Below are positions 1 to 52,071 of a stretch of DNA of 52,071 nt, in pieces. Origin of the DNA: a virus (lineage: Duplodnaviria; Caudoviricetes). The position numbers and the translations under genes are program-made. Position 1 is the stretch's first letter; each line of letters opens with the position of its first letter. The notes under the pieces were generated by a model that saw only the letters and a program-made list of their open reading frames with translations, had not been told where the DNA came from and did not search any database. The DNA is taken from positions 1 through 52,071 of the IMG/VR virus record IMGVR_UViG_3300030329_003799, one strand, 5' to 3'.

Positions 1-1
1 A

Positions 2-634
2 TTCAATAATTCCAAAACTTTTATTATAACCAAATAATTCTTCTTGTTCTTGGTTTTTCTTGGAATAATGCATTCTACCATATGATGTGCTATGCGTAAT
101 ACTCTTTATTTGACTGCATAGAGCTTTAACTTCTTTGTTAACTTTTTCATCAGGCATAAATTTAGGTGCATTTATAATATTTAATTCGATATCTTCATGT
201 GCTACTATCGGATCCCATACATTTATTCTAAATTTATACTCTTCTCTTAAGTTAACCACTAATGACATTGATATTTTCCCGTCAGAGAATTCATCAATAG
301 CCGTTAGATCTGTTCCACTCCAGAATGCTGCCATAGTATGATGTGAATGCCACCACAGAAACTGTAAGTCTCGTTTGTCTTTATGTTTCATTGCAGTTTT
401 CACATAATACTCTGCTAATGCTTCTTTGTCGAGTATTGTATTACCTCCTGATATCTCTTGCTTTAAGATTACAGGCTCTTCTATAATATATACATCATCA
501 TCATCTTCATCTTTTACTTTATGAACTATTGCCATACCACCTATTTCACATTTAAACTGATTATAAGCTGATGCAGCATAGTCTATAATTGTCTTCCAAT
601 TACTATGTTGTATATATATTTCTTTATTATCCAT
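2..634 (-). CDS. JAB/MPN+ (JAMM) metalloprotease, 3' end outside the window
   Basis: Manual translation from ATG 634 (overlaps the upstream ORF end, GGAGG SD): MDNKEIYIQHSNWKTIIDYAASAYNQFKCEIGGMAIV...QEISGGNT...FLWWHSHHTMAAFWSGTDLTAIDEF...SLVVN. It has the catalytic Glu (EIGG) and HxH-x7-S-x2-D. No stop before position 1. Not in the ORF track. Confidence 0.9.
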   Translation of the reverse strand, partial: MDNKEIYIQHSNWKTIIDYAASAYNQFKCEIGGMAIVHKVKDEDDDDVYIIEEPVILKQEISGGNTILDKEALAEYYVKTAMKHKDKRDLQFLWWHSHHTMAAFWSGTDLTAIDEFSDGKISMSLVVNLREEYKFRINVWDPIVAHEDIELNIINAPKFMPDEKVNKEVKALCSQIKSITHSTSYGRMHYSKKNQEQEELFGYNKSFGIIE

Positions 635-2075
635 TCAATCCTCCCCCTCGGGCTGTTTGTGCCCAAGCTTGCATTTGTTTAATAATAACCTTCTGTTCGT
701 CAGTTAATTCAGATTGTTCTAACTCTTGAGATTTTAGCTCTGCATAATATCGGCAATTATCTCTTAACTGACATTTAATTCCTTCACATACTTGTTTAAT
801 AGCACTATTTACTTCTTCTGTTGCTAATAAACCTTCGGGATCTACTGTTCTTGATATTCTATTAAAACAATGAGTAACATCTTGCCCTACTGAAGATACA
901 TAAAACTTATCATATCCTTTGGGCATCCCAAAATGAGAGTATTGTATTCTATTTAAAGGATTTGTATGGCCTACACTATATGATGTAGCCCATTTTTGAA
1001 AGTGTAATACTAACGATGCTATATCTAATCTTGCTGCACTCGTTGTCATTTCACTATCTAAATCTCCTAAACATACACCTCTCCATTCACCTGAGTTTCT
1101 TTCTCCTCTGCTTGATACATAGGGATGTGTAAAGCCATATTTACTTTCAATCATAGCTCTTCTATCTACAAGTTGTTTAACTCTTCTATTGTTGTAATGA
1201 TAACCGTAGGTTCCTGTAGGTACTATTTCATGCAATGGAGTTCCTTGCATTTTATTAAGAAGCCTATTAAGATTTACTTGAAACTGTAATGATAGTCCTT
1301 CAAATGGAATTTTAGCGACTTCTCTTTCATCACTATCAGTAACATTTATATTAAAATCTTTCATATATAATGTTATAGATATATAATGTTTATCAAAGAA
1401 ATTATAAAAATCTCCATATTCATCATCACATTGAGTATATTCTTTATAGTGTTCCCAATCTATTTGATGGACATAATCCCCATAATATTCATGAGCATCT
1501 TCTTCATATCTAGAGATATCTATATACAATTGTATTGGAAGAGTTTTAAATTTAGTTAATATTTGCAACTCTGCGTTTATTTTATCTCTGACTGTTTGTA
1601 ATGCATCTAATATTAATTGTGGATCTTCTAGCCAAACCATACCTTCAGCTCTTTTTTCTCTTAAATCATTATCCATGCGCACTATATCATCTTTTAAATT
1701 ATTGCGCCAATATCCATGGTCATTAATTTTATCAAATATTCTATGTACAGCACATGTAGGATTTTTGTCCCATCCAGCCCATTTCTTAAGTCTATGTGCT
1801 AATTGAGCCTTATATCCTGGTGACCATCTAAAGGTTTTAGTAAATTTCAAATCCATTCTATACCGTTGATTAATATGACCTAGCTTTTCTAATAATGGCC
1901 CTTGAGGCCCTATATGTATGTATTCTAGTAATTTATCAACATCTGGATTATATAAGTCTTTGAAATTATCCTCTACCTTTATTGCGTGTTCTTTTGGTTT
2001 TGGTTCGCTAAGAGAGAGGCCTAATTGCTCGACCTCTCTGAACACCTTAGCTTGTGACGGTGAACTACTGTCCAC
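627..2075 (-). CDS. Large protein with prokaryotic E2/UBC-like domain and C-terminal Cys cluster
   Basis: FTHPYVS...GVCLGD (H317, C335) matches the HP-x(n)-C signature of UBC-fold enzymes. Lies between Ubl and JAB genes. C-terminal C..CEGIKCQLRDNC. Confidence 0.7.
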   Translation of the reverse strand: MDSSSPSQAKVFREVEQLGLSLSEPKPKEHAIKVEDNFKDLYNPDVDKLLEYIHIGPQGPLLEKLGHINQRYRMDLKFTKTFRWSPGYKAQLAHRLKKWAGWDKNPTCAVHRIFDKINDHGYWRNNLKDDIVRMDNDLREKRAEGMVWLEDPQLILDALQTVRDKINAELQILTKFKTLPIQLYIDISRYEEDAHEYYGDYVHQIDWEHYKEYTQCDDEYGDFYNFFDKHYISITLYMKDFNINVTDSDEREVAKIPFEGLSLQFQVNLNRLLNKMQGTPLHEIVPTGTYGYHYNNRRVKQLVDRRAMIESKYGFTHPYVSSRGERNSGEWRGVCLGDLDSEMTTSAARLDIASLVLHFQKWATSYSVGHTNPLNRIQYSHFGMPKGYDKFYVSSVGQDVTHCFNRISRTVDPEGLLATEEVNSAIKQVCEGIKCQLRDNCRYYAELKSQELEQSELTDEQKVIIKQMQAWAQTARGGGLNG

Positions 2076-2271
2076 CTGTCTTATTGTTTGTAACTGTTGC
2101 TACAAAATCGCCATCACTTATAGGATCATTATCGCTAGCTATTGTACCATTAACATTTATTACTGCTGTTGATGGTAAAGATAACTCTGATCTAAGTGCA
2201 CTAACTGTTGCGCTATTAACGCTTGCATCACTAAATGATGCACTGTTATTCATTAACTTTATGGCTGCCAT
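2065..2271 (-). CDS. Ubiquitin-like (ThiS/MoaD beta-grasp) protein ending GG-Q
   Basis: 68 aa, TVSALR..L...AVINVNG......ISDGDFV pattern typical of beta-grasp Ubls. C-terminus KTGGQ. AAGGAG SD upstream. Confidence 0.85.
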   Translation of the reverse strand: MAAIKLMNNSASFSDASVNSATVSALRSELSLPSTAVINVNGTIASDNDPISDGDFVATVTNNKTGGQ

Positions 2272-2326
2272 TTATCATTCTCCTTATTTTAATGACTGGT
2301 TATAAAAAAAATCTGTATAATTTCGT

Positions 2327-2510
2327 TGCGAGAGAGACCACGCTTAAGCATCGTAGTCTATGTATCAAAACATATCACTGTGCTATTAACGAATGGTGAT
2401 TTTAGCCGTAACTCTCTCGCATTTCTGTTGAGATATTAGTAAATGCCACTAATCGACATCATCTCAACGGTTTATAGGGTCCATGGTTCATTACGGCAAC
2501 AACCTATAAA
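2327..2510. other. Three tandem stem-loops upstream of the Ubl operon
   Basis: TGCGAGAGAG 2327-2336/CTCTCTCGCA 2412-2421; GTTGAGAT 2427-2434/ATCTCAAC 2461-2468 with inner ATTAGT/ACTAAT; TTTATAGG 2471-2478/CCTATAAA 2503-2510. Confidence 0.7.
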
Positions 2511-2512
2511 TC

Positions 2513-2701
2513 TTAATCATAGTGAACTCTTGACTTTTTTTCAAAGCCTTTAGCTACCCTTTGGGCTTTTTTAATCAATTCATATTGATATTTTAAATGC
2601 CCACCTAACTTGTCATTGACATGTTGTTCTATTACATCGTCAATAAAATCAATTAACTCGTTAGCTGTCTTACTTTGCATCATTGTAGTATCTAACTTCA
2701 T
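2513..2701 (-). CDS. Hypothetical protein
   Basis: ORF track 2513..2716; GGAGG SD favours ATG 2701 (MKLDTT...). Confidence 0.6.
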   Translation of the reverse strand: MKLDTTMMQSKTANELIDFIDDVIEQHVNDKLGGHLKYQYELIKKAQRVAKGFEKKSRVHYD

Positions 2702-2723
2702 TGATGTTTCCTCCATTTAATAG

Positions 2724-2930
2724 TATATCAAAGAGTTTCGTGTAAGCCTCGCTGCAGTCTTTATCTTACCACTGTCCACCATACTCTCCGCCCACTCTTT
2801 GATATAATAGTTTGGAGCCAAGTTGAAGGGCTAGGACATCTTGGCTCCCGAGGTAAAAGAGTAGTGCATTGTTGTGTTGTGGGATTCACTACTCTGTCAC
2901 ATTACGACAACCAACTAGTGTGCTGGTCGT
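2724..2930. other. Four tandem stem-loops
   Basis: TATATCAAAGAGT 2724-2736/ACTCTTTGATATA 2794-2806; GGAGCCAAG 2814-2822/CTTGGCTCC 2840-2848; AGAGTAGTG 2858-2866/CACTACTCT 2887-2895; ACGAC 2904-2908/GTCGT 2926-2930. Confidence 0.75.
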
Positions 2931-2951
2931 CACAAATATATCGCCCCTCGT

Positions 2952-3176
2952 TTAGAATATATCGTATTTCTTCTTGCTTATAACTTTGTTCCTGATCTTT
3001 CGTAAATTTTCTATTTTATCGTATACTCTCATATATCTTTCCTCTAGGTCTTTTGACTCTTGTGAGCTATCTAATGGAGTAATATGATACAGTTGGCTCA
3101 TAATACGCTCCATTTCGTCAAAAAGTTGTAATAATAGTGTTCCTGTCCTACTTTTAAGGAGTTTTTGATCATACAT
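2952..3176 (-). CDS. Hypothetical helical protein
   Basis: 74-aa ORF with AGGAGG SD, overlaps upstream gene end. Confidence 0.65.
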   Translation of the reverse strand: MYDQKLLKSRTGTLLLQLFDEMERIMSQLYHITPLDSSQESKDLEERYMRVYDKIENLRKIRNKVISKKKYDIF

Positions 3177-3435
3177 CTATCCCCTCCTTATTATAAATCT
3201 TCTTTGGTAATTCAGGAGAGTTTAATGCTGGTTGTGTATACCACAATGATATGAGATAGGTCTTATTCTTCTTTTTGAAGAATGAAGGTGGTGTGTCAGG
3301 ATAGCTATGTTGAGCCCATTTAACTAGCTCGTGTCTATTATCATAAGGACATAGAATAGTCCTTGTAGTTTTTGATTTTAGACCAATAACTATACCTAAT
3401 GTGTAGAATATTACAGCTATAATTAAATATGCCAT
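3169..3435 (-). CDS. Small membrane-anchored protein
   Basis: N-terminal hydrophobic helix AYLIIAVIFYTLGIVIGL; AGGAGG SD. Confidence 0.7.
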   Translation of the reverse strand: MAYLIIAVIFYTLGIVIGLKSKTTRTILCPYDNRHELVKWAQHSYPDTPPSFFKKKNKTYLISLWYTQPALNSPELPKKIYNKEGIDV

Positions 3436-3484
3436 AAACCCTCCTGTATTTATTGATAGTGTTTTAAAAAATTAAGGGCTTGTC

Positions 3485-3797
3485 CCAAGGGGAATCACCC
3501 CCTTGGAAACTAGTTTGTGTATAGATACTCTTCGTACAATAGCTGCTATCGCAACATAACTCATAATAGTTTCGCGGACTATTACATCGTTATAGAACTG
3601 TCGTTCATTATCATACCTATGCCAAGTTACACGCCCTTGTAGCACAGATGAAGAGGGCCTAAATGATTTCTCATTTATATGTTGCCTAGCCACCACTTAT
3701 AACTCTTGTCTTTCAGTCACTATTCAGTGATCCTGTGGAGTATCCTCCAATAAGTGTCGATGATGCCTTAGGATAAAGCATTTGTACATCGTTGACA
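3485..3797. other. Intergenic hairpin cluster
   Basis: CCAAGGGG 3485-3492/CCCCTTGG 3499-3506; TCACT/AGTGA 3717-3730; TGGAG/CTCCA 3736-3749; TGTCGATGATG 3755-3765/CATCGTTGACA 3787-3797. Confidence 0.55.
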
Positions 3798-3854
3798 ATT
3801 TAAAATACATTAATACTAGTGCGCACTAATATCGCTGTATTTACCCTTAAATAT

Positions 3855-4039
3855 AATAGAGACAGATAATCTCGAGTTGCTAGAATATGCATCTATTTAT
3901 CCCGATGCAGGAATAAGTAACAGTCAGTTAACTCTGTTACCCTTGAACTCTTACTAGCTTTCGCTTTCGCTATTCACTTTCTGTGGTTCTTCACCTAATG
4001 GCTACCTATATTCATTCTATATGCATATCTGTCTCTATT
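3855..4039. ncRNA. Candidate structured RNA or ssDNA element (multibranch, 14-bp closing stem)
   Basis: AATAGAGACAGATA 3855-3868 pairs perfectly with TATCTGTCTCTATT 4026-4039; inner arms TAGAAT/ATTCTA, TGCATC/GATGCA, GTAACAG/CTGTTAC. No family recognised. Confidence 0.45.
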
Positions 4040-4112
4040 TAAATCTTGTTATGAGTGTATTCTGTTGCCAGGCTCACTCGCACCCCGAATCCTATTCAAT
4101 AAACTTGCAATG

Positions 4113-4253
4113 CTAAGCCATTCCGAAGAAGTGCTGTCTTGCTCGTTCAATAGCCATTGGCAAACTATCTGCAACAACTTCGATAGTCTCAACGCTATTA
4201 TCCCTTGCGAAGACATAAGCATTGGCTGTAGTACAGTAACCAATGTATCTCAT
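4113..4253 (-). CDS. Small hypothetical protein (46 aa)
   Basis: GGGAGG SD before ATG 4253 inside track ORF 4113..4310. Confidence 0.55.
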   Translation of the reverse strand: MRYIGYCTTANAYVFARDNSVETIEVVADSLPMAIERARQHFFGMA

Positions 4254-4343
4254 ATCTAACCTCCCACTAATTGTTCTAATTGTCTTATTATGTGTAATAC
4301 GCGCGCGCAATAATAGATTACTACGCGCTGTATCAATTCACTA

Positions 4344-4373
4344 GCAAAACGAAGGATCATAAGATCCCTCGTT
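4344..4373 (-). terminator. Probable intrinsic terminator after the 118-aa gene
   Basis: Minus strand AACGAGGGATC-TTAT-GATCCTTCGTT then TTGC, 10 nt after the stop codon; short U tract. Confidence 0.5.
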
Positions 4374-4383
4374 GTGATCAGAG

Positions 4384-4740
4384 CTACTCGACGAACGTGG
4401 CCGCAGGCCTGTACGTCGCTGAGGTAGCCGTAGGCATTTCCTCAGTAGCCTCGTACTCATTGACACTATCTTGTACAAGATGGTAGTCGGTAGAGTCGGC
4501 TAGTTGCAAAGAGGGCTTGGCCTCTTTCCACTTGGCTACTCTAGCTGAGTTCAGAGTGCTTGGTAGCTCGAACTTATCCGTAGTGCCTACGAAGGTTACG
4601 AGTAAGGACTTGGTGTAGATTGGTTTGTTATCTTCACCACGTTCGAACTCGAACCTTTGGGTTCTACGGTTGTAGCTACCTTTAGCAGTGTTCATACACT
4701 TAATGTTATCGTAATGTTTGTCTTTTGACATTTCGCTCAC
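4384..4740 (-). CDS. Hypothetical protein, first gene of the leftward arm
   Basis: 118-aa ORF, visibly GC-richer than neighbours, bounded by hairpins upstream and a terminator downstream. Confidence 0.7.
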   Translation of the reverse strand: MSEMSKDKHYDNIKCMNTAKGSYNRRTQRFEFERGEDNKPIYTKSLLVTFVGTTDKFELPSTLNSARVAKWKEAKPSLQLADSTDYHLVQDSVNEYEATEEMPTATSATYRPAATFVE

Positions 4741-4746
4741 TTTCAG

Positions 4747-4945
4747 TGTTGGATACTGTGTACCTATAGCGTTGTACTATAGGTAGAGGTTGCTCCAACA
4801 AACAGCCTCCAAAGCGAGAGGTGGAAGGTGAGCTCACCCTCAGGCTAGGGCCTGAGCTGGTGAGCGAACTTAATTAAACCATCCCTACTCCTGGAATCAA
4901 CTGGCAGAGGCACCCCACTGCCGTTAATTCCGAGGGGGATGGGTT
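4747..4945. promoter_or_regulatory. GC-rich triple-hairpin element at the divergence point of the two arms
   Basis: TGTTGGA/TCCAACA with inner TACCTATAG/CTATAGGTA (4747-4800); GCTCACC-CTCAGGC-TAGG-GCCTGAG-CT-GGTGAGC (4832-4865); CCATCCC/GGGATGG with inner GGAAT/ATTCC and GGCAG/CTGCC (4877-4945). Confidence 0.55.
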
Positions 4946-5019
4946 AGTGTATATCACGTTCAAAGAATCTACGTAAAATTTTTTAAAATTTAATTTTTTT
5001 TAATTTGGAAAGAAAAGTC

Positions 5020-5047
5020 TTGCATATTAAATTAAATGGGTTATTTT
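5020..5047 (+). promoter_or_regulatory. Possible sigma70-type promoter for the rightward arm
   Basis: TTGCAT-16 nt-TATTTT preceded by an A/T tract; weak in AT-rich DNA. Confidence 0.35.
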
Positions 5048-5115
5048 TAATAAAGACTAGTATAGAAGACTATTATCTAGTTACTTTCACTATAAGGGTT
5101 TAAAAAAGACTAATA

Positions 5116-5268
5116 ATGAAGGATAGAGAGAATATTCTAGAGAGAAGGTACTTAAGACATAGGAATGGTAAATTCCCTCATGATAAGTATATAGCTAGGA
5201 ATGCATTGTCTCTATTAAACATCATAAGAAAGAAAAAAGGACAGCTAAATGAAAAAGAAAATAGCTAA
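5116..5268 (+). CDS. Small basic hypothetical protein (50 aa)
   Basis: Manual translation MKDRENILERRYLRHRNGKFPHDKYIARNALSLLNIIRKKKGQLNEKENS; below ORF-track cutoff. Confidence 0.45.
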   Translation: MKDRENILERRYLRHRNGKFPHDKYIARNALSLLNIIRKKKGQLNEKENS

Positions 5269-5401
5269 GGCTAAGAATCAAAGGTTTCCTCAAACAGGAA
5301 AGATAGTTACTGATTTCTTAGGTCGTTACACAAAAAAGAAGCCTTTTACATTATCAAAAGACTTGAAACAAGATTTTATCTTTAAGAAGGTCAAGAAGTG
5401 A
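5249..5401 (+). CDS. Small basic hypothetical protein (50 aa)
   Basis: MKKKIAKAKNQRFPQTGKIVTDFLGRYTKKK...; AAGGA SD, GTGA overlap with next gene. Confidence 0.55.
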   Translation: MKKKIAKAKNQRFPQTGKIVTDFLGRYTKKKPFTLSKDLKQDFIFKKVKK

Positions 5402-5676
5402 TAGGTGGTAAGTTATTAACCAAGGTTCTTATAAATCAGCTAGCTAAGCACTTTAAAATAGCTAAGCTAACCAAAGACCTTGCTAAGGCAAAAAAGTACG
5501 TAGAAGAGCCCAATGAGTGCGATTTAAAGGTATCTGAGAATTCAGGTGACATTGTGGTTTTAAAGAAATTAGTAGATTTAAATACTAAAGATATAAAAGA
5601 GTTAAAAAAGAACTCACATGCTCCTAAGGACTTTATATGTATGGATTGTGGGTGTAAAGCTAAGAGGAAGAAATAA
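5398..5676 (+). CDS. Hypothetical coiled-coil protein upstream of endolysin
   Basis: 92 aa, translationally coupled on both sides, C-terminal CxxC. Confidence 0.65.
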   Translation: MIGGKLLTKVLINQLAKHFKIAKLTKDLAKAKKYVEEPNECDLKVSENSGDIVVLKKLVDLNTKDIKELKKNSHAPKDFICMDCGCKAKRKK

Positions 5677-6065
5677 TGGCTAAATTCGGATCTAGAAGCA
5701 GGAAACAATTAGCAACCTGCCATGAGGACTTACAAAAAGTCTTCAATGAAGTAATAAAGACAGTAGATTGCTCTGTACTAGAAGGGCACAGAGATGAAAG
5801 AACACAAGACAAGTATTTCAAAGAGGGAAAGACTAAAGTCCGTTACCCAATGGGTAGGCATAATTCTAAGCCTAGTCGCGCTGTTGATGTCGTGCCTTAC
5901 CCTATTGACTGGAAAGATAGAGAACGTTTCCACCTTTTTGGTGGGTTCGTCCTTGGGGTGGCTAATAGGATGGGTATTTCTCTTCGCTGGGGAGGAGACT
6001 GGAATGGGAACTTCCGAGTAGATGATAACAATTTTGACGATTTACCACACTTCGAACTAAAGTAA
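5676..6065 (+). CDS. Endolysin, peptidase M15C (L-Ala-D-Glu endopeptidase) family
   Basis: EGHR..Q, H-x7-D (HNSKPSRAVD), RWGGDW, DLPHFEL zinc-peptidase motifs. Confidence 0.9.
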   Translation: MAKFGSRSRKQLATCHEDLQKVFNEVIKTVDCSVLEGHRDERTQDKYFKEGKTKVRYPMGRHNSKPSRAVDVVPYPIDWKDRERFHLFGGFVLGVANRMGISLRWGGDWNGNFRVDDNNFDDLPHFELK

Positions 6066-6826
6066 TGTATCAAATAACTATACGCCATAAAGGTAAAGGC
6101 GTTAGACAATATAACATTTTTACTGAAGATGAGGCAAAGAAAGAAGGAATTGAATATAAATACTGGAAAGAAGCAGAGATCGGCGACTACGCCGTTAGCG
6201 ACGATGGGTATGTTGCTATGGTTATCCAGAAAAAGAAGTACCCTGGAGCCAACAAGAATAGCAATACTTATATCCGTCTACCTTGGGGCTATGCCTTTTA
6301 TTCTGATAAGTATCCTAGCAAGAAGTTTAAAGCGGCTGGTAGGCGCAGTAATGGGACTTTTTCGGGCAAAACACAATTAGAAGTAAGAGCAGGGCAGGAT
6401 AACATGAGAAACCTTGCTACAGCTTATTCTATACATATGAACTATGACCTTGCAATAGACATGGTTTTTGACTCTACTACTCCTCAAGAGAGGAGAAAGT
6501 GGAAGAGATCAATGAAAACGGAGGTATTTCGTAAAATGATAAGAGAAGAACTGCAAAAACTATTACATGATAAAGGATATACAGAGTCTGATGTAATAGA
6601 TATGCTAACAAAAGGCCTTACAATGGCTCAAGATAAAGGTGATATATCTAATTACCTTAAAGTAGTAGAAAATATACAGGATATGTTAGGTATGAAAGAG
6701 AAACCTATACAAAAAACTACTCAAAAACTAGAGGCATACTCTACTAGAAATCTATTAGATGAGATTGCAAAGGAAGAAAAGACATTAGTAGCTGAAAAAG
6801 TAGAGATAAAAGAGAATGCTAAGTGA
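6065..6826 (+). CDS. Probable terminase small subunit with N-terminal extension
   Basis: Immediately upstream of and overlapping TerL; helical C-terminal half like TerS oligomerisation regions. Mostly positional. Confidence 0.5.
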   Translation: MYQITIRHKGKGVRQYNIFTEDEAKKEGIEYKYWKEAEIGDYAVSDDGYVAMVIQKKKYPGANKNSNTYIRLPWGYAFYSDKYPSKKFKAAGRRSNGTFSGKTQLEVRAGQDNMRNLATAYSIHMNYDLAIDMVFDSTTPQERRKWKRSMKTEVFRKMIREELQKLLHDKGYTESDVIDMLTKGLTMAQDKGDISNYLKVVENIQDMLGMKEKPIQKTTQKLEAYSTRNLLDEIAKEEKTLVAEKVEIKENAK

Positions 6827-8330
6827 AGTAAGCAATGTACATGATGATTTAGAGGCTGCTTCAGAGAAAAAAGAGTTATTATTAAAGCTTAGAGCTGATA
6901 TAGGTCTTTTTGGTAGAGTTTGTTTTCCTACAGCCTTAAATAAAGCTACACCTCCATTTCATAAAGAAATATATTCCGCAATAAAAGATGAGAGTATTCC
7001 AAGAGTTTTAATAGCTGCACCTAGGGGTAATGCTAAATCCACAGTTATATCTCTCATTTATCCTCTGTGGAAAGCTGCATTTAAGCCATCAGGTGGTGAA
7101 GAGTTTATAGTTATTATATCTGAATCACAAGCTCAGTCAATAAACTTCTTATCTCGTATTAAATACCATTTAAATAACTCAGAAGTATTTAGAGATATAT
7201 TTGGAGACATGGGTGCTAATACTGCTAAAAAGTGGAGTGGCACTGATGTTATATTGGCTAATGGTACTAGAATAGTGGCTGTAGGAACAGGACAAAGAGT
7301 TAGGGGTTTTATTGAAGGAGATACTCGTCCTACATTAATTATAGTAGATGACTTTGAATCAGAGTTGAATGCTACTACCGATGAATTAAGAGCAAAGAAT
7401 CGTAAGTGGATGACAGAGGCTGTTATTCCATCATTGAGTGATGAGGGCCGTATTGTGATGGTAGGGACGGTAATTTCAGAGGACTGCTTTTTATATTGGG
7501 CACGTGAGTCTACTGCTTGGAAAACTTTATGGTATTCTATATTAAAAGATGATAATACAAGTCTTTGGCCTGAAAGATTCCCTTTAACAAGAATTAAGGC
7601 AATAGAAGAAGAATATGCCAGTGTAGGTAATATTAATGGATTTTATCAAGAGTACATGAATATTGCTCAATCTCCAGATGAAGCTCCTTTTAAACCAGAA
7701 TGGATAAAGTTTCATCATTATGATTTTGAAAGAATTAATGGCCAAAATTGCTTAGTTAAAGAAAGAGGAGAAGAAAAAGAAATTATTCCTATAGAAGTAT
7801 TCGGAGGGGTAGATCCAGCATCTTCTTTATCTTTAAGAGCAGACTTTTTTGTTATAGTTACTATTGGAATAGACCATAATAATAATAAATATATATTGGA
7901 TATCTTTAGAGCACATATATCTCCTAGTGCTCAACCTAAAAAAATAATAGAAATATTTAAGAAATTTAGACATAAAAAGATGAAAATAGAGACTGTAGCT
8001 TACCAGGAAGCTTTAAGAGTAGCTACAAAAGATTTGATGTTAGAGAATAATTTATATATACCAGGCTTAGAAGCTGGTGTTAAACCAAGAACCAAAAAAT
8101 CAGAGAGACTTTTATCTTTAGTACCGTTGTTAGCTAAAGGTGAATTTTACTTTAGACCACAGGATACCGACGCTAGAACTGAGTTTTTATCTTATCCAAA
8201 AGGTAGAAATGATGATATAATGGATGCTGTTTGGACTGCTTTAGATAAGGCTAGACCATGCAGATTAGAGTCGATAGATCCAAATAAAGTAAAAAAGAAA
8301 AAGAAATTCCTTGATTGGTTGACTATGTAA
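6816..8330 (+). CDS. terL: Terminase large subunit
   Basis: Walker A APRGNAKS, Walker B IIVDDFE, coupling motif VGT, nuclease GVDPA...D...NDDIMDA. Confidence 0.95.
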   Translation: MLSEVSNVHDDLEAASEKKELLLKLRADIGLFGRVCFPTALNKATPPFHKEIYSAIKDESIPRVLIAAPRGNAKSTVISLIYPLWKAAFKPSGGEEFIVIISESQAQSINFLSRIKYHLNNSEVFRDIFGDMGANTAKKWSGTDVILANGTRIVAVGTGQRVRGFIEGDTRPTLIIVDDFESELNATTDELRAKNRKWMTEAVIPSLSDEGRIVMVGTVISEDCFLYWARESTAWKTLWYSILKDDNTSLWPERFPLTRIKAIEEEYASVGNINGFYQEYMNIAQSPDEAPFKPEWIKFHHYDFERINGQNCLVKERGEEKEIIPIEVFGGVDPASSLSLRADFFVIVTIGIDHNNNKYILDIFRAHISPSAQPKKIIEIFKKFRHKKMKIETVAYQEALRVATKDLMLENNLYIPGLEAGVKPRTKKSERLLSLVPLLAKGEFYFRPQDTDARTEFLSYPKGRNDDIMDAVWTALDKARPCRLESIDPNKVKKKKKFLDWLTM

Positions 8331-8339
8331 GGGTATATT
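8311..8339 (+). promoter_or_regulatory. Sigma70-type promoter upstream of portal
   Basis: TTGATT-17 nt-TATATT; ATG follows 7 nt after the -10 with no SD, so the mRNA may be leaderless. Confidence 0.45.
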
Positions 8340-8345
8340 AGACTA

Positions 8346-10682
8346 ATGAAAAAGGGCTCAAAAGAGGCTAAACAGCACAATAAGTTCGTTGACGAAACTC
8401 ACGATATCTGGAAAAAATACGCTAAACATCGAGAAGAATGGGCTATATCTGCTCAAGAAGATAGAGAGTTTAGATTAGGTAAACAGTGGAGTAGAGAGCA
8501 AGAAGAAACTTTAAAGGCTAGAGGACAAGCTCCTATAGTTGTTAATAGAATTCATCCTGCCGTTGAAACTGCAAAAGCTATGTTAACATCCAGAAGACCT
8601 GGGTTTAGAGTATCTCCAAGAGAAGATTCTGACGCAAAAATCGCTCAGGTCTTTAATGGTATGCTATCTTATATGTATGATATATCAGACGGTGAAACTC
8701 AAATGCGTCAAATAATAGATGACTATTATGTAACTGGACTTGGTATGGCTTTAATATATCACGACCCTACTATGGACCATGGAAAAGGAGAAGTATGCTT
8801 TCATGCATTAGACCCTTTAGATGTTTATGTTGATCCAAATAGTAAAGATAGGTTTTTTGATGATGCTGAAAATATTATAGTTTCTAAAAAGTTTACAAAA
8901 GAACAAGCTATAAATTTATATCCTATGTATGAAGGCGCAATTAAAACAGCAACTTCTGACCATGCTGGAGATGATGATCAATACCCTGTAACTAAAAGAG
9001 CTAAGGTTGACGGTATTATCTTTCCACAAGACACTGATACATCTGATTTAGATAAAGAATATGTTAGGGGATATGAAAGATATTATAAAGTTCGTGGTGA
9101 AATGGTTAGAGTACATGAAAAATTCTCTGGAAAAGAATTTGTATTTATGCCAGATGAAATGGAAAGATACCTAAACACCAAAGCTTATATATATGGCAAC
9201 CAAGTTCTTACTACTGCTGGTCAAGTTCAAAATGCAGTTATGGACCAAGAGAAGAAACGTTCTGCTGCACAGAAAATAGCAGAAGGTGAAATAAATAAAA
9301 TAGTAGACAAGAAAAGAGAAGAGCTAGAGGTATTGTTCACTGAAAGAGAATATGAGCTACGCGAAGCTTTAGAAAATGGTGAAATTATACCAGAGAGATA
9401 TTCATTAGAAGTTGAAGGAACAAGAGAAAAACTTGAATCAGAGTTAGTTAATTTATACCAACAATTAGCTGCTCAGAGTAAACAGTTAGATCATATAGAG
9501 AGCATTGCTCCTACTAATTATGGTGAATTGGTACAAATGGGATTTATTGAAGTTGTGCCAATACAAGAAACTAGAATTAAATATTGTGTTGTAATAGGTG
9601 ACAAAAAACTATATGAAAGAGTTTTACCTATAGACAAATATCCTGTTGTTCCTTTTATGAATATTCACACTCGTACTCCTTATCCAGTATCTGATGTCAG
9701 GATGGTTAAAGGATTACAAGAGTATATAAATAAAGTACGCTCTTTGATAATTGCGCACGCTACCACATCTACTAACATGAAGGTGCTCATACCAGCTGGC
9801 TCAGTAGATATGGCAGAATTCGAAGAAAAATGGGCACAGCCTGGCGTTGGGATAGAAGTCGACTTTGATATGGGGCAGCCTGTGGTTGCAGCGCCGACCC
9901 CATTACCCAACGAGCTTTATCAAAATGAGATAACAGCTAAATCTGATATAGACCATCAATTAGGATTATATGAAATGATGATGGGTAATACGCAGGCAGC
10001 TCCCCAAACATACAAAGCTACAGTAAGCTTAGATGAGTTTGGGCAAAGAAAAATGAAATCTAAGATGGCTGATATAGAAGGTGGTTTAAGAAGATTAGGA
10101 ACCTTAGCTATCCCTATGCAGCAATCTTTATATAAAGCAGAAAAAGTTTTTAGAATTGTAGAACCCAATAACTCTATGTCTGAATATGTAATTAATAAAA
10201 AATTATATGACAAAAAAGGTAAAGAAATAAGTACCTTTAATGACATAGCTATTGGAAAATATGATGTGGTTGTTGTTACTGGAAGTACCCTTCCTACCAA
10301 TCGTTACGCGGAATTGGAATTTTATATGGAGGCCTTTAAAACTGGTATCATCGACCGTCAAGAAGTTCTTAAGAAAACTGAAATTTTTGACAAGGAAGGT
10401 GTTTTAGAACGTGTTGATTTAATCGCACAATTGCAACAGCAATTACAGCAAGCTCAACAAGTTATTAAAGACCTTACAGGTGACAAACAAACACGTGATC
10501 GTGAAAATGTCAACCTTAAACAAAAAGTTGAAGTTGAGAAATTCAAGACTAAACTGGCTGATGTTGAGACTAAGTCAAAAGCAGCAGGTCAGATATTTGA
10601 ACGTCGTCTTGATGACACCTTAGGCATGATTGAAAAACAGGTCCGCGATCTTAAATCAAAAGAGGGTACCTCTAAAAAGTAA
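8346..10682 (+). CDS. Portal protein (P22-like podovirus type)
   Basis: Follows TerL; GKQWS...RGQAP..VNRI, DPLDVYVDP..D, YPVVPF, LQEYINK motifs, C-terminal Q-rich coiled coil. Confidence 0.9.
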   Translation: MKKGSKEAKQHNKFVDETHDIWKKYAKHREEWAISAQEDREFRLGKQWSREQEETLKARGQAPIVVNRIHPAVETAKAMLTSRRPGFRVSPREDSDAKIAQVFNGMLSYMYDISDGETQMRQIIDDYYVTGLGMALIYHDPTMDHGKGEVCFHALDPLDVYVDPNSKDRFFDDAENIIVSKKFTKEQAINLYPMYEGAIKTATSDHAGDDDQYPVTKRAKVDGIIFPQDTDTSDLDKEYVRGYERYYKVRGEMVRVHEKFSGKEFVFMPDEMERYLNTKAYIYGNQVLTTAGQVQNAVMDQEKKRSAAQKIAEGEINKIVDKKREELEVLFTEREYELREALENGEIIPERYSLEVEGTREKLESELVNLYQQLAAQSKQLDHIESIAPTNYGELVQMGFIEVVPIQETRIKYCVVIGDKKLYERVLPIDKYPVVPFMNIHTRTPYPVSDVRMVKGLQEYINKVRSLIIAHATTSTNMKVLIPAGSVDMAEFEEKWAQPGVGIEVDFDMGQPVVAAPTPLPNELYQNEITAKSDIDHQLGLYEMMMGNTQAAPQTYKATVSLDEFGQRKMKSKMADIEGGLRRLGTLAIPMQQSLYKAEKVFRIVEPNNSMSEYVINKKLYDKKGKEISTFNDIAIGKYDVVVVTGSTLPTNRYAELEFYMEAFKTGIIDRQEVLKKTEIFDKEGVLERVDLIAQLQQQLQQAQQVIKDLTGDKQTRDRENVNLKQKVEVEKFKTKLADVETKSKAAGQIFERRLDDTLGMIEKQVRDLKSKEGTSKK

Positions 10683-10709
10683 TAGAGCCCCTAAAAGGAG
10701 AAAAGGAAA

Positions 10710-11642
10710 ATGGCAGAAAACGATAATAACACTCAAGCACAAGATGAAATAGTTAAACCTTCTGAAGATTGGACTAATGAAGCCTTTCCAGAAGCTAACA
10801 AGCCTGATAGTGACATTGACTTAGAATCAAAGGAAGAAAATATACCTAACCCTTCAGAAGCTGAATTAACACCTCAAGATGTACCAGCACCTGAAGTTGA
10901 CCCTAATGATCAGAAAAGATATCAGTATTGGCAATCCCAAGCTGATAAATTAAGAGCTGAGAATGAACAACTTAAGGCGCAAACACAACAAGCTCCGCAG
11001 GCACCTGCGCAGACAGAGGCAGTAGCTGAAGAAACTAAGGAATTTCCTCCACCGCCTAATAGACCTAGAAAACCTGCTGGTTATAGTAGGGAAGAAGCCA
11101 TAAGTGATCCTAGTAGTAAAAGTGCTCAGTATCATGATGTTATGGATGAATGGCGTGATAGAATGGATAAATACAATAACCTTTATGCTCAATACAATGT
11201 TGCTTTAGCGCAAGAACGTATGGATCAAATAGAAGGTAAAATCACAGAACGCGAACAAGCTGAAGTTGCTGAACAGCAAAATCGTCAAGCTATGGGTGAG
11301 TTAAGTGATTATGTGCAGGCTACTTATGGATTAAGTCCAGAGCAGACTGATGATTTTATTCAGACAATGTCACAACCAGAGTCTCTTAGCATCGGAAACT
11401 TAGTAGATCTTTATAAAATGAAAGGTAAGCAAGTCATAAACAATGTTCCGACACAAGTTGGAACTGAAGTAGGGAATACGCAATTTGCATCAGAGCCATC
11501 TGAAACTTTTAAACAAGTTAAAAGAGCTCAGCAAGTGCCTTCTCCAATGGGAGTCTTATCTGGAAAAAGTGAAGAAAAATCTACTACAGATACAATTATG
11601 GATGAAATGATTGATAATTTTAACAAAAAAAACCCTTTTTAA
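10710..11642 (+). CDS. Capsid scaffolding protein
   Basis: Acidic low-complexity N-terminus, coiled coil, between portal and capsid genes. Confidence 0.75.
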   Translation: MAENDNNTQAQDEIVKPSEDWTNEAFPEANKPDSDIDLESKEENIPNPSEAELTPQDVPAPEVDPNDQKRYQYWQSQADKLRAENEQLKAQTQQAPQAPAQTEAVAEETKEFPPPPNRPRKPAGYSREEAISDPSSKSAQYHDVMDEWRDRMDKYNNLYAQYNVALAQERMDQIEGKITEREQAEVAEQQNRQAMGELSDYVQATYGLSPEQTDDFIQTMSQPESLSIGNLVDLYKMKGKQVINNVPTQVGTEVGNTQFASEPSETFKQVKRAQQVPSPMGVLSGKSEEKSTTDTIMDEMIDNFNKKNPF

Positions 11643-11674
11643 TAAAAGGTAAAATGGTAAAGGAGTAGGCAGAC

Positions 11675-12994
11675 ATGTCAACACAATTCACTAAAGGGTT
11701 TGGTAAAGCGGCAACTGGACTGTCGTTAAACAATGATAGACGGTTGTTTAACTTCGGTGAAAGAATCGCTGAACTAGCCCCACAACAATCTCCTTTTTTC
11801 GTTTATTTGAGCAAGGTCGCAAAGAAACCAACAGACGATCCTGTTTTCAAATGGATGGAAAGGAGACATCAATGGCAGCGTAGAGACTTTAAAGTAACTA
11901 ACGTTTCTGGTACAGGTTCTACAGCAACATTGACAATTAAAGTAGCATATGGAAAAGATGGAACACCAACTTTTGATGCAGATGGTAATCCAAATTATGC
12001 GACAGATCCTTCATGGTTACATTTCGAGGCAGATGCAGATGCTGACTTGAATGGTAATACTATGGTTAGAATCGATGGAGATATCTATGCTGTAATTCAT
12101 TGGGACGGTACTAACGCAATTAAATGTAAAGAAGTTAGTGGTGGACCAGCAATCGCAGCAACTCATGATGATAAGTATGGCCAAATTATTGGTTCAGCTT
12201 TCGATGAGGCACAGCTTTCTCCAGATGGCTGGGTAGATGAGCTAAGTACTAAAGAAGCTTACTGTCAGATCTTTAAAACAGCTATCCCACTATTCTCTAA
12301 TACAGCTATGGCGACTCGTTATAGAGGTATTGCAGATGAATTCAAAAGAGTGTGGCAAGAAAAACTTATGGAACATAAGATGGATCTTGAACAAGCATTC
12401 TTATTTGGTTCTGGTTCTACAGCTGGTTCTGCATTGGAAACTGCTACAAGAAGATATACTAATGGTATAGTTACTTTTGCAAAAGGTAGTAATGGTTGCA
12501 AAAATTATAACATGACTTATGCAGGTAGTTCTTATGATTCATTTATGGACATCATGGAAGATTATTTTGCTCCAGAGTCTGGTAATTCAGGAAACAAACT
12601 TGTTTTGGCTTCTAGAAAAATCATCTCTTGGATGAATAAACTTGGTGATAATTCATTTATGGGTAATACTGTAGGAACATCTAACTTTAGAGCAGACATA
12701 CAAAATATAACAGGTAACTTTGGTCATGAAGTGATGAAAGTTTCTACTATATTCGGTAATCTGTTTGTGGTTCAAGAACCATTATTTAGATTAGATGCTG
12801 AAGACACTATGATGTGTGTGGACCTAGATAACGTAGCTTACAGACCTTTGGTAGGCAACGGTATAAATAGAGATACATTCATTGAAACCAACATTCAAGC
12901 AAACGATATGGATGGAAGAAAAGATCAAATCATAACTGAAGCTGGTCTTGAAATTAAACTTCCTGAAACTCATGCTTTGATAACATTCAGTTAA
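11675..12994 (+). CDS. Major capsid protein
   Basis: Position after scaffold; P..SPF, FKWME, CQIFKT, EHKMDLEQAFLFG, TIFG, DGRKDQIITEAGLE motifs typical of podovirus HK97-fold capsids (SU10/DUF5309-like by recollection). Confidence 0.9.
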   Translation: MSTQFTKGFGKAATGLSLNNDRRLFNFGERIAELAPQQSPFFVYLSKVAKKPTDDPVFKWMERRHQWQRRDFKVTNVSGTGSTATLTIKVAYGKDGTPTFDADGNPNYATDPSWLHFEADADADLNGNTMVRIDGDIYAVIHWDGTNAIKCKEVSGGPAIAATHDDKYGQIIGSAFDEAQLSPDGWVDELSTKEAYCQIFKTAIPLFSNTAMATRYRGIADEFKRVWQEKLMEHKMDLEQAFLFGSGSTAGSALETATRRYTNGIVTFAKGSNGCKNYNMTYAGSSYDSFMDIMEDYFAPESGNSGNKLVLASRKIISWMNKLGDNSFMGNTVGTSNFRADIQNITGNFGHEVMKVSTIFGNLFVVQEPLFRLDAEDTMMCVDLDNVAYRPLVGNGINRDTFIETNIQANDMDGRKDQIITEAGLEIKLPETHALITFS

Positions 12995-13005
12995 GGGGGA
13001 GATAA

Positions 13006-13425
13006 ATGAAGTTAAACGTTAAACCTAATCCTGGCTGGACTAATAAAACAGTTGGTAAATTGAATACATGGCAAGACCTTGCTAATACTGCAGGTAATGC
13101 TAGCACAGTATATTCTGCCGAATGGGAACCTTCAAGTGCTAAACTTGGAAATGTTCACGTAACATACGGTTGGAGTGCTGCTGTAGTTGCTAATCTTGAT
13201 TTAGACTTATATGGAACTTATGATGGAACTAATTATGTTCATCTAGCGAATATAGGTACTCAAATCAAGTCTGACGGTACTAACGGTGGCGATGCTGCAG
13301 GTACATTATCTGCTGTTATAGACCTCTCTTCTTACCCTGCGGGTAAGTATAAAGTTGCAGGTGTATACAGTGGTAATGATGCTTCAGATACATTCGATGT
13401 GTTCATAACTGAACAGGAACTGTAA
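13006..13425 (+). CDS. Probable capsid decoration protein
   Basis: 139-aa beta-rich protein directly after the capsid gene, before a stable hairpin. Confidence 0.5.
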   Translation: MKLNVKPNPGWTNKTVGKLNTWQDLANTAGNASTVYSAEWEPSSAKLGNVHVTYGWSAAVVANLDLDLYGTYDGTNYVHLANIGTQIKSDGTNGGDAAGTLSAVIDLSSYPAGKYKVAGVYSGNDASDTFDVFITEQEL

Positions 13426-13433
13426 AATAACTC

Positions 13434-13451
13434 GGGGGCCTTCGGGCCCCC
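13434..13451 (+). terminator. GC hairpin with C(UUCG)G loop after the capsid cassette
   Basis: GGGGGCC-TTCG-GGCCCCC; no U tract, so terminator or mRNA stabiliser. Confidence 0.55.
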
Positions 13452-13466
13452 AAAGTTAAGGGCTAT

Positions 13467-14939
13467 ATGAATAGAGATTCAAATAACATCTATAACAGAA
13501 GAACAAGTGATATAAATTACTCATATTACTCAAGTAGTGCTATTAGCAATATGACTCATAATCAATCAGATATCATTACAGTAAAACCAAAAAGTGATGG
13601 AGATGTACTTGATAGGATAATGCCATCATTTTCAGATGAGCATGTTTGGTTACAATGCGGAGTTGGCAGTACAGTACTATTAGGAGGTGCAGCACCTACA
13701 ATTAGTGCACCTTCATTATGGAATGGGGTAAAAACTACTGCTCCCGATAGTGGAATTTTAGCAGATGGTTGGCATCATTTTCCTGCAGACGCAGGATGGA
13801 CTAATTTTGCAGTTGCTCCATTAGCTTCATCCTGGGTTAATACTGAAGGAGCAGGATATGGGGATATGGATTCTTTGTATGTAAATCCTGATTATAGACA
13901 ACCAAATACTTCTATAGTAGTAACTCATGACCATACTATTGGAAGTGGGGGTCATAACGGAATTCAGACCACGAGTTATACAATTACAGGTTCTCCTGCT
14001 ACAGAATATTATTGCAAGGTAGTTGTAAAAGCGATTACAACACCAAATCAAACAATAAAGATTAAAGTCTCAAGACCAGGCGGATATGTCTTAGATAAAG
14101 AATATACTTTAACAGAAGCTAACAAATGGTATACTTTTATTGATAGATTTGAATATTCAGGAACTAATGGTTCATCTGTTGTTGAAGTTCTTCATAAGGA
14201 TACAAATAGTGCAGGTTTTAGCTTTGCTATTGATACCATGGCTATATATGCACCTATTACAGAAAAAACATACGAAGTCAGTCATGCTACCTTTAATGCA
14301 TTTGGCGGAGCAGGCAGTTATGTTATGATGGACTTTGCAGCTAACGTTACAAAACCATGGACTCAAGTTTTAGATTATGATGATGTTGTAGATGGGTCTG
14401 TGGAATATACTAATAATAACCTATGGGGATGGAGCGGTGGCTCTGATTGCTATATAGGGCAAATTAATACAATAACATCAGGAACACCTAATAAAGTTAC
14501 AGTTAGTATAGGAGCAGTGCCTCCTAAAGGTGATTATATGGAAAATAAATTCGGTAAAAATTTAATTCCTTGGTGTGGATATGAAAATAAATTATCACTT
14601 GCAGGCCCTATGTATTTTTATGATTTAGCTTGGTATAGACGTAGCAATGGTTTTTTTAAAATAGAGTGTTTGCATAATCCAGTAAATTTAACCATTGATC
14701 AGTTTGATGATATACCTTCTGGGTGTCAAGATATAACTCCTATGAGTGGTGTTGGAGAATACTGGGACGCTTATCAAATAAATGGAGACACAACAAGTTT
14801 AGATGATTGGGCTATGGAACATGGTCAAATTATACAAGGAAGACTAAAATCTATTAGACTTTCGCAATCCACAAATTCTGGTGGAAGTGTGGGATTAATA
14901 AGATTAGGAGTGGCTCCTGATCATATAAAGGTAAAATAA
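13467..14939 (+). CDS. Virion protein with probable carbohydrate-binding jelly-roll domain
   Basis: GIQT....PATEYY..V.VK...TLT..KW..F...FAIDTMAIY resembles CBM4/9-like domains. Confidence 0.55.
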   Translation: MNRDSNNIYNRRTSDINYSYYSSSAISNMTHNQSDIITVKPKSDGDVLDRIMPSFSDEHVWLQCGVGSTVLLGGAAPTISAPSLWNGVKTTAPDSGILADGWHHFPADAGWTNFAVAPLASSWVNTEGAGYGDMDSLYVNPDYRQPNTSIVVTHDHTIGSGGHNGIQTTSYTITGSPATEYYCKVVVKAITTPNQTIKIKVSRPGGYVLDKEYTLTEANKWYTFIDRFEYSGTNGSSVVEVLHKDTNSAGFSFAIDTMAIYAPITEKTYEVSHATFNAFGGAGSYVMMDFAANVTKPWTQVLDYDDVVDGSVEYTNNNLWGWSGGSDCYIGQINTITSGTPNKVTVSIGAVPPKGDYMENKFGKNLIPWCGYENKLSLAGPMYFYDLAWYRRSNGFFKIECLHNPVNLTIDQFDDIPSGCQDITPMSGVGEYWDAYQINGDTTSLDDWAMEHGQIIQGRLKSIRLSQSTNSGGSVGLIRLGVAPDHIKVK

Positions 14940-14948
14940 GGAGAAAAA

Positions 14949-15353
14949 ATGCCAATAACATTTAAAGATAAAATGCCTAAAAAAGATCCTAATCAAGGTA
15001 TACATACTTATGAGGGTAGTGAGATAGCAAATATAGGTATTGGGCAGACTGGATGGGATGTTATAGGAGTAGCTGGCAAATACGTTAATGAAGATGAAGC
15101 AGTTGCAAGTAATTGTCTTGGGGGTCATACAAGAGGATGGGTTGCACTTAAAGTTATAGGAAATAATGTAACTATTCAAGCTGAATCTAATGTAGGTGAT
15201 CATTTAACAAATGATGGCTCTGCCCCTAATTTCAACACTTCTGGTGGTAATGGAGTAACAATACTTAATAGTGATACAATTTATGGTAATTTTAAAAAAG
15301 TCTTTGTAGAGGCCGTACTTACTGGTGGTATCGTACTGGCCTACAGAGGATAA
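14949..15353 (+). CDS. Probable virion structural protein
   Basis: AGGAG SD, G/N/V-rich beta protein in head module. Confidence 0.6.
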   Translation: MPITFKDKMPKKDPNQGIHTYEGSEIANIGIGQTGWDVIGVAGKYVNEDEAVASNCLGGHTRGWVALKVIGNNVTIQAESNVGDHLTNDGSAPNFNTSGGNGVTILNSDTIYGNFKKVFVEAVLTGGIVLAYRG

Positions 15354-15365
15354 ACTGGAGAAAAG

Positions 15366-15653
15366 ATGAAAAAAATAAATAGAAAAGGACTTGCTAAAAG
15401 AGGTGGGGGAAGTGGTTCTCCTAAAGCTAGTGGCGGTCATAAAACAACATTGGTACCTTTTGCTGCTACTAGAGGAAAAAGCGCAGCTGCAAAAGCACCA
15501 TCTGTAAGAAAATACAGAAAAGCTAAAGATGCTCCTGCAAAAGGAAGAACTGACTATAGAAGTAGTAAAAATCTAAAAGGTTCAGCTAGTGGTAAAAAAG
15601 GGCCATATTTAAAAAGTACAAAAAGACCTTCAATACCTCCAAGAAGACCTTAA
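15366..15653 (+). CDS. Highly basic K/R/G/A/S-rich low-complexity protein
   Basis: 95 aa with only two acidic residues; GGAG SD. Confidence 0.65.
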   Translation: MKKINRKGLAKRGGGSGSPKASGGHKTTLVPFAATRGKSAAAKAPSVRKYRKAKDAPAKGRTDYRSSKNLKGSASGKKGPYLKSTKRPSIPPRRP

Positions 15654-15661
15654 GGTTTTAA

Positions 15662-16393
15662 ATGACTTTTAGGCAATCTATAGAGATACATGCTGGAGAT
15701 TTGTCTGACTTTTCAGATGGAGAATTAGGGTTAGCTTTAGGCGAAGCTGTTATGCTTGCTTATGCTGCTTTGCCTGATTCTTTAATACTTGAAGTCGGAT
15801 TTGAACCTTCTGTTTTATATGATACTAATCAAGGGCTAGATGTAAGTGACAAAGTAGTTTTGTATGTTGTCAGGTATAATGCAACTGGACAAAAGAAGAC
15901 TTGCTTAGAAGTGAGTCCTTTGCTTTTTGATGATTATTCAGATACTAATTCTATCTATGAAGCTACAAAAGAAGACCCTGTTTACACTATAAAAAAGACA
16001 GATGGGGTTCCTACGTTAGTTGTAGCGCCTCAAGTTACTGGAACAGGTACAACAGATGGTTCTAATAATACTGCTTCTATCTTTTACAGTGGTAATAGAC
16101 AGAACTATCAAGATGAATTAGATGAAACCTCAATAACAACTATTAATAGTAAGTTATATAGATGGATAAAATTAACAGCAAGTATGTTTGTATTGGGCTA
16201 TAAATTAAGAGATGCTGTATTGGAGGAAGAAGATTCTGAACTTGTTCAGTTATTACAATCTCAAATGCAGCTTATTAAAGGTCAAATTGACGCTGAACAA
16301 AGTAGATTATTTAAACAAGAGTCTACCGCTATGGACAATCAGTCTTTTGAACAGACTGAGAATCCAACTAGAGGTAAACCAACCATGAGGTAA
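15662..16393 (+). CDS. Probable head-tail adaptor/tail tubular protein
   Basis: Position, helical termini with beta core (SIYEATKEDPVY). Confidence 0.5.
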   Translation: MTFRQSIEIHAGDLSDFSDGELGLALGEAVMLAYAALPDSLILEVGFEPSVLYDTNQGLDVSDKVVLYVVRYNATGQKKTCLEVSPLLFDDYSDTNSIYEATKEDPVYTIKKTDGVPTLVVAPQVTGTGTTDGSNNTASIFYSGNRQNYQDELDETSITTINSKLYRWIKLTASMFVLGYKLRDAVLEEEDSELVQLLQSQMQLIKGQIDAEQSRLFKQESTAMDNQSFEQTENPTRGKPTMR

Positions 16394-16395
16394 TT

Positions 16396-16728
16396 ATGAC
16401 AGTAAAACAATTAATGGAATATGTACAACAGCATCATCCTCATATGGGTGAAAAAGAAATTATAAATAGAGTCAATAGATTCTTAACAAGTGTTTCTAAG
16501 GCATATGATATTATGGATTTTTCTTGGGATTTAGATATAACCTCTGGTAAGAGAATATATGATTTGAACGATTCAACGTTAGTAGGAGATACAGATGGCG
16601 ATGGAGGTGCTTCAACTGCTGCCATTCCTCATATACAGGATATTAAAGAGGTATATATAGACAGAGTTAAAATACCTAGAATAGAGAAACCTGTTATTGA
16701 AGATGAAAATGAACCAAGGAGTTTTTAA
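16396..16728 (+). CDS. Probable adaptor/tail protein, N-terminal-like part
   Basis: MTVKQLMEYV...EII..VN...G.R.Y.L pattern of podovirus adaptor N-termini. Confidence 0.5.
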   Translation: MTVKQLMEYVQQHHPHMGEKEIINRVNRFLTSVSKAYDIMDFSWDLDITSGKRIYDLNDSTLVGDTDGDGGASTAAIPHIQDIKEVYIDRVKIPRIEKPVIEDENEPRSF

Positions 16729-17108
16729 TGGCTGCAACTAAAGAATATGCATATTGGATTGAAGGTGATAATATTTGTTTTGCCGAAAAAAAGGCAGAAA
16801 CAGTAAATGGAGTTACTTCTGAATGGAGAACGATTGCTACTACTGGACTAAAAGCAAGGATATATGGTTCTGCTATACCTGCTAATTTATCAACAGATGC
16901 AGTTAATGAGGAGATTTCTTTTCCGCACTTTATTGATGAAGCTTGTTTAAATCATATTATCAGTGAAGGATATCAAGATCCACGTAATTTAAATCCTGAA
17001 TTAGCTGTAATGTTTAATCAAAAATCAGAAGGCATGTTAAGAGAAGCAAGAAAAACTTATAGAAGAAAAAGACAAAGAGGAGGCTTTATTAAGCCTTACG
17101 ACTATTAA
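16728..17108 (+). CDS. Probable adaptor/tail protein, C-terminal-like part
   Basis: YWIEGDNI...FPHFIDEACL pattern of adaptor C-termini; TAATG coupling to previous gene. Confidence 0.5.
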   Translation: MAATKEYAYWIEGDNICFAEKKAETVNGVTSEWRTIATTGLKARIYGSAIPANLSTDAVNEEISFPHFIDEACLNHIISEGYQDPRNLNPELAVMFNQKSEGMLREARKTYRRKRQRGGFIKPYDY

Positions 17109-17131
17109 AGTAAACGATAAAGGTAATAATA

Positions 17132-18589
17132 ATGAGCAAAAAATATATAAATAAACAATTTGGAAAAGCAAGAGGCAGAAGGGCTTCCTTATCGATTGCA
17201 GGAATAGGTGCTACAATGTCTTTTGAATATGTAAGTAAACAAGAAACTATAGTAGAATGTCCTATGAATGATGCTAGTAATCTATTAACTGAGGTAGATC
17301 CTGCGGCTATGGCATCAACTAATACTGGCAAAATAAAAGATGCAGCAATGATAACTGTTACAAACGTATCAAATCAAACAGCATGTTTAGCTGTAACATA
17401 CCCAGATTGGACATTAGGAACAAATGCAGCAGATTCATACGGAAGCGCTGTAAGTGTAATACAACAATTATTAAAACCAGGTGCAAGTTATATTATGCCT
17501 GAATTAAGAGCAGTGTGTACAAGTACTGTAACAACTAGTGCAGCAAACGGCAAATTTGATTATGGGTTTGATGGAGGTGCAAAAGATAGCACTGATGAAA
17601 GACCTTTGCAGATTCATCCTTTACAAAATCAACTTTCTGGAGCCAAACTATATACAAATGCCCAAGTTAATGTAGATGCAGACACTATAATAACAGACCA
17701 ATTTGGTAGTTTTAATTATAACTTAGAAGATGCTCCTGGCTCAGGTCTTACTACTGGTATAGGTAATGGTAATACAGGTTTATTTAATTTAAGTGGTGGT
17801 ACTAGCACACAGCATTATGTACCAGGTTCTATATGTGTTAGGTTTTATGACAAGGCATATGTAGAATTTGGATTGAATAATATAACTTCAACAACTAAAA
17901 CAGGTTTAGCAACTAATACAAAATATAGATTCGAACTTCAAACTGATGGTGGCACAAATCATGAAGTTAAATTTACAACAGATACAAGAGATACTACTTT
18001 TGGAACTGGTCTTGGTAATGTGTCTGTATTAGGTAAGATTAATACTGCGATAAGAGCTTTAGATCCTTGGAAAGATCAAGCAGGTAATATTATCCCAGCT
18101 CCTCAATTTGCTTTATATAACGGCGATGTTAGAATGGCTACAAGTACAGCTAAAAAAGATGCATTTGATCCAGCTGCTAATAAAACTCTTCTTCATTTTA
18201 AAAACGGAGCAACAGCAACATATACAGATGTTTGGGGAGTTGGATTATTTCCAGCCTTTGCAACGGTAAATAGTAACTTTAGCAAGCCTAGATTAAAGGA
18301 ATTAACTAGAACTAGCGAAATGATGTTTGATGATGGTTTTGGTAAATTAGTAATTGGTAATAAAGTAGTTGGAGATATTGATTATCAAACAGGGTGGATT
18401 TCTTTTGCAGGAGCTCCTAAATGGTCTAGTGTAGAATATACTGCACATTATGAAAGTGCCTTAGGAGGAAATAACTTTTCAGATGTTTTAAAAGCAACAC
18501 CAAGAAATAATTACATTTCTGCTATTAGGTGTCATAGTACTAATATTATGAGGCCTGCTAAAATTAAACTAACAGTATTTACAATTTAG
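17132..18589 (+). CDS. Tail-associated structural protein
   Basis: T/G/N-rich; VPGS....DDG.GKL.....GDIDYQTG.ISF motif common in phage tail proteins. Confidence 0.6.
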   Translation: MSKKYINKQFGKARGRRASLSIAGIGATMSFEYVSKQETIVECPMNDASNLLTEVDPAAMASTNTGKIKDAAMITVTNVSNQTACLAVTYPDWTLGTNAADSYGSAVSVIQQLLKPGASYIMPELRAVCTSTVTTSAANGKFDYGFDGGAKDSTDERPLQIHPLQNQLSGAKLYTNAQVNVDADTIITDQFGSFNYNLEDAPGSGLTTGIGNGNTGLFNLSGGTSTQHYVPGSICVRFYDKAYVEFGLNNITSTTKTGLATNTKYRFELQTDGGTNHEVKFTTDTRDTTFGTGLGNVSVLGKINTAIRALDPWKDQAGNIIPAPQFALYNGDVRMATSTAKKDAFDPAANKTLLHFKNGATATYTDVWGVGLFPAFATVNSNFSKPRLKELTRTSEMMFDDGFGKLVIGNKVVGDIDYQTGWISFAGAPKWSSVEYTAHYESALGGNNFSDVLKATPRNNYISAIRCHSTNIMRPAKIKLTVFTI

Positions 18590-18597
18590 GAGACATA

Positions 18598-18747
18598 ATG
18601 GTTTTAGATAGTTTAAAAACAACAATGGTGGGAACAGGTGGCATAGCAGTTACTTGGATGGAATGGCTTCCATTGACTGTTAGGGTTGCAGTAGGGATTG
18701 CGACTTTTATATATCTTTGCATTAAAATATACAAAGAATTAAAGTAA
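18598..18747 (+). CDS. Small holin-like membrane protein (49 aa)
   Basis: Manual translation MVLDSLKTTMVGTGGIAVTWMEWLPLTVRVAVGIATFIYLCIKIYKELK; AGGAG SD, basic C-terminus; not in ORF track. Confidence 0.6.
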   Translation: MVLDSLKTTMVGTGGIAVTWMEWLPLTVRVAVGIATFIYLCIKIYKELK

Positions 18748-19007
18748 TGGATATATTGGCAATACTAGAAAGGTTTGGATTGCCTGTAGCTATAGTTATT
18801 GCTTTTGGATACTTTATATGGAAGCAACAACATTGGATACAAAAAGAATTAGTGGAAGACTTAGAGGAAGACTTTACACGATTAGAAGGCATTATAGTCA
18901 AATTAATTGATCAGCAGAAAATAACACAAATGGATGTTAAGCATATTAAAGGTTATATTAATGGGATTAGAGATATCATAGTTCAATTAGAAAAGGAGAA
19001 AAAATAA
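18747..19007 (+). CDS. Holin-like protein (one TM helix plus coiled coil)
   Basis: FGLPVAIVIAFGYFIWK followed by coiled coil, BhlA-like layout. Confidence 0.6.
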   Translation: MDILAILERFGLPVAIVIAFGYFIWKQQHWIQKELVEDLEEDFTRLEGIIVKLIDQQKITQMDVKHIKGYINGIRDIIVQLEKEKK

Positions 19008-19008
19008 T

Positions 19009-19164
19009 ATGGGCAAAATCTTAGGAGCAGTTTTAAAGAGTTTGGCTACTGAGCAGGTTATAAAATCTATTTTAGTAGTACTTGGCGATTATCTTGTCAA
19101 GTCATCAAAAAATCAATTGGATGATGTTCTATGGGAAAAAGTAAAGATCGCCTTGCAAAAATAG
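19009..19164 (+). CDS. Small amphipathic protein (51 aa)
   Basis: Manual translation MGKILGAVLKSLATEQVIKSILVVLGDYLVKSSKNQLDDVLWEKVKIALQK; AAGGAG SD. Confidence 0.6.
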   Translation: MGKILGAVLKSLATEQVIKSILVVLGDYLVKSSKNQLDDVLWEKVKIALQK

Positions 19165-19481
19165 TCGTGGAAACAGAAAAATCAGAAACTACATATATGG
19201 TTGTTTTTGAAGATTTATTTACATCGAAGTCTAATCCTGTGGAAAGGTTTCATGATGTTGATAGCAAAAGACCAAAATTATGTGAAGAATGTGATTCTAA
19301 AGAAATTGTTAACTTAGAAGTTTTAGGGGTTCAAGGTTCAGTTTTTTGGGTATGCTTAGAATGTGATGCTTTGTATTTAAAATATAAATTAAAAGAAACA
19401 CTTTTAAGATTAAGAAAAGCTCAAGGAACTTGGACGAACCCAAATGATTGGGGGTGGCAGGATGAAAGCGAGTTTAACTAA
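19131..19481 (+). CDS. Zinc-ribbon protein
   Basis: CEEC...CLEC; true start may be GTG 19167. Confidence 0.65.
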   Translation: MGKSKDRLAKIVVETEKSETTYMVVFEDLFTSKSNPVERFHDVDSKRPKLCEECDSKEIVNLEVLGVQGSVFWVCLECDALYLKYKLKETLLRLRKAQGTWTNPNDWGWQDESEFN

Positions 19482-20208
19482 GCGTTATATAGTAACGCCT
19501 GATAAACACTTTCCTTATGCAGATAGTAAAGCAATAAAGGCTCTTTGTAATATAATAGAAGAATTAAGGCCCGATGGGTATATTGACTTAGGAGATACAG
19601 GAGAATGGTCTAGTGTATCTAAATGGAAGTGGAAAAACAAAGCACGTCCTAATTTAGAGTGGTACTTACCAGAAGTTATAACTGATGTTGAAGATGTCAA
19701 TAAAGGAATGGATATAATTGATGAATCTCTTGATAAGGCTAATGTAAAAGAGAAGCATTTTATTCAAGGTAATCATGAATTATGGCTTGATTATTTTGTA
19801 GAACAATTCCCATATCTACCTCAATATGGTTGCAAGCGAGCAATTAAAATTGATGAAAGAGGTTATAAATTCCATCGGGCAGGAGATTTATTAAAAATTG
19901 GAGATATGCATTTTTATCATGGACATAATTATGGAGGGATGCATCATGCAGCAGCTCATTGTAAGCAATTTAAATGCAGTATAATGTATGGACATCACCA
20001 TGATATACAAGTGTATTCAGATAGATCTGCAAACGGAACTATTAGCGCTTATAGTATAGGTTGTTTAAAGGATATGTCAAGAGAAAAAAATGAATTTATA
20101 GGTGGAAGACCTATTAATTGGAGTCATGCAATAGCAGTTGTAGACTTTATAGGTAAAAGCCATTTTGTAAAAGTAATTGAAATTAAAGATGGGAAATATA
20201 GTTTATGA
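19462..20208 (+). CDS. Calcineurin-like metallophosphoesterase
   Basis: DxH (PDKH), GD, GNHE, HGH, GHHH motifs. Confidence 0.9.
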   Translation: MKASLTKRYIVTPDKHFPYADSKAIKALCNIIEELRPDGYIDLGDTGEWSSVSKWKWKNKARPNLEWYLPEVITDVEDVNKGMDIIDESLDKANVKEKHFIQGNHELWLDYFVEQFPYLPQYGCKRAIKIDERGYKFHRAGDLLKIGDMHFYHGHNYGGMHHAAAHCKQFKCSIMYGHHHDIQVYSDRSANGTISAYSIGCLKDMSREKNEFIGGRPINWSHAIAVVDFIGKSHFVKVIEIKDGKYSL

Positions 20209-20321
20209 AGGTATTGTACACAAAATCAACAGGAAAACCTTATCAAGGATTAAATCCAAATGATAGGAGGAATCATTCTATGCGTAAAGGAGTAAAAAAT
20301 GTCACAAAGAACAGATCTTGA
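20205..20321 (+). CDS. Small hypothetical protein (38 aa)
   Basis: ATGA overlap; MKVLYTKSTGKPYQGLNPNDRRNHSMRKGVKNVTKNRS fills the gap to the next gene. Confidence 0.45.
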   Translation: MKVLYTKSTGKPYQGLNPNDRRNHSMRKGVKNVTKNRS

Positions 20322-21090
20322 GAAACAAGAATTTTGGCTTCAACAAAATAAACATTTAAAAGGCGAGACACCTTACAAGCAAGTTGAGAATTTAGTTAGT
20401 CAGTATAAACAAAACCCTTCGCGTGTCAATGATGAGTTTATTAAACAAAATTATGATAATCAAAGTGTGGGTACTCCTACTAAAAATAATATTAGGGAAG
20501 GTGGTTTATTAAAAAAATGGTTTCAAAAAAAGATGACTGATGATAAGGGTATCTTTAGAGGAGGTGAAGAAAAAAGAGTCTTTGGAAGAATTAAAGATAG
20601 AAGAGAAGCAAGACATCTTAGAAATCAACCTAAAGGTTTAAATAAAAAGGCTGGATATGATGTAGCTCAATATAATAGAGTATATAATCCTCAATTTGAA
20701 GACAAACCATATTCTGCTGAGTTTAGTAATGCTAGAGAGTTTGCTTTAGATTTTAATCCTGGAGATAAAAATCAAGTAATGGAAATGCAAAAAAGACTTA
20801 ATCAAGCAGGTTATTTAGGTTCCAATGGAAAACCTCTGGCAATAGATGGAATATTAGGTCCTCAAAGTGTAGATGCATTAAGAAGAATGCAAGGTGATAT
20901 GATTTATGAAAATAAAATGGCTAAAAGCTTAGTATTGAAAAATAGAGCAAACCAACATAAACAAAACGCAGTTCTACAAATGAACGATCATATTAAAAAC
21001 GACCAAAAAAATCAGACACAGTATTCAGATTTTGATTTAAATCACAACGAATCGCAAGAAGAAAAAGATTTTTTCGACGATAAATATTAG
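20299..21090 (+). CDS. Protein with peptidoglycan-binding domain (PG_binding_1)
   Basis: VMEMQKRLNQAGY...IDGILGPQSVDALRRMQ. Confidence 0.75.
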   Translation: MSQRTDLEKQEFWLQQNKHLKGETPYKQVENLVSQYKQNPSRVNDEFIKQNYDNQSVGTPTKNNIREGGLLKKWFQKKMTDDKGIFRGGEEKRVFGRIKDRREARHLRNQPKGLNKKAGYDVAQYNRVYNPQFEDKPYSAEFSNAREFALDFNPGDKNQVMEMQKRLNQAGYLGSNGKPLAIDGILGPQSVDALRRMQGDMIYENKMAKSLVLKNRANQHKQNAVLQMNDHIKNDQKNQTQYSDFDLNHNESQEEKDFFDDKY

Positions 21091-21099
21091 GAGTGAATT

Positions 21100-21447
21100 A
21101 TGCCAAAACAAAGTTACGAATTAACAGTATTCAATGAAGGAATAATATCTCATCCTGATCCTGAAGATTTAAATATTAATGCAGCTACTTATTCTGTCAA
21201 TTTAGACCCTATTGCTCCTGCAGGTACATTAGGTGGTAAAAAAGAATTTGGAGTAGCAGCTAATTTAACAGAACCACATTCAACAGTAAAATTATTATTA
21301 GACCAAAAAATTGGGACTGGAAATACTATTCCAACATATATTATGGTTTATTATACTCCTCCTTTAGGTGCAAATGGATTCATAGAAACAAATGCTAGGG
21401 TAGGATTTGTAGAAGATTTTTATGATTTTATAGAAGGTGATAATTAG
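21100..21447 (+). CDS. Tail nozzle/stabilisation protein, N-terminal piece
   Basis: MPKQ..E...FNEGI...P.P.DL......S.N.DP...G.L resembles starts of podovirus stabilisation proteins. Confidence 0.5.
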   Translation: MPKQSYELTVFNEGIISHPDPEDLNINAATYSVNLDPIAPAGTLGGKKEFGVAANLTEPHSTVKLLLDQKIGTGNTIPTYIMVYYTPPLGANGFIETNARVGFVEDFYDFIEGDN

Positions 21448-24400
21448 TGTCTACATATGGAATACCTGATATTTTTAGCCAGATGTTATCTGGAGGTTGT
21501 GTTACAGCGATTAGAAGTAATACGACAACAACATCCTTTTATAGTCCAGGAGCTAACAGATGGTTCCAATTTTGTTTTAAAACTAATTCTGACGTAAATG
21601 ATAATTCTGGAACTTGGGATTCTGATACTCAAGGATGGTATTTAATATCTACAAGAACTCCAGAAATACAAGATAGCTGGGAAGAATGTTTAATTTATGG
21701 AGTATCTGATGTAAACTCTGGATTAGAAAGAAAAGTTTCTTTTATGGCATCTCAAGGGTTACGCCCTAGCCTGGATCATGCATTGGGTTCTATTTTTGAA
21801 CATTTTAATGTGCATGGAGATTCTTTATTAGACACCTGGGAAGTCGATCCTACAGGCCATACTCCTGTATATGTAACGCCAAATGATTACAATGGGTGGA
21901 ATGCTTTTGCTCATCCTGTGCAATATCATCATTTAATAGATCCAGAATGGAATGAAGTTTCTTTAACTTTACACATTGCTCACTGGAATCCTATTTATAT
22001 AGCATATTCTAAATGGAGTTATAATATTCAGGAAAATTCATTTACACAAATGAAACCTAATAATTTTGGAATAGATGGTGCAGCTACAAATGCATTTTAT
22101 AATTTAGGGATAAGCAATCAAGATAGTGATTTAATAGAGTCTCTTGCAGATTTGCAAACTGCGGGTGCTGCTGTAGGGAATCTTTTGAATGTTCATAATA
22201 CAATACCAAACCATCCTTGGCATCAATGGGTAGCTAGTAATAATTTTAATTATCAATACGGACTTGCGAATCCTCTATTTCCTAATATGATTTATTGGGA
22301 TGGAAGTGACTGGACTGGAAGTGCAGACCATATTATGGGGATGGTTCATAATAGATATTCTTGGGTTAAATTATTTGTAATCAATCAACAAGCTAAAATA
22401 GCATATAATGATGCATGGATGGAAGACCATACAGATAGTGATTTTTCAAGAATGCATCATGGTAGAGCTTGGATGTTTCAAGAGCCAGACGGATCATGGA
22501 CTCCTCCTCCTTATACGTGGTATGCAGAATTAGAAGCTGCACATAGTGGCGAAAATAATGATTTTACAGACGGAGGTAGAAGGTCAAGAGATTTTGTAAG
22601 TTGTGAAGTGCCAGCTATGATACCTAGTATGAATCCTAATGCTGATATGCTGTTAAATGTATATGCAGACCATGGAAGCAATCCATCAGAAAAATATTTC
22701 TATTGGAATAAGACTGCTTTAAATGTAGATATTGGAAGTAATTTTGAACCAAGTTTTAACGATTCTCCAATGGAAGAAGCATTTAGCTATCCAGTTGAAT
22801 ATAAAGGAGGATTTGGAGGAGAGCTTCAAATAATACCTGATAGAGATAATAGCAGAAGAATTGCTTTTTATTTCGGAAATTTATGGGATATAAATAGAGA
22901 AAAAATGCATTATATTGTTAATTGGGCTGTGTTAGATAACAACTTTGACCCTTCTTGGAAAGTGCAAAATATTGAAGTGGATCCTGTAATAGGCTTTATA
23001 ACTAATTCAATTGATTTTACTAATGGAGATCCTTCTAGTTTACCTTTACAACCTTGGACTAAAATGGTTGTTAATAGTTGGGCAGGAACAATTAACTTTC
23101 TTTATATGAGAGACGGAGGTTTAGTATATAAGAAAAAGCTAGCTCTAAAAGATATTCCTTCCCTAGGCGAAAGTACAAATCTTAATGAAATTATAGGGCC
23201 TGAAGAATATCTTTTCTCTGCTCTTAATCAACTACCAGGAACTACTTTAGCATGGTTCCAATCTCAGGATTTAACAAGTGGTATGACAGGGCGTCATTTA
23301 TTAACTGGAGAAACTACCGATTCTAATAGCTTGATAGTTCATGCATTTGATGTGGACTTTGTTCCAGGCTTTGGAGATATAGTAGATTTTAATATAAAAG
23401 AATTAAGAACAAACTTAATTATTGTTGATTTTTCCATACATCAAGATGATATAGAACATATAAAATCGTTTAGATTTAAAAAATCAGAAACAGAGATTCT
23501 ATCTGCTGACTTTGATGATGGTTTAGATGGATACGATGAAGTTCTTATAGAAAATTTAGATTATAAGGAAGATGGAGAATTAAGAAGATATGAATATAAA
23601 TATACAGGATTGCAAACTGGTGTAAGTTATTTTGCTCGATGTAAGCCAATTTTACTTTCAGAATTAGCTAGCACTAACATGTCTAACCAGATACAAATAT
23701 TACTTCCTGAAAGATCTAAGTCTGTTAGTTCTTTGCAGCATACAGTTCCTATGAACGATGCTAATGGAGCTTTGTACGTAGGTACAGGTCCTGATATTTT
23801 AGACAAACCTCTTTTTATAGGAAGATTGACGCATACTCAATTTGGTACAAACTTAAATTCAATCGTTATTGATGACTCTGAATGCAAATCTCCTTCTGGA
23901 GAAGCAAGTATAACTACTTTCACAAACATGGTTCCTTTAAATGGAAACCTTAACGGCCAATTATCAAGCTATATTTTAGGATATGTTACTGGAGCTACAA
24001 CGTTATTTTTAATACATAAAGATAGTGGAACTACTTTAAAAACAAATCAATTAGGGATTACTGTTGAATGTGCATGTAATTGCCTTACTATATCTGGAGG
24101 TGTTTGGGTTTTTGAAAAAGCTTCTTCTGAAGTTCATTTAATAACAATAGACCCTGGTAATATTAATACTACTTCTATTACACATTCATATCCTGTTAAT
24201 TACGAGCCTAAATGGGCTAAATATGGCAATGTTGATGATAATTATACAGATAGAGCTAATATGATAGGAGATACTGATTTAGTTCCTGATTTAGGGTCTC
24301 CTGGTGATTATAGAACGGACTTATATGGAAGTGATGACTCAACTTTATCAATAGCTAACATAGTAGAAGTAGGCTCTGCTTCTGATGCTCAATTATATTT

Positions 24401-27400
24401 ATTAGCTGATACTTCATCCATGGAATATACTGCGGTTCCAGCAGGATTTACATGTATAATTAGAGCTAATACTAGTGAATCAGCATTAGGTGCGCCTTTG
24501 TTAGAATGGGAAGATGCTATGCTACCTTGGAATCCAAGTATTCAAGAAAGTGAGTATATAGGTCAAGCTTATACTAGAGAAGAATGGGATGGCACTTGTC
24601 CTGAGAATGGAATTAAAGTTGAATATATAGGGAAAATATGGGACGATGAGACTAATGCTTTTATAGACAATCCAGCAGGAACGGCTATTGACAGACCTAT
24701 TGATAGTCCAACATCAAATCGTCCATATGAAATATGTGTTTTTTCTAGAAATCATGGTCCTCATAGAGATGCTGGTTCAAGAGGAGGTATGACTCCTATA
24801 AAAAATACTATGTCAATAGTAAGTAATTCAGATAAAACTATAGGATTTTATGCATATATAGAAGACACATATTATAGGCATTTAGTAACTAATGAGTGGA
24901 TAAGAAACACTGGAAGTTTTAGCTTTGACCATATCTTTAATTGTTATGATGCATATCCAGATGTAAATAGTTATCAAAACGATCAAGCTACTTCAATATC
25001 TGGTTTAGTTTATGTAGTAATAGGACCTTCAAGTCCTGGTTGGGCTAATTATTTTTCATGGGATAGTAATAATAATTTAATTGAAAATGAATTTAATGGA
25101 ATAAAAGAAGATAATTACAGATACTCTAATGGAGATTTCGAATGCCTTCACAATACAGATGGTCAAATACATAAAAGCGAATATCTTCCCTCAGATATTG
25201 GATTGATAAATAATTCAACAAGAACTTTAAGTGGGAGTGTGGGAATTGGAACAAATATTTTATCTGTAAAAGAATCAGATTCAACTAATACAAATTTAAT
25301 TGCAGAAGAAATTATAGATTACAGCAAAACTCCCTGGACTACAGGGCCTTATGCAAATTTAGGAAATACTGGCTATACTATGTTTAGTCCGATGAGATTA
25401 GCTAATATAGCTTCTACATCAAGCCCTAGTACTGGAGATTATATTTATGGTCGTATTGAAATTGAATTTAGTGCTAGTGCTCATACTTTTTGGTTTGAGG
25501 GAGGAACTAATCCAGCAATGTCTGGTTATGAAACAGATACTATATTAACAAAGACAACAATTTCAGGAACATATTCAGGTCCTGCTTCAGATAAAGCTTT
25601 TAGTGTATTTTGTAGTCCTTTAAGAAATACGGCTTTTCATGTTACAGGCATTAAAACTCCTTTTTTAAGAGGTGATACAAATCTTCATAATAAATTTACT
25701 ATAAGATTTTGGAGTCCTAAAAATTTCGATGATGTAGATACTGTTGCAAATCATGATACTAGCACTACATTAGATGCAGCTCATTGCGAATTATATGAGG
25801 GAACATATAGTTTTGCTGACGGAGAAATGTATGATTATAATGCAAATGCTGCAACTACAACAGCTTTGCTTCCTTCAGATAGTGGAGACTTGCCTGATCC
25901 TCGTATAGCAGAAGGTCAAAAAATGAATAGTTATTGGGGACAGGCTGGCCTTACATCTGGAGATATTCAATTTACAAATACATTGATGGTTAATAGACAT
26001 CATAGAGTAGATGATTCAGCTGGAACAGCAGGTGTATTAGGAGCTCCTACTGGAGAGCAGGTTGTTAACACTATAGTTAAAGCTTATGATAATGCAAAAG
26101 CTGGAGGAAGAGCGCATCCTTTTATAACATTAAAAGCTAAAGGGACAGTTGATGCAACAGATAAAAGAACATTAGTCATAGGTTTTACATATCCTCAAGA
26201 TGAAAATGTCCTATGTGAATATGACCATACAGGACCTAATGCTACAGAAGAAAAAAATGTAGGTGGAAGTATTGCTCGGTCGGTAATTCCTCAAACAACA
26301 GACGATCATGCTGCTGAAGGATTGGGTCCAGCAACGGCAGAAATAAGTCAATACATCACTTCTACAATAAATGAAAGTCCTGAATCTTATAAATCTGTAA
26401 ATACTGCTGTTTATAAAGATGCTATTGTTGCAGCTAGTAGTAATGATGATGGAAGTACTTATGTTGATGGGGGTATGGAAAGCAGTAGTGATGAAGAATA
26501 TAGATTGATGAGCAGAACAGGAACTATAACTTTTGGTAAATTATTAACAAAACAAAATCATCAACAAGCTAGTGCTTGGGGCAGTGGAGCAGAAAAAATG
26601 GCGTATCAATCCTATTCTTTAGATATAGGTTCTACCTTAATAACAGCTCCTGGTTCTTTGATTATAGTGGGGCATCAATTAGGAACATATCATGAAGGTA
26701 GATGTGTAGGTTGGAGTGATAAAGACAACCAAGAAGACGCATGTGTAGTAGGAGATGAAGACCATCCTAATACTAGTTTTGTTAGAACAGGTAGTGCTAA
26801 GTTTGAACCTAAAAAGAAATATTTTTATAGACTTTCATTTACTTATGATGGATATCAAGAAAGCCCATTAGGAGCTACTGTATGGACACATGATATGAAT
26901 TTAATTACAGATACTGCTGCTCAAAGCTCTGGATATGATTCTTTAAAAATAACTTTAAAGTTAAGAGATGTAAGTAAAAGAGTTACTCACGTTACTTTAT
27001 GGAGAAAGGATGATACTGAAGAAGCCTTATATAGAAGCGTACAGCAGGTATCTTTAGCAACTGGTTGGATTAATACTGGAGAATCTAGAATGAAAACAAT
27101 TACAGATGATGGCAGAGAAGGTCCAAGTTATGAAGCTTTAACTGGATTATCTTCAACAATGTTATCATCTTCTTTACATTATTCTTTAGCTACAGTGTCT
27201 AATAATATGATGTTTGTAGGGAAATCTACTATTAAAGAAACAGGAGAGCATTATCCTAATATGTTGTTTAGGTCACAACCAGGTAACTTTTCTATTTTTA
27301 ACTGGATAAATGATTATTGTAAACTACCTAATATTCCAAATGCTATAGCTTCTATGAATAATGTTTTATATGCATGGGATGATAGCAGAATGTTTATTAT

Positions 27401-28061
27401 TGACCCTCTTCAAATGTATGTTAGAGAAACATATGAAGGAATAGGATGTTTAGGGAAAGAATCAGTTATTGTTTCTGAAACAGGAATGTTTTGGTTTGAT
27501 ACAACAAACGTATATTTATTACCTAGAACTGGAGGAATAGATTATGTTGGAAATAAAATTTTAACAAGTGAACATGGTATAGGATGGCAAGAAATATCTC
27601 CTGATGTTCCTTTTCAGGCTATTTTTGATTCAAAAAGAAAAGCTTTTGGAATGATGCAATTATACAGACCAACACAATTCTTTACTAATGAACAACTTGA
27701 AAATGAAGAAGTGTCAAGATCTGGTCAAAACAGTTTAGATATATTAAATATTTTAAATAAAAAATTATCTATGAAACTTAATACACAATTTCCTAAAGCA
27801 AAAGAAGAGGCATTGAGTACTTATATTTATAACAACAAACAATTGAGTTTGATAAGAAGATTAGAATCTAGTATATTATCATCAAAATCTCCTAAAAGAA
27901 TTAAAGAAGGAAGATTAAATAATTGGTTAAGTCAAAACAATAGACTTATTAAAGAATTAGGCACTTTTTTTACTTATAATTTGCCTCCAAAATTAATAAT
28001 TTTAGCTACAATAGTTATACTTAAACAATCAATAAGAAATAGGACTTATGGCACTCAGTAA
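21447..28061 (+). CDS. Giant tail protein (2204 aa) containing the central nozzle/stabilisation region and an FN3-like segment
   Basis: YTGLQTGVSYFAR (FN3-like); YRLSFTYDGYQESPL, LFRSQPGNF, GIGCLGKESV...GMFWFD propeller-type motifs near the C-terminus. Confidence 0.7.
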   Translation: MSTYGIPDIFSQMLSGGCVTAIRSNTTTTSFYSPGANRWFQFCFKTNSDVNDNSGTWDSDTQGWYLISTRTPEIQDSWEECLIYGVSDVNSGLERKVSFMASQGLRPSLDHALGSIFEHFNVHGDSLLDTWEVDPTGHTPVYVTPNDYNGWNAFAHPVQYHHLIDPEWNEVSLTLHIAHWNPIYIAYSKWSYNIQENSFTQMKPNNFGIDGAATNAFYNLGISNQDSDLIESLADLQTAGAAVGNLLNVHNTIPNHPWHQWVASNNFNYQYGLANPLFPNMIYWDGSDWTGSADHIMGMVHNRYSWVKLFVINQQAKIAYNDAWMEDHTDSDFSRMHHGRAWMFQEPDGSWTPPPYTWYAELEAAHSGENNDFTDGGRRSRDFVSCEVPAMIPSMNPNADMLLNVYADHGSNPSEKYFYWNKTALNVDIGSNFEPSFNDSPMEEAFSYPVEYKGGFGGELQIIPDRDNSRRIAFYFGNLWDINREKMHYIVNWAVLDNNFDPSWKVQNIEVDPVIGFITNSIDFTNGDPSSLPLQPWTKMVVNSWAGTINFLYMRDGGLVYKKKLALKDIPSLGESTNLNEIIGPEEYLFSALNQLPGTTLAWFQSQDLTSGMTGRHLLTGETTDSNSLIVHAFDVDFVPGFGDIVDFNIKELRTNLIIVDFSIHQDDIEHIKSFRFKKSETEILSADFDDGLDGYDEVLIENLDYKEDGELRRYEYKYTGLQTGVSYFARCKPILLSELASTNMSNQIQILLPERSKSVSSLQHTVPMNDANGALYVGTGPDILDKPLFIGRLTHTQFGTNLNSIVIDDSECKSPSGEASITTFTNMVPLNGNLNGQLSSYILGYVTGATTLFLIHKDSGTTLKTNQLGITVECACNCLTISGGVWVFEKASSEVHLITIDPGNINTTSITHSYPVNYEPKWAKYGNVDDNYTDRANMIGDTDLVPDLGSPGDYRTDLYGSDDSTLSIANIVEVGSASDAQLYLLADTSSMEYTAVPAGFTCIIRANTSESALGAPLLEWEDAMLPWNPSIQESEYIGQAYTREEWDGTCPENGIKVEYIGKIWDDETNAFIDNPAGTAIDRPIDSPTSNRPYEICVFSRNHGPHRDAGSRGGMTPIKNTMSIVSNSDKTIGFYAYIEDTYYRHLVTNEWIRNTGSFSFDHIFNCYDAYPDVNSYQNDQATSISGLVYVVIGPSSPGWANYFSWDSNNNLIENEFNGIKEDNYRYSNGDFECLHNTDGQIHKSEYLPSDIGLINNSTRTLSGSVGIGTNILSVKESDSTNTNLIAEEIIDYSKTPWTTGPYANLGNTGYTMFSPMRLANIASTSSPSTGDYIYGRIEIEFSASAHTFWFEGGTNPAMSGYETDTILTKTTISGTYSGPASDKAFSVFCSPLRNTAFHVTGIKTPFLRGDTNLHNKFTIRFWSPKNFDDVDTVANHDTSTTLDAAHCELYEGTYSFADGEMYDYNANAATTTALLPSDSGDLPDPRIAEGQKMNSYWGQAGLTSGDIQFTNTLMVNRHHRVDDSAGTAGVLGAPTGEQVVNTIVKAYDNAKAGGRAHPFITLKAKGTVDATDKRTLVIGFTYPQDENVLCEYDHTGPNATEEKNVGGSIARSVIPQTTDDHAAEGLGPATAEISQYITSTINESPESYKSVNTAVYKDAIVAASSNDDGSTYVDGGMESSSDEEYRLMSRTGTITFGKLLTKQNHQQASAWGSGAEKMAYQSYSLDIGSTLITAPGSLIIVGHQLGTYHEGRCVGWSDKDNQEDACVVGDEDHPNTSFVRTGSAKFEPKKKYFYRLSFTYDGYQESPLGATVWTHDMNLITDTAAQSSGYDSLKITLKLRDVSKRVTHVTLWRKDDTEEALYRSVQQVSLATGWINTGESRMKTITDDGREGPSYEALTGLSSTMLSSSLHYSLATVSNNMMFVGKSTIKETGEHYPNMLFRSQPGNFSIFNWINDYCKLPNIPNAIASMNNVLYAWDDSRMFIIDPLQMYVRETYEGIGCLGKESVIVSETGMFWFDTTNVYLLPRTGGIDYVGNKILTSEHGIGWQEISPDVPFQAIFDSKRKAFGMMQLYRPTQFFTNEQLENEEVSRSGQNSLDILNILNKKLSMKLNTQFPKAKEEALSTYIYNNKQLSLIRRLESSILSSKSPKRIKEGRLNNWLSQNNRLIKELGTFFTYNLPPKLIILATIVILKQSIRNRTYGTQ

Positions 28062-31000
28062 AAAGAAAAAAAGAACTAGCAGACAAGTATCTCATATTAA
28101 TGATATCCAGAATTTTACTGCACAAACAGGAGCAATTCAAGGAGAGATAAGGTTTGGGTTTGACATTCCAGACAATTGGTATCCAGGAGGTATTAAGTTT
28201 CATCATTATACTGAAGAAACTCTTCAATATTATTATGACAGTGCTAGGTCAATGGGTGGCAGTGAAACAGGTCTATTTAATTGGTTTCAACCAAATCAAC
28301 CCTATACTAATGCTGATTTATATTTTATTAATAATGGTATTATGATGACGCTTCCAGCAATGAATATAACATCTGAAGATATTCCAGCTATTGAACTTAC
28401 GCCAGGGCATGATATGGAGGGTTCTTATGGTTGGAATCTTAATTATGAAACTATGCGTTCATTGTTAGAAACAGATGCTTGTGCAGACATATGGCATGGA
28501 GATAGGATGAACAGTGGAGTCTATCAGTTCAGTCGTTCAAGGATAGGAAGTCCTTATCCTATTATATCATGGTTAGGAGGGATATTTGAAGATAATGATA
28601 ATCTTACTGACGTAAATGAACATTATGAACCTTCTGCCGATTTTGGATGGCAATTTGCTCCAGAAGTTACATCACCAATTAACATACATAAATGTGTAAT
28701 AGCTCCTTTAACACCAGAAATTGAAGCATTGGGTGCTCCTATTTGGAATACTGATATAGAAGAAGAGATAGGTTGGACTGAATTTAAAAATCAAGAGTTA
28801 AATGAATTTAATATAGGAGAATTTACAGGTTCAGGAACTAATGGACGATGTCGCCCCTTACAAAGCGAAATATGCACTCCAAGAGAAGCCGCAGAAGCAA
28901 TAGCAGCAGCTAATTGGGATTATAATCCTGGGAATAATGAAGATTTTGAAACTCCTATACTTGATGGCTATGTAGTAATAACTGGTTGTAGGTGGGTTCC
29001 TTCAATAGAAGCTAACAATCCTGATCAAACAGTAGGCAAATATGTTTTTGACCCTTCTGATGCACAATTAGCGGTTCCTAATAATGGATTTACTAATGCT
29101 AATATCGACCCTTGTGGAGAACGTAGAGGAGTTGGCATTGTAAGTTATGTAAGACGTGATGGGCCATTTTATGAAGGCCCTGAAAGAACAGACTATATGA
29201 TGAATCCTTGTTTTAATCCTCAATATGGAACTCCTGAAAGTGTTGGGATAACACATGAATTTAAGCAAGGCGGATTTATAGTAGTAGCACGTCCTTATTC
29301 TCCTACAAACGAAGTAGCACTTGATAGTTCTTTAGATCTCTCAGGAGATGTGCCAGAACCTAGCAATGCAATGTTAACTCGTTTTGCAGATAGAAATTAC
29401 GACTCAACAAATTATTGGTCTACTTTTATTTACCCATCTGATGATGAATGGGCTAATGGCAGAATAGAAAGACTAGCAACACCAGGAGAAGGTACTTGGT
29501 ATTTTATGGTTTTTTATTCAACTGGACATCAGGTGTTTTCTGATGAGCCTCATATTTCAGGTACTACTAGTTGTGCAAATCAACAAAATCAAGGAGATAA
29601 TAATGATATAGCAACTTATGGAGGTTTTGGTCCTTTAAGTTCACAGGCGGAATCTATGGGACAACCCTATCTTAATCCTAACTTCCCAATATCAGAGCCT
29701 TTAAGTGCCGCTTTATCAAATCCATGGGAAGATGTTTTGTTACCTATGCATCCTAATAGAAGTGCAATGGTAAATTTTAGACCAGTATTAACTGGTATAA
29801 ATGATAACTTTGCACCTCAAGATGGTATTTTTAGAAGTGAAGTACAATGTAATCTTCATTTAAAACATTATTTAGAATACTACGAACAAACAAGTTCTGA
29901 CGGAAATCAAACTTGGAATATGACAACACTACTTGGAGGGCATTATGGCGATGCTCAAGATATTAATGATGCACTTGGGACAAATTACGATGGAACTGAA
30001 GGTTCTTTGGCAGTAACAACTATTGAACATTATCCTAAATGGAATGGAGCTAAATTAAGAAGTTTAGGAACTGTTACGTTTGCAGAATGGGCAGAAGGAA
30101 GATCATATGCTTCTTCAACGGCTTCAACTGATACTGATGAGTTTCGTTTTAGTATGTGTACAAGTCCTTTTTTAAGAAGGAAGTGGGATAGTTCTTATCA
30201 AACAGATTGGTTTAGAAGCCATAATCAAGGTCAAACAATGCCAGAGTTGATTAAAGAATTATATGATAATAATCATTTAAATAATTTAACAGAAGCTTTT
30301 TTAAATCAACTACATACTTCAATGGGAATAGCAGCTTATGGTTATGGAGATGGAGGAGACCAAAATTATTACAGTTACATTGCGACAATTTATACTTACT
30401 TAACAAACTTTCAATTTAGTACTGCTTGGGATGGAGGTATTCCAAATTTTAATCCTGAAACAGGAGGTTATCCTAGTGGACAAGCTAGAATATCTCAATA
30501 TTATTTAAGACTAGATAATGAATTAGTATTTACATTTGACAGTCAAAGTGTTCCTGATGATTTTATATGTAGAATAATTAACATAACAGAAAGTGGTAAT
30601 TTTACAGAAGTAGCAGATGAAAACGAAGCTCCTGTTTATAACGATTACTTGAAATCAGATTTAATAGATGCTCCATGGTGGGATTTCTTTGGAACATTGA
30701 CATCAAAAGGTATTACAAATGCAAATAGTTTAGATGCAGCAACATTAAAAAGTTATAAAAGATTAGTGCATCCTATAGATACTACTTTTGAGCAAGATGG
30801 AGATTATGAATATTTAGTTTTATGTGGAAGATACAATCCTAGTGCTCCTGTAATTGAAAGTATCACTCCAACTCCATATCAAGGAGGTGGTTATGGAATG
30901 AGGCTTTTTACTGAAACATTTACAAATCAAAATGAATATTCAACACAAAGTACTGAAGAATCTATTATAATAACTGTTAACAACAAAGGGCCTGATTTTT

Positions 31001-32664
31001 CTTTAAATCCTGTTGAGAGTGCAAATCCAGCAGAAGCCACAGGTCAAAGAAGATTAACTAGTTCTTTTACTTCTGATATCCCGATATTGTATACTAACAA
31101 TACAAGCCAAGGTGATTTAGATTTACTTCAAACAACAGGTCCACATGAAGTAGATAATTTTGAGCATGATCTTTATTCATGGGCAGGTTTAAGCTCAACT
31201 GGAGAAGGATATGAATCTTACGATAATATAGCTGTAGCAGGAATCCTAGACTGGGCTGGGAATTATATATCCTCGTTTTCTACTTGGGATTTTGTTTGGC
31301 CATCAGGAAACGGATCAGTGCAAGGAAATATTAACAGGCTATTTCCTTTTGGGCAAGAATACACAATTGATACTTTAGGGATATTAAATTGGGCTTTTCC
31401 TGGGCCAGATGGTTGGGAATATTCAGCAGCTTCAAGTGGCGAATTTCCTAACCAACAATGTATTATTGCTGGTTTTTCAACTTGGCCTGTTCTTCAAAAG
31501 TACTTATTAGCTAACGGTATGTCTTTTGCTGCAGATAATATTTATACTGCAATGGACAATGGATACTGGTCTTATGACTATGCTTATAATCATACTTCAT
31601 TAGGAGATAGATGGCTTTTAGAAAAACAAGCTGATGATAATTATGAAGTAACTGAAGCAGATATATATATGTCTCAAAAATATAATTCAATAAGTAGAGT
31701 AGGTTTTCATGTAATGGAAGAACATATGCCTACCGCTACAGATATTGATGCATGGGATGGGCAGTATGTAGAAAAAATAATTACATTAGCCCCAGTTAAT
31801 GGAGGTAATATATCTACCTATGTTATAAAAGGAGATCCATGGTTTTTGGGAGTTTTTGACACTTTAAGTGGTGAAATAGATAATCATAGTCAACTTAAAT
31901 TTAAAGTTGATTATGGGTGTCTTGCATATGAAAAAGATTGTGTTTTTCCATTTGGAGGCTGGGAACATCCTTCTCAATTAAACCCAACTAGCCCTGTAAT
32001 TGCACATGTTTGTGTAGGTCGTAAAACTACTAAACCTGAACGTATGTCTTCTCCTGCATATTTTACTCCTTTTTCTGAATCTAATTGTGATATAAATCCA
32101 GAATATACTTATGTAGAACCTGATCCTATTGAAATAGAAGATTTTACTGGAGTTAGTAAAAACATTTATTGGTATAGTCCTTTATCTAAAAGATGGGACA
32201 TAGAAAGTGTTCCTAAAATTAGCGCTACTGATAATAATGAAAATATTTTAAATACATTTATGGGTAAAAAAGGTGAAATATTTATAGGCAAAGATGCAGT
32301 ACTAAGTAATGTTTTTCCATTATTAGAAGCAGAAGCTTCAGATTCTTATAAATCTTTTTCTTGGGTATCAAAGAGGATTAATATGAGAGCAGCCTCTCAA
32401 AAGAAAATGTTTTATAAAGTAAGATTAGTAAAATTAAAATCATCTGGAAAGATTACAGTATTTATAAGAACTGATAATTCTTCTTCTTATACTACATTAG
32501 GAGTTACATCAGATATAAGCACAGATTTTAAAATACCAAAATCTTTAAGAAGAGGTAGATGGATTCAAGTTATGGTTGTTAGCGGTGGAGATGAAAGTGA
32601 TAACTTATACCCTGCTACTATATCTTCTTTAACAATAATATGGAGACAGAAGCCAATTAAATGA
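28048..32664 (+). CDS. Giant tail protein (1538 aa) ending in a nozzle-type C-terminal domain
   Basis: Acidic aromatic-rich body; terminal YWYS..SKRWD...WVSKRI......KMFYKV...GRWIQV...ISSLTIIWR. Confidence 0.7.
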   Translation: MALSKKKKRTSRQVSHINDIQNFTAQTGAIQGEIRFGFDIPDNWYPGGIKFHHYTEETLQYYYDSARSMGGSETGLFNWFQPNQPYTNADLYFINNGIMMTLPAMNITSEDIPAIELTPGHDMEGSYGWNLNYETMRSLLETDACADIWHGDRMNSGVYQFSRSRIGSPYPIISWLGGIFEDNDNLTDVNEHYEPSADFGWQFAPEVTSPINIHKCVIAPLTPEIEALGAPIWNTDIEEEIGWTEFKNQELNEFNIGEFTGSGTNGRCRPLQSEICTPREAAEAIAAANWDYNPGNNEDFETPILDGYVVITGCRWVPSIEANNPDQTVGKYVFDPSDAQLAVPNNGFTNANIDPCGERRGVGIVSYVRRDGPFYEGPERTDYMMNPCFNPQYGTPESVGITHEFKQGGFIVVARPYSPTNEVALDSSLDLSGDVPEPSNAMLTRFADRNYDSTNYWSTFIYPSDDEWANGRIERLATPGEGTWYFMVFYSTGHQVFSDEPHISGTTSCANQQNQGDNNDIATYGGFGPLSSQAESMGQPYLNPNFPISEPLSAALSNPWEDVLLPMHPNRSAMVNFRPVLTGINDNFAPQDGIFRSEVQCNLHLKHYLEYYEQTSSDGNQTWNMTTLLGGHYGDAQDINDALGTNYDGTEGSLAVTTIEHYPKWNGAKLRSLGTVTFAEWAEGRSYASSTASTDTDEFRFSMCTSPFLRRKWDSSYQTDWFRSHNQGQTMPELIKELYDNNHLNNLTEAFLNQLHTSMGIAAYGYGDGGDQNYYSYIATIYTYLTNFQFSTAWDGGIPNFNPETGGYPSGQARISQYYLRLDNELVFTFDSQSVPDDFICRIINITESGNFTEVADENEAPVYNDYLKSDLIDAPWWDFFGTLTSKGITNANSLDAATLKSYKRLVHPIDTTFEQDGDYEYLVLCGRYNPSAPVIESITPTPYQGGGYGMRLFTETFTNQNEYSTQSTEESIIITVNNKGPDFSLNPVESANPAEATGQRRLTSSFTSDIPILYTNNTSQGDLDLLQTTGPHEVDNFEHDLYSWAGLSSTGEGYESYDNIAVAGILDWAGNYISSFSTWDFVWPSGNGSVQGNINRLFPFGQEYTIDTLGILNWAFPGPDGWEYSAASSGEFPNQQCIIAGFSTWPVLQKYLLANGMSFAADNIYTAMDNGYWSYDYAYNHTSLGDRWLLEKQADDNYEVTEADIYMSQKYNSISRVGFHVMEEHMPTATDIDAWDGQYVEKIITLAPVNGGNISTYVIKGDPWFLGVFDTLSGEIDNHSQLKFKVDYGCLAYEKDCVFPFGGWEHPSQLNPTSPVIAHVCVGRKTTKPERMSSPAYFTPFSESNCDINPEYTYVEPDPIEIEDFTGVSKNIYWYSPLSKRWDIESVPKISATDNNENILNTFMGKKGEIFIGKDAVLSNVFPLLEAEASDSYKSFSWVSKRINMRAASQKKMFYKVRLVKLKSSGKITVFIRTDNSSSYTTLGVTSDISTDFKIPKSLRRGRWIQVMVVSGGDESDNLYPATISSLTIIWRQKPIK

Positions 32665-33062
32665 TAGGTAATTTTCAAAGAATAATGAGGCTTATGTTAA
32701 CTAAGCAAAGAAAAGGAGACCCTGAGTCTTCTGGTATAGAATCTCAGAAAGAACAAGAAGATAGTGTTCTAATAGAAAAACTATCAAAAGAAAATGATAG
32801 AGAAATTGATATACTAAAACAAGAAAACAATTCATTAAAAGAAGAAGTTTTAAAATTAAAGCGTACAAAATTATCTTTTAATGTAAAAGTAGTTGGAAAA
32901 GAACTATATGTTAAGGATAATGAAAACAAAGTATGGTATAAAGTTTCAGCAGATTTAATTAAAAAAGATTTAGACAGAAGTAAGATATCTTTAATAGAAA
33001 AGGATAGAGAAGATCAAGATGATAAGGATGCATTAAGAAAATCTTTTCTATCAGCTAAATAA
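32661..33062 (+). CDS. Hypothetical tail-associated protein
   Basis: ATGA coupling; coiled coil then LYVK....WY hairpin. Confidence 0.6.
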   Translation: MIGNFQRIMRLMLTKQRKGDPESSGIESQKEQEDSVLIEKLSKENDREIDILKQENNSLKEEVLKLKRTKLSFNVKVVGKELYVKDNENKVWYKVSADLIKKDLDRSKISLIEKDREDQDDKDALRKSFLSAK

Positions 33063-33067
33063 AATAC

Positions 33068-33096
33068 TTGTTTTATTAACGATAAATACTTATAAT
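33068..33096 (+). promoter_or_regulatory. Sigma70-type promoter for the ejection/RNAP cassette
   Basis: TTGTTT-17 nt-TATAAT in the only intergenic gap of the region; GAGG SD follows. Confidence 0.65.
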
Positions 33097-33121
33097 ATAA
33101 ACGAATAATAGTGAGGTTTTT

Positions 33122-33502
33122 ATGGGGTTAAAGCTACTCAAAGGATATGTTAAAGAAAGATACGGCCATGAGGTCGCAGAAGTACCAGGTGGATATGCTG
33201 TTTATGGTAAACAGTTAGTTAATAATAAGCCAGTTCTTTTTATACAAGATTTCTATGTAGAGCCTTCTGAAAGAGGCTTGACTACAAAGTCATCACCAAG
33301 GCAATTATTTAATTTACTTAAAAATGTCGTAAAGAAAGATAAATTGCATGGTATAATGGCTACTGTACAATTAGATAGTTTAAATGGCAATGACGTTTTA
33401 AAGTTGTTTTTGTATTTAGGTTTTAAGGCTGTAAGAGGTGAGAATACAAGTATATTACTCACTTATGAAACAGACAAAATAAAGGAGAATAATGGGAGCT
33501 AG
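33122..33502 (+). CDS. GNAT-fold acetyltransferase-like protein
   Basis: FIQDFYVEPSERG and LGFK motifs; such genes commonly precede podovirus ejection genes. Confidence 0.65.
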   Translation: MGLKLLKGYVKERYGHEVAEVPGGYAVYGKQLVNNKPVLFIQDFYVEPSERGLTTKSSPRQLFNLLKNVVKKDKLHGIMATVQLDSLNGNDVLKLFLYLGFKAVRGENTSILLTYETDKIKENNGS

Positions 33503-34055
33503 TTCGACAGACCCAAATCTAGTAAGAAGTACAATGCTAAGAGATATGCCTATTGAGCAATTCGAAGAGCTTATGTCTACTGCTCAATCTCGTTCTGCTG
33601 AAATGTGGGAACAAAGCAGAGCTGCTATGGATCCTGATAGTGAAATGAACCAAAGAATGAAAGAAAACATTATGGGTCAACAGCAAGATTTAATGGCTAC
33701 TCAGCAACGTATGGCTATGGCTAATGCTGCTAGAGGTGGTATGGCAGGTTCTGGTATAGCCGCTGCTCAACAAGCACAAATGGGATTACAGGGACAACAA
33801 CAGGGACTAATGGCTGTTCAACAAGGATTAGACCAACAACAAAGACAAGGGATGGGTTTACTCCAAGCATCTCAAGGATTTGCTGGACAAGCTATGCAAG
33901 CTGGAGGAACTATGGGTCAAATGATAGGTGGAGCAAATCAAGCTGCTGTAAATACTATGCTACAAAACACTGCTAATAAAAATGCCTTTGGTCAAACCTT
34001 AGGTATGATTGCAGGTGGTGGTTTTTCAGGTCTATTTAGTGGTTTATCTAGGTAA
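33492..34055 (+). CDS. Probable ejection/DNA pilot protein
   Basis: Q/M/A/G-rich helical sequence, AARGGMAGSG motif, glycine-rich hydrophobic C-terminus. Confidence 0.65.
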   Translation: MGASSTDPNLVRSTMLRDMPIEQFEELMSTAQSRSAEMWEQSRAAMDPDSEMNQRMKENIMGQQQDLMATQQRMAMANAARGGMAGSGIAAAQQAQMGLQGQQQGLMAVQQGLDQQQRQGMGLLQASQGFAGQAMQAGGTMGQMIGGANQAAVNTMLQNTANKNAFGQTLGMIAGGGFSGLFSGLSR

Positions 34056-34064
34056 GGGGTTATA

Positions 34065-34853
34065 ATGGGAGCAGAAGCTAAATCAGCAAATATAAACACG
34101 TCAAACTATCATTCTCAACCAGGTTCTTTGATTAAGAAAGAAAGTAAGTTTAACGAAACGATAAACAAAGTAGGCTCTATAATGCCTAGTTATGATGAAC
34201 TTAAAAAGGCAACCCCTGAAGATGCAGTATATACTAGAGTTGGTGGTCCAAAACAAGAAAATTTGCAAGTTAATGGTAAAGGTTCCAATTTCAATACACA
34301 AGTTAACAGTGAAGGTAAAAAGAATTGGTGGACTGGAGAGGGTTTCAGTACTGACCACTGGTTATCTCAAGCTAGTGCACATGACCCTAATGCTATAGGA
34401 GCAGGCACTATACTTGGAGGAAAAAAAGGAGGAGGTATTGGAGGAATGATAGGCGCTTCAATTAGAGCGTTTGGTTCTAACTTTACTGGAGCAGACCCTT
34501 CCTTCTTTAGCGAATCATCTGCTTTTGACAATGTTCAGCAGAAACAAGAAAATTATGAATCAGCCCAAACTATTACAGCTGATGTAGAACTTCCTGGTAG
34601 TGATGGTAACCCATTATATCCTGTTCAAAAAAGCGAAAAATATAAGCAAAGTTTTAGGGATTCTTTTGCAGAGAACAGAGAGCTTAGAAATAGGACTTTT
34701 AAATGGATAGGGGAAGATGATATTGAAAGAGAGTATTCAACTCAGCTTAAAGGTGAAACTGATGATGATTGGCTTAATTTCTTAGAAAATACTATGGAAG
34801 GCGAAGCGGCTTCTGATATAATAACAAATAATAGCGATACTGCGTTTACTTAA
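34065..34853 (+). CDS. Probable internal virion protein
   Basis: Position; glycine-zipper-like segment. Confidence 0.55.
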   Translation: MGAEAKSANINTSNYHSQPGSLIKKESKFNETINKVGSIMPSYDELKKATPEDAVYTRVGGPKQENLQVNGKGSNFNTQVNSEGKKNWWTGEGFSTDHWLSQASAHDPNAIGAGTILGGKKGGGIGGMIGASIRAFGSNFTGADPSFFSESSAFDNVQQKQENYESAQTITADVELPGSDGNPLYPVQKSEKYKQSFRDSFAENRELRNRTFKWIGEDDIEREYSTQLKGETDDDWLNFLENTMEGEAASDIITNNSDTAFT

Positions 34854-34861
34854 GGAGATAT

Positions 34862-36271
34862 ATGGCACATCCATTTTACGGAGATTACAAACAACCTAAT
34901 TATAATGTCAATAAAGATTTAAATTCATATATTAGACAAGCTGCACAAATATCTTCAAATGAAAGAATAGTTAGAAAACAGCAAGAAGCTGCTAAAGATA
35001 GATTAGAGACTCAAATTGAATCTAATGAAAAAATGTTTAATAGGACTGAAGATAGACTAGATACTCAATTAGCAGATTATATGCAAACTAGTGCCGTAAA
35101 CAGACAAGTTAGTTTAGACGCAAATACTAGAGCAAATGAACTTCACCCTTATACAAAAGAATCTCAAAAGCTTAAAAACGAATTAGCTAAAAGAACTATG
35201 GATTGGAATGTTATGCGTTCTGAGTATGAAGCTAAGGGTTTAAAAAGAGTAGAAGAAGATAATATAGCTGACGACAATTTAAATCAATTCATAGGCTCAG
35301 AACTTGCTAACTTTGCTCCAGCTTATGAGCAAGGTTTAGGAGAATATATTACAAATGCAGACGGTACTGAATCTTTCGTTTTAAATAAAGATTTAGGTAA
35401 AAATTTAACACCTTATAATGATATTCAAATAGAAGATAAATATAATAAATTTATATCTAATTACGATGGTGTCGATAAAAATATATCACTAGAAGAATTT
35501 AGACAAGCTTGGACTCAATTAGAAGGAAATTCTCAATTTGATTTTAATACAAAACTAGGTTTTGATTTAGCAGATTGGGGTAATAGAGTCCATGGAATTC
35601 AAAATGACACTCAAAAAGTTTTAGAATTATTTAGGAAAGAATATGGTGATCAGCCTGGTTTTGATGAATTGTGGGTAAACCAAACAATAAACAACCCTAA
35701 TGCAGTACCTGCAACTGGCGATTTTGATTCAGATGTTAGTTATGGAGATTGGTCAATAAGCAAAGAGGGTATGAAAGCTCAAGACTATTTAGACCAAGCT
35801 AGTGATAATTTTTCAGCTTGGGGAGTTAATAGGGATTTACAATGGGATTTAGAAGACACATTTAATGTTTTTGACAAAACAGATAAAAATAAAGTATCTA
35901 AAGCTATAAAAGATTTTGCTTACGATTTAAAAACTACTAGTGAGGATGATTTAGATAATGTTAAGGTTAACGCTTTTGTAGATGATAATGGTAATGAATT
36001 ATTTGAATTTTGGGAAGATGATTTTACTTTAGGGCCATGGTCTGATCAAGAAAGAGGCACTAGGGGTATAAGAAAAAGATTCTCAGGTAACGATAGATGG
36101 ATTGGAAGATTAGGAGATGATGGTAGGATTTATTGGCAAGAATCCAATAAAGATTACTGGAGAGATGACGTAACTGTATATGATGGTAAAAACATGCTTA
36201 AACAAACAGAAGGATTCAGAGGTGGTGACGCCACAGATATGCCTGATGGTTGGGCTCAAAGAGGAGATTAA
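34862..36271 (+). CDS. Probable internal virion protein
   Basis: AAGGAG SD; coiled-coil N-terminus, acidic C-terminus. Confidence 0.6.
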   Translation: MAHPFYGDYKQPNYNVNKDLNSYIRQAAQISSNERIVRKQQEAAKDRLETQIESNEKMFNRTEDRLDTQLADYMQTSAVNRQVSLDANTRANELHPYTKESQKLKNELAKRTMDWNVMRSEYEAKGLKRVEEDNIADDNLNQFIGSELANFAPAYEQGLGEYITNADGTESFVLNKDLGKNLTPYNDIQIEDKYNKFISNYDGVDKNISLEEFRQAWTQLEGNSQFDFNTKLGFDLADWGNRVHGIQNDTQKVLELFRKEYGDQPGFDELWVNQTINNPNAVPATGDFDSDVSYGDWSISKEGMKAQDYLDQASDNFSAWGVNRDLQWDLEDTFNVFDKTDKNKVSKAIKDFAYDLKTTSEDDLDNVKVNAFVDDNGNELFEFWEDDFTLGPWSDQERGTRGIRKRFSGNDRWIGRLGDDGRIYWQESNKDYWRDDVTVYDGKNMLKQTEGFRGGDATDMPDGWAQRGD

Positions 36272-36273
36272 TA

Positions 36274-37347
36274 ATGTTAGGATCAACACCAAGACAATTA
36301 GCAGGACATTCACCAGGACCACAAAGGCCTGATACAAATATATTGACGCCTGAAGAAAGACATTTAATGAAGGAGAGAAGAAGAGTAGAGGCTATGATAA
36401 CTACTTATAATGCTAATCCTTCTAGATATGACGATGCATATGCTATGCAAATAGAACAATACGCTGCTCAATATGGGATACCATTTCAAAGAGCAGGTGC
36501 TGGCGTTATACGAAATGCTGGGGCTGCAGCTGGAGGTTTTATAGATTCATTTTTATGGGACTTACTTCCAGACAGTTGGTATTCTAGTGACGCTACTTCA
36601 ACTGCTAGAAAGTTTGGTAAAGGTGCAGGTTTAGCAAGCGCTGCTTTATTAACAGGTGGTACTTCTTTATTAGGTAAAAGCATGACTAAATTTGCTCAAA
36701 GTGGAGTAGGTCAATTTACTACTGCAGGAGCTGCTTTAGGAGCTAAGAAAATGTTAGCACCTACTATAGCAGGAGCAGCAAAACAAGGCGGGATGGTAGG
36801 CAATTTAGCAGAAACTGTAATGGCTTCAGGACAAGGTCAAAATATATCTAAAATGGCTGTTAAGGATATAACAAAGACAGCTAAAGGGCTTGTTAAAAAA
36901 GGTGACAAATCAGGAGCTCTTGCAGCTATAGACAAAGCAGGTGAATTAACTACTGCTGCTCAAAAAGTTGATACTGCTACCAAGATTGGTGCAGTAGGAA
37001 AAGGTCTTGAATCTGCTGTATATAGAGCATCCAAAGGAATTGGGAAGGGAGCTGCTACTGCAGCAGCTACTGGAACACAAACTAAAGCTGAAGTATTGAT
37101 TAATAGTTTAATTGGTAAAAAAGGTGTCGGTGCAAAATCAGAAAAAGGATTAAAGTCTTTATTAGCTGATAAAAATAAAGTAGCACAAATAGATGCTATA
37201 TTAAATGACCCTAATACTGATATAAATTTAGCTATTAGTACAATTAAAGGATTATTACCTAAGTCTGTAGGTAGTAAAGCTGTAAATAAAAGTGATATAG
37301 TAAAATTATTAAGCGAGTTTTACGGATTTAGTAGCATAGGAGGCTAA
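36274..37347 (+). CDS. Probable internal virion/ejection protein (A/G/K-rich)
   Basis: GAGGAG SD favours ATG 36274; glycine-zipper AALLTGGTSLLG. Confidence 0.65.
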   Translation: MLGSTPRQLAGHSPGPQRPDTNILTPEERHLMKERRRVEAMITTYNANPSRYDDAYAMQIEQYAAQYGIPFQRAGAGVIRNAGAAAGGFIDSFLWDLLPDSWYSSDATSTARKFGKGAGLASAALLTGGTSLLGKSMTKFAQSGVGQFTTAGAALGAKKMLAPTIAGAAKQGGMVGNLAETVMASGQGQNISKMAVKDITKTAKGLVKKGDKSGALAAIDKAGELTTAAQKVDTATKIGAVGKGLESAVYRASKGIGKGAATAAATGTQTKAEVLINSLIGKKGVGAKSEKGLKSLLADKNKVAQIDAILNDPNTDINLAISTIKGLLPKSVGSKAVNKSDIVKLLSEFYGFSSIGG

Positions 37348-37348
37348 A

Positions 37349-40300
37349 ATGGGCTTCATCTCGGGGGAAAAAGACTATTTTGATGAGTCTGCTTTTAAAC
37401 CTTCTTGGTCAGAACAAGACACACAAAGAAGAGTTCAGGCGTATTATGTCGCCCCACATACATTTCCACAAGCACAATTAGACGTATTGCATTCCCATGC
37501 AAATCATTATGGTATACAAATAGATGAAAATAGAGTTACTGCACATGATGATGAAATTAAATTTAAAAGATTATTACAGAAACTTGGCAGTGGTTTCTTA
37601 TCAGGCTTTACTACATTCGAAGTAGGCGATGAACCCCGAAATGATGCAGAAGCCATTGCCAACTCTTTAGGTCATTTAGCTGGATTTGTTGGCTTTATAC
37701 CTACTGCTCCATTAAAAGCATTAAATGCTACTAAAATGGTTAGCGCTGCTCAAGCTCTTAGAGGAAAATCTGTTCCAATGCTTGCAGCATCTCAATTACA
37801 GAAAGCTGTAACTCCTGTTAGCAAAAAGATATTAGACAATGCTATGAACATGAGATCTAAAGCTGTAGCAGATGCTGCTAATTTCTTAAATAAAGATGTG
37901 CCTTCACATATGATTGAAGGAGCTTTTCATTTAGGAACTGCATCAGCTGTAGGAGCATGGCAACAAGGTATAGATGGGATGATTCAAGCTGGAGTACATG
38001 GTGGTGTTATGGGTGGAGCATTTAGAGGGATAGCTAATATGATCAATAAAGGTGGAGCTAGAACTTTAGTAAGAACTGTTGAAAAAGACCATTTAGGTAG
38101 ACCTAAGCCTGCTAAACAAGTATTAACATTAGACCAAAAACAAGATAGAGCATTAAGAGGACTGGCTGGTTCGTTATTTGATGGGCTACCTTCTACATTA
38201 AGAGGCGATACTACTGCTCAACAGGTGTATCATTATTTACTAGGTGCTTATTTTGGAGCACAAGAAACTACTGCTGTTGAAATGGGCAGAAATAAATTCC
38301 TACAAAAAATGGAAAAATCTAACTCAGAAACAATAAGAAATGCTCAAAAAGTAGGCATGGAAAAAGGTTATAAAGGTGAAAGACTTCAGAAGTTTATAAT
38401 GAAAGAAACTTCAAATGATCTTAATTATGTGCCAGAGCTCACAAAAGGATGGGGCAAGTTATCAGAAAGAGTACAAGAATCTGTTAAAGAAGAAGCTGCA
38501 AATCTATGGGGATACAAATCAGATAGTAGAACCGCAGGTTATAAAATGCTTGAGGATATATTAGGCGAAGATGATGCTAAATCATTTATAGACGATTTAG
38601 AAATGCCTGTTGAAGAAGGTTTTACTGATACAGGCAAATTAAAACATGGAGCTAGATTAGTAATTCCTATGAAAGGCCAAGAGCATAAATATGTAATGGG
38701 GTCTGGTGGAGCTATCGGTTCTGATGCTAAATGGGCAGAAATTGGCCTTAGATATGGAGTTGACAACGTTGTGCATTATTCTTTTAAAGGACATAAAACA
38801 GCACCTAAATTAAAAGGAGATGTATATAAACTAAATGATAAAGCATTAGCTGAGGGCAATATAGCTGTAGAAAAGGCTAGTAAAAGACTAGGTAAAACAA
38901 CAGGTAGAAAAAAATATACTCTAGATTTACTTAGAAGAAATTATCATCAAGTAGTACATTCTGATGGAGTGTTTGCTATAGGCAGTATTGTTAGAAAAGG
39001 TAAAAGAGGTAAAAAAGATCCTCCTATTAACGAAGTAAGAGGTGGTACAGGTTGGGCTATAGCAATGGCTAAAGATATGCAAGGTAGAGAAATACATGTA
39101 TGGGATACCGTTGATAAAGGATGGCATAAATGGAATAGGTCTAAAAGAATTTGGGAAAAAGAAAAAGCTCCTAAATTAACTCCTGACTTTGCAGGTATTG
39201 GCAGTAGAGGAGTTCTAAAAGGAAAGAATTATATAATGCCAAAAGGTGCTGAAGAAGCCATAGAAGATGTGTATAAAGCGACTTTTGGAGAGCCAATAGA
39301 GAAATCTAAGGCCGAAAAAGCTAAAATTAAGGCAGAAAAAGAAAAAATAGTATCAGCAGTAGGGGGAGAAAAAAACGACGCTGAAAAGCACAAAATTATA
39401 AAAGAAGAGAATTTAGGAGAACCTAGTTTACAAGATATATTAGCAAGTGGAAGTGTAGAAGGGCCTGATGTTAAACCACTTAAAAAGTCTAAAAAAGGAG
39501 AAGATGTTAGCGTTAAAGGTCAACTTGATGACTCAAAGCAAACATCAGCTACTCCAGTATCAAACAGAACAGTTAGTTATGTTAAAAGAGAATTAGCAGG
39601 TATTCACTTAGATGATACTGCTAAGATACATAAGATGGCTAAAAAACTTGATAAGATTTTAGATAAAGCCTCTAGTTCTAAATTAAAAGATGGCTTGAGT
39701 TATAAAATAGAAGATTCTATGGATATAGTCAAAAAAGGAATGGATAGAGAATGGGGTATTACTTTAAAAGATAGTAAACTACTTGAAATGAAACAGCAAT
39801 TATTTTTACGTAATGCTGGAGTCCAGGTTCCTCACTTTACTGTCACAAACGGGAAGATATCTGATAAGCCTATAGCTTCTAAAAATTTAGCTCAAAATGA
39901 TAAAAGACAAAGAGCTCCTGAAATGTGGATTTCTCATGTGTGGCAAAGTCATGGTAAGTCGGGCCATGGCTATGCCATACTTGATCATTTTGTTGAAGGT
40001 CAAAATGGTAGATTTAGAGAATATTCTTTTGGTCAACAAAAAGAAAGATTAAAAGATAAAACTAAGAGTGATGACGCATGGAATAAAACATTAGCTGATA
40101 TATATGAAAAAATGTTTACTAATCATAATATGTATGCATATGGAGGTCGTGGTGATGCAGAAAGAATGTATTTTGTAAAAGTACACCCAAAAGTTCCAGT
40201 TAGAAAAATTCACGTTGATAAAATGTTAGAAGAAATACCAGAATTTAAATTAGATAATATGCCTACTTGGGTTAAGAAGTATGCTACTAAAAGCTTACTT

Positions 40301-43300
40301 ACAGCACAAGGTAAAACACTTAAACCTAAAATGGAAATGCGATATAAAAAAATGATTATATCAAATGCTTTATATGAAGCTGAGATGAATGGCTTTACTC
40401 CCGACGTAGCAGGTATTAAAAAATTACTAGCAATGAAAGATCGTGTTGGTATGAAAAAAGGTGTAATTGATTGGAATAAAAGACAGCAAATATGGTTCAC
40501 TAATGGCTATTCAGCTGATCGTGCTTTCTTTTTAAAGAACAAAAAAAGATTTAAACTGGGTGAATTAAAAGACAGTCAATTTAAATACATGTTGTTTGAA
40601 GACGCTTCTGAAAAAGGATTAAATGCTAAATCCTTAGCTAGAAAATATACTGAAGCAACTGATGGAGCTATATTAGCAGAAGAAGGTTTTGTTGATGCAT
40701 TAAATGAAAGTTTTGGTATGCCTGAATCTGGTCAAAATAAATCTTTTATAGTATCTCCCCATTCAGAACATGGTGCTTTATTAGGTAAATTTATGTTCCA
40801 TAAAGTGACACCTGAAGCTTCTAAATGGATGAGAAAACAAGGTATACACATGTTAATACCTCGTTCAGCTGCAAAACAATCAGGTAATAGAGACTATTTT
40901 GATTTATTCTCTGCTTCTAAAGCTTATAAAGAACCTAGATTTACTATAGGTGGTAAAAAAGCAAATCCTCAAGAAACAGATATGATATATGGTATGGATA
41001 TAGCACATATTAAAGGTTCTTTATCTGAAAAAGATACTGAACACCAATTACAAAATCAAAGACTTCCAAAGCAAATGCTGACAAATTTAACAGCTTATAA
41101 TTTTGCTACTAAAGGTGATCCTAAACTAGAAGCTAAATACCAAAAGTCTTTAGATAGGATGTTTGAAGAAATAATAGGAGAAAATTTCAGAGGTTCTAAA
41201 CCTTTTAACTCTAAATTACAAGATTTAATGGATAATTATGGTGATTTAAAACCTAAAGAAAGAGCTAAGAAAGTTGAGTTTCTTCTTAACAATATAGATA
41301 AAATAGGTGTTGACCAATTATTAAAAGCAATAAAAACTCCATATGCTCAAGAGTTTACTACTAAAGCGTATAGAAAGATAGTCAAGAAAACTGATGAAAT
41401 CATTATGGATAAAATTAATGATGGAGAATTGACTCAAAAAGAAGGGGCTGAATATTATCAGGAGTCTGCTAGTTTCAAAACATTAATGGATAGACTATTA
41501 GCATTAGAAGGGCAAATGGGGGGAGATACTACTCCTATATGGTTCCATAAATTTGTTAGAGATTTTAGAATGCAAGCTATGAGAAATTTTGTAGTATATC
41601 AAGTAACTAGGCCATCAATGCCTAATAGTATATCAGGTAGAATGAGACCATATGATCCATGGCTACGTGCAGATAAGAACATGAAAAGATTAGATAAAGA
41701 TGATAGTATATTCTTTTTAGATGATATGTACAGACATATGAAAATACAAGTTCCTAAAGATGTGTTTGTTGGAGAAAAAGCTCCTAGAACATTAGGTAAG
41801 TTGTGGGATAAATATCAAGAAATGAAAGATAATAAACAATTAGTTGGAAAGAAATTTGAAGATTTTCTACATGCTGTTGTTGTTCGTGTTCCTATGGACT
41901 CTTTATCAGGCGCACATGATTTAAAATTCGCAGGATTTACTGGTATTAATGGTAAAGGTATATTATTACATCCAAGAACTATGCAAGCATTAGGTGGTGC
42001 TGATTTAGATGGTGATAAAGCTTTTGCTTTCTTTGGTATGCCTAAAAGTTATAGAGATATGTATGGTAAAAACAAATATGAATTTTCTAGTACTGGTGAT
42101 GCAAAAGGAATAATCAAAGATAATAAAGAAGATTTTAGAGATATTCTTACTCGTAATAATCCAGAAGAAATGAAAGTATTTCAAGAACAAAGTGCAGTTT
42201 GGGACCCTATGTTAAGAGAAGATATATCTATGAGAGCTGCAGATGGACGTGCTAGATTAGGTCCAGCTGTTATAAATAGACAAGCAGCTATTGCAATGCA
42301 CGCATCACTTTCTGGTTCTAAACAGTCTGAAACAGTACCTTTTACTATGACTATAAATAAAAAGAAACATACTTTTGATATAGAAATATCTCCTAAGACA
42401 GATGCAAAAGAATTAGCTTATGCTAGGGAGCTTATGAGAGCTAGCATAGCATTTCCTTCTGACCCCTTAGATGAAGCTGGTCTTAAAAGTAAAGCTCATT
42501 TTCAATGGAAAGTATTTGAGTCTTTATTTAATGTAAAAATTCCTAAAGATATGGAAAAGGCATTAGGTAAAAAGAAAATGAAAGATTTTTTAAAAGGTAC
42601 AGATAAAAAAGATCCTGGTATTTACAAACTTGCTAGTAAATCATTAATGGGGACTTTAAAAAGAATGAATTCTGCATACTATGGTAGAAACTGGGATACA
42701 GGAAGAAGATGGTATTTCCCTGAGATACAAGAGATGGCAGAACCTATTTATACAGATTTTTCTCCAGAAATGATTAATACTATGATGCCTAAAATGGTAC
42801 AAGAATTAGGTAAAGTAGATTGGAGTGATAATGTATTTGCAAGAATAGATAAAAAAGGATTAAAAGATTTATATGGGCAATGGGACATAAAAAGAAAAGA
42901 TATAGATTGGCTTAAAAAACAATTAGGAAGAACGTCATTCAAGGTCAAGTATACTCCAGTTGTTAAGAACACTATTAAAGAACAATTATATCTTCCCGAG
43001 AAGAGGAACGCGGCTGTTGAATCTGTAGCAGCTTTTAGAAGAGCAGTCGCGAATACTCATTTTCCCATGAGAAAAGGATTTGAAAAAGATTTAAAAGAAG
43101 AATCATATAGAAGAGATGTCATAGAAGAATTATATACATTAAGCCAAGATGCTATAGTTAGAGATATGACTGATATTACTACCTTTGAAATGTTAAGAGA
43201 TTATATTAAAGCTAGTAAGATACCAAGAAGAAATGTAGTACATTTATCTAAATTTGCACAACAAGCTAGAAGACAATACACATTAGATTTTAAATCTCGT

Positions 43301-46300
43301 AAAAAAATACAAGAAGCTGATATGTTTGAAGAAAAAGAAACATCATTCGAAGATCAGCTATTAACAGATGAGTATATTAAAAACTTTAAATTAGGTAAAG
43401 GTAAGGATGGAAAAGGAACTAATGTTTTGAAACGTCCTTTAACTCCTGATGAGCAAGACATATTAGATATAATGTTAATAGGTTCTGCTGATAGATTTAA
43501 ATTAGATGAAATTAATAAATACGAATCTGAAAATTGGGGTAATTTAAGTAAACACGAAAAGAATATTATAGCTCAAGAAAGATATAAAGCTGCTGGAACA
43601 TCTTTAAATAGAGCAGGTTTTAACAGTGAGTCTGTTAATGATAAAATTATATTAGATTTAATGAACAGATATAATGAAAAGTTAATTACAACTTATGAGC
43701 CTCCTAAGAAATTAGCAGAAGCTACTAAAGAAAATAATAAAGCTGCTGATGAACCATTAAAGATGAAGGTTTCTGATAGTGAAGGTAAAGAAGCAGAAGT
43801 GGAAATAGATACCAATCATTATAGTGGTTTTGAGAAATTAAACAGAGGTGAAATAAAAGACGCAGAATTGAGAGATTTAGTTGATATGTTAGCTGATAAT
43901 ATTAATCATTATAAATCTAGATTTGGTGACAATTCAAAAGATATAGCTGAAAACATTAATTTACTTACAAGAGGATTAGTTGGTAAAGATTTAGCAGCAA
44001 TGAATAAAGAAGATTATCGTGTGATGAATAGATACTTTAATGATTTACGTTCAGGTACCTGGTATATGAGAAACATAGTGCCTAAGCTAAAACAAAAAGG
44101 AATCATTCCTAAAAGAGCTCATATGCAGTTTCCTTTAACTTCCAATAAAGAAAGAATGATGGAAGATATAGTATTATCGTACGAACAAGGGTACTTTCAA
44201 AACTATGATGGTACTGGTAAAATAGGTAAAATGGCTAAACCTACACATTACTTAGAAAGAATGCAATTCTTTACGGGAACATCTGTTGATTTAGCAACAA
44301 GGTATGATGATTTGCAAAAACAAGAACTTAGAGATGAACTACTTAAAGAAACAGGTTATGAATCTATTCCTGAAGGTGAAAGATTATATGAAATAGCAGT
44401 TGCATTAAGAGAGCAGCCTATGATCAATGAAATTGCTAGTAAGAAAAGAGGAGATGCTTATGATAGTGTTTTAAATTATAGAATAAAACAATATCAAGAT
44501 AGTATAACAGATTCTTTAACTAAAAACAAATGGGATGATTTAAAAGACAGGAAATTTAAAGTATCTTTAGGAGCTAAAGATAAGAATATGACTGGTCAGC
44601 AAATCGTTGATAATATAAATAAAGTTATAACTAAAAGAAATGAAAAGATACACACAGAATGGATTTCTAAAAATAAAAAGAATTTAGCTAAATATCAAAT
44701 AGGACATCATGACGAGGGTGGTTTAATTCCTAAATATGATATTGTAAAATTCACTAAACACATATCTAATCTATATAAAAAAGGTGAACCTGTAGATATG
44801 AACGAATTTGGCCTTGATGGTCTTAGAGAAATCTCTAGAAGTATGATGCTTCAATCTCCTGATACTAATAGCAAGTTAGCTAAAGCTATATTAAAACAAG
44901 ACGTAAGTCAAACTGGGCAAATGGATTTTAGTGTTTACTTCCCTCATGCTCATATGGACAATAAAGCTGCATTACAATCTCTTAAAAGAGGTTTAGATTT
45001 TATAGAAAAATCAGAATTAACTCCTACTGAAAAAGCCGCTGAAAAGAAAAAAATGTTAATAAGAACTAAAACATTAACAGGGGATTGGTTACCTCATGAT
45101 ATGATAGAATATCAAGCATTTGATGGTGCTTTAAGAGAAATAGCTAAAGGTAAAGATGGTGATTGGATGAAATGGTTTAACAGTAATCCTAGAACAGGTA
45201 ATATGATGTCTCGTAATAATCATATAGGAGGTTGGGCTAAAGATCCTGGTGTTTATGAAATATATCAAAACAATCTTATTAAAACTTATTATAGACAACT
45301 AGCTCAAATAATGAACAGAGCTACTATTGAAGAGTTTGAAATTAATAATCTTGGATTTAAAGGTAAAGAACATGTAGAAGCATGGAAGAATTTCTATAGA
45401 TTATACGCACAAGATGCTATGGGGTTCCCTAATAATATTCCTCGACATTTTTTAAATAAAGATAGTGGAATGAATATAGCAGGTACTCCTTATGCTTGGT
45501 GGGCAGATAGTAATGTTAAACGTATTGTAAATAATGTAAGAAAAAAATTAGGTATTAAAGAAGATTTAAGACTTCCTGAAGAATTAAGAGGAGTTGATGT
45601 AAGTCACATAAGACATTGGTCAAATGTAGAAGCCAGATATCAAATGGCAACGTTGTTAGCGCATCCTAAATCAGCAATAGCCAATATATATGGTGGTACA
45701 TTACATACAGTACAATCAGTAGGTTGGAGAAATTGGAGAAATTCTCGTAATGTAGAGTATCTAAGGACTAATCTTCCTGGAGAAGCTAAGAATTGGCTAG
45801 ATAAAGGCGATATGACTAAATGGGCAGTTAAACATGGTGTTGTTCCAGATTTTATATTATATGAAGCAGGATTAAATCCACAATTTAGAACTGGTAGATG
45901 GAAGGCATTTGTAGATGATGCTATGTCTTTATTTAATAAAGATCCTCATGTTAAAGACCATACTCTTATAAGTTTAGCTAAAAAGCATAAAATTACAGAG
46001 AATGCATTTCATAAAGCAGCTTGGTTCATGCGAGAACCTGAGCGCGCATTACGTCGTGATGCTTTTATATCTCACTATTTACAAGCTAGAGAGAATATTG
46101 GTAATGCAGAAATGCCTTTAGATCATCCGTTTCTTATAGAACAAGCTAAGAAAGGTGTTAAAGCAACACAATTCTTATATTCAGCTCCATATAGACCTCC
46201 TTTTTCACGTTCTGCATTGGGAAAAGTTATGACACGTTTCCAATTGTGGGCATGGAATGCTGTTAGGTTTAGGAAAGATGTAATCGCTGAAGCTGAGAAA

Positions 46301-46774
46301 CATGGATGGCGTCCTGGTACTCCTGAATTTGAAAGATTTAAGAGAACTATGACTACTGATATGTTTGTGTTAGGTATGTCCAATATCTTTGCATACTCTA
46401 TATTTGAAAATGCTTTACCTGCTCCTTGGAATTGGTTCCAAGATACAGCAGATTGGTTATTTGGAGATGAGAAAGCAAGAGACAGAGCATTCTTCGGGGC
46501 TTATCCAACTCAAATTGCACCACTCCAAGTGATTACACCTCCTATAGCAAGGATTGGCCCCGCTACTTTTAGCGCAATGGTTAATAATGATTATTCTAGA
46601 CTGTCTGAATATTATATATGGACTATGTTTCCATTTGGAAGGTTAGCTAGAGATGTTAAAAATAGCATAGAGAATCCTATCAGAACAATAGAAAACTTTA
46701 CAGGGATACCTTATGGTCAATTCCATAGAGAAATGAAGTCAATTCAAAAGGAAGATGATGAGCCAACAGAATAG
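37349..46774 (+). CDS. Giant (3141 aa) probable virion-packaged two-barrel RNA polymerase polyprotein with SLOG-like domain
   Basis: Barrel 1: ATDGAIL (D1105)...GKFMF...IPRSAAK. Barrel 2: VVVRVP...LGGADLDGDKAF (D1552). SLOG-like GSGGAIGSD...RNYHQV..SDGVFAIG...GGTGWAI...FAGIGSR. Sits in the ejection cassette. Confidence 0.85.
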   Translation: MGFISGEKDYFDESAFKPSWSEQDTQRRVQAYYVAPHTFPQAQLDVLHSHANHYGIQIDENRVTAHDDEIKFKRLLQKLGSGFLSGFTTFEVGDEPRNDAEAIANSLGHLAGFVGFIPTAPLKALNATKMVSAAQALRGKSVPMLAASQLQKAVTPVSKKILDNAMNMRSKAVADAANFLNKDVPSHMIEGAFHLGTASAVGAWQQGIDGMIQAGVHGGVMGGAFRGIANMINKGGARTLVRTVEKDHLGRPKPAKQVLTLDQKQDRALRGLAGSLFDGLPSTLRGDTTAQQVYHYLLGAYFGAQETTAVEMGRNKFLQKMEKSNSETIRNAQKVGMEKGYKGERLQKFIMKETSNDLNYVPELTKGWGKLSERVQESVKEEAANLWGYKSDSRTAGYKMLEDILGEDDAKSFIDDLEMPVEEGFTDTGKLKHGARLVIPMKGQEHKYVMGSGGAIGSDAKWAEIGLRYGVDNVVHYSFKGHKTAPKLKGDVYKLNDKALAEGNIAVEKASKRLGKTTGRKKYTLDLLRRNYHQVVHSDGVFAIGSIVRKGKRGKKDPPINEVRGGTGWAIAMAKDMQGREIHVWDTVDKGWHKWNRSKRIWEKEKAPKLTPDFAGIGSRGVLKGKNYIMPKGAEEAIEDVYKATFGEPIEKSKAEKAKIKAEKEKIVSAVGGEKNDAEKHKIIKEENLGEPSLQDILASGSVEGPDVKPLKKSKKGEDVSVKGQLDDSKQTSATPVSNRTVSYVKRELAGIHLDDTAKIHKMAKKLDKILDKASSSKLKDGLSYKIEDSMDIVKKGMDREWGITLKDSKLLEMKQQLFLRNAGVQVPHFTVTNGKISDKPIASKNLAQNDKRQRAPEMWISHVWQSHGKSGHGYAILDHFVEGQNGRFREYSFGQQKERLKDKTKSDDAWNKTLADIYEKMFTNHNMYAYGGRGDAERMYFVKVHPKVPVRKIHVDKMLEEIPEFKLDNMPTWVKKYATKSLLTAQGKTLKPKMEMRYKKMIISNALYEAEMNGFTPDVAGIKKLLAMKDRVGMKKGVIDWNKRQQIWFTNGYSADRAFFLKNKKRFKLGELKDSQFKYMLFEDASEKGLNAKSLARKYTEATDGAILAEEGFVDALNESFGMPESGQNKSFIVSPHSEHGALLGKFMFHKVTPEASKWMRKQGIHMLIPRSAAKQSGNRDYFDLFSASKAYKEPRFTIGGKKANPQETDMIYGMDIAHIKGSLSEKDTEHQLQNQRLPKQMLTNLTAYNFATKGDPKLEAKYQKSLDRMFEEIIGENFRGSKPFNSKLQDLMDNYGDLKPKERAKKVEFLLNNIDKIGVDQLLKAIKTPYAQEFTTKAYRKIVKKTDEIIMDKINDGELTQKEGAEYYQESASFKTLMDRLLALEGQMGGDTTPIWFHKFVRDFRMQAMRNFVVYQVTRPSMPNSISGRMRPYDPWLRADKNMKRLDKDDSIFFLDDMYRHMKIQVPKDVFVGEKAPRTLGKLWDKYQEMKDNKQLVGKKFEDFLHAVVVRVPMDSLSGAHDLKFAGFTGINGKGILLHPRTMQALGGADLDGDKAFAFFGMPKSYRDMYGKNKYEFSSTGDAKGIIKDNKEDFRDILTRNNPEEMKVFQEQSAVWDPMLREDISMRAADGRARLGPAVINRQAAIAMHASLSGSKQSETVPFTMTINKKKHTFDIEISPKTDAKELAYARELMRASIAFPSDPLDEAGLKSKAHFQWKVFESLFNVKIPKDMEKALGKKKMKDFLKGTDKKDPGIYKLASKSLMGTLKRMNSAYYGRNWDTGRRWYFPEIQEMAEPIYTDFSPEMINTMMPKMVQELGKVDWSDNVFARIDKKGLKDLYGQWDIKRKDIDWLKKQLGRTSFKVKYTPVVKNTIKEQLYLPEKRNAAVESVAAFRRAVANTHFPMRKGFEKDLKEESYRRDVIEELYTLSQDAIVRDMTDITTFEMLRDYIKASKIPRRNVVHLSKFAQQARRQYTLDFKSRKKIQEADMFEEKETSFEDQLLTDEYIKNFKLGKGKDGKGTNVLKRPLTPDEQDILDIMLIGSADRFKLDEINKYESENWGNLSKHEKNIIAQERYKAAGTSLNRAGFNSESVNDKIILDLMNRYNEKLITTYEPPKKLAEATKENNKAADEPLKMKVSDSEGKEAEVEIDTNHYSGFEKLNRGEIKDAELRDLVDMLADNINHYKSRFGDNSKDIAENINLLTRGLVGKDLAAMNKEDYRVMNRYFNDLRSGTWYMRNIVPKLKQKGIIPKRAHMQFPLTSNKERMMEDIVLSYEQGYFQNYDGTGKIGKMAKPTHYLERMQFFTGTSVDLATRYDDLQKQELRDELLKETGYESIPEGERLYEIAVALREQPMINEIASKKRGDAYDSVLNYRIKQYQDSITDSLTKNKWDDLKDRKFKVSLGAKDKNMTGQQIVDNINKVITKRNEKIHTEWISKNKKNLAKYQIGHHDEGGLIPKYDIVKFTKHISNLYKKGEPVDMNEFGLDGLREISRSMMLQSPDTNSKLAKAILKQDVSQTGQMDFSVYFPHAHMDNKAALQSLKRGLDFIEKSELTPTEKAAEKKKMLIRTKTLTGDWLPHDMIEYQAFDGALREIAKGKDGDWMKWFNSNPRTGNMMSRNNHIGGWAKDPGVYEIYQNNLIKTYYRQLAQIMNRATIEEFEINNLGFKGKEHVEAWKNFYRLYAQDAMGFPNNIPRHFLNKDSGMNIAGTPYAWWADSNVKRIVNNVRKKLGIKEDLRLPEELRGVDVSHIRHWSNVEARYQMATLLAHPKSAIANIYGGTLHTVQSVGWRNWRNSRNVEYLRTNLPGEAKNWLDKGDMTKWAVKHGVVPDFILYEAGLNPQFRTGRWKAFVDDAMSLFNKDPHVKDHTLISLAKKHKITENAFHKAAWFMREPERALRRDAFISHYLQARENIGNAEMPLDHPFLIEQAKKGVKATQFLYSAPYRPPFSRSALGKVMTRFQLWAWNAVRFRKDVIAEAEKHGWRPGTPEFERFKRTMTTDMFVLGMSNIFAYSIFENALPAPWNWFQDTADWLFGDEKARDRAFFGAYPTQIAPLQVITPPIARIGPATFSAMVNNDYSRLSEYYIWTMFPFGRLARDVKNSIENPIRTIENFTGIPYGQFHREMKSIQKEDDEPTE

Positions 46775-47705
46775 TGGAGAGCAAGTATGGATGTTTCCTG
46801 CAGCCATGGGAGGTATTTTAGCTGCTGTCGCATTAAGGAATAAAAATGCTATAAGTTTAATGTTAGCTAAAGATGGAGCTGGTACTGCAACTCGTCATGC
46901 CGCTAAAATGCACAACGTTGCAAAACCTGTAGGTAGGGTTCATACAAATGTATCTGCTCCTATAGGATATAATATTAGCAATCAATTAGGTCCTTATAAA
47001 AGTGTTATAAAAAATCCTATTCAAGCAGGAAAAAGCATTGTAAAAGATGAGCCTATATGGATGAATCCTGCTATACAAAAAGAATATCTCAGAGATTGGA
47101 GAAAAAGAGTTAATAAAGAGCGTAAAGCACTAGGACGTGGACCTATTAATATGTCAGATGAAGAAATAATAAAAAGAATGAATGAGCGTCAACCTATTCA
47201 TAGGCCTTCTTTTTGGTTAGATACTCAAGAATCTTTAAAAGGCTTTGATAGTACTTATCGTAAAAACAAAGCTGGGTATTCATTTAATAGAAGTGATCCT
47301 ACTGGTAAGGCTAAATACGATGAAGTAGTTAATATTGTTAAAAGAAGAGATGCAACTAATACAAAACAAGGTTATCATTCTGTTATGGGAGGATTCAAAG
47401 ATGATTTGTATATAGATGGCAAAAGAATGTATGAAGATGTTTGGGACGTTGCATTGAATCCGAATGAAGTAAAAACTCGTAAAGACATGTGGAAGCAATT
47501 ATGGCATAATGTAAAAACAGGGAAGCCTAATATGAATGATAATAAATTCAATCAACATCTTCCTAATTTAACTGTTAAAGAAAGAATTGATGAAAGTAAA
47601 GATTTATTAATTCAATTAGCTAGGTTAGAAAGTAGAAATCTTTATAGTAAGATTACTGACCCTGTTACTCTTCGTGGTGTGATAAACGAGAAAGATCTTT
47701 TGTAG
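46755..47705 (+). CDS. Hypothetical basic protein, last gene of the rightward arm
   Basis: 316-aa ORF overlapping the RNAP stop; hydrophobic N-terminal segment. Confidence 0.65.
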   Translation: MMSQQNSGEQVWMFPAAMGGILAAVALRNKNAISLMLAKDGAGTATRHAAKMHNVAKPVGRVHTNVSAPIGYNISNQLGPYKSVIKNPIQAGKSIVKDEPIWMNPAIQKEYLRDWRKRVNKERKALGRGPINMSDEEIIKRMNERQPIHRPSFWLDTQESLKGFDSTYRKNKAGYSFNRSDPTGKAKYDEVVNIVKRRDATNTKQGYHSVMGGFKDDLYIDGKRMYEDVWDVALNPNEVKTRKDMWKQLWHNVKTGKPNMNDNKFNQHLPNLTVKERIDESKDLLIQLARLESRNLYSKITDPVTLRGVINEKDLL

Positions 47706-47809
47706 GCAATCCATTCTTAAGGAAAGCTTTCTTTCCATACTTTCTATATTGATATTCTAATAATTTCTGATGTATGTGTGACATAAAATAAAAAAAAAGA
47801 ACTACAGCA

Positions 47810-47971
47810 CTATTGAAGTGCTGCAATTCCTAATATAATAGTTAATATTGGCCATAATATACAAAATATTAATACATTTACCTGTTTATACGTCATTCCT
47901 GATATCGAAGCTAACCATAATAATAATCTCACACAATAGTGAAATATTAAATCGATTTTAGGAGTTTTCAT
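47810..47971 (-). CDS. Small membrane protein
   Basis: MKTPKIDLIFHYCVRLLLWLASISGMTYKQVNVLIFCILWPILTIILGIAALQ; start 47971 avoids a long overlap. Confidence 0.6.
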   Translation of the reverse strand: MKTPKIDLIFHYCVRLLLWLASISGMTYKQVNVLIFCILWPILTIILGIAALQ

Positions 47972-48320
47972 AGCCCAGGTCCGCTGATTCATCATCAGGG
48001 TTCGGCTGGCTTTCGGAAATTTCATCTTCACTAAGTGTCTCCTCATTAGCCTTACGAACTAAAATGCATAAATTTGTTCCGATAATAATATCGTTATCGA
48101 ATGTTTCTATATCACTTCCAGGTTCAATATCTTTGAACCCCTTCTGATCAGCTATAGATAATATAACATCACCAAGGGTAAACTTCCAAGCAATATCTTC
48201 TATTGAATCCTCTCTAGGAGATGGTTCATTGGTAATATTTTCAATATATTTTTTGGCTTCTTTATATCTATTCTCCATCTGGGTCCTCCGTAAATAAAGG
48301 AACAGGCGTTTTAGTGGCAT
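47958..48320 (-). CDS. Acidic hypothetical protein
   Basis: ORF track; GGAGG SD suggests the internal MENRY start. Confidence 0.6.
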   Translation of the reverse strand: MPLKRLFLYLRRTQMENRYKEAKKYIENITNEPSPREDSIEDIAWKFTLGDVILSIADQKGFKDIEPGSDIETFDNDIIIGTNLCILVRKANEETLSEDEISESQPNPDDESADLGYENS

Positions 48321-48654
48321 AGTAATCTCTAGGATTTCTTTCAGACCATTCTTTTCCTTCCTGTATCATTCCCCATAGCATTGTTAAATAAACTATAGCA
48401 TCTATTATTCTGCCTTGTATAGGCTCTCTTTGTGTCTCGTGTCCTTTGACATAATTACCTATACCATCAATATGCTTTAATAAATAGACCATTAAAACTT
48501 GCATTCTATCTAAATTAGTTTGTTTTGCTACTCTTTTAAAGTTGGCATAAACGTCCATACTATCACCAGCATATTCCTTTTGACCTTTTTCATGAGTGTC
48601 GATACATTTAGTAAATATCTCATCCATGATTCTGATTTGTTTTTCAAGAGTCAT
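48268..48654 (-). CDS. All-alpha NTP-pyrophosphohydrolase-like / nucleotide-modification-associated protein
   Basis: K...Y...NF.....KH......E....I.D...Y pattern of MazG/dUTPase-like phage families. Confidence 0.55.
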   Translation of the reverse strand: MTLEKQIRIMDEIFTKCIDTHEKGQKEYAGDSMDVYANFKRVAKQTNLDRMQVLMVYLLKHIDGIGNYVKGHETQREPIQGRIIDAIVYLTMLWGMIQEGKEWSERNPRDYYATKTPVPLFTEDPDGE

Positions 48655-48760
48655 TTTCTTTCTCCAGTTGTTTTCTTAATTCATCATCTCTCTCTTTGGC
48701 ACGTTTCAATGCTCCCCAATCAGGCTCTGTTTTACCTTTAACTAAAGGTTTCCTTTTTTT

Positions 48761-48925
48761 TCAAGGAGGTTTGGGAAGTGTGTCCATTTTCTTTTCCATA
48801 CCCTCTATCTTTCTCTCTAAATTCCTTCGAAATTCGTATTCGCTTATGCTTAATTTTGTTTGTAGAATCTTCTTTACCTGATCTATTTCTTCCTTCAGGA
48901 TTTTTAGTGTCAATTTCTTTGACAT
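48761..48925 (-). CDS. Small coiled-coil protein (54 aa; 93 aa if UGA is read through)
   Basis: AGGAGG SD; MSKKLTLKILKEEIDQVKKILQ...TLPKPP-UGA; not in ORF track. Confidence 0.6.
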   Translation of the reverse strand: MSKKLTLKILKEEIDQVKKILQTKLSISEYEFRRNLERKIEGMEKKMDTLPKPP

Positions 48926-48959
48926 TTTTTCCTCCTATACTAGGGTTATTTCTTGCATC

Positions 48960-49052
48960 TCATCCATCGTTAAAGCCACAATAAGGGCATCCAAATTGAC
49001 ACGCTAGTGCGGAAAGAAATTTTCCACACTGCATGCATTGAGTCATCTTCAT
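48960..49052 (-). CDS. Cys-rich zinc-finger micro-protein ending at a possible Sec UGA
   Basis: MKMTQCMQCGKFLSALACQFGCPYCGFNDG-UGA-D; GGAG SD, ATGA overlap with upstream gene; not in ORF track. Confidence 0.7.
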   Translation of the reverse strand: MKMTQCMQCGKFLSALACQFGCPYCGFNDG

Positions 49053-49255
49053 ATAGTTAACTCCAGATGTTGAGCAATCCACCAGCATCTTCCATTGTCT
49101 GATGCAATTGCGATCGCTTTCTTTTTTCGCTCTGGAGGTGTCATATCCCTATATTCAGGTATAAACTTAGGTAGTTTTTCTGCTTTTCTAGCTATATCTT
49201 TCCTAACGTCTTCTTGCATAGGAAAAGGTTGTAATACGCATTTATCATACGCCAT
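49049..49255 (-). CDS. Hypothetical protein
   Basis: 68 aa, GAGG SD. Confidence 0.65.
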   Translation of the reverse strand: MAYDKCVLQPFPMQEDVRKDIARKAEKLPKFIPEYRDMTPPERKKKAIAIASDNGRCWWIAQHLELTI

Positions 49256-49346
49256 TTTATTTTACCTCTATTTAATTTAAAGTTTGTACAAGACGGTAGC
49301 CTCCTCCACAGAATCTACCGCCTTATACCCGACGAGTTATCACGAC

Positions 49347-49544
49347 TTACTTATCGTTTTGCTCTTTTTCTAATGCTTCTATCTTATCAGATAAAGCAAT
49401 TATTTCGTCCTTCATAGCCATCAAATGATTAGAAATGTTAACGATTGCTTGAGATAAAGCTTCTATTAGCTTTTGTCTATCTGTTTCGTTCGGCCTCTCT
49501 AATGTCTGATTTGACCTGTTCTTGCTGTTGGTGTCTTCTTGCAT
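49347..49544 (-). CDS. Small coiled-coil protein
   Basis: ORF track; heptad pattern; start uncertain. Confidence 0.5.
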   Translation of the reverse strand: MQEDTNSKNRSNQTLERPNETDRQKLIEALSQAIVNISNHLMAMKDEIIALSDKIEALEKEQNDK

Positions 49545-49800
49545 ATGCTTCTCCTCTTGTCTCAGGATACATTTCCTGACACTTTCTTCTTGATCTGCTG
49601 ATATTATAAGGACTTGATATAGTCTTTTCTTTCATATGTTTTAATAGATTTTTGGCACTTAATTTGTCAATATTGACTGGTGGCTTGAGCTTTGTCATTT
49701 GCCACTTCCATATATTGTACGTTAAATCTATATCATTATCAGCTAACGATTTGTTAGCAGTAATAAAACCCCTTACTGCATTTACCATATTAACTCTCAT
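49477..49800 (-). CDS. Hypothetical protein
   Basis: 107 aa, ATGA coupling; ISRSRRKCQE..P..RG motif. Confidence 0.65.
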   Translation of the reverse strand: MRVNMVNAVRGFITANKSLADNDIDLTYNIWKWQMTKLKPPVNIDKLSAKNLLKHMKEKTISSPYNISRSRRKCQEMYPETRGEAYARRHQQQEQVKSDIREAERNR

Positions 49801-50261
49801 CTAAAGATATCTCCTTTTGCGAGTTTTCTTAATACATAATCTCTCATATCTTCTGATTGATGATTTAACCATCCTAATAATCTTTTATAATCTCTATGAG
49901 ACAAACTACCTTTTCTGGTATTACATCTATCACATATTATTTGTAAATTACTAGGAGTACTGTCACCACCATCGCTAAGAGGCTTAACATGGTCACACAC
50001 CATATTCCTAACATCAAGATGTCTTTCGCAATATCTGCATTTATTCCCATAAACCTTAAGAAATAATTTCCTAATTTCATCAACGCTGATTTCGCATTTA
50101 ACTTCATATTCTTTTGATCTCCTCTTTAATGATGATTTCAATGTTACTGATTTCTTCATTAATCTGTGAAAGATTTTCTTGGAAAAATGAGCATGCACAG
50201 GTTTTAACCTAGGCATAAACTTATCTTCCCAAGATTTCATCTTTTTATTCATTGGTATCAA
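49797..50261 (-). CDS. HNH endonuclease
   Basis: CRYC...DHVKP...GG....NL...CDRCN.RKG. Confidence 0.9.
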   Translation of the reverse strand: MIPMNKKMKSWEDKFMPRLKPVHAHFSKKIFHRLMKKSVTLKSSLKRRSKEYEVKCEISVDEIRKLFLKVYGNKCRYCERHLDVRNMVCDHVKPLSDGGDSTPSNLQIICDRCNTRKGSLSHRDYKRLLGWLNHQSEDMRDYVLRKLAKGDIFR

Positions 50262-50430
50262 AGGTTAGAGTGAAATGTGCTAATAGCCTCCATATTCCTA
50301 CTGATATCATAACATAGCTCCCATGATTATCATTCCCATTCTTTATTCCTACGGCAAATATCCACAATATAGTCAACCAAAATCCTGAAGGTATTGTATT
50401 TGCAGAACCTATTAGTTTTAAGTTAATCAT
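50245..50430 (-). CDS. Small hydrophobic hypothetical protein
   Basis: 61 aa, coupled to neighbours. Confidence 0.55.
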   Translation of the reverse strand: MINLKLIGSANTIPSGFWLTILWIFAVGIKNGNDNHGSYVMISVGIWRLLAHFTLTFDTNE

Positions 50431-50990
50431 TATGATCTCCTAACTCTTTTAACCTTTTTAATTGAGAAGCCTGCTATACCCATTCCATTTTCTGCGGCTT
50501 CAATTACAGCTTTTCTGGCGCCTTTCTTATCGACTTCTATCTTAGCTCTTTTATATGCATTAGGGATTGCCTCTTCGTCTATTACCTCGATAGGCCCCCA
50601 TGTTTCATATAATTTATATTTAGCTGTATCAGTCTTAAATACGCCATCGTTTCCTGCAGTTTCTATAATCATAGGTATTAATTCTTTATTAAAATAGTCT
50701 TCAGTCTTTTTGATTGATTTCTTTTTATTTCTCAATCTTGCAACTTCAGTAGTTAATGATGCTATTTCTGCATCAATTAAACTAGATTGTCTCCCCATTT
50801 CTACCATAAAGTAATCAATACCATCTGTTTTATTAGCTATTTGTTTCTTAACAGCTATTATTTTTTGTTCTACGTCAGCAATTGATACTTGAGCATCTAA
50901 GTCTTGAGCATTATTTTCATAATATTCCAAGTCTTGCTCTAAATCAATTAACATGCCTATTAGATCACGCGTCGTCAATTTCTGACTCAT
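50430..50990 (-). CDS. Gp157-like protein
   Basis: Long coiled coil then IEVIDEEAIP..YK.....VDKK......G..IAG motif. Confidence 0.75.
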   Translation of the reverse strand: MSQKLTTRDLIGMLIDLEQDLEYYENNAQDLDAQVSIADVEQKIIAVKKQIANKTDGIDYFMVEMGRQSSLIDAEIASLTTEVARLRNKKKSIKKTEDYFNKELIPMIIETAGNDGVFKTDTAKYKLYETWGPIEVIDEEAIPNAYKRAKIEVDKKGARKAVIEAAENGMGIAGFSIKKVKRVRRS

Positions 50991-52071
50991 GAACCCTCCT
51001 TAATCTAAATGATGGAGTCCATCTAACTTCTGTTTCAAATAGTTCTCCATCTGTATTTTTAAGTAAACTTATGGTCTTCATGTCTTCTTTAGCTTGACCA
51101 TTTATACCTATAACTTTCCTGGATGCATTTTCTATAGCTCCAGAACCTTTACCAGCATATAAATCTAATACTTGACTACGACTATATTCTCTTGATACTT
51201 GAGATACTTGAATTATTATTATATCTCTATTAACTGCAAGAGATGATAAATTATGTGAGATGTATTTAATTTTCTCATACTCTCCTTGATATTGTCGTGG
51301 TGTTTCTACTAAATCTATATAGTCTACAACTACTAATGCTGGTTGTAATTCAGTTATCTTTTGTTCTATTAGTTTAACAGTAGGAGGTGATTCTTGTACA
51401 ACTAAATGCTGTAATAAATCATGATTAGATTCATATAGAGATTCATAATTCTCTTTTACGTAATCTTTATCGCATCCTGATACTATTTGTAGTGATCTTC
51501 TATGTAGATAAGATGCACTAAGTTCTAATGATAGATATAATGTGGGTACCTGGTATTTAGGTTCTATTGTATTACCAGCAAAATCATAACCTAATACTAT
51601 ATTATGTGCTAATGTAGTCTTATTTGACCCTGTTGGCCCAAATATAGTTACTAGTTCTCCAGGTAATATCTCACATTCTTCATCTATCCCTAACATACTT
51701 GATAATTGAATAGACCTTCCACTATAATCTGTTGTCATTCTTTCATGTAAAGCTTCTTGCATATCTGTAGCAGTCTTAACATCTACAATTAAGTCTTTTC
51801 TTTTATAATGTATACATCTAGGATTACAATGTTTATGCATTATAGCATCATTACATCCATATTGTACTCCACTATTATAAACATATTCTACTTTTTCTAT
51901 TACTTGGTCTTCATCTAACATATTATTATTCCAATGTAATAGTGCTGCTTTACATGCTGCTGAATTAATACCGTTTCTTTTATAATGAGATGCTATTCTT
52001 AATATAGTATTATTTCTACTTCCTTCTTGTGGTCCTACATTATACATTCTTTGTACACAAGTAACTATATT
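50965..52071 (-). CDS. Primase-helicase (PriCT-like region plus DnaB/RecA-type helicase), 5' end outside the window
   Basis: EGSRNNTILRIASHY (PriCT-like); Walker A GPTGSNKTT, YLSLE, VVVDYIDL, VSQ. Frame stays open to 52071. Confidence 0.85.
   Translation of the reverse strand, partial: NIVTCVQRMYNVGPQEGSRNNTILRIASHYKRNGINSAACKAALLHWNNNMLDEDQVIEKVEYVYNSGVQYGCNDAIMHKHCNPRCIHYKRKDLIVDVKTATDMQEALHERMTTDYSGRSIQLSSMLGIDEECEILPGELVTIFGPTGSNKTTLAHNIVLGYDFAGNTIEPKYQVPTLYLSLELSASYLHRRSLQIVSGCDKDYVKENYESLYESNHDLLQHLVVQESPPTVKLIEQKITELQPALVVVDYIDLVETPRQYQGEYEKIKYISHNLSSLAVNRDIIIIQVSQVSREYSRSQVLDLYAGKGSGAIENASRKVIGINGQAKEDMKTISLLKNTDGELFETEVRWTPSFRLRRVHESEIDDA

Follow-up and report, generated by a model that had tools for sequence, protein, structure and literature searches.

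A conserved UGA codon behind a zinc-ribbon micro-gene of uncultured marine podophages as a candidate programmed recoding site

Programmed read-through of stop codons is textbook knowledge for RNA phages and eukaryotic viruses; reports of it for dsDNA phage genes are, to our knowledge, scarce. For the A1 protein of phage Qbeta (Leviviricetes), the UGA of the coat gene is read as Trp at a frequency of about 1 in 15 (PMC8067240). The locus analyzed here, termed zn30, resembles A1 in that a phage UGA would be read at low frequency, yielding a C-terminally extended minor isoform with the same start. It differs from A1 in belonging to a dsDNA podophage, in encoding an early/replication-module micro-protein instead of a coat protein, in an unconserved extension that covers part of the next gene in another reading frame, and in a conserved hairpin after the stop. 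Furthermore, the Qbeta read-through has been observed, whereas that of zn30 is predicted from sequence.

Selenocysteine (Sec) insertion in bacteria provides a second comparison. The bSECIS model describes a loop of 3–9 nt on an upper stem of 4–16 bp at a UGA–loop distance of 16–37 nt, with a G in the first two loop positions, mostly as GG or GU, and an MFE ≤ −7.5 kcal/mol, and the same source reports Cys homologues for nearly all selenoproteins (PMC13188914). The Escherichia coli SECIS is described with its upper stem-loop at nt 15–31 and with G23/U24 (PMC8659212). Like bacterial selenoprotein genes, zn30 exhibits an invariant in-frame UGA, a loop with GG or GU located 16–19 nt past the UGA and an ORF that continues behind it; in contrast to them, it has no Cys homologues, its hairpin of 4–6 bp lies mostly above the −7.5 kcal/mol limit and carries no bulged U, its downstream peptide is unconserved, and it shows no Rfam SECIS match. 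Marine communities have been reported to be rich in predicted selenoproteins, with 2 Sec versus 807 Cys homologues for the small zinc-ribbon FmdB family (PMC2398784). FmdB proteins are, like zn30, small marine zinc-ribbon proteins for which TGA/Sec forms are predicted, but their Sec is located inside a CxxU knuckle and their Sec forms are greatly outnumbered by those with Cys (PMC2398784), whereas the zn30 UGA is located outside the knuckles. No FmdB-type Pfam match was found for zn30 at E ≤ 0.1.

At the protein level, zn30 shares a pair of CxxC(G) knuckles, spaced by about 12 residues, with small C4 ribbon proteins (Zn_ribbon_3, UPF0547, DUF1610/HVO_2753-like proteins, RNA polymerase subunit P and archaeal Zn-ribbon translation proteins). 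In contrast to these, zn30 is considerably shorter and possesses Cys18 as an additional invariant residue, and every match to them stays below significance.

The zn30 gene and its homologues

The window, by which we mean the whole stretch of DNA analyzed at its full length, is an entire IMG/VR virus record of 52,071 bases with an estimated completeness of 94% and a G+C content of ~34%. A plus-strand block spanning 5.4–47.7 kb encodes a P22-like portal, an SU10-like capsid protein and giant ORFs of 2204, 1538 and 3141 aa, and a minus-strand block at the right end comprises a DnaB-like helicase, a Gp157/Gam-like protein, an HNH endonuclease and a row of small genes. The listed sequencing runs that contain window DNA are labelled marine metagenomes and comprise DNA runs with no RNA runs among them, and contigs from these runs were identical to the window across 48650–49150 with zero variants. 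Terminase, capsid and portal, compared with cultured phages of many hosts, showed identities <30% everywhere and pointed to no host; likewise, neither an ESM Atlas look-up of a lysin-like protein nor the zn30 DNA pattern, with 0 matches in 185,579 species genomes, gave a host clue. The zn30 carriers are a lineage of ~50-kb uncultured marine podophages.

The 30-codon zn30 ORF is located on the minus strand (48963..49052), and its ATG at 49052 overlaps the TGA of an upstream 68-aa ORF, up68 (49049..49255, minus strand; no family matches found), as ATGA. Cysteine codons 6, 9, 18, 22 and 25 form the pattern C-x2-C-x8-C-x3-C-x2-C, followed by five codons, the TGA of codon 31 (48962..48960), which is the proposed recoding site, and GAT (Asp). 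This arrangement, described in the initial annotation, is present at 49052..48960, and its Cys pattern is kept across 31 distinct homologous sequences of 30–39 codons, with C6, C9, C22 and C25 invariant in the family and Cys18 as an extra invariant Cys. For 17 main-group sequences, the variable columns distribute as 7/6/19 over codon positions 1/2/3, a coding signature. By this pattern of conservation, zn30 reads as a real, conserved micro-gene.

The two CxxC knuckles (C6, C9, C22, C25) are predicted to constitute a complete C4 ribbon before the UGA, and the protein accordingly reads as a single C4 zinc ribbon with one extra invariant Cys. The AF2 model shows a β-hairpin core of β-strands with pLDDT values of 75–78 for the ribbon. 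Membership of a named ribbon family is not established: against Pfam Zn_ribbon_3 and UPF0547, zn30 reached 15.7 and 15.1 bits, below the cut-offs of 27 and 29, and a PDB profile search against solved zinc ribbons (HVO_2753-like/DUF1610 and others) gave non-significant E values of 0.36–8.7. These alignments span residues 5–26 and end by 26–28, with no Cys of a solved ribbon opposite position 31. The initial proposal that the UGA occupies the position of an expected sixth Cys ligand is therefore not borne out, since the C4 ribbon would already be complete and no Cys aligns with this position.

A DNA search with 48600–49300 against cultured phages gave no match, and none of four baits (up68, the read-through product, p128 or the helicase) retrieved relatives in a related-locus search of viral contigs. 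Protein homologue searches with the 42-aa ORF and the 104-aa read-through product, each as a single query, returned nothing, and tblastn of the read-through product in phages returned chance matches only (E ≥ 4). Relatives were recovered using the Gp157-like neighbour as bait, then degenerate DNA patterns and then profiles. The bait yielded 20 related viral contigs, six of which carry a zn30 homologue with 69–72% identity. A degenerate pattern spanning codons 18–30, which left codon 31 out, identified 15 stretches in viral contigs, and a looser pattern identified 30 in metagenome contigs. Excluding three viral loci identical to others, the pooled set comprised 43 loci (the window, 12 viral and 30 metagenome), representing 31 distinct sequences as defined over −90..+120. 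The lineages differ in the downstream gene, which is dn54/dn51 in the window group, a 55-aa gene in the main group, a p128 homologue in the L028 group, a 139-aa gene in L056 and a 65-aa gene in L040/L049. Two protein searches, a profile against 1.84 billion representatives and an alignment against 5.8 billion clusters, resulted in 25 distinct family proteins, 15 extended and 10 short (32–39 aa); three long repeat proteins were set aside as unrelated.

The invariant UGA and the open frame behind it

All 15 viral-contig matches, all 30 metagenome matches and all 31 distinct sequences of the 43 loci carry TGA at codon 31, with no TAA, TAG, TGG or Cys codon at the site in any of these distinct DNA sequences. 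Homologues ending here with TAA or TAG, which the initial annotation had named as evidence against recoding, are thus absent from the set. At the same loci, the stops of neighbouring orthologues vary: p128 ends with TAA, TGA and TAG in 13, 6 and 5 cases, the Gp157-like gene with TAA, TAG and TGA in 18, 7 and 5, the HNH gene with TAA and TGA in 20 and 9, and p107 with TAA and TAG in 18 and 4. In the window, TGA terminates 9 of 52 heuristic ORFs. Because TGA is invariant in 31 distinct sequences while the neighbouring orthologue stops vary, its conservation is not neutral, and the comparison supports the view that the zn30 UGA is not an ordinary stop.

Past the UGA, the zn30 frame of the window continues for 73 stop-free codons (48738..48959, minus strand) to a TAA at 48740..48738, confirming the open frame of the initial annotation. 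In most lineages of relatives, 46–73 codons are open, and four unrelated downstream genes are overlapped out of frame; shorter open frames are exhibited by L040/L049 (14 codons), L042/L050 (29) and L061 (40). The overlapped gene of the window is dn54, encoding 54 aa on the minus strand in the +1 frame (48761..48925). Over the early genes of the window, the +2 off-frame contains 302 stops in 2356 codons, corresponding to 0.128 per codon, and each gene harbors between 2 and 71 of them with the sole exception of dn54 (0/54). Of 20000 codon-order shuffles of dn54, 79 retained an open frame, and resampling of synonymous codons gave an open frame at 0.0015. The codon-order shuffle resulted in P values of 0.004 for the window, 0.008–0.036 for the L028 group and 0.016 for L056, and 0.14–0.16 (not significant) for L042/L050; the values of 0.001–0.10 for the main group stem from related sequences and are not independent of each other. 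Combined by Fisher's method over five lineages, stop avoidance is significant with a p of 1.4e-5.

A natural control is provided by p128 (phrog_6802), located at 48268..48654 on the minus strand in the window and directly 3' of zn30 in the L028 lineage. For the five distinct homologues directly behind zn30, the first off-frame (+2) stop is found at codon 31–36, whereas for the 19 distinct homologues elsewhere, the window's own included, it is found at codon 2–13 (5/5 vs 0/19; Mann–Whitney p 3e-4). The spacer between the UGA and the ATG of the downstream gene adopts seven lengths (37, 40, 43, 46, 49, 52 and 67), all of them 1 mod 3. L040/L049 represent an exception with a distance of 57, where the zn30 frame is shut by a TAG after 14 codons. 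A separate translation start within the extension was rejected, as ATG, GTG and TTG are absent from the zn30 frame in the window until near the end of the frame. We consider stop avoidance, the p128 contrast and the spacer phase explicable only by translation of the zn30 frame past the UGA, so that ribosomes would be expected to enter it. Together, these observations show selection against stops in this frame.

The peptide encoded by this frame shows a different behavior from the gene it overlaps. In 17 main-group sequences, the amino acid identity of the tail is 0.48 compared to 0.70 for the overlapped gene, and its variable columns at codon positions 1/2/3 amount to 31/22/15, devoid of a coding signature, versus 22/15/32 for the downstream gene. 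As the tail lacks both conservation and a coding signature, selection acts on the absence of stops and not on the tail peptide. The tails are hydrophilic with net charges ranging from −5 to +9 across the relatives (+9 in the window), and AF2 predicts the tail to be disordered, with pLDDT values of 45–55 versus 75–78 for the ribbon core. If true, this over-printing of the start of the next gene would represent a compact case of selection solely on the avoidance of stops in an overlapping frame. Based on the conserved features of the locus, we regard the zn30 UGA as probably a programmed recoding site that yields a short and an extended isoform.

The hairpin and the possible decoders of the UGA

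In the window, a small hairpin, CCUA-GUA-UAGG, is located at 48944..48934 (minus strand), its loop beginning 19 nt past the UGA and its 3' arm overlapping the AGGAGG Shine–Dalgarno (SD) sequence of dn54 (48931..48936) before the ATG at 48925. These features, as well as the weakness of the stem, are as initially annotated, with calculated energies of −0.8 kcal/mol for the isolated hairpin and −2.3 kcal/mol in context. Every lineage contains a hairpin of 4–6 bp beginning 12–15 nt past the UGA with a loop containing GU, the arms being CCUCC/GGAGG in the main group, CCUC/GAGG in L061, UCUC/GAGA in the L028 group and L056, GCUC/GAGC in L040 and CCUA/UAGG in the window group. Across six pairs in 26 distinct aligned sequences, 80.1% of the cells are paired compared to 71.3% in shuffled alignments, none of 500 of which reached this value, and controls with slid partners gave 42–51%. 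The covariation score of the stem is 0.270 versus 0.134 in shuffles, and three pairs change on both sides. Two variants exhibit a stem mismatch, and a bulged U is lacking. RNAalifold gave no consensus structure for the hairpin region, and single-sequence folds were not more stable than shuffles (z of −1.6 to +0.9). A covariance model of UGA and hairpin matched only this site in the window, with 41.9 bits and a next match of 13.5. Of 51 other gene stops in the window, 12 share these loop, stem and spacing properties, as do 34 of 150 positions chosen at random, and the lone window hairpin thus does not go beyond chance; the weight of the element appears to lie in its conservation in relatives and not in single-sequence features.

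For the agent of recoding, we tentatively favor near-cognate read-through, at somewhat less than an even chance. Most ribosomes would terminate at the UGA and release the bare zinc ribbon, and a fraction would decode it and continue in the same frame for 14–73 more codons, crossing the downstream ribosome-binding site and the first 30–60 codons of the next gene out of frame. The second isoform would thereby consist of the zinc ribbon with a hydrophilic, disordered tail. The most likely decoder would be a near-cognate host tRNA (Trp, as in Qbeta A1), and the hairpin 12–15 nt downstream may contribute to the signal or act as a regulatory element travelling with the gene. The unconserved and disordered tail fits a minor read-through isoform. 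We infer read-through, its rate, the tRNA and the function of the tail from the evolution of the locus alone. Near-cognate decoding does not readily account for the absence of homologues with TGG at the site, the non-significant shuffle test of L042/L050, the shorter extensions of L040/L049, L042/L050 and L061 or the function of an unconserved tail. Furthermore, a hairpin 12–15 nt past the stop is located outside the ribosome during decoding, a position better suited to a tethered factor such as SelB, and we know of no bacterial case in which a downstream hairpin stimulates near-cognate read-through. If near-cognate read-through holds true, a widespread marine phage group would make two micro-protein isoforms from one UGA and a mini-hairpin.

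The same position of the hairpin speaks for Sec insertion, the doubtful but closest alternative, in which host SelB together with Sec-tRNA(Sec) would bind the hairpin as a minimal bacterial SECIS and decode UGA-31. Counted on the spacers of the homologues, the loop GU is located at nt 21–26 from the U of the UGA, resembling the position of the E. coli element. Scored with our own implementation of the bSECIS model, 29 of the 31 distinct sites, the window's among them, have loop/stem, loop-G and spacing within the described ranges, with a spacing of 16–19 nt; however, so do 12 of the 51 other stops and 34 of the 150 random places, and an MFE ≤ −7.5 was reached by only 7 of 31 sites. For the window, the bSECIS check suggested in the initial annotation thus agreed in three of four properties and failed in the fourth, the energy being −0.8 alone and −2.3 in context. 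The covarying stem is in line with a SECIS, but two sites have a mismatched stem, a bulged U is missing, and RNAalifold reported no consensus structure. Rfam SECIS families gave no match in the window and L021 up to E 10, which weighs lightly against Sec because these families are specific to particular selenoprotein genes.

Sec would account for the specific invariance of UGA, and its residue might be paired with the invariant extra Cys18. Sec forms are also predicted in selenoprotein-rich marine communities, including those of the small zinc-ribbon FmdB family (PMC2398784). Against this, the peptide past the UGA is unconserved, and Cys is found at the site in 0 of 31 distinct DNA sequences and 0 of 15 extended database proteins, whereas nearly all selenoproteins are reported to have Cys homologues (PMC13188914). 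The alternation of Cys and UGA anticipated in the initial annotation was accordingly not encountered in the 31 DNA sequences or the 25 proteins, an outcome that the annotation itself had listed as contrary to Sec. A scan of the window found no tRNA, selA, selB or selD, and five relatives with a completeness of 93–100% showed no tRNA above the cut-off and no tRNA-Sec, selA or selB; neither the window phage nor these relatives thus encode Sec machinery genes. Among the papers listed on phages, selenocysteine and SECIS, no natural phage selenoprotein was found.

With the argument of the sixth Cys unsupported, no Cys-containing homologues, and a phage and relatives without Sec genes, we consider Sec a possible but minority reading. 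Of the original proposal, an unordinary UGA, a hairpin at a SECIS-like distance and a frame kept open are retained, and the argument of the sixth Cys is not. It appears similarly doubtful that zn30 represents the first phage-encoded selenoprotein family, an obligate-Sec micro zinc ribbon without Cys forms and with a SECIS of 11–17 nt. If Sec were true, selenium supply or SelB capacity would set the ratio of short to extended product and hence the translation of the downstream gene, and SelB as decoder would make zn30 a phage selenoprotein whose SECIS is unusually small, tying phage expression to host selenium metabolism.

Termination, other recoding and the genetic code

Ordinary termination, with the UGA and the hairpin as RNA-level signals coupling or regulating the next gene and the open frame as a by-product, is in our estimation unlikely. 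Variants of this explanation invoke pairing of anti-SD- and SD-like arms, opening of the hairpin by the terminating ribosome, or mRNA processing. Consistent with it, the predicted zinc ribbon is already complete ahead of the stop, every gene downstream possesses an SD and an ATG of its own, and the tail shows no coding signature. The 3' half of the spacer, in which a functional SD is located, exceeds coding DNA in conservation, and at other genes of the phage TGA serves as a normal stop. The arms of the main group are moreover anti-SD- and SD-like (CCUCC/GGAGG), and the hairpin of the window overlaps a real SD, but the arms of L040 (GCUC/GAGC) are not SD-like. Similarly, the GCUGA of the main group can pair with a UCGGC just before the ATG, which could constrain the letters of the stop; however, this pairing is absent in the window and the L028 group. 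Ordinary termination also leaves unexplained the avoidance of stops over four unrelated downstream genes, the p128 contrast (5/5 vs 0/19) and the seven spacer lengths that are all 1 mod 3.

In gene 60 of phage T4, a bypass takes place at a Gly codon followed by a stop and a nearby structure. The Gly-UGA of zn30 with its adjacent hairpin is reminiscent of this case, and GGC or GGU recurs 15 codons downstream in much of the main group, but the take-off and landing codons are mismatched in the L028 lineage (GGC vs GGA), and landing would resume the same frame 0 anyway. A +1 or −1 frameshift at this site is opposed by TAA or TAG stops that shut the +1 frame of the window and many relatives and by a −1 frame shut within six codons in the window. 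Slippage from the downstream gene could be envisaged where it starts with A AAA AAA or A AAA AAG, yet this A-rich run is not conserved, with AAG AAG, AGA AAA and CAG AAA as variants. Other recoding of these kinds is therefore very improbable, and frameshift, gene 60-like bypass and slippery run were each rejected for their misfit with the conserved features.

A phage suppressor tRNA or tRNA-Sec was rejected, as no such tRNA is present in the window or five relatives. An alternative genetic code (4 or 25, with TGA as Trp or Gly) was likewise rejected: translation with table 11 leaves the ORFs of 3141, 2204 and 1538 aa intact, and the up68, HNH and helicase genes each terminate with TGA, forming ATGA-type overlaps or permitting extensions of only 4–18 codons. 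Because TGA is otherwise a working stop, the zn30 UGA would be a local signal and not a sign of an alternative code. In the databases, the residue at the UGA site of the extended proteins is W in 14 cases, L in one and Cys in none, and the short forms end before the site; the L-bearing protein is encoded on a 682-base contig and also lacks Cys22. In each of the three W forms whose DNA was compared (L050, L036 and L006), the site is encoded by TGA, and W likewise stands for additional TGAs of L036, so that the W forms on short contigs look like code-4 gene calls. Gene callers thus either cut zn30 at 30–39 aa or use the wrong code, giving rise to the W at TGA in database entries.

Organization of the zn30 locus and possible pairing around its UGA

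The neighbourhood of zn30, the 30-codon zinc-ribbon ORF, is rearranged among lineages, as revealed by comparing positions 48268-49255 of the window with the related loci L001-L007, L028 and L040. In the main group, the homologue of up68, a 68-aa ORF, sits 3' of zn30, and the gene preceding zn30 in this group is located downstream of it in L040. In the L028 group, the homologue of the p128 gene lies immediately 3' of zn30. zn30, its UGA and the small hairpin form one cassette, moving as a unit.

For main-group loci, we identified a possible pairing of GCUGA, made up of the second and third positions of the Gly-30 codon followed by the UGA, with UCGGC directly upstream of the downstream-gene ATG (e.g. 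L021, 12369-12434). This pairing would enclose the small hairpin, and main-group variants with GGU retain a pairing of this type via G-U. The GCUGA/UCGGC pairing is not present in the window.

Tryptophan-bearing forms in protein collections

Extended zn30 proteins carrying W at the TGA site are present in public collections (P0004-P0006, P0010-P0019). The underlying DNA codon was TGA in all three extended proteins compared with their own DNA, and two additional W residues of P0013 match stop codons of the related locus L036. The W-bearing forms appear to be products of table-4 gene calling on short, AT-rich contigs, artefacts of a kind that could misdirect hunts for Trp or Cys homologues. Separately, the 32-aa zn30 homologue P0027 is labelled 'ribosomal protein L40E' by one source, probably an automatic mis-annotation arising from the zinc-ribbon motif.

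A second open frame behind dn54

The 54-aa gene following zn30, dn54, also terminates with TGA (48763..48761, - strand), behind which 38 further codons remain open in the same frame (48644-48763, - strand), closed by a TGA overlapping the p128 ATG (ATGA at 48654). The sole start codon within this stretch is a TTG, located 2 nt downstream of GGGGAG. Likewise, the 51-aa dn54 equivalent of L042 and L050 is TGA-terminated and followed by 30 open codons. A SECIS-like hairpin is absent at the dn54 TGA, where the loop is AAA. The stretch may represent another candidate for read-through, or else a mini-gene that has escaped annotation.

Giant ORFs and a tRNA-like match

The related phage genome L065 contains a weak tRNA-like match (G001:C1:36873-36927) scoring 24.5 bits, below the 29-bit cut-off. 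The structural module of the window contains three giant plus-strand ORFs of 2204 (21447-28061), 1538 (28048-32664) and 3141 aa (37349-46774), none of which yielded a Pfam match at E <= 1e-5; jointly, they occupy ~40% of the genome.
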